DNA from: Eledone cirrhosa
Taxonomy: Eukaryota
Direction of reading: 5' to 3'
Assembly: GCA_964016885.1 (NCBI GenBank)
Contig: OZ024745.1
Location: 41,354,001-41,418,000 of the forward strand
Length of the DNA: 64,000 nucleotides
This document shows positions 1 through 64,000 of the stretch, in pieces. Made by a program: the position numbers and the translations under genes. Below the pieces are notes generated by a model that ran no database searches, was not told the origin of the DNA, and saw only the letters and a list, made by a program, of their open reading frames with translations. The stretch's first letter is position 1; each line of letters starts with the position of its first letter.

Positions 1-77
1 AGAAAACCCACACAGATAGATGGAACGGGTGGACCAGAGCCATACGGACACCCGAAAACCACGATGAACTGAAGAAA

Positions 78-1394
78 ATGATTGCACATGCGGTAGGGGC
101 CAGCATAAAATTAACCCTTAAGGAACATATGTTCAAATTTAATGGTAAAACATATTCCCAAGAGGAAGGAGCAGCCATTGGTGTTAGCATTGCAGGCGAC
201 ATAGCTAACTTATTCATGGTATGGTGGGACAGTAGACTTAAACAAAAACTTAAAGAACAATTAGAAGACAGCTTAACCCTGATAATGTACTCCCGCTACG
301 TAGATGATATAAACATCGTAGTTAAGACACCCCCTCTAAAGAACAGTCAGGAACTAGAGAAAAACACAATGGAAAGCATCCAGTAAATAGCAAACTCCAT
401 CCACCAGAGCATTAGAGTTACTATAGACTACCTAAGTAGACACCCCAACCATCGATTACCTGTACTAGACACAGAGCTCTGGTTAGATACCATTAACAAC
501 CAAAAACAAATCCTCCATTCCCATTATGCCAAACCCATGACTTCCAAACATCTGATCCACCGAAACTCGGCCATTTCGGACCATACCAAAATCAACATAC
601 TGATTGCGGATTTGGTACGGGTGATGAGAAATGTGTCCCGCATGTGCAACCCCGAAGAACTAGAGAGACACATACAACACTTCATCCACCGTATGCAGTT
701 CTCTGGCTACAATCATAGAGATAGAATCAGAGTGTATAAAGGAGTCAGAACCAAATGGGAAAAAATGGTAAATAATGACATAAATGGGACCTGCCCCTTG
801 TATAGGAGCAAATTTTGGAATAGAATAGAAAGAACTAGGAACAAGGCCAATAGAATAAACTCATGGTATGATAGCAATAAATACCAGAGTGTAATGTTCA
901 TCAATACAACCCCTAGAGGCGAACTAGCCTACAAATTTAGAAGGGCCCTAAATAAACATAATCTCAATATTAAGATAGTAGAAAGACCAGGTACCTCCGT
1001 AAAAACACTTATTAGCAAGACATACCCGTTCCAAAGACCCTCATGTATAGATAAGAAATGTATAACCTGTAAAGTAAGCCCCCATATTAACTGTAAAACT
1101 AGAAATGTAGTGTATAGCATAAGATGTACAGAAGGACAATGTAGAAACAAAAATATAGTGTACATAGGTGAGACAGCTCGTAGTATAGGGGAACGAATAA
1201 ATGAACACTGGCGAGACCTCCAAGATAATAAAGAATCATCTGTACTCTACCAACATGCTAAGATAGAACACAGGGGTAGACTAGAGAACATAGAAATAAA
1301 AATAGAATCCACACACAGAAAAGACGCAATGTTTAGGCAAATTACAGAGGCAGTAAGCATAAAAGAATTAAAACCAAAATTAAATAGAAAATAG
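78..1394 (+). pseudogene. PLE RT/GIY-YIG ORF with nonsense mutations
   Basis: ORFs 78..386 and 537..1394 share a frame, and the frame reads through TAA at 384-386 (IQ*IANSIH..LPVLD). The TAG at 1392-1394 is followed by EWNS and is probably also premature. Confidence 0.88.
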
Positions 1395-1727
1395 GAGTGG
1401 AACAGCAACATCACAACTTACAATTAAGGACAAAATGAAAACACACACAGGACAAAATGAAAACACACACACATAGAACAAACAACTTACAATTAAGGAC
1501 AAAATGAAAACACACACAGGACAAAATGAAAACACACACACACATAGAACAAACAACCAACCAACAATAAATAAATAAATAAATAAACAAATAGATAAAT
1601 GAACACAAACACACACAGACACCCGGATGTGGCGCATGCGCAAACTGAGCACACAACACACACACAGAAACAAAATGGCGTAGGATAGAAGAAAGGAAAG
1701 GCACAGAAATAAAGGAAAGGAATCCCC

Positions 1728-1772
1728 AGTCACTGAAGAGGTCACAGAGTGTGTGACGAAAGGACTATGACT
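1728..1772 (+). ncRNA. Minimal type I hammerhead ribozyme (family A)
   Basis: agtca-CTGAAGA-g-gtcac/gtgac-GAAA-g-ga-c-TA-tgact. Confidence 0.8.
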
Positions 1773-1930
1773 ATATATAAACAACTATCTGGTTGTGGAA
1801 CCAACCAACCAACCAGAAATTTATAAGTTTGTAAATTTGTAAATTTATAAATTTATAAATATATAATAAATTGAAGTAAAAGCAACTGGTGCGTATGTTT
1901 CTTATTGGCAACATGACCCTCCCAAAGTAT

Positions 1931-2332
<402 letters not shown>

Positions 2333-2519
2333 AGTTATAAATGTTGTCTTAGCTGGAGCTAATCATGTTGCCAATCTTGCCAATAAAAAGACAGATGCAC
2401 TATTTCATGTTCACATCTCTTTTCTTATTAATAACTAGTTTGTATTTGTTTCTTTATAATAAACATCACTTTTGTTCTTTCAGTTCTGACTGGTAGTCAT
2501 GACTCGCCATACAGCAAAT

Positions 2520-2896
2520 GTTGTACCAAAGAGGCCCAGATAGTCAGGAAGTGAAGGCCGGTGAGTCTTCCCTGTTCCCATTTGAGGCCGTGTGGAGGAT
2601 ACCGCATTGGACTTCTTCATGGAGTAATCCAACACCAACGTGTACAGAAGGGGAACAATGCACAACCACATCGCACTCCAGAGACGTCAAAGAAACTTCC
2701 ATGTTTCTAATGGCTGTCGTCCAGTAAAGTAATTTTGCGGTGTTGGTGTAAGTAGTAGGCACTCCATACAGTGCAACAATCTTCTATGGAGATCCAATGT
2801 GCACATTGCCGCAGGCCTTCTCGAAAATGAATAAATTGATCTCAAGTGACAGCTGGAAATCTCCACTCAGATCAATGGTGTTGCATAGCGTAACGA

Positions 2897-2897
<1 letters not shown>
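2520..2897 (-). pseudogene. Degraded non-LTR (RTE-like) reverse transcriptase fragment
   Basis: LFIFEKACGNVH..KIVALYGVP..KLLY and PLLYTLVLDYSMKK resemble the LINE RT motifs FIDFEKAFDSV and PLLFxxVLDYVMR. Confidence 0.6.
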
Positions 2898-2953
<56 letters not shown>

Positions 2954-3651
2954 TATATATATACTTCATATATATTTCATCTTTATATTTGATTATATAT
3001 ATATGTATGTATTTATATATATATATATATCATGTATATTTCATCTATATATATATATATTATTATATGAAGTACTATGTCTTAAGATAAACTATTTATA
3101 TGCATATCCACGTTTATGATTTTCCACGTATGTTTGTATGCATAAGTGTATGTGTGTTTCGTCTTACTGTTTTGAATGTACGTGTTTAAATTTCGCTAAC
3201 AACTCTGTGTGTGTATGTGTGTGTGTGTCTGTGTGTGTGCATGTGTGTGTGTTAGTGTGTTCTGTGTGTGTTTATGTATGAGTTATTGGGTGTGTATATG
3301 TTTGATTGAACAAAATGTTTGGTTTTTCCTAAGTGTAATCAAATATGTAATTGCATTTTTCAACGTAATTACGTCTTATTTAATTACCTGGAATTTTCTA
3401 AAGGCAGAATGTTTTCGCTATAGGAGAAAATTAAATATTAATTGGTCCGTATCGCAAATTTTGTTGGACAACTTACATTGTAGCAACAACAACAATAACA
3501 ACATCAAAAGGTATGTCGAGCAATGTTACAATAACAACAGCTATATATATATATATATATATATATCAACAAACACACACACATAAATATAGATCACCAA
3601 TAGTATCAATAGCCATACCATCAACATTGCTAACAACAACAATTTGATATT

Positions 3652-3845
3652 AATAATTGTTTCCACTTTTGGCACAAGGCCAGCAATTACCCAGTGAATT
3701 ACTGGTACTTTTTATTTTATCGACCCCGTAAGGATGAAAGGCAAAGTTAACCTCGGCGGGATTTGAACTCAGAATGGCAAGGGCCGTAACTCTATGCGTC
3801 AAAGCATGGCGTCCGACCCTCTACCGATACTGCCAATCCACCGCC
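3652..3845 (-). mobile_element. tRNA-derived SINE family 1 (partial copies at 4041-4131 and 17093-17183)
   Basis: Minus strand begins GGCGGTGGATTGGCAG (A box), has B box GAGTTCAAATCC, a central GCCTTTCATCCTTACGGGGTCGATAAAA block and an ATT tail. Confidence 0.88.
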
Positions 3846-4632
3846 ATTTTATATCAATAATACATAGGAAATACATCCAACACTACCGAAAGGAACATCA
3901 CCCACATCACAGACAACAGCTATATTAACAGGCCTAATACAACCACCGCCTTATCCAACAAATCAACATCAGGCAACTTAATAAAAAAAATAGCAATAAA
4001 CATCATCTCAAGAAAAACTCCAGCACGAGGAATAACAACGAATAATTGTTTCTACTTTTGGCACAAGGCCAGCAATTATCCCAGTGCATTACTGGTACTT
4101 TATTTTATCGACCCCGTAAGGATGAAAGGCAATAACAACAAATAATGACAATCTATAACAATAATAACAACCATATCAAATACAACAGCAACAACATCTA
4201 TAAAATGCTAATCTACAACTATGTTTACAACGACAACAAATATAAAATCCACCAATAACAATAATTACAGCAACAACAATATGAAGGCCATTAACAAGAA
4301 ATCATAATTAACAATAAGATTGGAATCAATAACATTAACAATAAGAAAATCAATAAGAATACATAATGAACAACAAAATGGATGACAAGAAAAACAACAT
4401 CAACCATGACTACGACCACAACAACAATTATAACAAAATAACGATGACTAAAACAGCAACAGAAATAATAACAAAACTAATACGAAAAATATCGGCAACA
4501 ATAACATGAAAACGCAATAAATAGATTGAAGAAGTATCGATTAAGGAAACAACAAAACTAAAATGCTAAGTGAAAAACACCAGCAGTAAATACAGTGAAA
4601 ATAACACCAACAGTAACTAATATTGTCTTGTT

Positions 4633-4930
4633 GGAGCTCCGTCTCTTCTGACGTGTAGTGCCCTAGTTGCTCGAACAGAACAGCGCGCTCGGGAAATTAA
4701 GATGCAACTAGCGGAACATTCCATGAACTCGTGCTCTCTTAACTTTATTCTCAGCGTGACACATTGTGTGAGATGGCTGGTTCTTTAGATTTTAGGTACA
4801 ACACATTCTTGCCAGCTGGGTGAAATGGGTTAACTTGAAATAAAGTGTCGTACTCAAGAACACAACGCTACAATGGGAATCTAACTGAGGAACTTACTAT
4901 CGTAGGATGAACACGCTAACCACTAAGCCG
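4633..4930 (-). mobile_element. tRNA-derived SINE family 2, diverged
   Basis: Minus strand head GGCTTAGTGGTTAG; homologous to 59135-59412. Confidence 0.7.
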
Positions 4931-6544
4931 TTCAAATTTACTACCAACAGTTAATACAGTGAAAACACCAACTGTGATTACAGTAAAAAACACCAACAGT
5001 AACCACTTAGAAAACATTATGTGTAATTTCCGTTGAATGAATGAAATAATGTTGTTGTTGTTGTTACACTATATATGATGTATGCTGTGTACTGGCGGCA
5101 ATATAAGGGGGACTGCTGTATATGTTGGTTATTATGATGATAATGATGTTGATGGTGATGTTGGTGGTGAAGGTGGTGATGCTGCTGCTGGTGGTGGTAT
5201 GGCTACTGGAGCTGGTGCTGGAGATGATGGATATGTTGGTAGTGATGTTCTTGTTTTTGTTGACTTGGTTCTTGTTAGCAGTGTGATAAGGTTGTTTTTA
5301 TGGTTGTTGTCAGTGGTAGGGTTTTCATTGTTGTTGTTGTTATTGAGGTTGTCGGGGTTTTGCTGGTGGTGGCGCTGTTGGTTTTGGTTGTGGTGCTGGT
5401 GATTTTTTTTTCCTGCCGCGACATGTGTATTCAGCTTGAGACAAACTGGCGTCCCATCGAGTGGAAGGGTTGGAACTGTACTCTCAGTCTCTTAACGAAA
5501 TATGAAAGCAGGATACGATATGGCTTGATAAGCTTCTAGATTCGAAAACGACTTTAAAATTTGGAATGCTCTATTCCAGCAGATTTACAATCAAACTCGT
5601 TCCGCCACATACTGTATATATTTTTTAATCAAAATATATCTAAAATGATATTATCTAACTTACCCTATATATATTACCGTTCCAATACCAAAAGACCTGA
5701 AACCATCAGCCGTTTGTTGAAAAGTGATAATTTCTAAAGAACATTTCTAATTCATTTAAACCTTCCGTCATAATTTTATGAGAGTATTTTGTTACGTTCT
5801 AAACACTAGCTTGATGAAGGTTAGTAAATTCTTAATTATCTATCATAGAAATATGATAACGAAACGGTTAAAGATGATTGCGTGCTTAATATTGGCTCGA
5901 ACCTCCTAGTCATCTGCGATCACTTAAGATATGTATCTTGTTCTCAACTAAACGAAATACAGGAAAGTTATTTGAAGTAAATGGTCGACTATACCACCAG
6001 CAGACGAACAACAACTTTGAAACCAGTGCAAAATACATTAATCTATGTTTAAATACGAGGTTATTTCATGGACGTTAACGTGGAGGAATATTGTATTTGT
6101 CTTAACTTTAGATTTAATGAGATTTCTAAAATATAGATAGTTTCAATAATAGGTTTCTATATGTATAATGATTCAGTACATCTGCGTAATGTTAAGACCA
6201 GCTACGTTACGAAGTTTGGAGATGATGATGTATACACTCTGTAGTTGATATGTATATCAATTAAAGATTAAGAATAAAGAGAATAATTTATACCATTTGC
6301 ACTTGCTTTGACGTGAATACAAATTGAAATAATTATGTACATATGTATTTTTTTCGTTGATCTGCCGCGTGCGATCTTTTGGAATCATATATATGTATGT
6401 GTTATATATATATATACATTCACTATAAAAATAAACACAAAAACAACCCATTCACATTATTATATAATTATTTTTTCACTTATTAGTGACTACATATTTT
6501 CATAATTGTTCGTATAAAACAAATGTTGATGTTAATATAATCCA

Positions 6545-7800
<1,256 letters not shown>

Positions 7801-8306
7801 ATACTGAAAGACACACGAATTGTTGCAATGAATATATGCAAGAGAAAACTTTAATATGAAGAAATTTGAAAGCTAAAAGACAGCTCATTAAATAAACTGG
7901 CAAGGAAGACTGCATACAAAGTTAGTTTATTTTATTTTCCCTACACACGGTCAACTATATTACTACGTCGAAAAAATTGTGTACACTGTAACTCAACATT
8001 AATTATAATAAAAAGAGTATGTAACGCAGTGGGTGCGTTTAATCTTTATGAATATTAATTAATTCTAGCTTAAATGATAAATATCTTGTGAATACATAAT
8101 TCTCTTGTATGTTAAAGCATCGTGTCCTGGAGAAACGCTAGAACTAGAAAGGTGCAAGCTTTAATATCAAGTGGAGTATATGAATTTGTTGGACGTTGAA
8201 TTAGGAAGAACTTTGTAGATTCTTGAAGGTGCTGTTTTATAACATGCGCTCATATGACTGATACATTCTAGGAGGTTATGTAGATGCTACGAATGTGGAC
8301 ATTATA

Positions 8307-8527
8307 GTGGATTGGCAGTATCGGTAGAGAGTCGGACACCTTGCTTTGCAGCATAGAGTTACGGCCCTTTAAGGTCTGAGTTCAAATCCCGCCGAATTAA
8401 CTTTGCCTTTCATGCTTACGGGTTCGATAAAATAAAGCACCAGTAACGCACTGGGGTCGATTTAATCGACTTCCCCCCCCCCCCCCCCGCCAATTACTGA
8501 CCTTGTGCCTATACTAGAAATCATTAT
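8307..8527 (+). mobile_element. tRNA-derived SINE family 1
   Basis: GTGGATTGGCAGTATCGG..GAGTTCAAATCCCGCCG..CCTTTCATGCTTACGGGTTCGATAAAA. Confidence 0.88.
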
Positions 8528-8841
8528 ATCCAACGCAAGACGTAAATTAGGGATACAAATATATTATTTGCAGAGAGAGAGATCTTTATGAAATCCACTT
8601 CTTAATTTCTCCAAATATAGGATGTGACTATTCTACACAGGCACACATATAAACGCACACCTACACACTCTGACACCCACACACCCACACATATATATAT
8701 GTATATATATGCAAAAGTTTTATTTAAGATTGTTGGGTTACAACGAGTAAATATTTTATAACTGATATAAAAGCACTCGACAATTTCTGGAGTAGGTTTA
8801 CGATATTAAACAAATGGAAACTATATTTATAAAACCATATT

Positions 8842-8907
8842 TATTTCGTTATATATATTTCTGGGATATCATATTAAAAATATGTTATGCCTTCCTCAGA
8901 CAAAATA
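8842..8907 (-). ncRNA. Type I hammerhead ribozyme (family B)
   Basis: Minus strand: tattttgt-CTGAGGA-stem II-GAAA-tatata-TA-acgaaata, with an 8-bp stem I. Confidence 0.75.
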
Positions 8908-9055
8908 CAATACATAAGCTGTTTTATAAATAATTAGTGACATACCTTGTAATAATGCAACTTCCTTTTAAAAAGTTGAGTTGGTAGTTGAAAATTGATG
9001 TATGACTATATATATATATATGCACACATATATATATATATATATTATATATATT

Positions 9056-9113
<58 letters not shown>

Positions 9114-9516
9114 TATGTGTATATATATATATATGTATATACATATATATGTATATATATATAGTATATATATATATGTATATATATATTAACCAAATAT
9201 TTCAAAATATTAACCAAAACGCTGTAATATTCTTGAAACCAATTTTAGTAACTAAATATGCTTCTATGGCTGAAATATTTTATTCGGGCGTCCTTGATTT
9301 ACCACCACTTCCATTATACGTCACGATCACAGATACGTACGGGAAAAACAGGCCTCTAGTATTACCAGTTTGATTCAAAAAACAGAGCTTTATAGGCATT
9401 AAAACATTCAGACGTAATTGGATTTAGGAACGCTCTTGTTCCAAAAGAAGGATACCGAACTAATAAATAAATATGAAAATACACACACACACACACATAC
9501 ACATATATATATATAT

Positions 9517-10620
9517 AGGAGAAATTATGACCCCGACGGCAGAGCTCAAGCCGTTTCGACGGCTATTTCTGGACTAAAGTAAGAGTTATTGGTAAATAAA
9601 TAGCCGAACTTTTCAAGGGGTACTTCCTTATATGGGGAGATTATAGTTGTCAAGAGGATTGGTCAAATGTGTAGCAGACACAGAAAAGTCTATCATGGAA
9701 GTGGGTGCGGGTTTGGGTGGCTGTACTTGCCTGTAGAACAATAGGGGAGTGGGTAGAGCCGGTCAAGCGTTGAAGGTGAAATCTACACGGCAAATTCTAA
9801 GGAATGTGTATGAAAGTAGGCCAGGGGAGTTAGGAGAAAAAAGGTTTCTTTAGAAAATGGAGAAGGGACGTTATAGAAAAGGTAAATCAAATGAGAATTA
9901 GGGGACAAAGAAAAAATATAATAAAAAAGAATATAATAAAAAATGAGAGAGATATATCAGAATGTAAGATTGGAAAGTGAGAAGTGAAATAAAACAAAAA
10001 CTAAGGAGTCTAACACCGCTGCTATATTTAGTTGGTGCTGCTTTTTCGGCCAATGCTATAGAATGGGTTGCTAGATGAGAATTATTGAAAATTTAGAAAT
10101 GGGTACTAAAAATTAATACCACATCTCTGGGGTCTAACACAGCTGTTATGAATAGTTAGTATAGCGTAATCGGCGAATGCTATCTGTAAGTTACTGGGTT
10201 GGGGGTACTGAGGCTAAAGAGGCCCGATCGGCTGTCTCAGGGTAGGCGAAAGGGGGAAAAAACAAAGGAACGAACGAGGAAGAAGTTCGGTGGTGGAAAG
10301 AAGTGATAGGAGACAAAGGGAAGAAGAAAACACAGAGGAAAAGAAAAGGGGTACATCTACCTATATAAGTTGGGGTTTTCCCTATCTTATTCGGCAAGTG
10401 GGGTTTTTTCGCCCTTGTCTACCTACCCGGTAAGTCTTCCGCAATCTGTGTTTGGATGCAGTTACCAGTTCATCTTTTACCAGTCCAGAAATAGCCGTCG
10501 AAACGGTTTGAGCTCTGCCGTCAGGGTCATAATTTCTCCTATTACCCACTCTACTACTCTAAGTATTGAGTACTCTGGTGCGTTATGGTCCATCTGGTTC
10601 CTTACCACAACTCCTTTGTT
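9517..10620. mobile_element. Non-coding pseudo-LTR-type element, family C (minus copy plus partial plus-strand copy at ~10480-10620)
   Basis: Homologous to 49562-50810; inverted arrangement; flanked by (TA)n. Confidence 0.7.
9530..9621 (-). ncRNA. Hammerhead ribozyme, U3-A8 core variant (family C)
   Basis: Minus strand: acccc-TTGAAAA-gttcggcta..tagccgtc-GAAA-cggc/gccg-TC-ggggt. Confidence 0.75.
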
Positions 10621-10827
10621 ATATATATATATATATATTTGTAGATAAATGTACCAAAATATACAGTAGTGTCCAATCCGTATGAAGAACTCAATGTAAT
10701 CCAAATATCATGAAAAGAGAAGATGCATTCAAAGATTTTCGATGAAAATCATAGGAAAACAGAGTTAAGATAAATTAATAAAAACAATGAATAAAAACAA
10801 AGAACAAGTTCCTTATATTAAAAAATT

Positions 10828-10963
10828 CATCATTTTACGATCGTTTCTAGGATATATATATGTGTGTTGGTATGTATATCATATTGATCTATGTAAAAAT
10901 ATTACAAACTATCAGAGGAAATATACATACCTTCACATATATATGCTGTCTTCAGAAATAATG
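10828..10963 (-). ncRNA. Hammerhead ribozyme with ~100-nt stem II (family D, inverted copy)
   Basis: Minus strand: cattattt-CTGAAGA-long stem-GAAA-cgatcg-TA-aaatgatg. Confidence 0.78.
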
Positions 10964-13250
10964 AGATTTGTTTATTGAAAAAAACCAACAAAGATTTAAT
11001 ATGTTTGGGAACAGGTTTTTAATTGACAAATAGAAAAGTAGTAAGAGGTCAAGTTGATAGAATAGTAGTAGTAGAAATTTAATTTAGAGGTGTGCAGACT
11101 TATGTTTTGAATAGAAAGAATACTTTGAATGAAAAGAATACTTTGGGGATGAAAAGAGGTCAAGCCGGTGAAGTGTACACGAAAATTTGATGTTATTAAA
11201 GAATAGTGTTAAAAACGAAGGAAAGTAAAATTTTAGGGTAAGTGAGAAATACCAATCTTATTTAAACCACAAGCAATTTAGATCTATAACAAGAAATTAA
11301 ATTAATTAATAGGTATACTTATAGGGATAAATTTATATTACTTCATATGGATGTGATAAATAAGAATTAGATGTTATTAAAGAATGCTGTTAAAAACGAA
11401 GGAAAATGAAATTTTGGGATAAGGGTAGTAGTTAGAAATACCAATCTTATATAAACTTCAAGAAATCTAGATTCATAACAGGAAATTAAATTAATTTATA
11501 TGTATACTTTTATGAATTAATTTTAGGAAAAGAGAGCTGTAAGAGGGAAATAAAATTATGAAGTTCTCTGTAGTAAAGTACTAATTATAGCTTAACTAAA
11601 TTTAAAAAGATAATTATAATAATATGTAAAATATAAGTGTAAGGTGTATATTAATTAGGTTTATAATATTTGAAAGTTCTTCTAATTCTATGATTGCAAG
11701 ATATAATTAATTCTTGTCGCTTATTTAATAGGATATCCTTAGATTTCATTATTTCAAAAAGTTCCTGGGAACATAATCTACACTCATATCTGTTATTTTG
11801 ATAAGGGGTGGCCCTTTTGAACACACTCCAGGTCAGGTAGTAATCGATATTCTTTTTTCTATAATTATTAATTCTTTCAGCCAAGGATGTTGTATTAGCT
11901 AATCTTAACCTATCAGAAATCGAAAAAAATAAAAAACTTATTAGAACTTTCCTCAAAGACTATTACAATCTCACTATTACATTTGAAAAGACCAGTAAAA
12001 TAGTTAATTTCCTAGATATAACTTTAGACTTATCTACGGGTATCTACCAACCTTACCATAAGCCTAACCAAAACTTACATTACATACACTCACAATCCAA
12101 TCACCCTAGATCTATCCTTAAAAACCTAGCATATAATATCTCACTCAGAATCTCTAAACTTTCATCTAACCAGGATATATTCGATAAAAATGCGCCCTTT
12201 TATAACGAAGCTTTAGCTAGAAGCGACCACAAAAACAAATTAGTCTATATACCTTGCACCAATAATACTTCAAACATACAACCCAATATTACCAACAAAC
12301 ACCAAATGAAAAACCCACACCTAAATACCACTCACACTACACCCCAAAATACCAACCTAAAACTTAATTTCTCTACCTCTTCTCACATAAAATATAATGA
12401 CTTTCAAAAAACCATTCATCCTAATACTCCAATATACGTTAATAACATTACTAACAAAATTCCTAATAATCAGACTAAAACACCTAAATCAGTTAATCTA
12501 ACTAAACCTATATATAATAAATTCACTAATAGTAACTCTCTTAGTAAACATCCTGATACATCGTATAAATATAAAAAAACAATATCGAAACCGTAATAGA
12601 CGGGTCACTTGGTATAATGCTCTATTTAATCTACAAATTAAAGATGTTTACTATCCTAGAGAAAAAGTTCCCGCCAAACCATAAATACCATCAAATTTTA
12701 AATAGATCAACTGTCAAATTTTCCTACTCCACTGCCAAAAATATACAACAAAATATAAGTGCGTACAACGCATATAAATGTAAAGAAATCACGAATAAAC
12801 CACCAACACATCAAACCAACCATAATACTAAAATAAACCACAACAAACTACCATCTCCTTCACATATAACAAATTAAATAAATCCCACACCAAATTTGAC
12901 TAACTCCCCCGATATAATATTCACGAATGGTTGTAACTGTAGAAACAAAAGAAATTGCCCATTAAAGGGAAATTGTCTTATTAATAACATAGTAAAATTA
13001 GCACTAAGGACTCCACTTATTCATATATAGGAGCTACGTCTAACCAATTTAAAGTAAGACTTAATACCCACAAACATAGTTTTAAAAATGCCGCATTAGC
13101 TAATACAACATCCTTGGCTGAAACAATTAATAATTATAGAAAAAAGATTATCGATTACAACCTGACCTGGAGTGTACTCAAAAGGGCCACCCCTTATCAA
13201 AATAACAGATATGAGTGTAGATTATGTTCCCAGGAACTTTTTGAAATAAT

Positions 13251-13436
13251 TGTTTCTACTATTGGCACAAGGCCAGCAATTTTTTAGTAGATTACTGGTA
13301 CTTTATTTTATCGACCTCGTAAGGATGAAAGGCAAAGTTAACCTCGGCGGGATTTGAACTCAGAATGGCAAGGGCCATAACTCTATGCGTCAAAGCATCG
13401 CGTCCGACCCTCTACCGAAACTGCCAATCCACCGCC
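13251..13436 (-). mobile_element. tRNA-derived SINE family 1 inserted in the PLE ORF, with a 25-bp TSD
   Basis: TSD gttcccaggaactttttgaaataat at 13226-13250 and 13587-13611. Confidence 0.9.
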
Positions 13437-13913
13437 CTTCATTATCAACATAGTTTTATGTGTACAAAGATTGCACTAAATATTCGTTTGCATTAATTAT
13501 TGAAGACTTCTGCTTATTTTGACAGGTTGGGAACAAATAATGTTCTTCTTTTACATCCTAGCTGTATATTCTTAGCATAATTTCAAGTTCCCAGGAACTT
13601 TTTGAAATAATGAAATCTAATGATATCCTATTAAATAAGCGACAAGAATTAATTATATCTTGCAATCATAGAATTAGAAGAACTTTCAAATATTATAAAT
13701 CTAATTAATATACACCTTACACTTATATTTTACATATTATTATAATTATTTTTTTTATTTAGTTAAGCTATAATTAGTACTTTACTACAGAGCACTTCAT
13801 AATTTTATTTCCCTCTGACAGCTCTCTTTTCCTAAAATTAATTCCTAAAAGTATACATATAAATTAATTTAATTTCCTGTTATGAATCTAGATTCCTTGT
13901 ATTTTATATAAGA

Positions 13914-14466
13914 CTAGCAGATTTACCCGGCGTTGCTCGGGGTTTGAAATTATGCTAAGAATATACAGCTAGGATGTAAAAGAAGAACATTATTTGTCCC
14001 CAACCTGTCAAAATAAGCAGAAGTCTTCAATAATTAATGCAAACGAATATTTAGTGCAATCTTTGTACACATAAAACTATGTTGATAATGAAGGAAAACA
14101 CTGAACAGGATGTAGTTATACAAATGATTAAAGACAATACACGTTGCAAATCTGTAAAAAAAACAGGCAGTTTTGCTAAATTACAAAAAGTTAATATTTG
14201 GTGAAAAGGTTATATCCCTTTTTTATAATGATTGTCAATAAAGTTTGTTATCTCCGTTACATCAATTTTTCTACCGATAATTTTGATATCGATTTTTTTT
14301 TGCTCAACGTGGGTAGATTCGAAAAATGTTTGTGACGTAACAATCTTAGCGACCTGTGCAACGTGCACAGAAAATTTGGTCAAATTCAGTTGGTAATTGT
14401 GAAAGCCTTATGCATGCCAAGTTGTACACAGACACACACACATCCTCGCTTTTATATATATAAAGA
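13914..14466 (-). mobile_element. Non-autonomous Helitron (553 bp)
   Basis: Minus strand starts TC and ends with hairpin CCCGAGCAACGCCGGG followed by ..CTAG. It is inserted between A and T with no TSD; the empty site tatataagattggtattt is present in the inverted arm near 11440. Confidence 0.9.
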
Positions 14467-15145
14467 TTGGTATTTCCATCTACTACCCTTATCCCCAAAT
14501 TTTATTTTCCTTCGTTTTTAACAACATTCTTTAATAACATCTAATTCTTATTTATCACATCCATATGAAGTAATATAAATTTATCCCTATAAGTACACCT
14601 ATCAATTAATTTAATTCCTTGCTATAGATCTAGATTCCTAGTGGTTTAAATAAGATTGGTATTTCTCACTTACCCTAAAATTTTACTTTCCTTCGTTTTT
14701 AACAACATTCTTTAATAACATCTAATTCTTATTTATCACATCCATATGAAGTAATATAAATTTATCCCTATAAGTACACCTATCAATTAATTTAATTCCT
14801 TGCTATAGATCTAGATTCCTAGTGGTTTAAATAAGATTGGTATTTCTCACTTACCCTAAAATTTTACTTTCTTTCGTTTTTAACACTATTCTTTAATAAC
14901 ATCAAATTTTCGTGTACCCTTCACCGGCTAGACCTCTTTTCATCCCCAAAGTATTCTTTTCATTCAAAGTATTCTTTCTATTCAAAACGTAAGTCTACAC
15001 CCCTCTTCCCCTAAATTAAATTTCTACTACCACTATTCTATCAACTTGACCTGTTACTACTTTTCTATTGGTCAATTCAAAACCTGTTCCCAAACAGACC
15101 TATTATATTAAATCTTTGTTGTTGTTTTTTTCAATAAACAAATCT

Positions 15146-15281
15146 CATTATTTCTGAAGACAGCATATATATGTGAAGGTATGTATATTTCCTCTGATAG
15201 TTTGTAATATTTTTACATAGATCTATATGATATACATACCAACACACATATATATATCCTAGAAACGATCGTAAACTGATG
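15146..15281 (+). ncRNA. Hammerhead ribozyme with ~100-nt stem II (family D)
   Basis: cattattt-CTGAAGA-..-GAAA-cgatcg-TA-aactgatg. Confidence 0.75.
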
Positions 15282-15333
15282 AATTTTTTTATATAAAGAA
15301 CTTGTTCTTTGTTTTTATTCATTGTTTTTATTA

Positions 15334-15372
<39 letters not shown>

Positions 15373-15611
15373 TATAAATTTTATGATAAACTTAAATGAG
15401 TCATATATAACGTTAACTGTTAAAGAAAATCTGATAGAAACGTGTGCGGGAATCAAACCATGCTTCTGTTGTAGATAAATCTACCGGATAGACATCTATA
15501 TTAAGACGATCTGGCATACATGTTTTAACCGCAAATTTGGCTATGCGCCTTACTGGATAACACCGCAATTGCTGTCCTTCCTGTCATTCAGCAGAAGGTT
15601 GAACAGTCATC

Positions 15612-15657
<46 letters not shown>

Positions 15658-15689
15658 AAATTATTCCTCGTTGATATAAAATTATCGGA

Positions 15690-16216
15690 TCTATTCATTG
15701 GAATCTTGGAGCATATTCTACAGTGGATATGGTGCATGTCTCTCTGACATGACACCCTTAATTTAATTTTGGATATATACACGGCCTCTTAATTGTAGAG
15801 CTAACTCAGTTGAAAGGACTCGGCTGCTACTTCTAGTTGTCGATAACCCTATCCACGCCACTGGGATGAAGCTGGTTCGATGTGTGTATTTTTAATAAAA
15901 AGTGCAACACGTGCTGCTAGTCATTCGCAGATTTGAATTTGCTGTGTAAACACAGATAGTTAGATCTTCCTTGTTGATATCCGAATTTGGTTACTGTGGT
16001 TTACCGGTCGATTAATGGTGAAATAAATTTCTTTAATGAAATATATACAAGGAAGCTTAATCAATTTATAAGGTATCTATTTTTGAAGTTCTAGTTAAAC
16101 TTTAATTAGTTACCTACCTGGCTATGTTTGCTTACACACTTTTACAAATTATTCCCTGTGATTGTTTCATATGTTTATTTTAGATATATATATATATATG
16201 TCGATCAATTTCTAGT

Positions 16217-16222
<6 letters not shown>
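15690..16222 (+). mobile_element. Diverged monomer of non-coding family E, with a decayed HHR at 15966-16055
   Basis: Colinear with the 33310-34320 unit; stem I cttccttg/caaggaag is intact. Confidence 0.75.
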
Positions 16223-16278
<56 letters not shown>

Positions 16279-16873
16279 CATATATTTCGAATTAAACGAT
16301 ATACATGTATATAGAGAGAGAAAGGGTCAATAACTATTAAAGAAACACAGTATTTTGTACATATATATAAAGCATATCATATTTAGGAAAAAGTACATAC
16401 TTTAAGGTGGAAAATGTATTATTCACCTCGCGGTCGCCGTTTTATAGTTCATAAAACAAAGTGAAAATAGATCTAAGCAATTGATTATCGATTACCAACT
16501 ATCGATTTTGGTAGAGCTTCGGAAGATGCGAAACTAATCGTCAGAGGATATCTTCTTTGGATGAGTTCCAATAAATTAAAAATACCTATATATCGGTTGT
16601 GCTCCGAGAAGTAGTCAATCAATGCCTCGTAGTGAGAAGTATATTTTAACCTTGGTAGTAAATATAAATAGGACTTGACCTCGAATCTGCTAGAAAGAGG
16701 TGCGATGTACTAGTCACAGTGTAAGCAACTCAACATATTAAGAATTTGGAGTAGATATACACTACGTTAAGGTATCATAACATATATAATATGTATGACG
16801 AATATGTTTCTCCGCAGAAAAGCTTAATGGATGTTTGTCTAGAGCAGCAATAATTCAAATTATAAAATATATG

Positions 16874-16907
<34 letters not shown>

Positions 16908-17823
16908 AAATGTCATACATCATTAGAGAAACACATATTATTTTGAATATATAAATCTTAAAATATTTAGGAGAAACTACAACTTCCATATATATATTAT
17001 GATACCTTAATTTAGTATATCTATATGTGCATATATATTGAGAGAGGGGGAGAGAGAAGGAGAGGGGGGAGTGATAGAGAGTGTATGTTTCATAATTGTT
17101 TCTACTTTAGGCACAAGGCCAGCAATTACCCAGTGCATTACTGGTACTTTATTTTATCGACCCCGTAAGGATGAAAGGCAAAGTGTATGTTTCATAATGA
17201 TTATAGAAATGGTCGAATAAAATTATTACAAATCAACAATAGGTTTATTAAACTAAAGAGAAAATGTGATGAAAACTCTTAAATATAAATGACAAAAAAC
17301 GTAAAGAAGAAAATGAAAAATGACATTAAGCAAGGAAAGAAAGAGAATGGGGAGACAGGGGCAGATGCTACACCCCAATCTGAGCGATATGTTTCACCTG
17401 CAATTGTGGAGGCATTTCAACGGTCAATGGCCAATGACAATCACTGCTGCAGTCATCTCACATTAGAGAGCACCTTCCACGGGCAGGCTGCCGTCTTTCA
17501 TATTTTCCGGATAAAATCAGCAGTTCGGGGACCGAAGACTCGATGGTGACTGGAATGAAAAAAAAGTAGTCGGTCAAGCCCCGGTATTTGGTTATTTCCC
17601 TCTCCTCTGCATTGCAGGCGTCGGTGACCGGGTTTCCAGTCAAAGCGATATGGTTCGAGATAGAGAACGATATTTAAAATTAAATACGGGGATGATTGGA
17701 ATGAGAAGGAGAAAATCAATGGAGATTGAGTATTGAAATATCTTTGTATAGAATACTATCACGTAATTATTGAATAAAATTAAATGTTATATTGTAAACC
17801 CCGTTTATGTTTGACGTGAACTA

Positions 17824-17887
<64 letters not shown>

Positions 17888-17890
<3 letters not shown>

Positions 17891-17994
17891 TATCTGAGTA
17901 TGTCAAGATGACGCCACTTCGACACTCTCAGGCGATTAGACATGAAACACCTGAGAGTGTCGAAGCGGCGTCATCTTGACATACTTGGACACTT
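17888..17994. repeat. ~45-bp-arm inverted repeat (hairpin)
   Basis: agtatgtcaagatgacgccacttcgacactctcagg / cctgagagtgtcgaagcggcgtcatcttgacatact. Confidence 0.9.
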
Positions 17995-18237
17995 GGAACA
18001 CAGTCGATTTCTTCCGAAGAAGGAGAGAGAATGAAAAAATAGAACTGAGAAAATAATATAGAGGAAGGATCGACCTCAGTTCTGGATTAGTACTTATATT
18101 TATCGACCTCAGAAGGATGAGAGGCAAATCATCCTATTCGAGGATCTAATGCGAATTCTCCACTTACACACATATATACACACACACATACATACACATA
18201 TGTATATAGATAGATCGATAAATAGATACATAGATAT

Positions 18238-18276
<39 letters not shown>

Positions 18277-18705
18277 CTTATATACATACATATATCATGG
18301 AGAGCAAGAAAGGTCTTTCATATATTTATAAGTTGTTCCATAACTCCAATCTGTCATGCAGTATATTATTTCATGTTCTTTGCCTTTTCCTTGTTACATT
18401 CCTTATTCTCTCCCCTTTCATAATTGTTTCTTTATATATTTATATTAATCTTACTACCTGTTTGCATTATATGTAACTTGTTAACGTTCGCACCTTGGAA
18501 TTGTTTTGCTGTGGATTGATTTTTTTACATTTATTCATATATTATTATTATTACTTCTTGCTCTAATTCCTTTAAAATCTAAAAGACTAAGAGGATATTC
18601 AGTTGAAAACAAGCATCTTGAAGATTTCGAAGATTTCGAAAATCGATTTTTCTTAAATAAGACAAAAAAAGATATGGAGCGGAATGAAAATACAGTAAGA
18701 ATTAA

Positions 18706-18796
<91 letters not shown>

Positions 18797-18804
18797 CATA
18801 CCTA

Positions 18805-18891
<87 letters not shown>

Positions 18892-19072
18892 ATCTGTGTG
18901 TGTGCATGTATGTATATTGTAAATATATATTTATTCCTATTTTCCCTTTAAAAAATATGACAGGAGAGAAGATTAAGAAAAGTAGAAAATGCTAGATGCT
19001 AAATAATTCAGTAGATATATATATACACATATATACATACACACGCACACATGCATATGGATATTTGTATTA

Positions 19073-19686
<614 letters not shown>

Positions 19687-19720
19687 ATATATATATATAT
19701 ATATATACATATATATATAC

Positions 19721-19757
<37 letters not shown>

Positions 19758-19788
19758 TATATATATATACATATATATATACATATAA

Positions 19789-20064
<276 letters not shown>

Positions 20065-23046
20065 TTGTTTGTGACATCCTGTAGGTTATGAAACTTCAGA
20101 ATATTTTTTTCTGAAGACCTATCACCTGACATAGTGATTGAATATTCTTTACATATTACTGATAAATCATGTATTAAAAATCTCAAGTACTTTTGCATTC
20201 AGAAAGACTATGATGATACTTAAGCGAACTGTATCAAAGTCCATTGAATGAAATCCGTGATGAGTGCTACAGGAAAAATTGTCCACCCTCAATCATTAGG
20301 TTATTTCACAATACAAGGAATCCTGGTTTCTAACTATGTAACTAACTACATTAATTGACTATATTGTTATAGTTCAATAATGATTATATATATTAAATAT
20401 TATAGATATATACATACATGTGTGTTTGTTCGTGTGTTTATATATCTATATACATTTATATCTATACACTTATATGATTCTAACTATGCATGGTCTAAGA
20501 TATGATCTTGTCACAGTTAACTTAGTAGTCATGTATGAACGTCAGACAAGTGCTTTTGGATTTTTATTCGTCTTCAGTTAGGCTTGCTGATTCGGTCATG
20601 TGACAAGAAGATGCTACATATTATATGGGTTTTCTTTTCTTTTTTGCATACGGAACATCAGCTGGGATACTCATTTTCATATAGTGTGACCTTGACCGGT
20701 TAGGATTAATGTGGTTATGTATAATATGTATAATATACATGCATAAACTTTTTAAATTGTAATCATGCCACGGTCTTCTCAGCAACTACGGTATGAGAAA
20801 GTTTGAGACATATTTCTATAATTTTATCTGTCTTTGATGACGTTTTCTCACTCGTTACTGAAACAAGAATAATGTCTACCTTATATACGTATGAAACATC
20901 TACTCGAGATACTGATATAGTCTGATGTCTTGAATACTGTACATTTTTTATTAAATGGATAACTCCAATTTTAAATATAAGAAATAAAATTTTATAATCT
21001 ATAAACTAATGATTGTCCGAATATATAATACAAAAATAGTTCACAATAGTACAATAAGCAGTACCCTCTTCCTCAGCAATTCCACCTAAGGCGTAATGTG
21101 CTCCTATCCTCGTGTGAAAATAACAGTTCCGCGAGCCGAAATCGTCTCAATGCCCAGAATGCGCTTTTATAATATACGTTCCCGCCAAGCGGGTGGAGTT
21201 CTTTCTCACTCTGTTTTCTTTTCCTTTTCATTTTTTCTAGTTCCTTTTATCATTATGATATTGTAAAGAAAAAATTAATATGCTTCTTTGCAAAATATAG
21301 TGAAACTCATAACACTGAATATATAGAAAATTGTTGGAAAGAATCTTTTATTGTTAGTTACTTTTCACGCGTAGACATATCACTGTTGCTTTGAGATAAA
21401 CGTAAGGCGTAATTTCCAATGGGAATTCATGCTTATTAAGTATTCAATTGATTAGTTCTGTTATAAACAAGTGGATTCTAAGCCTGCAATAACATTCTCA
21501 ATTAACATAGTATATTGCATAATTATATTAAAAATTTATACAAACTTAGAATACAATTATTAAATGTGGTTTGTTGAATTTTTCATATAAATTGGTATAA
21601 GAAGACGTAAAATGCTTATTTTTTTATAAAAAGAAATCAATTATATTTCGTGTTGTGATATTCGCATTTTGAAGGACATTATCAATGTAAACTGTAAAAT
21701 GTTTTGGCTTGGTACTGCTGCATAGACTATTATTCAAGTGTTATTTACTATAGTTTAGGATAGTCTTATGAACCAAATTTGATAGATTAGAACTGCTGGT
21801 ATGCCGTCGGATGGACTTTACCTGTAAATCAAAGAGAAAACCTTGTCACATCCTTCTCAGTGAATCTACTGTCAACATTAGATATGCCTGCGGAATACTC
21901 AAACACTTTTACGTTAGATGGAAAGTAGCCTGCCAATGTGAACAGGTTGATGTGTTTTTTCTTTTTTTTTTTTTCAATTTGTCAAATTGATAATTTTGTC
22001 TTAAATCCACCATCAAGGAGAGAAATGTAGATTCATGAATTAATTTTACCAACACACACTAACATGCCTTGCCTCTAATTGTTCCGAATAGCTCCCTAAA
22101 CAATACTAAATAGGCCATCCTCCTTAACACTTGGTTATAGTCAGTTAATATCAAATTTTTCAGTGTTATCTCTAGTTTTTTAAGTTTCCCTGTCTGAAAA
22201 TTGAGTAAAGCTAGAATTTTCAGCAAAACATTATACTTTGCCCAAACGTTAGAGACTTCTTGGTCATCTTGTTAACTCTATCATAGATCTTCTTAATGTT
22301 ATTTGTAGTTAAGATGTCTCCTTCAATTGAATGATATATTTTCATTTTCTTCATGCGAGATCTATTGACAATAATAAACAGTGACTTAACATGAAAATGC
22401 GTGTATTTTATTACAAGGTTTTAATGGATGGAATTAACTCCAACATCAGAGTAACTGTTGAAGCAAGACTCATTCTATTACATATTTTGCATATATTTCT
22501 AAATTATGAACAGCTTCAATAAATTATCGCACTTCATCATATCTTCTATTCTCTGCTTCATAAACAACATTACATAACATTATATGAATTTTGCGTAACC
22601 AGCATTATTCAAAACGTCTTGAAATATTTCCTTTTCTTGTATCAAGAGAAATTGATGAGTTGCTTGCATGTCCCAATAGACTTTCACTTGTAGCTTTTAT
22701 AATGATTTCTTTGAGAACGGCACTTCTATCGTGTTCGAGTAAAGTTGAGTAGATTTTACAAAGGCGGTTTTTGTTTCTTCAAAACGATTAATCAATGGCG
22801 TTATGATAGTTTGAGAGGATTATTAAGAAAGCCGTAGTTCTTCATATAAACACGCATTGATGTTGTGTGACATTGTCAGCATTACTAAGATAAAGCTACA
22901 TAATCTTCAACCAGTTAGTTTCGTATTCAATTCCATATTTACGAGTTAAAGGAAGTAATATAACTGTGGATTAAATACGACTGCGATATAAAGAAATTAT
23001 GACGTATGCAATTCTGAATAAATGATAAAATTAATAATTATGTGAC

Positions 23047-23283
23047 TGCTATCACTTTAACTATTGTATATGTGTGAGTGTATTTTTGTGTGTGTCTGTT
23101 TTCTTATGTATGTTTCATATGTGAATGGTTGTATGTGTGTGCATACACATACACACATATATATATTTATATATGTGTGTGTATGTGTATGCACACACAT
23201 ACAACCATTCACATATGAAACATACATAAGAAAACAGACACACACAAAAATACACTCACACATATACAATAGTTAAAGTGATA

Positions 23284-23286
<3 letters not shown>
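23047..23286. repeat. Near-perfect 240-bp palindrome
   Basis: The arms are reverse complements; the ORF track gives near-identical peptides on both strands. Confidence 0.95.
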
Positions 23287-23341
<55 letters not shown>

Positions 23342-23554
23342 ACAGATTGAAGTTTAAGCAAAGAATCGCTGCTTTCACCCTTAACTAGATCTTCTGAAAC
23401 TAACGGGATCTTATGAAAAGGTTAGTTTCAGAAGATCCCGTTAAATTTAATGTTATTTTAATAAATATTTGCTCTACGGTTCTTATATATTTGATATATA
23501 TTTATCCTTATCGAGCCCTTTTTGGATTTTAGTCTTCAAATTTATTATTATTAC

Positions 23555-23608
<54 letters not shown>

Positions 23609-23949
23609 GGGATACTATTTATGGTTATGTATATATTAAAACCTTTTATAGTTATGTATATTTTCAACCCTAAACAGTGAAGGTCAGTAATTTATTACTA
23701 CCTTATTACCAGTAAGATAAATAGCTCAATGTAATAACATCAGTTGTTCTACAAAAATACTATAGTATAATATATGCCACTCCACTGTACATCAATATAT
23801 ATATATGTATCTGTATGTCTCTTGCGTTGGAAGAGAGGTCAATTATGTGTACAAACATTGAAAAATGCTCCGAAGACTCCATGCCTAGGTTTGGAGGCAA
23901 CAATTGTAGGTGAATAAATGCTTTGAACATAGCTTTGATTCTCGTGAAT

Positions 23950-23986
<37 letters not shown>

Positions 23987-24756
23987 GAATAAAGTTAGTC
24001 CTTCATCAGTGATCCTCCAACCATCATTGGTATTTCATCGCGTTAAAGACCATATACCTCCGGTTGGTGCGAGCAACGGCTAAAAAAAGTCGTTGGGACA
24101 CGTAAATAAAGGGGACACGAGAATGTAAACAAACAAAGATGGTGAAGCAACGAAAAGTGAGGAAGAACGAGTCAAGTCCCAAATTTCCATGAATATAAGT
24201 TCGGTGAAATCGTGAATGAGAGAGAATAAAGACCATCAAACCTGGTTGGAATGTGAGCAAGGAAGGAATTCCGTACAGGTCTAACGGGGGGAAGAAGGAA
24301 TCTAGTCTGTGAATTCGGTGAACATAATTTCTGTGAAATCGTAGACGAGAGAGCGAAAAAAAAACGAACCAGCGTGCGAAAGAAAAGAATTACGCACAGG
24401 TCAAACGGGAAGAAGGTGGAGGAGGAGAGGTAGTAACAGAGAGTGAGTGAGGAAGAGGCTAACAGAGAGAGTGACTGTTAGAGAGGGTAAAGATATATAT
24501 ATATATATATATATATATAAGCGTGTGTGTGTATGTGTAGGTATGTGTGTATGCATGCATCTGTGTTTACTTCGAAACTTCACCGCTGTTTCAGGCTTTT
24601 CAAAACTGTTTAATTCCAAAATTCGACGAAACCTTGAATTAAAGAGTTAGAAATATTAATAAATATTATATGGATCCTGAACATAGTGTACAACTTGGTC
24701 GTTCTGTGTATCTTAGAATATATCTATTACACAAACACCTAAACCCCTGAAACAAG

Positions 24757-24806
<50 letters not shown>

Positions 24807-24835
24807 CAGATGCATATCAATGCTAGCAAATATAT

Positions 24836-26230
24836 GGTTGTAGGCAGGCCGCTGTCTTATTAGCAAACCACTTTCCACTGATTGACCTCGATGTCACGTG
24901 TTCGATTCTTTTTGAATTTGCCACAGACGTAGAGGCAGTGATTTTCTCAATGGCTTGGAATTCAGTCCACGCTTCGCTATTTCCTATCCACTGAATTATT
25001 TTTTAATAAGTTTCCAGTGTCCTCGCTTTGCCTGGAAACTTACATGAGAATAGACTTTCCTGACGACGGAATGCTTCTTTATATTATTCTTCGGAAAATA
25101 TATTTACTCCATTCCAGAAACTAATTAGTTCGAAGTGATATTTTAGTAAGTAAGTTAATTTTATCATTTTCTTATTTTACGTCCCTTATATTATTGTTCT
25201 GCAACCCCATGCATTGAACCCCACTGTTATTAAGACAAAACCTATACATTTGCTAGCATTGATATGCATCTGTATGTATATATATGTTACTAGATATGAA
25301 TTCTTTATTATTATCTCCAAATTATGTGTCGAGCAATATTGGCCATGACTGCTGCTACGGTTGTAGGCAGGCCGCTGTCTTATTAGCAAACCACTTTCCA
25401 CTGATTGACCTCGATGTCACGTGTTCGATTCTTTTTGAATTTGCCACAGACGTAGAGGCAGTGATTTTCTCAATGGCTTGGAATTCAGTCCACGCTTCGC
25501 TATTTCCTATCCGCTGAATTATTTTTTAATAAGTTTCCAGTGTCCTCGCTTTGCCTGGAAACTTACATGAGAATAGACTTTCCTGACGACGGAATGCTTC
25601 TTTATATTATTCTTCGGAAAATATATTTACTCCATTCCAGAAACTAATTAGTTGGAAGTGATATTTTAGTAAGTAAGTTAATTTTATAATTTTCTTATTT
25701 TACGTCCCTTATATTATTGTTCTGCAACCCCATGCATTGAACCCCACTGTTATTAAGACAAAACCTATATATTTGCTAGCATTGATATGCATCTGTATGT
25801 ATATATATGTTACTAGATATGAATTCTTTATTATTATCTCCAAATTATGTGTCGAGCAATATTGGCCATGACTGCTGCTACGGTTGTAGGCAGGCCGCTG
25901 TCTTATTAGCAAACCACTTTCCACTGATTGACCTCGATGTCACGTGTTCGATTCTTTTTGAATTTGCCACAGACGTAGAGGCAGTGATTTTCTCAATGGC
26001 TTGGAATTCAGTCCACGCTTCGCTATTTCCTATCCACTTAATTATTTTTTAATAAGTTTCCAGTGTCCTCGCTTTGCCTGGAAACTTACATGAGAATAGA
26101 CTTTCCTGACGACGGAATGCTTCTTTATATTATTCTTCGGAAAATATATTTACTCCATTCCAGAAACTAATTAGTTGAATGTGATATTTTAGTAAGTAAG
26201 TTAATTTTATAATTTTCTTATTTTACGTCT

Positions 26231-26233
<3 letters not shown>
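24836..26233 (+). mobile_element. Tandem array of a 523-bp non-coding monomer (~2.7 units) with one HHR per unit (family F; 25055-25135, 25578-25658, 26101-26181)
   Basis: ctttc-CTGACGA-c-ggaatg..cattcc-a-GAAA-ctaattag-TT-ggaag at an exact 523-bp period. A short inverted piece lies at ~24795-24835. Confidence 0.88.
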
Positions 26234-26277
<44 letters not shown>

Positions 26278-26819
26278 TAAGGATAAAAAACATGAAGTGT
26301 TATGTCTTCTTTATGTTTGTTGAGGTGTGACGCACGTTTCGAGATTGATCAGCTCAATGTTCAATCTGTATCGCTCTGGCTAAAACTCTGGAATCAAAAG
26401 CTCGTTGGACTTCTGTTATGCTAATGACAGAATGAAATTCCTTAGAGCTTTGAGACTGTATATAACGATTCACATTCATTTATGTTAGTTATTTTTAGTT
26501 CGTTTTGATTGGTGGTTTTGCTAGAATGAATGTTTGGGTATGAGTGATATGTGAGAGGAAGAAATATAATGAAGGGATGGTGAAAGAGAGATGGTGGGTG
26601 GAGCATCACTTGTTGGAGGTGGTAAAGGAGTAGTGTTGTCTGATTCGTAGACATATTGGTAGGGGGTCGAAACAACGAAATTCCATATCAACGACCGATA
26701 CCACTGGAGTACTGTGGTTTTCGTTTATATTTTTAATTTCAAAAAATAATATTTTAAGGTTTCCCTTTTAAGAAAATTCTTTTCGTTCGTTGACTTGTCT
26801 ACACTTTGTTAATTTTCCA

Positions 26820-26904
<85 letters not shown>

Positions 26905-26906
<2 letters not shown>

Positions 26907-27100
26907 GTGGGAGGTGAGTTTTATTGTAGTACATATGTTGATTTAAAACTGCACTATCCACAAGTGTTTTTTAACCTTCATGTCATGTCTTCCTGTTTTA
27001 TCTGATGAAAACACAAATATTATTGCATGATGATATTTGTTTTTGAAATGCGCATAATAAAATACATGGAACTCTTTTAACCATCTTTTGTTCTTATATA
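26905..27100 (+). mobile_element. Solo pseudo-LTR fragment of family G with HHR at 26996-27062
   Basis: Matches 42150-42320; its 5' ~27 nt are an inverted copy of 42383-42408. Confidence 0.85.
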
Positions 27101-27105
27101 TTATA

Positions 27106-27159
<54 letters not shown>

Positions 27160-27161
<2 letters not shown>

Positions 27162-29038
27162 ATAAATATCTTTAAGTCGTTTGGAAGCCTCGACAATGCA
27201 AATGGGTAAATCTCCGGGTAACAAGATCCGGTGGTGGAGAGAGAGATGTAAGTGGGTGTACATTGAGATGCGTGGTGTGTAAAGATGTGTAAATGTGTAG
27301 AAGAAAGAAGGGAAGAGTATAAAGGATAAAATAAAAATAACAACACAAGAGAGAGTTACCTTGGGAGAGATTTAATAGTCCCTATATATTTCGGATTCAC
27401 ATCCATCAACTGGGGTTTTTTTCCGAGGTAAAGGTTGTCTGTCGAACAGGTGCGAAACGCGTCCTCCGCTGTTTGTTGTTTTGAATATCTGAGGTATTCG
27501 GCAGAGCGCGCGTGAGCGTGAAATGGGGTCGATCGGGCAGAGGTCAGCGGCCGAATGAGGGAGTGGGGTGGCGCTAGCTGTCAGTCCATTCTCTGCCTGT
27601 TTGTTAAATGTTACTGAGTGTGTGTGTGCGTGTGTTGGTGTCTCGCTTGAGTGTGTGTGTGTGTGTGCGTGTGTAGTTGCCTTGTTCCTCTGTATTGGCA
27701 GTGTAGTATGTTCGTATGGTGGAATGCTACTGTGTGTGTGTGTGTTTGTGTGTGTGGAGTTGTCTCGTTTGTGTGAGCGTGTGTTGTGTGTTGCTACATC
27801 GTTTGTTACCTTAAACCAGCCATCTCATTTCCCTTATCTCTAATCGGTTGTTTATTTGCGGTTGCAGGCGTAACGTGCCGACGTTTCTTTCAGTCGCTAG
27901 AATTGTGACAATGGGCCTTCCGTCTTTGTTTCCGCATTTGTCTATGTGTTTCCGGAAAGACGAGGCCTGGTTTTAGTGTGTTCCTTGATCCGGATGTGCA
28001 AAGGTCGGATTGTGCTACCTATGTAGTATTGTTTGCACCTGTCACATTCTATCTTATACACGACGTATGTGCGTAGGCAACAGTTCGCATGGCGTATCGG
28101 GCAGTCTCTGAGGGAGCATGCGTCAGTAAATTTCCCGGGTTTCTTGGAGAGGCATCTTCGCAGGGAGGGGCCCGAGTGGGCCAGGTGGATGTCGAGGTCC
28201 TCCCTCCGTATAGCCTTGCGGATAGCGTTGGTGGTATTCTCGCCCAGATGTGGAATTTTAAGGAAGCACTTGCCTTGGGTGCCTCTCTGTCTCTTGTGTC
28301 TGGTGTCTCCTATTCTGTCTGTGATCGAGGTAGGGTACCCGTTCGTCTCCAGAACCTTGAGGAATCGCTTGGTATGAGTGACACCACTCGCGGGATCGCT
28401 GCATCTGTTTTTGATTCGCGCGATCTCGTTCGTGATGTATCCTCTTTTGGCACTGTTAGGGAGGGCGGACTTGTAGTGAACGAACAGGTCCCTGCAGGCT
28501 GCCTTTCGGTAGAAGTTGCAGTGGATCCTTCCCTGTTCCGTGATGTTGATTCGGAAGTCGAGGAGGGCAAGTGACCCGTCTTCGTTGGGGTGTTCAACAC
28601 TGAAGTCAATGTTCTCGTCCGTGTTGTTGAACGTCTCATAGATTCTTTTCGCCGTGTCTTGGGAAGATGTGAGGATGAGGATATCGTCCACGTACCTTGA
28701 GAAAAAGGCTACGGCGTTGGGGTGGCAGGCGTTGAGTGCCTTGCGTTCGAGGTTGTCCATGTAAGAGATCGCTAGCACACCTGATAGGCTTGATCCCATG
28801 GGCAATCCCGAGGTTTGTTGGTATGTTTGGTCAAGGAATCCGAAGTAGGTGTTGTCGACGACGATGGATAGGAGTTGGTGGATGTCAGTGGTGGTGAGCC
28901 CGAAGCAGTGTAAGTCGGTCGATTGGACGCGTTCCATCAGTATATTGACGGCCGGGAGTGCCGGGACCGAGGTGTAGAGAGCGACTACATCAAGGCTGAA
29001 GGCATATCTGTTATTCCTTCTGGTGTCGGGATCCATTT
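27160..29038 (-). mobile_element. 5'-truncated PLE (RT + GIY-YIG ORF 27942..29036, frameshift near the C-terminus)
   Basis: SLDVVALYT, GLPMGSSLS, RYVDD, LLDF, VVYKIEC..YYIGSTIRPLHIRIKEH. Confidence 0.92.
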
Positions 29039-29039
29039 G

Positions 29040-30380
29040 AAATAAATAAAATAACAGGAGGCTGGCTGGACTGGTGTAAATCCTTGAAAGTTTTATTAAA
29101 CTATGATCATTTCAATGACCGGGTTCCATATGAATTCGGTGATATCATCAGGTATTCGAAATATAACAAAGGAATATGTAAAAAACCATGGGTCCGAAAA
29201 ATCAGAGACAGAGAGGACGACTGACCAGCTAGCTGCTTTCACCTCGGCCAGTCGCCCTCAAAGTAATGGCAACTCAGTCTACTAATGACCATCTGGTGAG
29301 GGGGCGAAGGCTTATAATGCACGACCACCTCTCCGTCAAAGAATAAAAAAGGGGAGGAAAGAAAGAAAGGAAGAAAGAAGAAAAAAGAAAGAAGTCAGCC
29401 TATTTTGACCGCCATATTATACTTATACCTATAAACTCCAGGCTTAGGCATAACTGTTAGCTGTATAATGCATCTACGGGCACGTAAATAAACCTCTCAT
29501 GTGTGAATTAATAGTATTCGTTTGGTATAGACGATGGCCTGTCGAAATTGTAGACTTCCCGCTAGCACACCCGGGGCCTAAGGTAGCTAGTTCCTAGACT
29601 ACTCGGAAAGATTAATTTCCATTTCTTTCGCTAGACGATACCACTTGAAACTGGCCGACACGTGGTTAGGAGGTGATGGCTGGGATTCACAATCGAAGGC
29701 TTTAATCTTTACTCTATATCCCACTCTGATATCTTATCGAGATTAACTTTTTCATGTAAGACTCTCTCTCTGTAAGTTCATTAAATAAATCTCGCTACTT
29801 TAACCTTTAATTTTTTAATAATTTTTTAATTTTTTAAATTTATTTTTCAATTTATTATTTTTTAATTTAATTTCATCCTATAACTCGTTACATAAGTTTA
29901 ACGTTCCAATTTTCTGTTCACACATTAGACCATACAGACACCCATTATATATGCCTTTGTTAAAATATAGATTCTTTGGAATAACATTTTTCGCGGCGTT
30001 TTCTAGCATGACTATAGTGTGACCCTTACGCTGACTTCTTTCTTTTTTCTTCTTTCTTCCTTTCTTTCCTCCCCTTTTTTATTCTTTGACGGAGAGGTGG
30101 TCGTTCATTATAAGCCTTCGCCCCCTCACCAGATCGTCATTAGTAGACTGAGTTGCCATCACTTTGAGGGCGACTGGCCGAGGTGAAAGTAGCTAGTTGG
30201 TCAGTCGTCCTCTCTGTCTCTGATTTTTCGGACCCATGGTTTTTTACATATTCCTTTGTTATATTTCGAATATCTGATGATATCACCGGATTCATATGGA
30301 ACCCGGTCATTGAAATGATCATATTATAATAAACCTTTCAAGGATTTGCACCAGTCCAGCCTCCTGTTATTTTATTTATA
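29040..30380. mobile_element. Inverted pseudo-LTR pair, family I (arms ~29040-29400 and ~30030-30380; HHRs at 29098-29155 on - and 30270-30327 on +)
   Basis: The arms are reverse complements; CTGATGA-tatcaccgg..ccggtcatt-GAAA-tgatca-TA. Confidence 0.8.
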
Positions 30381-30693
30381 ATTAGCTCCGTATTCGCACC
30401 CCCAACTACACAAACGGAGACGGGTGAACTGCACTACGTTGAGTACTCTCCACAATATTACACCAAGATTGACCATACGGAATGACCAATTCTATCCAGT
30501 GGTGAACCAACAAACCTAAAGATATATATATATATATATATATTATAAGAATACATTAAGGTTTAAGCAAAGGATCGCTGCTTTCACCCTTAACTGGATT
30601 TTATATTATATAAATATATATATAATCCTTATCAAGCTCTCTTCGGATTTTAGTCATCACATTTATTATTACCATATATATATTTATATATCA

Positions 30694-30882
30694 AATAATT
30701 GTTACTACTATTGGCACAAGGCCAGCAATTACACAGTACATTACTGGTACTTTATTTTATCGACCCCGTAAGGATGAAAGGCAAAGTTAACCTCGGTGGC
30801 ATTTGAACTCAGAATGGTAAGGGCCGTAACTCCATGCATCAAAGCATGGCGTCCGACCCTCTACCGATACTGACAATCCACC
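30694..30882 (-). mobile_element. tRNA-derived SINE family 1
   Basis: Near-identical to 3652-3845. Confidence 0.88.
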
Positions 30883-30964
30883 AAATAATGGTAGTTAAGA
30901 AGGCATTAAATTGTTTTGCTAGGACTAAGATAAACAACACTCATCTGTAACTATATATGGATAG

Positions 30965-31948
30965 AGTATTTCCCAACGATGCTTAACTGTGAGATGCCTG
31001 GGTAGCTAGTGCAGTCGCTTCTGTCCCCTTTGTTCTTATAGAGGGTAAAAATGTCTTGTGGAACTGTTCCCTCCTACCAGGACTGACACAGTACTTTCAG
31101 CAAATGGCTAAGTAGAACTCCCTTTGCACAGCCTATGTCCTCTGGTGGGATGCCCTCTGAACCTGGTACCTTCCCGGAAGGCAAGCTATCAATGGCTCTA
31201 CTAAGACCTTCAGCAGTCGGCAATGTATCTAGCTCCTCAATGATGGGTAGGTGTTCAATGGTGCCGAGCGCGTTTTCCGAGGTGCTATATTCATTGGCAT
31301 AGAGTTCGGAATAAAGTTCCTCCCATTTCTCCAGCTACTCACTTTTGCCTTTGATGACCACGCCTGTTCTGTATTTGAGTGGAACTATCTTCGTATAGTT
31401 GTAACCAGTAGTCACTCTTACGGCGTCTTGCTGTTTTCTGTGTGTTATTCCTGGCTCTACTCAATGCTTGTAGCGGTGTCCTAGTGAGTTTCTGCTTGTG
31501 CTTCAGCTGGACAACGCTCCTCTCCTCTCTGGCTTCATTGAACTCATTCGCGCTCGCCTCAAACCAGTCATGTGTCATTCTTCGCTTCTTCGAGGAGGTC
31601 TTCAATGAGTGAAAAAAATGCTGTCCCTGACAGAGTGCTATCTATGTTAAACATTATCTTACGGTGGCTCTGTAACTAGGGCATTTTCCAGGGACTTGAG
31701 CAATGCCACTGTTTTGGCTAACTGCTTGGTCGCAAGAGCATTGATAGAGAGCTTGCCCGGAAACGACGTAGTGCATTATATTTGATGAGATTATATTTGA
31801 TGAGATTGCAGCAAATCAGGTAGTGGTCTGTGTCACAATCAGCACCCTGAAAGGACCGATTCAGAATCGATTTCTGGTGTGGTTTCATCTTGTGAGGATC
31901 ACATATAGCTGCTACCAGTGCTCTGGGCAGGGATAACTCAGAGACCTT

Positions 31949-31950
<2 letters not shown>
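30965..31950 (-). pseudogene. RTE-clade LINE ORF fragment (end of APE endonuclease, linker, start of RT)
   Basis: RSFQGADCDTDHYLI; HDWFE; GKVPGSEGIPPE; LYKNKGDRSDCTSYPGIS. Confidence 0.85.
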
Positions 31951-31991
<41 letters not shown>

Positions 31992-32227
31992 GAGACAATA
32001 ATCAAAGTTGTGTTCAAATCGTTTAATAGCTGACAATCGTTTCTTCCACACTCTCGTTTGAGGTCATCGGAGCATTATCAATGTTTGTACATGTAATTAA
32101 CCTCCTGCTCTGTAAAACAACTGATGTTCTTACATTGAGCTATTTCTCTTACTGGTAATATGGTAGTAGGAAATTACTGACCTTTCCTGTTTATAGTTGT
32201 TTATAGTATATACATAACTATAAATAG

Positions 32228-32299
<72 letters not shown>

Positions 32300-32539
32300 A
32301 CATGTAACCATCTTAACGTAAATTATATAAACATGGTCACTCAATATAAATAATAGTTAAGAAAATCGGGTAAAATAGAGGGGAAAGTGAGCAGATGTAA
32401 CAGTCCACGTTTATTTATCTCTAGGGGTACTGTACCTAATTTTCACAACTATTTATAGTCATCTATTACGTTATAATAATATCCATTGGGATGACGCAAA
32501 TTTCAAACTTTAGTAATGTCTCTTACATGAAGTAAAAAT

Positions 32540-32594
<55 letters not shown>

Positions 32595-33145
32595 TAATAT
32601 TGTACCTTGACCCAATTGAACCCGGGTCTCATATATATAGTAAGTTAGAAGAGACGTGTGATCATTCTTATCGCAGGCAATTCAGTCTATAATATTTTTA
32701 GAAGTGGAAGGATCACTAATTTCTCAACAACTACTGAGGAACAGAGAAAAGAGTGGGCTTTACTTAACTAGTTGTTACCCAATATAGGTCTGTTATTTTT
32801 CTTAATTTAATATTTAAAATTAAGTCTGTCAAACCATATTGCTGTAGTTAGTATTTTTCTACCCTAGCACACTTGGTCCTTACGATTCGAACACATGTAT
32901 GTTTATATTAGTGTTTCTTTTCTCTTGTTTATTCAATTATATTGTACGGCTCAGAAAAGCTTTTTTCTTAGAGCTATTTAATTGTAAGAGACTACTCTGA
33001 GTTTCTAACTCACTGTATATTTGTCGGCTCCATCATGTAGTGCTAATTTTAATATCCTGTTAGCCAGGCTGCTATTTTCAGCGGCATGGAATTTCGAGAC
33101 ATGCTGGGTTCCGAAGACACGTGTGATCTCTCTTGTTTATTCAAT

Positions 33146-33209
<64 letters not shown>

Positions 33210-33212
<3 letters not shown>

Positions 33213-34319
33213 ACTAGAAATTGATTAACATATAAATAAACATGAATAATCACAGGAGATAATTTTTATAAGTGTGTAACCACACATAGCTAGGTAGGTA
33301 ACTAAATAAAGTGTGTATTTCTAGTAGATATAGCACGTGTTGCTGGCCAGTCGCTGATTTGAACTTGAAGTGTAAACACGGATCGCTGGAACTTCTTCCT
33401 TGTTGAAAATCCAAGTATCCACTTCCGTGGTTTACCATCCGATTAATTGTTGAAATATATTTCTTTAATGGAATATATACAGGGAAGATTAATCATATTA
33501 TAAGGTATTTTTGAAGTTCTGGTCAACTTTATTTAGTTACCTACCTAGCTATGCGTGGTTACACACTTGTAAAAATTATCTCCTGTGATTATTTATGTTT
33601 ATTTATATGTTAATCAATTTCTAGTTATTATAAAATGCTCGGACCTACTCGTTAGAATCTTAGAGCTTATTTTGCGGGTGATATGGTGCATGTCTTTCTG
33701 GCATGAAACCCATAATTTTGATTTAGATTAAATTCATTTGATATATCTTAATTTTGGATATAGATATATAAATAAGGCTCCTTAATTGTAGAGCTAACTC
33801 TGTTGAAAGGACTCGAATGCTGTTTCTAGTTGTCGATGAGCCTATTCACGCCACTGGGACGAAGCTAGTATGATGTGTGTATTTCTAGTAGATATAGCAC
33901 GTGTTGCTGGCCAGTCGCTGATTTGAACTTGAAGTGTAAACACAGATCGCTGGAACTTCTTCCTTGTTGAAAATCCAAGTATCCACTTCTGTGGTTTGCC
34001 ATCCGATTAATTGGTGAAATATATTTCTTTATACAGGGAAGATTAATCATATTATAAGGTATCTATTTTTGAAGGTCTGGTCAACTTTATTTGGTTACCT
34101 ACCTAGCTATGTGTGGTTACACACTTGTAAAAATTATCTCCTGTGATTATTCATGTTTATTTATATGTTAATCAATTTCTAGTTATTATAAAATGCACGG
34201 ACCTACTCGTTAGAATCTTAGAGCTTATTTTGCGGGTGATATGGCGCATGTCTTTCTGGCATGACACACATAATTTTGATTTAGATTAAATTCATTTGAT
34301 TTATCTTAAATTTGGATAT

Positions 34320-34322
<3 letters not shown>
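33210..34322 (+). mobile_element. Tandem 564-bp non-coding monomers (family E) with an inverted 5' piece; U3-A8 HHRs at 33394-33488 and 33958-34042
   Basis: tcttccttg-TTGAAAA-tccaa..ttggt-GAAA-tatatttc/ggaatata-TA-cagggaaga. 33212-33312 is an inverted copy of internal sequence. Confidence 0.8.
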
Positions 34323-34409
<87 letters not shown>

Positions 34410-34441
34410 ATATACATATACATATATATATATATATATAC

Positions 34442-34657
<216 letters not shown>

Positions 34658-34701
34658 ACATATATGTATATATATATATATACATACATATATATATATA
34701 T

Positions 34702-34821
<120 letters not shown>

Positions 34822-34844
34822 TTATATATATATATATATATATA

Positions 34845-36277
34845 CAATTAAGTTAAAAATGTACATCTACATATGCATACTGAAATACTAGTATGCATAT
34901 GAATACACACACGTATACATATGCAGATGTACCAAGTCTTTCACTGGTTACTTTACTGTGAGTAATCCAGCTATTCTGTATGTAAACACACAGACAAACC
35001 GGTTTTTAGAGTCATACTGGTTTTCGAGGAAACACCTTTCCTCTATTCTCCAGAAAGCCAGACAAGGAATATTGAACTAGTTTCGTTGTTGTTACAACTC
35101 ATCAGCAATATTTACCTATCTACCGGCCTTTCTGGAGAATCGTAAAAGCACATATCGTTATATGCTTTTTCTATGAAAATTAGTAGTGGGCAGACTAATT
35201 TGCATAGAGTGTGAGTACGTACCGGTTCAACGGAGACGATAAAAACAAATAACGAAACGAAATTAAATTTCGTTTCGTTTGTAACTCACTTTTGTATGAC
35301 TGACGCTTAAACAATTAAGTTAAAAATGTACATCTACATATGCATACTGAAATACTAGTTGAACCGGTACGTACTCAAACTCTATGCAAATTAGTCTACC
35401 CACTACTAATTTTCATAGAAAAAGTATATAACGATATGTGCTTTTACGATTCTCCAGAAAGGCCGGTAGATAGGTAAATATTGCTGATGAGTTGTAACAA
35501 CAACGAAACTAGTTCAATATTCCTTGTCTGGCTTTCTGGAGAATAGAGGAAAGGTGTTTCCTCGAAAACCAGTATGACTCTAAAAACCGGTTTGTCTGTG
35601 TGTTTACATACAGAATAGCTGGATTACTCACAGTAAAGTAACCAGTGAAAGACTTGGTACATCTGCATATGTATACGTGTGTGTATTCATATGCATACTA
35701 GTATTTCAGTATGCATATGTAGATGTACATTTTTAACTTAATTGTTTAAGCGTCAGTCATACAAAAGTGAGTTACAAACGAAACGAAATTTAATTTCGTT
35801 TCGTTATTTGTTTTTATCGTCTCCGTTGAACCGGTACGTACTCACACTCTATGCAAATTAGTCTGCCCACTACTAATTTTCATAGAAAAAGCATATAACG
35901 ATATGTGCTTTTACGATTCTCCAGAAAGGCCGGTAGATAGGTAAATATTGCTGATGAGTTGTAACAACAACGAAACTAGTTCAATATTCCTTGTCTGGCT
36001 TTCTGGAGAATAGAGGAAAGGTGTTTCTTCGAAAACCAGTATGACTCTAAAAACCGGTTTGTCTGTGTGTTTACATACAGAATAGCTGGATTACTCACAG
36101 TAAAGTAACCAGTGAAAGACTTGGTACATCTGCATATGTATACGTGTGTGTATTCATATGCATACTAGTATTTCAGTATGCATATGTAGATGTACATTTT
36201 TAACTTAATTGTTTAAGCGTCAGTCATACAAAAGTGAGTTACAAACGAAACGAAATTTAATTTCGTTTCGTTATTTG

Positions 36278-36284
<7 letters not shown>
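34845..36284. mobile_element. 467-bp non-coding monomer (family J): one inverted unit plus two direct units; HHRs at 35068-35112 (-), 35477-35521 (+) and 35944-35988 (+)
   Basis: aatattg-CTGATGA-gttg/caac-GAAA-ctag-TT-caatatt; copies nearly identical; flanked by (TA)n. Confidence 0.92.
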
Positions 36285-36361
<77 letters not shown>

Positions 36362-36749
36362 CAATATTAAATTAATGGTGTCATGTCCGAGACTTGCGCC
36401 ATATCCAACGTAGAATAAGCTCAAAGATTTAATTAGTTACCTACCTAGCTGTGTGCGCTTACACACTTTACAAATTATCCCCGTGATTGTTTCATGTGCT
36501 TATTTTAGATATATATATATGTCAATCAATTTCTAGTTGATATGTATATATATATATACAAATATATGTATATATATATGTATATATATAGAATGAGACA
36601 TTGACAGATGTGTATCCAGGTTTCAATCAGGGGTACCCACAGTAAGTAAGGTACTCAATACATGGCAGAATATACATTTGTATTAAAGAAATGGCTTCTA
36701 CGAGACTAGAACTTTTTCATTCGAAGGAAATCAACAGGAAAACCTTTTT

Positions 36750-39182
<2,433 letters not shown>

Positions 39183-39191
39183 TTACTACTG

Positions 39192-39404
39192 ACAGTTGAA
39201 AATTGCAAACTCGACTGTCACCACATATCATGAACCTGAAGATTGCGAAAGCATGAAAGTACTTGTTCAATTAACACTTAGAATTTAATATTCTATCATA
39301 CTATTTCATCATAATACCATTATATATATTTTAAAGGATTGTAAATAAAACGAGTAAATCAGACAAAGTTGGAATTCCTCTTATTAATATAATCTTCTAT
39401 ACAC
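39192..39404 (+). mobile_element. Solo pseudo-LTR of the Neptune-like PLE (family K); HHR at 39231-39269
   Basis: Near-identical to 48952-49146. Confidence 0.9.
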
Positions 39405-39447
39405 AATCATACACACCCGTGTATATTTACCTATCTATATCTCTCTC

Positions 39448-39501
<54 letters not shown>

Positions 39502-39502
39502 C

Positions 39503-39533
<31 letters not shown>

Positions 39534-39726
39534 CAAATATATATATATATACATATATATACATATACATATATATATACATATACATATATATACATAT
39601 ATATATACTTATATATATACACATATATATACACATATACATACACATATATATATATATACACACACATATATATATATATATATATACTTATATATAC
39701 ATATATATATATATGTATATATATAC

Positions 39727-39757
<31 letters not shown>

Positions 39758-39770
39758 CATATATATATAC

Positions 39771-39837
<67 letters not shown>

Positions 39838-39845
39838 CATATATA

Positions 39846-39883
<38 letters not shown>

Positions 39884-39908
39884 ATATATATGTGTATATA
39901 TATATATG

Positions 39909-39940
<32 letters not shown>

Positions 39941-39942
39941 TA

Positions 39943-42408
39943 ATATAAGATCAAAAGATGGTTAAAGGAGTTCCATGTATTTTATTATGCTCATTTCAAA
40001 AACAAACATCATCATGCAATAATATTTGTGTTTTCATCAGATAAAACAGGAGAACATGATATGAAGGCTAAAAAACACTTGTGGATAGTGCAGTTTTAAA
40101 TCAACATATGAAAAGTGGTTTTAGATTGATGTGTGATATTGGGAAAAATATTTTATTTAGAGAGGGGAGGTGGAAAGGATGAAAAAGGGGAGGGGATGAG
40201 AGGGAGAGATGGGTGATAGAGAGAAAGAGATAGTTTTTATAACTGAGAGGAGATATATTGTTTTACATAGAGAGGTTGAAAATCATGATCATTCCAATAA
40301 TTTTAATAAAAGACCTAGATACAATAACATAATCTGGTATAATGCTCCTTTCTCCATCTCTATTAATAACAATATTCCTAAATTATTTTTTAGTGCCTTA
40401 AATAAATGCTTCCCTCCCTCACATATCTATAGTAAAATATTTAACAAACACACCATCAAATTTTCTTATTCTACATCCTCCAATATTTCCAACATCATCT
40501 CTAAACACAACAATAAAATACTAAATACTAAATCTCTTCCTTCCAGCATTGAATTTCATAATAACAGTAATAGTACTCCCGACGTCATTGTAAACCCTAG
40601 GCTAACTTCTGTAAACCCAAATACAACGTCAAACACAACTTCGCTAAATGTTCATAATCCAAATCTAAATCAAGAAACTATTATTCCTATTATTCCTATC
40701 GCAAACAACTTCTCCAATCCAATTCCTTCTATAGATAACACTAGGTCACTCATTAATAATCTCTCTAATTGCAACTGCCGCATTAAAAATAAATGTCCTC
40801 TCAACAACCATTGTCTCGATAAAAACTTAATTTATGAATGTAAAATTATAACTAGCACCAATTCCTTCACCTATTTTGGCTCCACTTCCACCTCTTTTAA
40901 AGCTCGTCTCTATAATGATCATTCATCTTTCCAATACAAACTTAAAAGAACCAACACTGCTCTCTCAGAACTCATATGGTCCTTAAAAGACAAAAACATT
41001 AAATATACCATCTTTTGGAAGAAGGTTTCTTCTGCATCCTCTTGAACAGCTCTCTATCTAAAATCTGTATTCTCTGCCTAAATGAAAAATTTACCATTAT
41101 CTCTAACCTAGATTCTATAATAAATAGACGTACAGATTTATTTTCTATCTGCCTGCATAAATTCCATAGGACTTTTCACAAAGTATACAGTTAATATTCA
41201 ATTCTTTATCAATTTAGAATCTTTTCTCAAAGGCACATATACATACACCTCTTTAAAATATACCCATCTTCCCACCTTACTTTAAAGGGCATTATACACT
41301 CTATAATACTTGTTTACTCATTACCCTCATTCTATCTTCACCTTGTAAAATCCTTCATAACATATACATTTATTTTTTTGACGTTAGAATATTCATCCGC
41401 AATCATTATTATTTTTTCTCTCTATCATAAATCTTTTTAATCTCAATTTCATCCTTAATTTATTATTTTTTTCTCCCCATCAACGAACTCATTCTTAATA
41501 CATATTAACTCTTTATTCGCATATATTATCAATTCCTTCAATATACAAACTTTAACTTCACATTATTTTTCTCAAATCCTTCTACACACAAACCTTAATC
41601 ATTTTTCTCTTCGTTAATTTTGAAATTGCCACAATACTTATCAACACACACTTTTTTTGACGTTAGAATATTCATCCACAATTATTATTTTTTCTCTCTA
41701 TCTTCATACATAAATTCCCTTCGTTAATTTTCAAATTCCTTTAATTTATACATTATCTTCCAACGGTTCTCAACGTCTCTATGTAAAACAATATACCTTT
41801 TTCTCAGTTATAAAAACTATCTCTTTCTCTCTATCACCCATCTCTCCCTCTCCACCTTCACTCTCATCTCCTCCCCCTTTTTTCATCCTCCCCCCCTCCC
41901 TAAATAAAATATTCTTTCCTCGAACGTATCCTCCCTTCGTTAATTTTCAAATTTTTAATTTATACATTATCTTCCAACGGTTTTCAACCTCTCTATGTAA
42001 AACAATATATCTCCTCTCAGTTATAAAAACTATCTCTTTCTCTCTATCACCCATCTCTCCCTCTCATCTCCTCCCCTTTTTCATCCTTTCCACCCCCCCT
42101 CTCTAAATAAAATATTTTTCCCAATATCACACATCAATCTAAAACCACTTTTCATATGTTGATTTAAAACTGCACTATCCACAAGTGTTTTTTAGCCTTC
42201 ATATCATGTTCTCCTGTTTTATCTGATGAAAACACAAATATTATTGCATGATGATGTTTGTTTTTGAAATGCGCATAATAAAATACATGGAACTCCTTTA
42301 ACCATCTTTTGATCTTATATTATGTATACTCCAGTCCTACAAACTGTAGAGTGCTTCTTATCCGATATCTGCATTGCTTTATTGTACTACAATAAAACTC
42401 ACCTCCTA
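39943..42408 (+). mobile_element. 5'-truncated PLE (linker + GIY-YIG, ~40285-41193) with an inverted 5' pseudo-LTR (39943-40280); family G HHRs at 39980-40046 (-) and 42217-42283 (+)
   Basis: IIWYNAPFS, CNCRIKNKCPLNNHCL, LIYEC..YFGSTSTSFKARL; ttttat-CTGATGA-..-GAAA-tgcgca-TA-ataaaa. Confidence 0.9.
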
Positions 42409-42453
42409 CATATATATATACATATATATATATATGTATATATATATGTATAT

Positions 42454-42508
<55 letters not shown>

Positions 42509-42532
42509 TGTATATATATATATATACATAGA

Positions 42533-42605
<73 letters not shown>

Positions 42606-42620
42606 GTATATATATATATG

Positions 42621-42651
<31 letters not shown>

Positions 42652-42677
42652 GTATATATATACATATATATATATAC

Positions 42678-42740
<63 letters not shown>

Positions 42741-42772
42741 CATATATATCTATGTATATATATATACATGTA

Positions 42773-42809
<37 letters not shown>

Positions 42810-42903
42810 TCCAATATATATATACATATATATATACGTATATATATATACATATATATATACATATATATATATACATATATATATATACACGTATATA
42901 TAC

Positions 42904-42934
<31 letters not shown>

Positions 42935-42997
42935 CATATACATATACATATATATATACATATATATATAGATACACATATATATACACATATATAT

Positions 42998-43110
<113 letters not shown>

Positions 43111-43503
43111 CATATATATGTATATATATACATATATATATATATGTATATGTAATCACATGGTACCATGGGCTCTGCACTACGTGTCAATAATGGTCAC
43201 AAGTGTAGTCTTTGTACCAGAGTTTTCAAGTCGCTGGCTGGACTAAAAAGACACATTCGTTCAGCGCATCGGTAGGGATTCTTCTACATGGATATAAAGT
43301 AGTGGCCGTACTCGAAAACGAGTTGGCAGCCACTATGTATATATGCATGTATGTATATATGTATGTATATATTTGTATGTATGTATATATATGTATGTAT
43401 GTATACATGTATGTATGTATGTATGTATGTATATGTATGTATGTATATATGTATGTATATGTGTGTATGTATGTATATATATATGTGTATATGTGTATAT
43501 GTT

Positions 43504-44113
43504 ATGTCAGGTCACCAGTTGGTGCTACTGGTAACATGTATCCCAGTACAACCTGTCTCATGGTCGAGTCGTTGGCGACTAAACTGGCAACCCCACCAAG
43601 GTTTCTTGGTGAGGAGGGTGACATTGGACATCCTGCAGGACTAAAAACAAAACCTGTCAAAGGGGAAAGGAGCTCTTAAGAGTCAATGGCCATCCAAAAT
43701 CACCGGGAGAGATGACCCCTTAGCCTTTGTCAAGGCAGAATTCTAGGAGAAGGAAAACTCTGATATAACACCTGCAACCCTGATGGTATCCAATGATGTT
43801 GACTTGTTCTTCTTTTTGGTAAATATCATCTTAGTTAAGAGAGTGGGACTGGCTTTGTGCAGTGCCTTTCCTCACTATAAAAGCTTCACTGCACAGGCAT
43901 TGCTTTATATCTGGAGATCTCTCTGCACTTGTCATCACATGGTACCATGGGCCCAGCACTGTGTGTCAATAATTGTCACAAGTGTAGCGTTTTTTTACCT
44001 ACCTGAGTTTTCAAGTCGCTGGCTGGACTAAAAATTCACACTCGTTCAGTGCATCGGTAGGGGTTCTCCTACATATAAAGTAATGGCCGTACTCGAAAAC
44101 GAGTTGGCAGCCA

Positions 44114-44115
<2 letters not shown>
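43504..44115 (+). mobile_element. Non-autonomous bipartite RTE-derived element (~610 bp); 3' fragment at 43155-43333
   Basis: RTE-like 5'UTR motif GGAGAAGGAAAACTCTG, a C2H2 remnant, and a 3' stem-loop CTCGAAAACGAG; embedded in microsatellite. Confidence 0.72.
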
Positions 44116-44163
<48 letters not shown>

Positions 44164-44301
44164 ATATATACATATATATGTATATATATATATATTACAT
44201 ATATATATGTATATATATACATATATATATCTATATATATGTATATATATACATATATATATATATATATGTATATATATACATATATATATATATATAT
44301 G

Positions 44302-44399
<98 letters not shown>

Positions 44400-44401
44400 C
44401 A

Positions 44402-44433
<32 letters not shown>

Positions 44434-44464
44434 CATATATATATATATACATATATATATATAC

Positions 44465-44561
<97 letters not shown>

Positions 44562-44568
44562 CATATAT

Positions 44569-44808
44569 ACAGTCGAGTTTGCAATTTTCAACTGACAGTT
44601 GAAAATTGCAAACTCGACTGTCACCACATATCATGAACCTGAAGATTGCGAAAGCATGGAAGTACTTGTTCAATTAACACTTAGAATTTAATATTCTATC
44701 ATACTATTTCATTATAATACCATTATATATATTTTAAAGGATTGTAAATAAAACGAGTAAATCAGACAAAGTTGGAATTCCTCTTATTAATATAATCTTC
44801 TATACACG
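44569..44808 (+). mobile_element. Solo family K pseudo-LTR with a 26-bp foldback 5' end; HHR at 44634-44672 has GAAA>GGAA
   Basis: acagtcgagtttgcaattttcaactg-a-cagttgaaaattgcaaactcgactgt. Confidence 0.88.
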
Positions 44809-45298
44809 CTCAGGGATAGTGATCAAAAGTTTACTCTAAAATGGGAGAAATTAGCTAAAACCCAAAGCTTTTCCAGGAGCCAAAATTTCTGCAAATTATG
44901 TAATCTTGAGATTTATTACATAATCACACACAAGAAGAAATTGCTGAATAACAGATTTGAACGAACATTATTCTGCCGTCACAGAACTAAAACCCTTTTT
45001 TCCCACTACAAGCCGAATATTACATAAAAGAGGGACATCCCCCCCAACTATATAAACCTCATTCTAGTTAGAAAAATATAAAAACAATCTCTTCTCAACA
45101 TATATTAATAACCTTAAATTACCACACTAATAATGGAAAGATATGCTGATGAAAATAGGTGCAAATATGCGATAATGAATGTGTCTAAAAACGTCCATAA
45201 GTATGTATATATATGTGAAAATGTATATAAATAAGTAAATATATATATATGTTTGATGTGTATAGTAGGATGTAAGTGTATTCATGTATTAAAGTGCT

Positions 45299-45331
<33 letters not shown>

Positions 45332-46165
45332 GTGTATATATGTATATATGTATATATGTGTATGTATATGTATATGTGTACACATAGACTAGAGTATGTA
45401 TGTATATATGTGTGTATCTATGCGTGTGTATATAAAGATAAGTTGAGTATGAAAATGTATACACATGAACGCGTATGTATGTACATGAATACATGTGTGT
45501 ATATATATATGTATGCATGTGTATATGTATGTAAGTATGAATATGTGAATGTGAGTATATGTATTTTGTAGAGGTGTGCAAATACATTTGTGTGTGAATG
45601 CGTGGGTGAAAGGATACGTACACTTGAAAGAAAAATTTAAGTCTGAATGTTAATTAAGTGCAAACACAAAACCAACCACGCATATCTTTACTATCTCTAA
45701 TCCTTCTATAAATTTAGAAAAATAACCAATAATATATTCTATAAAAATGTCAAAACAACAGATGGGAATCTAATTACCCACTGCCACCAAAAAATTCTCA
45801 CTGCTATCAACAAACCACTCCCTCAACTATTCTTCTAACAACTTCACCCCTTCCTCGTAATATTCTCTATAAAAACCAAATAGGTCCTCAATAATATTAT
45901 TCTGATGAAATGACAGTAAATAATAACATTGAAATATTGAATGTCTGCATAACTAAAACTTTTGTAGATAGCAGCTGTTTTCAGGTTATGTAACTGTTAC
46001 AGAAACACGTGTCAATAAATTCCTTTCAACTAAACTGTATCCATTCAAATCTTTCTATTTTTCTCCGGATTACTTTTGGAACTACAACTGGAACCGTCGA
46101 GCAAACTCTACGTGAGCTGTCAATCTACTGTGTGTAATATTTATATTACAATACAACGGAAAATA
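44809..46165 (+). mobile_element. 3' end of another PLE (C-terminal coding remnant 44809-45027, UTR, family L HHR at 45897-46018)
   Basis: LKWEKLAKTQSFSRSQNFCKLCNLEIYYI..LLNNR..FCRHR is homologous to the C-terminus of the 11651 ORF; ttatt-CTGATGA-long stem II-GAAA-cacgtg-TC-aataa. Confidence 0.82.
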
Positions 46166-46191
46166 CTGTATATATATATATATATATATAT

Positions 46192-46797
46192 ATGTCAGAT
46201 CACCAGTTGGTGCTGCTGGTAACATGTATCCCAGTACAACCTGTCTCATGGTCGGGTCGTTGGCGACTAAACTGGCAACCCCGCCAAGGTTTCTTGGTGA
46301 GGAGGGTGACTTTGGACATCCTGCAGGTCTAAAAGCACAACCTGTCAAAGAGCAAAGAAGCTCTTAAGATTCAATGGCCATCCAAAATCACCGGGAGAGA
46401 ATACCCCTTAGCCTTTGTCAAGGCAGAATTCTAGGAGAAGGAAAACTCTGATATAACACCTGCAACCCTGATGGTATCCAATGATGTTGACTTGTTCTTC
46501 TTTTTGGTAAATATCATCTTGGTTAAGAGAGTGGGACTGGCTTTGTGCAGTGCCTTTGCTCACTATAAAAGCTTCACGGCACAGGCATTGCTTTATATCT
46601 GGAGATATCTCTGCACTTGTCATCACAGGGTACAATGGGCCCAGCACTATGTGTCAGTAATTGTCACAAGTGTAGTGTTTGTACCAGAGTTTTCAAGTCG
46701 CTGGCTGGACGAAAATGTCACACTCGTAGGGGTTCGGTAGGGGTTCTCCTACATGGATATAAAGTAGTGGCCGTACTCGAAAACGAGTTGGCAGCCA

Positions 46798-46800
<3 letters not shown>
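46192..46800 (+). mobile_element. Non-autonomous RTE-derived element, copy 2
   Basis: Colinear with 43504-44115. Confidence 0.75.
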
Positions 46801-46852
<52 letters not shown>

Positions 46853-46858
<6 letters not shown>

Positions 46859-49146
46859 ACATTCTATCATGAAATACCGTCAAATATAGACCACAACATC
46901 ATGAAGAAGATCAACAACCTGGCTTCAAAATACCACAACTCATTTACTGATAAGGAAAGAGACTACATCACCAATTTTGGCCTACCGAAAGTTCACAAGT
47001 CAAAAGAAATACAACTGGCAGTAAGAGAACAAAACAGTGAGTACATTAAATTATTACACCCAAAAGACTTAAAACTTAGACCTATTATAGCTCGTCCAAC
47101 ATGCCCCACTCACCGTCTAAGCAATTTTGTTGACATTATTTTGAAACCACTATCTATTCACATACCCAGTTTCATCCGGGATGATATCGACTTCCTGTCC
47201 CATCTTCCCAAAACCACGGAAACGAATTCACTTCTACTCAGTTTTGATGTGGTAAGCCTTTACACCAACATTACACATGATTTAGGAATAAAGGCGGTTA
47301 AATACTGGGTGGAAAAACATAGAGAAGTGATTCCCATTAGATTCACAGCGCCATTTATATTAGACGCAGTTAAACATATTCTGGAAAACAACACTTTCTT
47401 CTTCAATGGAAAGAATTACATCCAAATTAGAGGCACAGCGATGGGAACGAAGTTTGCTCCCGTTTATGCGAACTCTGTAATGGGATACTTAGAACAACAA
47501 CTCTACCAAGAAATAGAGGAAAAATATAGTACTGACTTTAGAAAGTACATTGAAAAATCTTGGAAGAGATACCTTGACGACTGTTTTATCATCTGGACAG
47601 AATCTCTAGATACTCTGGATGAGTTCAATATCCTCCTGAATAACCTACACCCATCTCTCCAATTCACAAAAGAGATGAGTAGGACCAAATTACCATTCCT
47701 AGATATAATGATAATCAAAAACGACACCACCATTACCACGGATATATATTATAAACACACAGACACCCATTAATATCTGAATTTTAAGTCGTGCCATCCA
47801 CCTCATACAAAACGCAACTTCCCATACTGCCTAGCCAGAAGAATTTGTACCATTGTAGAAGATACGAATACCAGGTACAAACGCCTAACAGAACTAAGAG
47901 AATTTTTGCTCAAACAAAAATACCCATCTCTACTTATAGAAAATGGCATACAGCGGGCTATAAAAATACCTATACAACAACTTAGAACAACCCAAGGAAG
48001 AAGAAACCAAGAACTGGTCATACCATTTATAATGACACACAACCCATGTCACCAGAATATCTTCAACACTGCCAAAGCAAACCTACCGATCATTGCTCAA
48101 AGTAATGAATTAAAAGGCTTAATCACAGATCGATCTTTGACTCTTAGTAAAAGACAGCCAAAAAATTTGAAGCAATTGCTAACAAAAGCAAAGTTTGACC
48201 TTAACAACAAAGACCAATCATTCACTGTATCTAAATGCAATGATAATCGATGCGGCACATGTCAATCCATACACGCCGGTCAATATATGAAAACAAAAAC
48301 TGGAAAAATATTCCCAAATGCAAATATGAACTGCAAAAGCAGAAATCTAATTTACTGCATTAAATGCCCGAATTGTGAAGAACTATATGTCGGTCAAACT
48401 GGAAATGCACTATCGGAACGTGCACGGGTACACCGTCAACAAGTCAGAGACCCAAATGTCCGTCAGATACCCCTAAGCGGCCACCTGGCAACATGTGGTC
48501 AGGGAATATTTATAATATTCCCATTCTACAAATTACACAGCCCAAGTGAAATCAAGAGAAACATCAAAGAAAAGAATTTTATTGATAAATTCAAACCCAA
48601 GCTAAATGAACAATAATAACGCCTAGGGGTATTACTTCTACTACCACTATGACCACGACCACTAACAACAACAACAACAACAATAATAATAATAATAAAA
48701 GTGATGTTGATGGTGATGATTAATAGAAAATGCTATTTTCATCATTTCAAAAAGCAAAACAATTGATACGTTGGATATGACTATTGGTCGTTAGCATGCT
48801 CAACCAGCCGTGACGCTTAAACCAATCAGCTGTAGTAATTCAGTGAAACTACACACTGATTGGTCGAAATACAGTTTACAGGGCTTTGCATTCTGGAGCC
48901 ACTTTTCTCTGTATAAAATGTATAAAAGGAAGGAAATTTACCCATCTCATTACAGTTGAAAATTGCAAACTCGACTGTCACCACATATCATGAACCTGAA
49001 GATTGCGAAAGCATGAAAGTACTTGTTCAATTAACACTTAGAATTTAATATTCTATCATACTATTTCATTATAATACCATTATATATATTTTAAAGGATT
49101 GTAAATAAAACGAGTAAATCAGACAAAGTTGGAATTCCTCTTATTA
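46853..49146 (+). mobile_element. 5'-truncated Neptune-like PLE (ORF 46901-48616, one in-frame stop at 47771-47773) with a 3' pseudo-LTR
   Basis: GLPKVHK, RPII, FDVVSLYT, GTAMGT, RYLDD, PFLD, linker CNDNRCGTC, LIYCIKC..YVGQT..R. The two track ORFs share a frame. Confidence 0.93.
48991..49029 (+). ncRNA. Minimal type I hammerhead ribozyme (family K)
   Basis: tgaac-CTGAAGA-t-tgc-gaaa-gca-t-GAAA-gtac-TT-gttca. Confidence 0.85.
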
Positions 49147-49181
<35 letters not shown>

Positions 49182-49205
49182 TGTATATACATATATATAT
49201 ATATG

Positions 49206-49259
<54 letters not shown>

Positions 49260-49367
49260 CATATCTCTCTCTATATATATATATGTATATACATATCTAT
49301 ATATATATATATGTATATACATATATATATACATATATATATATATATACATACATATATATATATG

Positions 49368-49411
<44 letters not shown>

Positions 49412-49412
49412 C

Positions 49413-50840
<1,428 letters not shown>

Positions 50841-50845
<5 letters not shown>

Positions 50846-51269
50846 GTTTCTACTTTTGGCACAAGGCCAGCAATTAACCAGTGTATTACTGGTACTTTAT
50901 TTTATCGACCCCGTAAGGAAGAAAGGCAAAGTTAACCTCGGCGGGATTTGAACTCAGAATAGAAAAGGCCGTAACTCTTTGCGTCAAAGCATGGCGTCCG
51001 ACCCTCTACCGATACTGCCAATCCACCGCTTTATATAATGATTCTTCTTGAATTCACGCATCATAATTATTGTTTTAAGGATGATAATTGTTTCTACTTC
51101 TGGCACAAGGCCAGCCATTATGCACAGTGTATTACTGATGCTTTTATTTTTATCGACCTCTTAAGGATGAGAGGTAAAGCTAACCTTGGCTGGATTTGAA
51201 CTCAGAACGTAAAGACCTATAACTCTATGCTGCAAAGCACGGTGTCTACCGATACGACCTATCCACCGC
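50841..51269 (-). mobile_element. Two adjacent family 1 SINEs (50841-51029 and a diverged copy at 51084-51269)
   Basis: Homologous to 3652-3845. Confidence 0.85.
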
Positions 51270-52576
51270 GATTAAGAATAATAATAATATACATTAAGAT
51301 CGTATTAATTCTCTTCTGTTATCAGCAATTGGTATTGTTTGGTACTAGCCATCTTTGAGTATCAGTGTTTCTTAACGATTATTTAGAAGCACGTGGACAT
51401 AAAATCTTCGTGTAGAATATAACGATCTGTCCTTCGCTGTACCCGTTACGACTCCATCTCCTATTGCAGGTTTAGTGCCTGTATTCTACAAACCCATAAA
51501 TCAAGCATTTATTTATATATATATATGTGTGTGTGTGGGGGGGGGGTGTCATATTCAAAGTAATGTATTTTCCGATATGGAAATGTGTTTTGAAGTTCTA
51601 GCACTCTCCAGTTATTTGATTAAATGTAAATGTAATTCATTTCCAAGTTTTCTTTGTAACTATGACCATAGAAGTATTGAATTTTAGTGCTGGAGCAAAC
51701 ACAATCTCGTTTGTATCTCTAGCGCCGTTCAATTTATCATTACCATTATCGAAACGCTATAAACTTACAGAAGAATTTCTAAACCAAATATAACATCGCT
51801 TTTAAAACGAGAAAGTTTATTATCCATACAGTAATGTGCGCCATACTTTATGCAAAAGGGGGTTGAAGATACCTTTATTTTTCATTTCCGTTCGGAAATT
51901 GGAGAACCTCCCAGCAACCGTCTCTCGTCACGGATTGTGAAACTGCCTCAGAGCGATTTGTGAAGATCAATTGCCGACGGAACAGAGATACGGTGAATCT
52001 ATACCTTCTTTAGTATAAAAAAAGAAAAAAATCATTTCTTTTTCGTTTACTATTGTCGGTAATAAGTCAATAGACTGACACTACGTTTCAATATACTGTG
52101 CCTCAGTGGTAAAGACAGGAAAAATCTAATCAATATATTTATATATAAGGGAAAGATTAGAAGGAAAGCCAATGATTTGTGTTTCGATTTGTCTATCTAT
52201 CTTGAATTTGTTTAAAAATAGGAAATCTAGAAAATTGTTTAAAGATAACATAACGTAAGAGCATTGCAATGTCACGAGATTATCTCCCGTTTCTCAAACG
52301 TTCAGAATCACTTTCAATATATTTAGCATGATTTATAATCTTATAAATCTGTAGAAGGTTTGGTGCTTAAGTTTCAGTAATTCTACACCATTGTATTTAT
52401 TTGCTAGAGATTTAACAGATTGTATATATATGGGTGCTTTACAGAATGTTGTACTCTGTGTATCTTAAACATACAAAACTGAATAATCGTATTTTCCTGT
52501 AAATATTTGTTTAATCACAAGTTTTCAGCCTCCACAGATTGAAACAAATACAATTCTGCATATATGATTATACCAC

Positions 52577-52870
52577 AGGCATGAATGTGTAGATATCGAA
52601 TTCCTTCGTAATCACATGGATTCAGGTTCAGCCGCACTTAGTTGTACCTTGGGTAAAGTCTTCGTCCTAGCATACTTTTAGCCAACGCCTTATGAATAGC
52701 TTTTGGAAACAAGTGTCCACTTGGAAGCTTCTGCGAAGTCGCTTGACCTGCTAAATTAACAATCAAATCATTCAAAACTCACACCCAACATGTTGGATAA
52801 TGTCGTCCTAAATACACTTTGTCTGTAAACAAGATGGGGTAGCTATGGCTGTAAAGAATTCAATCATACA
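52577..52870 (+). mobile_element. Old tRNA-derived SINE (third family)
   Basis: Decayed head cacatggattcaggttcag followed by accttgggtaaagtcttc. Confidence 0.5.
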
Positions 52871-52999
52871 TCTTTTCAATCAGAACCGATGTGACTCTCA
52901 ATAACTACAGCAGCAGCAGAAAGAACAACACTAACAACAAGTATAACTTCAATGAAGAAAACAACTGAAAAACCAGCAATAACAACGAAGACGATAACA

Positions 53000-53986
53000 G
53001 TAACTAAATCGGCGTATGTAGAGGCTACTTTAGTGCCCATTGCTGTTCCTGAAATTTGTCGGGACGCAAATCCATTGAACAAAATGTAATTATATATTAT
53101 GAATATGAGTCCATTCAGGATGAAGTATTTTTAATGTGTATTAGCAATTCGAATTGGTGTGTGTCTAGCCAATATTTGATTCAGTTATTCCATAATCAGA
53201 GGCTATGTTCATGTATAGGTTTACAACGTCAAAGAAGACAAGAGTTTGTGTGCTCACTTACTGTTTTGGGGAGATGGTTTAGCATGTCAAAGCCATCTCG
53301 TATGTAGCTCTGCACCTGTTTTAGAAGGGCTTTAAAAGGATGTCCAGAAAGTTACTCAAACTATTTGTTTGACATGGACCTACAATAATTGGCCTGAGTT
53401 TTCAATTGTTAGGATGTGTTAACTGGATGAATTTGGTTGTCGAGCTTTTGCAAGCGTCAGCTATCTGTTTTCATTTGTACAGTTTCAGTAGGCCGTAGAA
53501 TATGCTAGTTTTGCATTTGAAGTGGCTTATGTAATTGATTTCTTCCGTGGTGAGACTTTTACGGAACTTATATAGTAAAGTGGGAAGATTTTCCATTATT
53601 TTAGATTAGATACATTTGTTTATTAAGCTGGAGTTACATATATATAACTCAAACTCAAACATATATAACAAAAATAATGGAAAATCTTCTATCTCTACTA
53701 TATAAATACCGTAAAAACCTCACAACGAAAGAAATCAATTACATAAGCCACTTACGTCAATTATAGCTAGTCGTCCATGTCAAACAAACAGATTGAGTAA
53801 CTTTCTGGACATCCTTTTAAAGCCCCTTCTAAAACAGGTGCAGAGCTACATACGAGATGGCTTTGACGTGCTAAACCATCTCCCCAAAACAGTAAGTGAG
53901 CACACAAACTCTTGCTTCTTTGACGTTGTAATCCTATACATGAATATAGTACCTGATTATGGAATAACTGAATCAAATATTGGCTA

Positions 53987-53990
<4 letters not shown>
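53000..53990. pseudogene. Decayed Neptune-like PLE RT fragments in inverted arrangement (~53000-53610 minus; ~53665-53990 plus)
   Basis: GTAMGTKVASTYADLV and LSNFLDILLKP..SYIRD..LNHLPK are homologous to the 46901 ORF. Confidence 0.8.
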
Positions 53991-54030
<40 letters not shown>

Positions 54031-54034
<4 letters not shown>

Positions 54035-54992
54035 AGACGTAAAATAAGAAAATTATAAAATTAACTTACTTACTAAAATATCACTTCCAACTAATTAATT
54101 TCTGGAATGGAGTAAATATATTTTCCGAAGAAGATATAAAGAAGCATTCCGTCGTCAGGAAAGTCTATTCTCATGTAAGTTTCCAGGCAAAGCGAGGACT
54201 CTAGAAACTTATTAAAAATAATTCAGTGGATAGGAAATAGCAAAGCGTGGACTGAATTCCTAGCCATTGAGAAAATCACTGCCTCTGCGTCTGTGGAAAA
54301 TTCAAAAAGAATCGAACATGTGACATCGAGGTCAATCAGTGGAAAGTGGTTTGCTAATAAGACAGCGGCCTGCCTACAACCGTAGCAGCAGTCATGGCCA
54401 ATATTGCTCGACAAATAATTTGGAGATAATAATAAAGAATTCATATCTAGTAACATATATATACATACAGATGCATATCAATGCTAGCAAATATATAGGT
54501 TTTGTCTTAGTAACATTGTGGTTCAATGCATGGGATTGCAGAACAATAATATAAGAGACGTAAAATAAGAAAATTATAAAATTAACTTACTTACTAAAAT
54601 ATCACTTCCAACTAATTAGTTTCTGGAATGGAGTAAATATATTTTCCGAAGAATAATATAAAAAAGCATTCCGTCGTCAGGAAAGTCTATTCTCATGTAA
54701 GTTTCCAGGCAAAGCGAGGACTCTGGAAACTTATTAAAAAATAATTCAGTGGATAGGAAATAGCAAAGCGTGGACTGAATTCCTAGCCATTGAGAAAATC
54801 ACTGCCTCTGCGTCTGTGGCAAATTCAAAAAGAATCGAACACACAACATCGAGGTCAATCAGTGGAAAGTGGTTTGCTAATAAGACAGCGGCCTGCCTAC
54901 AACCGTAGCAGCAGTCATGACCAATATTGCTCGACAAATAATTTGGAGATAATAATAAAGAATTCATATCTAGTAACATATATATACATACA
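54031..54992 (-). mobile_element. Second array of the family F monomer (~1.8 units); HHRs at 54084-54163 and 54605-54685
   Basis: Reverse complement of the 24836-26233 unit, ending at the same 3' position next to (TA)n. Confidence 0.88.
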
Positions 54993-55064
54993 TGTGTATC
55001 ACATATATATACATATATATACATACATATATATACATATACATACATTCATGTCTATCACATC

Positions 55065-55104
55065 CCGAGCTGAAGATCCGCGAAGGTGAAACAATTGTTC
55101 TCGG
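55065..55104 (+). ncRNA. Minimal type I hammerhead ribozyme (family M), 40 nt
   Basis: ccgag-CTGAAGA-tcc-gcgaa-ggt-GAAA-caattg-TT-ctcgg. Confidence 0.82.
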
Positions 55105-55208
55105 TATAGTGAACTAACTGTTGTATAACCACTTCTACCTAACTCGTCCCTTGGACTGAGTGCTCTGCCACTACGGATATTACCTTCCAGTGTTCCACCA
55201 CTATATAT

Positions 55209-55294
<86 letters not shown>

Positions 55295-55383
55295 GAGAGA
55301 GAGGGAGAGGGAAAATATATTATATATACATATACACACGTACACACATCACACATATATATATATATATGTGTGTGTATATA

Positions 55384-55418
<35 letters not shown>

Positions 55419-55452
55419 TGGAAAATGTGTGTAATCCTTGGTACAGTTAGGT

Positions 55453-56184
55453 ATATTAAGACCGGGGGAAGAAAAAAATGGCTTCACTTGTGCTTTCAAC
55501 AAATTTATTTTCTTCACAAAATCCCAAAAGAATTTTTTTCCGGATTAGAAAAAATTTTTTTTTTCTTAAAAAAATTTTTTTTTATAACCACATATGTGTG
55601 TGTTGAACAAAGGACTAATTTTGGGATGGACGTAGAAAAATTCTTCAGAAAAAAAAAAAAAAAAATTGTTTACAAGCTTGGCAGGTGCGGTTTGTCTATG
55701 ACCATCTTCGAAACAAAGGAATACTAAAAGCTTTTTCCCCTGAATAAAGGAGTTTTTCGAGAATGACCGGGGCAGGCCGCACTTGCTACATTTCTCCCCA
55801 CCCAACCCTACTCACTGTCTCAACTCATTACTGCTATTAACATTTTTTCAACACACCTACACCCCTACACTTATTAAAGGGGGAGAAAAAAAACCCACCA
55901 CACCACAGACATGCTAAATCCCTATATATAGAAAAACACACCACATACACATCAGTTTGACAAGCCGACCTCAGCGTGAAAGGTCTTTCTAAAAACGAAA
56001 CAATACCTCCTACGTTAACCAAGAACTCCTAAGACCTAACCAAAAACCAACAACTTAATTCATAAAAAAATGTTTATTAAGAAAATATTTTTTTATAATC
56101 CAGAAAAAAATTATTTTGGGATTTTGTGAAGAAAATAAATTTGTTGAAAGCACAAGTGAAGCCATTTTTTTCTTCCCCCCTGTC

Positions 56185-56190
<6 letters not shown>
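55453..56190. mobile_element. Decayed element with ~120-bp inverted ends, probably a PLE remnant
   Basis: 55453-55575 is the reverse complement of 56063-56190; the sequence is rich in homopolymers. Confidence 0.5.
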
Positions 56191-56247
<57 letters not shown>

Positions 56248-56249
<2 letters not shown>

Positions 56250-56830
56250 GACCGACCATGAGACAGGATGTATCCCAGTACATCCTGTCTCATGGTCGGG
56301 TCGTTGGCGACTAAACTGGCAACCCCACCAAGGTTTCTTGGTGAGGAGGTTGACTTTGGACATCATGCAGGACTAAAAACAAAACCTGTCAAAGGGCAAA
56401 GGAGTTCTTAAGAGTTTTGCCATCCAAAATCACCGGGAGAGATGACACCTTAGCCTTTGTCAAGGTAGAATTCTAGGAGAAGGAAAACTCTGATATAATA
56501 CCTGCAAGCCTGATGGTATCCAATGATGTTGACTTGTTCTTCTTTATGGTAAATATCATCTTGGTTAAGAGAGTGGGACAGGCTTTGTGCAGTGCCTTTG
56601 CTCACTATAAAAGCTTCACGGCACAGGCATTGCTTTATATCTGGAGATCTCTCTGCACTTGTCGTCACATGGTACCACTATGTGTCAATAATTGTCACAA
56701 GTGTAGTGTTTGTACCAGAGTTTTCAAGTTGCTGGCTGGACTAAAAAGTCACACTCGCTCAGCGCATCGGTAGGGGTTCTCCTACATGGATATAAAGTAG
56801 TGGCCGTACTCGAAAACGAGTAGGCAGCCA

Positions 56831-56832
<2 letters not shown>
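56248..56832 (+). mobile_element. Non-autonomous RTE-derived element, copy 3, with a foldback 5' end
   Basis: Colinear with 43504-44115; encodes CSVCTRVFKLLAGLKSHTRSAH. Confidence 0.75.
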
Positions 56833-56898
<66 letters not shown>

Positions 56899-57154
56899 CT
56901 GTAACATAACCACAAATGTACAAAGAATACACAGCGAAAGGATAAGATCTTTTCGCTTGTAACATCGATGGACATTAGTGCGAGTTCTTCGGAGATATCA
57001 GTCACAAAAACCGAACACAGACATATATATCTTTGAATTACAGGTGCCACATTGGTTTACCCCACCTATACACACATACATGTACGTCTGGAGATGAAAA
57101 CATTTCCCGTATATCTATTTTCCTCTCATTAGTGAATGTATATATACATATATA

Positions 57155-57670
57155 TATAATTTTCGGCGAAAGCAGGGAAGTGCGTGGCTCTGATGAACGC
57201 CAATCAGCATGAAACAGACTGTCAGCTTCTCTCCTTTCGTTCGCCGAAAAGAAGTAAGTGACATAGTCACTACTTTAAAACTCATATCGTATGGTCTTCT
57301 AAATGTTTTTAATTAAACATACGGTATGTTGCCAAATATACTATACATACATTCATGTATACATCGCTATTTCAGAGTACCAATCCTAATACCTAAGTTT
57401 TGTTGGACCGGCAATCGCTCTGTATAATCAGCTCCTCATTATTACTGGAATTCTATAAGAATCCAGCTTCTATAATTTTCGGCGGAAGCAGCGGTGTCCG
57501 AGGCTCTGATGAACGCCAACCAGCGTGAAACAGACTGTCGGCTGCTCTCCCTTCTTTCGCTGAAAAGAAGTAAGTGACATAGTCACTCCTTTCAAACTGA
57601 TAGCGTATGGTCTTCTAAGTGTTTTTAATTAAACATACGGTATATTGCTAAATATACTATACATACATTT
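57155..57670 (+). mobile_element. Tandem 316-bp non-coding monomers (family N); HHRs at 57186-57227 and 57502-57543
   Basis: ggct-CTGATGA-acgc/gcgt-GAAA-cagactg-TC-(a/g)gct. Confidence 0.85.
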
Positions 57671-58689
57671 AAATATATGTGAGTGTATGTGTGTCTCCTT
57701 CTGATAATTTATTTTAACGTCTGCAATTATTATACGTCTCTATATTTACCGATAGCTGTTTTGGAACTTTCGTTTCTTCATCAGTGCAACGTGTTCTAAG
57801 AATTAATTACATTATATACTAGTTGATAAAAATAGGGAAAAAATAGAAAAAAGTGTTTTGAAAATATTTTTAAAGAATGATTTGTTTTCGTAGTCGAAAG
57901 GATTTAAGAGTAGATAAGAGGACTTGAAAAGATTGATAAATTCCTTGGCTCGTGAAAATATAGACTTTTGAAAAATATTTGAAAGGCATTTGAAAGATAT
58001 TTGAAAAATATTTATAAATATTGATAAAGTTATTTATTCATTTCATGTCAGATAGATACAGATTTCTTAGTATGTTTTTCAACCAGCACAAACATATTTT
58101 CTTTGCTAAGTGGCTTTGCTGATGTGGAAGATACAGGGGTAGTCGGAAAAGTAGATTATGGAAGAGGAGGTAAAGATCAGGGTACACACATACATATTGA
58201 CATAAATACTTACATACATAACATAATACATACATACATAAATTCATACATATATACTAGCTATCGTGTATGACCTACTCTTCAAACCTGTCCTCCTTTT
58301 CGATACAGTACATTCAAAACATGGGCACGTAACGTGACAAAGATATACATCAATATGGATAGACCAAAGTATGCCTATGCAACATTAGCATTTCAGCACG
58401 GAGCGCAATATCATTGACGATCATATACATATATCCAAGTTTTCTTAATGTCTTGTGAGATCATACAACTACACATAGAAAGTTCCTTTCCATCACGCAG
58501 GACGAGTTAAGACTAACACTCCCTCATGCATATACGTTACCTGTCTCCCCAGAACAGCCGTTCTCCAAGTAAAAAACAGGTTATTACAGTTTAGTAGCAG
58601 CAACGTCTCAGGTGAACTCGGAACTCAAAAAGTCGAAAGCTATACGGCGAGAAATCATGTACGACACTTTAATATATCTGTCAATCAAT

Positions 58690-58837
58690 AAATATGCACT
58701 GGTTCATTATTTGTCGACCTTGAAGGATGGAAGGTGATGTGACTTCGGTGGGATTTGAACTCGGTGCGCAGAAAGTCGGAACAAATAACGCAAGGCCTTT
58801 AATCCCACGCTCTAAAGACTCTGCTAATTCAGCACCT
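58690..58837 (-). mobile_element. Diverged SINE related to family 1
   Basis: tcgaccttgaaggatggaagg..gggatttgaactc. Confidence 0.65.
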
Positions 58838-59134
58838 TCTCTATGTGTGTTTGCATTGATAGTGTATGGATGGATAGATAGTTATACATATGCTAGAAAA
58901 CCGGACAGAATACTTTGCGAAATGTTTCTGTCTATCTGCGCTCAGATACAACATTGATTTTTATCCTTTTGAGGACGATAACTGATGTCTCATTACAGTA
59001 CTGTGATCGATGTTTCTTTCTCATTTCCTAAAAGAAATGAGCTCCGTTAGATTGAAATAGCCAAGACACATCGTATATCAAACGGCGCGCCACTGACTCA
59101 GTGTATGCATAGATAGATATACAAACATACATGA

Positions 59135-59412
59135 TTGGCACTCCGTCGGTTACGACGACGAGTGTTCCAGTTGGTCCGATCAACGGAACAGCCTGCTCGT
59201 GAAATTAACTTGCAAATGGCTGAGCATTCAACAGATACGCGTACCCTTAACATATTTCTCATGGCGATTCAGCATGACACAGAATGTGACAAGGCTGGTC
59301 CTTCGAATTACAGGTAGAGCTCATTTTTGCTAGACACAACGCGCCGCCGGGAATTGAACCCACTACCTTACAATTATAGCCGAAAAACCCTAACCACAAA
59401 GCCACGCGCCTT
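59135..59412 (-). mobile_element. tRNA-derived SINE family 2
   Basis: Minus strand head AGGCGCGTGGCTTTGTGGTTAGGG and B box GGTTCAATTCC. Confidence 0.8.
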
Positions 59413-59617
59413 CAGTACGTACATACATAGACACACACATGCATAAATGCATGCACACATACAGACAAACAGATAGACGAACAGACCGATAGACAAACAG
59501 ACAGACAGACTCTTATTTCTTTGTGTAGTTTGTTACTTTTACCCTCTGAATCTTATCATAAATATCCAGCAATCTTCGCCTCTAATTTTCAGTTTTGCTT
59601 AATTTCGAATCAAATTA

Positions 59618-59682
<65 letters not shown>

Positions 59683-61339
59683 CACTCTCTCTCACTCTTC
59701 CCCTCGCTCTCTATCTTTCTAGATCTGTTTTTTAATCTCTGTCTCTCATTTATCACAGCTCTAACTAAATCAAAACAAACTTATAAACATCACGAACCAA
59801 GAATGGAGCCTGTATGCTAGAAATTGCAGCTAAAGTAACCTGATGTTAAAAGATTTAATTTTTAATTAAGAAAAACGAATTATTTGGGACGCCTTTTATC
59901 AATCAGGGCTGATAGAGTCAGCACTGAACCTACTGATAAATAAATAGACGGATGACGGCAACTTGAAGGCTTTCATTAAAGGAATAATCTTTCAATGCTG
60001 ACCTGAAACTAAACAACTATAATAAGGTGACAATCATGAAACTTGTGAAACCGGCAAAATTATAAATTATTATACATAAACCTTCTTAAAGACTTCAATT
60101 GCATTTTCAACTCCTTTTTCCTATATTTTTACTAGTGTGGAATATCTGGAAAAAAATCTTACTTCCATATATATATATCTATATATATATATATTCAAAT
60201 GGCAACCAAAGAGGTACTTCAAATCATTTTCTTAATGTCTACAAGCTTTTCTACTTCAATATTAGCATAGATCATATTGAAGCATCATTAAGGCATTAAT
60301 TAAGGATTTCGATGATAAGAGTCGCAAAGAAATAAAAGAATCATAGTCAATAGGGTAAAGAAATTGAAGATGCTTTTTTTAAAATGTGTTTAAAGAAATA
60401 CAGAGAAAGTTATTAAATCTCTCGGGAATCAGTTACTAAATTGTGTTAAATAAGCGTGAATGTTTTTCAGCAATAAGAAATGAAAAGGTTTTTGAAGAGA
60501 TTTTTTAAAAAAAGAATGCGATATTTCTCCGGAGAGGCACATGCAACGTAGTTGATTAATTGTGTATGGAAGCAGATTAAAAAAATAGTTTATATTAGAT
60601 AGAAATATTAAATGCATGCTTACTTATTAAAGTTTCTTCTATCATAGAGAAAACGGTGTTTTAAGAAACATTTGTATGGCGTTAATTCTGATATGCAAGC
60701 AGTGTTGCATAACGAATGATATTATGTGATGGTGTTATTATGTAGAACGCCGTAATCGGTTATAAATTTAGTCATGTGTGGAGAATGATAGTGAACTACG
60801 CTATAAAAGCGTATTGTTTTAAGTATAAAGTAGCAGAAAAATTAAAAGTAAAGAACCTTATACACATCCATAAAAAGATATGAAATGCATTAAAAGACTT
60901 AGTTACATGTCACCGTTATGTGACTCAAACTCTCTTATATAAACAAAAAAGAAGCGTGCAAATTTACTATAGTATTTATTTAGTGGAGAAAACAAATTAT
61001 TAATACATGGCGAAATTACAAACATACGGCGGCGTCCCTTAAATAATCATTTCAAAAAAAAGATACCACCTTAGGTTATACGATTGTGCCACAAATATAT
61101 ATACATATTTTCTATTAACTTGATAGAGCGTTACGTTATAAGCGCCTATTATTTTAAGTACGATATACTATAAATTATCAGGGAGGTCAAACGATAAAAA
61201 GCGCATACATAGACTTATAAAATGGTATGGACAGCATTAAGAAGACATAGTTTAATATTAATGTTGGATCAGGTATCTAATATGAAAAACGAGTGGTATA
61301 ATCTTCACGCCCCTCAAACTGCAGCTCTTCGATAGCATT

Positions 61340-61723
61340 ATAAGCTGAATGTTTTCAACAAAGATGCCTATGAAAAATCCTGAAAATCACTTATCGAGAC
61401 AGGATTACTAATGTTGAGGTGCTGAAGAGAAGTAAAAAGAGACTACTGACTGACAACATCGCTGAAATGCGCCTGAAACCGGCTGGACACATTCTGCGCA
61501 TGTCTGAGTACCGGAACCCCTCTCTGGAAATGAGATAGATCCCAGTCGGTAGCAAGCGGAAAAAAGGAAGACCCAAGAAAACCTGACGCTCAACTTTCAA
61601 AGATCTCCAAAGGATTGGACTGGACTGGAAAACTACGCAAGATGCCGGAGCTGTTCGTGTAGCTTGAAGAAGACTCATTGCCAAATATGCTCCAGGGCAT
61701 AGAAGGACCTAAGACTAAGACTA
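61340..61723 (+). mobile_element. 3' end of an RTE-clade LINE
   Basis: DRITNVEVLKR..AGHILRM..KRKKGRPKKT; tail of short repeats (ctaagactaagact). Confidence 0.82.
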
Positions 61724-61764
61724 CGATATATATATATATGTGTGTAGGGGGGGGGGGGGGTTTA

Positions 61765-62604
61765 TACGAATGTAAGTCAAATATCAACCGCTCATTCGCC
61801 ATAACATCTTTAGGTTTGTCTCACTGCCTTCTGCTCGCGTGTGCTTACATTTAGTACTATTGTGGTCACCTGATCGACGTTTGAGCTTGATTGCGCCAGT
61901 TTTCTTGCTGCTCTTTGGATTCTGGGTCATGGTGATAAACCCACGTTGTATCTCCTGTGACTATTCTGCTGATGGTTTTTTTTCACTCCCATTCTTGTAG
62001 CGGTCACTTAACTTTGGCAGACCTCAACACATTTGCACTCGTGCTCTGAGGTAAGCTGTCTTAGCACCCATCTCGCGCAGACTTTCTGGAAGCCGAGCTA
62101 GTCATGCATGATTTGATAGGCTGAACCATGTCTTATCTGCTGAGAATATACTACCTCATCAATGGTAACTCGTTGGTTGGCAATTTCTCTTCAGCTTGCT
62201 GAATCAGTGGTGGAGGTTGATGGGCGTCGTGCTCCTTCTTCGTGCGTCGTACTTGTCCAGCCACTTTTAAACTTCTCGATCCACGTATACACACTTCTGC
62301 ATGGTACTGTACCGTTGCCGTACTGTGTTAAAAAGCCTCTGATGAATTGCAACACCTGGCACCTTCCTGAGAAATCGGACCACTGCTATTTGTTCCTCCT
62401 TGGTGTCCACTGCTAGCGGAGTGGGCATGTTTACACTATAACAGCAGCCAGGAAAATGGCACAACCAAGCTGAACCTTAGATCACGTGACTACAATATTG
62501 CCAACTATGAGGATGCATGAATAGAAGGCAGTGAGATACATATATTTAGGTTACTAAATATATGTTATAGCGAAAGTGCGGTAAACGTTTTACTCACCCT
62601 CGTA
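61765..62604 (-). mobile_element. Internally deleted, decayed mariner transposon
   Basis: Imperfect TIRs (tacgaatgtaagtcaaa / tacgagggtgagtaaaa) with TA ends; EEQIAVVRFL, KVCARWVLRQLT, IVTGDTTWVYHHDPESK. Confidence 0.88.
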
Positions 62605-63430
62605 TATATATATGTTTACAGTAAAGGAATACAGTACATGCCATGACATCTCTCTCTCTCCTCCCACCCCCTCTGTCTTCCACGTGGTTTTTCACACAAT
62701 AGTTGTTTTGTAAGTGTACATATGTTGAATCTATTATTTTTTTTTTTAAGTATTGTTTGATGTTTCTGTCATTTCTGTTATTTCTTGTTTATCAATTTCT
62801 GTGTACTTATGTTATTGTATTAATTCAGAAACCCATTGACAACATCACATCTCACGACAATTTCATACATTCATTTGTAATGTGCCTAACACGTCCAGTT
62901 AAACTTCCAAATTATTTGTATTCAATAAACATTTATTTTCCATAAATAAACAGCAAAAACATAGCAGTAACCAACTATATGTTTTAAGTTTAAGAAGATA
63001 TCTCAATTACGATGGATAGACAAAATGGTTAACTCGTTGTCATGATGAGTAGACAGCGATTTTGGTGCATAATACCACATCACTTTCTGTCGATATAACG
63101 GTGGTAAAAGGCAGGAGAGCGACCGAGAAAAACAGATGTTTGAACAGCAACCAACGCAAAATGAAATATGACGCTTGATGATTGGTATTCAAGTCAACGC
63201 TCAGTTTTATAGTCAAAAGGCTATCTTTGAAAGCTAGCAATGTAATCTGTAATGTCCAGCATGAGCCAGTAACTTCCTTCGAAAATATTATTATGGCCGG
63301 GCCTAAACCATTGACGTGGATTAGGCCAGTAATTATATAGAGTTAAGTGAGACGTCATCTGTGACATTTCCTCGAGATATTTCATCAATGCTTAAGTAAT
63401 TCGATATATATATATATGCGTGTGTGTGTC

Positions 63431-63517
<87 letters not shown>

Positions 63518-63541
63518 ATGTATGTATATATAGGTATATAT

Positions 63542-63578
<37 letters not shown>

Positions 63579-64000
63579 TGTTTACATTCTCATTTTCCCT
63601 CCTTAATTGAAACTAAATATTATACTTTATAAAAATATATATGTATATATATATATATGTATGAAGAAATGTTCTTTAGAAATATATATCGATATATATA
63701 GAAATAAATATTATTTCATTCCATCTTTCGTTCATAATTTCGACATTTCACAAAGTAATGGAAAGAAAACATAGAATAAAGAGAACTAAACAGTATTTAT
63801 GATGGCGTTTTGGTAGCTGTTCTTTTCTTGTTTTTGTTTTTCTTGTTTCATTTCGTCGTTTTTTATTCGGCTCCTCTACTTTGAAGAAAATTGATCTAAA
63901 TAATATGATCTAAATAGCCTGTCTGACAGTTGTGCTATACGAGTAAACGAAACATTTAGGTGACTTATTTGAAAGATTCATGGAGGTAATTTGTGTATTA

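What the first reader, a model, noticed from the sequence alone, without database searches (positions are those of the whole stretch)
24795..26233. 523-bp HHR-bearing monomer arrayed at two loci
Seen: 2.7 units here and 1.8 units on the minus strand at 54031-54992. Both arrays end at the same 3' base (..ttttacgtctctta, ~50 nt after the HHR) against (TA)n but have different 5' ends. This locus starts with a ~40-nt inverted fragment. No credible ORF is present. Inference: a mobile non-autonomous multimer with a fixed priming end, on the long side for animal non-LTR retrozymes.
Basis: partly seen in the sequence, partly recalled or inferred. Interest (0 to 1): 0.75.

Follow-up and report, generated by a model that had tools for sequence, protein, structure and literature searches.

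The report
Hammerhead-bearing tandem retroelement in (TA)n tracts
A 523-base repeat carrying a predicted self-cutting hammerhead RNA motif sits in short head-to-tail arrays at many places of this 3-Gb animal genome, always ending at one of two fixed bases against (TA)n, and was likely copied there by the reverse transcriptase of Penelope-like elements; it is a well-marked new family of a known kind.

Summary
There are 2.69 units of a 523-bp repeat at 24833-26237 (+), with a 46-nt inverted piece in front, and 1.85 units at 54028-54992 (-). Both arrays end at ...TTTTACGTCTCTTA against (TA)n and share no flanks. The own-genome search flagged 2725 candidate places and scored 40. These held 67 arrays: 29 end at unit position 359, 33 at 476-490, and the 5' ends are scattered. 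Rfam finds no hammerhead in the unit. A hand-built type-I descriptor does, with 0.07 hits expected per shuffled window. A 72%-identical, roughly 556-bp sister family (5637 motif hits) keeps the catalytic core while helices I and II change by compensatory substitutions. Twenty-three insertions are head-to-head pairs. In 18 of the 19 pairs that could be classed, one arm ends at 359 and the other at 479 (p = 3.6e-5). The sister family shows the same in 14 of 14 pairs. Partial tandems, an inverted 5'-truncated copy, an extension at one end only and a (TA)n target are together the published signature of Penelope-like element insertion. Three diverged Penelope-like elements lie in the window. No partner sharing sequence was found, and no RNA data were available. 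Verdict: a non-autonomous, retrozyme-type element that is a new member of a known kind. Circular RNA and self-cleavage are inferred, not shown.

The parts
24759..24806 (.). (TA)24 tract on the left side of locus 1; the target microsatellite
   Evidence: TRF; sequence
24794..24839 (-). Inverted 5'-truncated arm (unit positions q407-453). Its outer end merges into the (TA)n tract.
   Evidence: BLAST map of L001; row C5:41378794-41378839
24833..26237 (+). Array of 2.69 units of 523 bp (24833-25355, 25356-25878, 25879-26237), ending at q359
25054..25136 (+). Hammerhead copy in unit 1. Core intact; helix I broken by G to C at position 1.1.
25577..25659 (+). Predicted intact type-I hammerhead of unit 2: helix I ACUUUC/GGAAGU; core CUGACGA; unpaired C; helix II GGAAUG/CAUUCC with a 36-nt hairpin extension; unpaired A; GAAA; palindromic helix III ACUAAUUAGU. 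Predicted cleavage between 25653 and 25654.
   Evidence: descriptor; shuffle control; covariation; no Rfam match
25689..25726 (+). Most conserved non-ribozyme block (q334-371, ATTTTCTTATTTTACGTCC...). It contains 3' end A (q359) inside a predicted unpaired UUAUAUUAUU stretch.
   Evidence: alignment with the sister family; unpaired probability 0.84
25827..25837 (+). Second 3'-end site B (q472-482, UUUAUUAUUAU), used by 33 of 67 arrays in the genome; internal in this locus
   Evidence: unpaired probability 0.75
26100..26182 (+). Hammerhead copy in unit 3. Core intact; helix I weakened (GGAAGU changed to GAAUGU).
26233..26276 (.). (TA)22 tract abutting the 3' end of locus 1
53990..54032 (.). (TA)21 tract abutting the 3' end of locus 2
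54028..54992 (-). Array of 1.85 units on the minus strand (q439 to q359), 96-97% identical to locus 1
54604..54686 (-). Predicted intact hammerhead of locus 2, upstream unit
54082..54164 (-). Hammerhead of locus 2, downstream unit: C15.2 changed to U (a G.U pair in helix III) and a 1-nt deletion in the loop extension
54978..55045 (.). Imperfect (TA/CA)n tract at the 5' side of locus 2

Best explanation
This is a 523-bp non-coding repeat family with a predicted hammerhead ribozyme in each unit, dispersed as short arrays in (TA)n microsatellites, and it was likely inserted by target-primed reverse transcription carried out by Penelope-like element (PLE) enzymes. SHOWN: the arrays are dispersed and their flanks are unrelated. 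The 3' ends fall at two fixed positions (q359 and about q479), each directly against (TA)n, while the 5' ends vary. Many insertions are head-to-head pairs with both 3' ends facing outward, and within a pair one arm ends at q359 and the other at q479. The hammerhead core is conserved and its helices covary with a 72%-identical sister family that uses the same two homologous ends. INFERRED: the unit is transcribed, and the template RNA is continuous across the ribozyme cleavage site, because the ends lie 61 and 181 nt downstream of it. That implies either a ligated circle or an uncleaved multimer. A PLE endonuclease would nick (TA)n. The freed (TA)n 3'-OH would anneal to one of two accessible UA-rich single-stranded stretches of the RNA. 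The reverse transcriptase would then run 0.1 to more than 9 units around or along the template. In about half of the events the other target strand, which is also (TA)n, would prime at the other site (twin priming), and the two cDNAs would join by 1-7 nt of microhomology.
For: Dispersal and ends: the own-genome search flagged 2725 candidates and scored 40, giving 145 matches. These form 67 same-strand arrays of 0.07-9.28 units. Their 3' ends lie at q359 in 29 arrays, at q476-490 in 33, at q453 in 1, and elsewhere in 4. Their 5' ends range over q1-476. In 19 loci, all 25 ends of these two classes are followed directly by a TA run, and the flanks beyond it differ. Contigs of coded run X1 show a loose end reading (TA)n after 25714 in 13 contigs. 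Inverted pairs: there are 23 head-to-head pairs, 20 of them with a 1-11 nt overlap at the junction. Of the 19 pairs that can be classed, 18 are mixed (359 plus 479), 1 is 479/479 and none is 359/359 (binomial p = 3.6e-5). The 21 unpaired arrays split 10/10/1. The sister family uses the homologous ends q377 and q499-502, and 14 of 14 pairs are mixed. Hammerhead: the descriptor gives 10 hits in the window against a mean of 0.07 (maximum 1) in 100 shuffles. On 39 distinct rows, 93.7% of cells are paired against 36-47% when partners are slid, and 7 pairs change on both sides against 2.6 in shuffles, reached by 0 of 500 shuffles. Between the families the core changes only at N7. Helix II GGAAUG/CAUUCC becomes GCAAUG/CAUUGC. 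Helix I loses one base pair on both strands. The loop-2 hairpin keeps its pairing with a different sequence. PLE context: three RT plus GIY-YIG copies lie in the window, and those read to their 3' ends stop against (TA)n. The genome search with PF01541 flagged 10596 candidates, and all 150 scored passed the cut-off. PMC8557442 (passages) describes partial tandems, an adjacent inverted 5'-truncated copy, an extension often present at only one end, and (TA)n targeting. PMC4209133 (passages) describes PLE hammerheads with a long helix II, an unpaired nucleotide after A9 and a palindromic helix III. Site choice: the two end sites are the long T/A-only stretches with the highest predicted unpaired probability, 0.84 and 0.75, against 0.23-0.37 for the unused or rarely used stretches q246-256, q263-274, q411-419 and q445-453.
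Against: No Rfam hammerhead model matches the unit, the sister family or an older lineage at E up to 5-10. The motif carries an extra unpaired A between C11.1 and G12 as well as the C after A9, and its catalytic competence is untested. Two of the three ribozyme copies in locus 1 have broken helix I. No run on record as RNA was listed, so transcription, cleavage and circles are not shown. No autonomous element sharing sequence was found: 0 of 3 PLE copies in the window and 0 of 30 GIY-YIG loci at their 3' ends. My relaxed descriptor also found no hammerhead downstream of the endonuclease in those 30 loci. Units within an array are only slightly more alike than units of different loci (98.1% against 97.2%), and opposite arms are no more alike than background (97.3%; 7 of 12 comparisons above the median). 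One unpaired T/A stretch (q306-313, probability 0.83) is not used as an end, so accessibility alone does not set the ends. The covariation rests on about four lineages, and the structure was derived from these same sequences.
Confidence: 0.72

Rival explanations
1. The same PLE-type retrotransposition, but without any role for the ribozyme or a circle. The unit would be a solo-pLTR-like remnant of a Penelope-like element. The arrays would come from longer-than-unit linear transcripts of existing arrays, and the hammerhead would be a passenger or relic.
For: PLE hammerheads cleave poorly in vitro (PMC4209133, passages). PMC8557442 notes that elements without hammerheads proliferate well. Two of three copies in locus 1 have a broken helix I. 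Within-array identity is only 0.9 points above between-locus identity. Rfam finds no match.
Against: The core is invariant except at N7, and helices I and II carry compensatory changes across families that are only 72% identical overall. That indicates selection on the fold in the master copies. The near-absence of same-class end pairs (1 of 19 and 0 of 14) is easier to explain if the template carries exactly one site of each class, as a monomer would.
Confidence: 0.17
2. A DNA-level element: a Helitron-like or other rolling-circle DNA transposon, or extrachromosomal circular DNA of a satellite that reintegrates at A/T-rich sites.
For: Helitrons insert between A and T (recalled, not from a call), so (TA)n would suit them. 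Rolling-circle copying yields tandem units.
Against: The 5' ends are variable and the 3' ends fixed, which is the opposite of fixed transposon termini. The ends read ...CTCTTA and ...TTATTAT, with no 5'-TC or CTRR-3' termini (the Helitron termini are recalled). The unit holds no frame longer than 84 aa. The inverted arms with a one-sided extension match the description of PLE insertions.
Confidence: 0.04
3. Ordinary satellite DNA spread by segmental duplication and unequal crossing-over, with (TA)n tracts growing out of the unit's own TA-rich stretches.
For: The unit has internal TA-rich stretches at the end positions, and the genome is extremely rich in (TA)n.
Against: Where the far side of the (TA)n tract is visible, the unit does not resume there (L001, L004, L005, L010 and L027). 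The flanks are unrelated between loci. Arrays are short, 0.07-9.3 units. The coupling of the two end classes in inverted pairs has no explanation under this model.
Confidence: 0.03

Closest known systems
Metazoan non-LTR retrozymes (Cervera and de la Pena 2020, PMC7229834, passages read; Li et al. 2026 preprint 10.64898/2026.07.22.740005, abstract and Results read)
   Same: Non-coding, AT-rich (35.8% GC) tandem units, each with a type-I hammerhead. Dimers to multimers dispersed in the genome. No LTR and no ORF. Proposed dependence on PLE enzymes.
   Different: The ribozyme here is not the canonical type with loop-loop contacts. It resembles the PLE type and escapes every Rfam model. The unit (523-556 bp) is longer than the 150-450 bp first described, though inside the 51-972 bp range of the preprint. 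Strict (TA)n insertion, two fixed alternative 3' ends and inverted arms were not mentioned for retrozymes in the passages I read. circRNA has not been shown here.
Hammerheads of Penelope-like elements (Cervera and De la Pena 2014, PMC4209133, passages read)
   Same: Long helix II (6 bp plus extension), an unpaired nucleotide between A9 and G10.1, a G10.1-C11.1 pair, and a palindromic helix III suited to a two-ribozyme (dimeric) fold.
   Different: There is an additional unpaired A between C11.1 and G12, and a 36-nt hairpin extension on helix II. Helix I is 5-6 bp rather than 4-5 bp. The motif sits in a 523-bp unit with no ORF rather than in the pLTR of a coding element.
Insertion architecture of endonuclease-bearing Penelope-like elements (Craig et al. 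2021, PMC8557442, passages read)
   Same: 5' truncation, partial tandems, an inverted 5'-truncated copy adjacent to the 5' end, an extension (tail) often present at only one end, and insertion into (TA)n (reported for Naiad and Hydra clades; a microsatellite bias for Neptune).
   Different: The one-sided extension is 120 bp here against 30-40 bp. The unit is non-autonomous and is repeated up to 9.3 times. The PLE copies in the window carry a C-x4-C-x2-C linker before GIY-YIG, which fits the Neptune-type linker in the paper's description. No tree was built.
pDo500 satellite of Dolichopoda cave crickets (PMC2837043, passages read)
   Same: A roughly 500-bp tandem unit with a hammerhead proposed to act as a double hammerhead, with compensatory changes in its stems.
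   Different: pDo500 is described as satellite DNA. Dispersed (TA)n insertions with fixed 3' ends are not described in the passages I read.
Twin priming of L1 elements
   Same: Both strands of the cut target prime reverse transcription, giving an inverted 5' arm joined to a direct 3' arm by microhomology.
   Different: Here both arms end at defined internal sites of a repeated or circular template, and the two sites exclude each other.

Membership tests
Hammerhead ribozyme, type I | Conserved core CUGANGA ... GAAA ... and a cleavage triplet ending in a non-G base | tested here: met
   CUGACGA / GAAA / GUU is present in all 5 units of the window. Across the 39 distinct rows, the two families differ in the core only at N7; a few individual copies also carry single core substitutions.
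Hammerhead ribozyme, type I | Three helices around the core, supported by covariation | tested here: met
   93.7% of cells paired against 36-47% when slid. Seven pairs change on both sides, reached by 0 of 500 shuffles. Caveats: about four lineages only, and the structure was derived from these sequences.
Hammerhead ribozyme, type I | Helix II starts directly after A9 and ends directly before G12 (G10.1-C11.1 next to the core) | tested here: not met
   An unpaired C follows A9 and an unpaired A precedes G12, and both are conserved in the sister family. The 5' unpaired nucleotide is known in PLE hammerheads (PMC4209133). I did not find the 3' one described.
Hammerhead ribozyme, type I | Match to a curated covariance model (Rfam clan CL00010) | tested here: not met
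   No hammerhead hit at gathering score or at E up to 10 or 5. The neighbouring 467-bp family does hit HH9 with 38.6 bits, E = 4.8e-8.
Hammerhead ribozyme, type I | Self-cleavage | not testable with these tools
   Needs in vitro transcription of a dimeric construct.
Metazoan non-LTR retrozyme | Short tandem non-coding units of low GC, each with a type-I hammerhead; no LTR, PBS or PPT | tested here: met
   523-bp units, 35.8% GC, longest frame 84 aa, one hammerhead motif per unit. PBS and PPT were not searched for separately.
Metazoan non-LTR retrozyme | Canonical hammerhead with loop 1 - loop 2 tertiary contacts | tested here: inconclusive
   The architecture resembles the PLE type. Tertiary contacts cannot be judged from sequence here.
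Metazoan non-LTR retrozyme | Expression as linear and circular monomer RNA | not testable with these tools
   No holder on record as RNA was listed. The contigs laid cannot show RNA ends.
PLE-mobilised (non-autonomous Penelope-like) element | 5' truncation and partial tandem copies with a fixed 3' end | tested here: met
   62 of 67 arrays end at q359 or q476-490, and 5' ends range over q1-476.
PLE-mobilised (non-autonomous Penelope-like) element | Inverted 5'-truncated copy directly adjacent to the 5' end | tested here: met
   23 head-to-head pairs among 67 arrays, 20 of them with junction overlaps of 1-11 nt. Window locus 1 has a 46-nt inverted arm.
PLE-mobilised (non-autonomous Penelope-like) element | Extension (tail) at only one end of the insertion | tested here: met
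   18 of 19 classed pairs have one arm ending at q359 and the other 120 nt further on at about q479. The sister family shows this in 14 of 14 pairs. The length differs from the published 30-40 bp.
PLE-mobilised (non-autonomous Penelope-like) element | Microsatellite, here (TA)n, target | tested here: met
   25 of 25 class-A or class-B 3' ends in 19 loci abut a TA run.
PLE-mobilised (non-autonomous Penelope-like) element | Sequence shared with the pLTR or 3' end of an autonomous PLE of the same genome | tested here: not met
   0 of 3 PLE copies in the window. 0 of 30 GIY-YIG loci at their 3' ends; L060 merely has a neighbouring array. Only 30 loci from 10596 candidates were looked at, so this is far from exhaustive.
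Helitron / rolling-circle DNA transposon | Fixed 5'-TC and CTRR-3' termini with a 3' hairpin (features recalled, not from a call) | tested here: not met
   5' ends are variable, and the 3' ends read CTCTTA and TTATTAT.
Segmental duplication / plain satellite | Shared flanks, or the unit resuming on the far side of the (TA)n tract | tested here: not met

The most novel reading that the evidence does not exclude
The two ends of a cut (TA)n tract prime reverse transcription on one and the same monomeric circular RNA, each at a different accessible UA-rich loop (q359 and q479). One template with one site of each kind would explain three things at once: why paired arms almost never share an end class, why arms run for several units (rolling circle), and what the long-unexplained one-sided 'tail' and inverted copies of Penelope-like insertions are.
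Probability: 0.3. Interest if true: 0.7.

Novelty: new member of a known kind. Interest (0 to 1): 0.47.

Why it matters
The transposition cycle of Penelope-like elements, and how retrozyme RNAs are primed for reverse transcription, are still undefined. PMC8557442 (passages) calls for mechanistic work on the tandem/inverted structures and on the microsatellite bias. This family and its sister offer thousands of young, short, fully readable insertion products, with two discrete end sites that exclude each other within a pair. That is a natural data set on which priming-site choice, twin priming and rolling-circle copying can be tested by counting. It also shows a hammerhead variant, with unpaired nucleotides on both sides of the base of helix II and a long helix II, that current covariance models miss. 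Genome surveys based on those models would therefore likely undercount such elements.

Tried and rejected
Rfam searches found no hammerhead in the 523-bp unit or its relatives. I tried the whole window at gathering score, the locus and the 111-nt motif at E up to 10, the whole window at E up to 0.05, and sister and older copies at E up to 5. The hits on (TA)n to miRNA families are low-complexity noise.

My first hand reading of the motif used the first GAAA, with helix II as CGGA/UUCG. I dropped it because helices I and III could not form.

RNA evidence: no RNA holder was listed. The four runs laid are contigs of unknown kind and show only that the family is very abundant.

Partner search:
- DNA comparison of the units with the window found no similarity to the three PLE copies.
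The Pfam family PF01541 was used instead.
- 0 of 30 loci shared sequence at their 3' ends.
- My relaxed min-hammerhead scan found none downstream of the endonuclease in those 30 loci. This may reflect the limits of the descriptor.

Testing whether the two arms of a pair come from one template by overall identity was inconclusive. Locus-specific loop variants are shared by both arms in L007 and L009.

A snap-back (hairpin) origin of the inverted arms was rejected because the arms differ in both end class and length. Simple L1-style twin priming on a linear RNA predicts that the 479-ended arm starts near q360. The 5' ends of those arms do not cluster there.

Earlier notes of this scan held nothing for this genome or this sequence.

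I did not identify the organism, and I ran no further search on it.
Full report
OBSERVATION. Unit positions (q) count from window 25356 = q1. The repeat finder gives three copies in register at 24833, 25356 and 25879, spaced 523 bp apart and 99% identical over the 300 nt compared. A BLAST map of the locus (L001 and L028 converted to window coordinates) shows a 46-nt inverted piece (q407-453) at 24794-24839. It is followed by + units up to 26237 (q359), which makes 2.69 units. The second array runs on the minus strand over 54028-54992 (1.85 units, q439 to q359). Both end ...TTTTACGTCTCTTA directly against (TA)n. A self-comparison of the window finds nothing shared beyond the (TA)n tracts. No frame longer than 84 aa exists in a trimer of the unit.

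IS THERE A HAMMERHEAD? Rfam says no: nothing at gathering score, nothing at E up to 10 on the locus or on the 111-nt motif alone. Read by hand, each unit contains the following:
- helix I, 5' strand ACUUUC;
- the core CUGACGA;
- an unpaired C;
- helix II GGAAUG ... CAUUCC, closed by a 36-nt segment that itself forms a 6-bp hairpin;
- an unpaired A;
- GAAA;
- a palindromic helix III, ACUAAUUAGU;
- the triplet GUU, followed by the helix I 3' strand GGAAGU.
A descriptor with these rules finds 10 sites in the window. One hundred composition-matched shuffles average 0.07 sites (maximum 1). No shuffle reaches the strength of the 523-type hit. In locus 1 only the middle unit passes; units 1 and 3 carry single changes in helix I.

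The decisive evidence is comparative. A loose end seen when public contigs were laid on the locus led to a 21-nt word that occurs 5637 times in the genome and 0 times in the reversed control, spaced about 556 bp apart. This sister unit is 71.6% identical to the 523-bp unit (368 of 514 aligned positions). Between the two families:
- the core changes only at the free position N7;
- both unpaired nucleotides are kept;
- helix II changes G-C to C-G;
- helix I loses one base pair on both strands and turns a G.U pair into G-C;
- the loop-2 hairpin keeps its pairing in the same columns with three compensatory pairs.
Two further lineages (L024 and L042) add more compensatory pairs. On 39 distinct rows, 93.7% of cells pair, against 36-47% when partners are slid. 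Seven pairs change on both sides against 2.6 in shuffles, a value reached by 0 of 500 shuffles. Two caveats apply: there are only about four lineages, and the structure was derived from these sequences. Rfam also misses the sister and older copies. I therefore call it a predicted hammerhead of the Penelope-like-element type. Its long helix II, the unpaired nucleotide after A9 and the palindromic helix III match PMC4209133 (passages). The extra unpaired A before G12 is a feature I did not find described. Activity is untested.

GENOME-WIDE ANATOMY. The window lies in a 3.0-Gb assembly. The unit gave 2725 first-look candidates. Forty were scored, yielding 145 matches. Merged, these form 67 same-strand arrays of 0.07-9.28 units. 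The 3' ends are at q359 in 29 arrays, at q476-490 in 33, at q453 in 1 and elsewhere in 4. The 5' ends are spread over q1-476. In 19 loci read with their flanks, all 25 ends of the two main classes are followed at once by a TA run. The sequence beyond differs from locus to locus. Where the far side of the tract is visible, the unit does not resume. This refutes segmental duplication, and it refutes growth of (TA)n from within an array.

The ends do not coincide with the predicted cleavage site (q298|299). They lie 61 and 181 nt downstream of it, so the copied template was continuous across that site.

INVERTED PAIRS AND COUPLED ENDS. Twenty-three insertions are head-to-head: a minus arm, then a plus arm, with both 3' ends facing outward. 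Twenty of them overlap by 1-11 nt at the junction. In 19 pairs both outer ends fall into the two main classes. Of these, 18 are mixed (one arm ends at q359, the other at about q479), one is 479/479 and none is 359/359. With the two classes equally frequent, the binomial p is 3.6e-5. The 21 unpaired arrays split 10, 10 and 1.

The sister family uses the homologous positions (q377 and q499-502) and shows 14 mixed pairs out of 14 in 12 loci. Those loci were picked through a word that lies between the two end sites. Pairs of two short-ended arms were therefore under-sampled, while pairs of two long-ended arms were not, yet none was seen. The two other hammerhead families in the window show the same unequal ends.

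This is the published picture of Penelope-like insertions: partial tandems, an inverted 5'-truncated copy next to the 5' end, and an extension often present at only one end, of 30-40 bp there and 120 bp here (PMC8557442, passages). The same paper reports (TA)n targeting for the Naiad and Hydra clades and a microsatellite bias for Neptune.

WHO MOVES IT. The window holds three reverse-transcriptase plus GIY-YIG copies: 387-1394 (+), 27942-29111 (-), and 46763-48616 (+). They are only 27-28% identical to one another at the protein level. Two of them show a C-x4-C-x2-C linker before GIY-YIG, which fits the Neptune-type linker in the paper's description; no tree was made. Those read to their 3' ends stop against (TA)n and carry hammerhead-like motifs 120-200 nt upstream. 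One motif (48996) again has unpaired bases on both sides of the base of helix II. The genome search with PF01541 flagged 10596 candidates, and all 150 scored passed the cut-off.

None of these elements shares sequence with the unit. That holds for 0 of 3 copies in the window and for 0 of 30 GIY-YIG loci at their 3' ends. The specific partner is not identified. The class of partner is inferred from the insertion signature.

MECHANISM.
Shown: dispersed insertion into (TA)n; two fixed 3' ends conserved across two families; variable 5' ends; head-to-head arms with coupled, unequal ends and microhomology junctions; a conserved, covarying hammerhead fold.
Inferred: a PLE endonuclease nicks (TA)n. 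The freed (TA)n 3'-OH anneals to a UA-rich stretch of the unit RNA, and the reverse transcriptase copies 0.1 to more than 9 units. In about half of the events the opposite target strand, which is also (TA)n, primes as well, and the two cDNAs join by microhomology.

The two end sites are the long T/A-only stretches with the highest predicted unpaired probability: 0.84 at q354-363 and 0.75 at q472-482. Other TA-rich stretches are mostly paired (0.23-0.37) and are rarely or never used. One short unpaired stretch (q306-313) is also unused, so accessibility is not the whole rule. The monomer folds more stably than shuffles (-122.2 kcal/mol, z = -4.3).

The near-absence of same-class pairs is most simply explained if both target ends engage one RNA that carries one site of each class, that is, a monomer. 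Arms longer than one unit then call for a circle. This last step is the boldest reading and rests on no RNA data. Units within an array are only slightly more alike than units of different loci (98.1% against 97.2%), and overall arm-to-arm identity is not informative.

COMPARISON AND NOVELTY. In workings and in most defining features, this is a metazoan non-LTR retrozyme, or non-autonomous derivative of a Penelope-like element (PMC7229834; 2026 preprint). The unit length is above the 150-450 bp first described, but within the preprint's range of 51-972 bp and close to the roughly 500-bp pDo500 hammerhead satellite of cave crickets (PMC2837043). Four things are particular here: the ribozyme variant that escapes Rfam, strict (TA)n insertion, two conserved end sites that exclude each other within pairs, and the abundance of young copies. 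I rate it a new member of a known kind and of moderate interest, chiefly as a data set for the unresolved Penelope-like insertion mechanism.

LIMITS. No RNA runs were available. Only 40 of 2725 candidates and 30 of 10596 endonuclease candidates were read. bioRxiv supplements were closed, and the supplements of the PubMed Central papers were not opened. Their element lists and hammerhead tables might already contain similar families or the core variant.

Noticed in passing
window 34841-36284: A second, unrelated hammerhead-bearing tandem family with a 467-bp unit. A minus arm (34841-35359) lies head-to-head with a plus array (35358-36284). Both outer ends abut (TA)n and are unequal (about q391 against q460). 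Its hammerhead is canonical (CUGAUGA, helix II GUUGU/ACAAC, helix III ACUAGU) and hits Rfam HH9 with 38.6 bits, E = 4.8e-8, below the gathering score of 52. The hits are at 35052-35123 (-), 35466-35537 (+) and 35933-36004 (+).
   Followed up: partly
window 26905-27094; 39948-40282 (-) and 41981-42409 (+): A third hammerhead-like family (core CUGAUGA, helix III AUGCGCAU, helix I 8 bp) found by my descriptor at 27002 (+), 40040 (-) and 42223 (+). The 39948-42409 element is again a head-to-head structure lying between two long (TA)n tracts. It contains frames of 281 and 130 aa with no Pfam match.
   Followed up: partly
window 387-1394 (+), 27170-29111 (-), 46763-48616 (+): Three deeply diverged Penelope-like element copies with reverse transcriptase and C-terminal GIY-YIG, 27-28% identical at the protein level. 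The third has one in-frame stop at 47771-47773. Copies of the 3' ends of the first and third families also turn up in the flanks of 523-bp arrays elsewhere (L008 and L004). (TA)n tracts therefore act as shared landing sites.
   Followed up: partly
window 1733-1761 and 48996-49030: Hammerhead-like motifs near the 3' ends of two of the Penelope-like copies. The first reads CUGAAGA, G, GUCACA/UGUGAC, GAAA (the minimal PLE type). The second reads CUGAAGA, U, UGC-GAAA-GCA, U, GAAA, AGUACU, with unpaired bases on both sides of helix II as in the 523-bp unit. Neither is reported by Rfam at E up to 0.05 among the 150 rows listed.
   Followed up: partly
window 36757-39947, 18709-20062, 42410-43151 and many others: Extreme (TA)n content: tracts of 3.2 kb, 1.35 kb and 0.74 kb, plus dozens of shorter ones, in 64 kb of 31% GC sequence.
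   Followed up: no
window 23047-23286: A 240-bp near-perfect palindrome, 98.3% self-complementary. It draws spurious miRNA-precursor hits from Rfam, for example mir-5014 at 81 bits.
   Followed up: no
window 10770-11523 against 15339-14577; 14497-14908: A large inverted duplication (about 760 bp, 91% identical) carrying a 181-bp tandem repeat (2.3 copies, 97% matches). Its nature is unknown.
   Followed up: no
L073, L076, L077, L078, L080 (G000 contig C1): In several sister-family insertions the long-ended arm (q499-502) is followed by a (TC)n run before the (TA)n tract. The short-ended arm abuts (TA)n directly.
   Followed up: no
window 57506-57539 (+): A single weak hammerhead-like descriptor hit (helix I of 4 bp with two G.U pairs), inside the second copy of a 207-bp duplicated segment (57155-57361 and 57471-57677). 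It may be chance.
   Followed up: no
coded runs X4 and X5 (organisms B and C), laid on window 25166-25874: Low-depth contigs from two other coded organisms carry stretches of the unit. Some have only 2 differences in 195-230 nt; others are about 8% different. Whether these organisms are close relatives was not examined.
   Followed up: no
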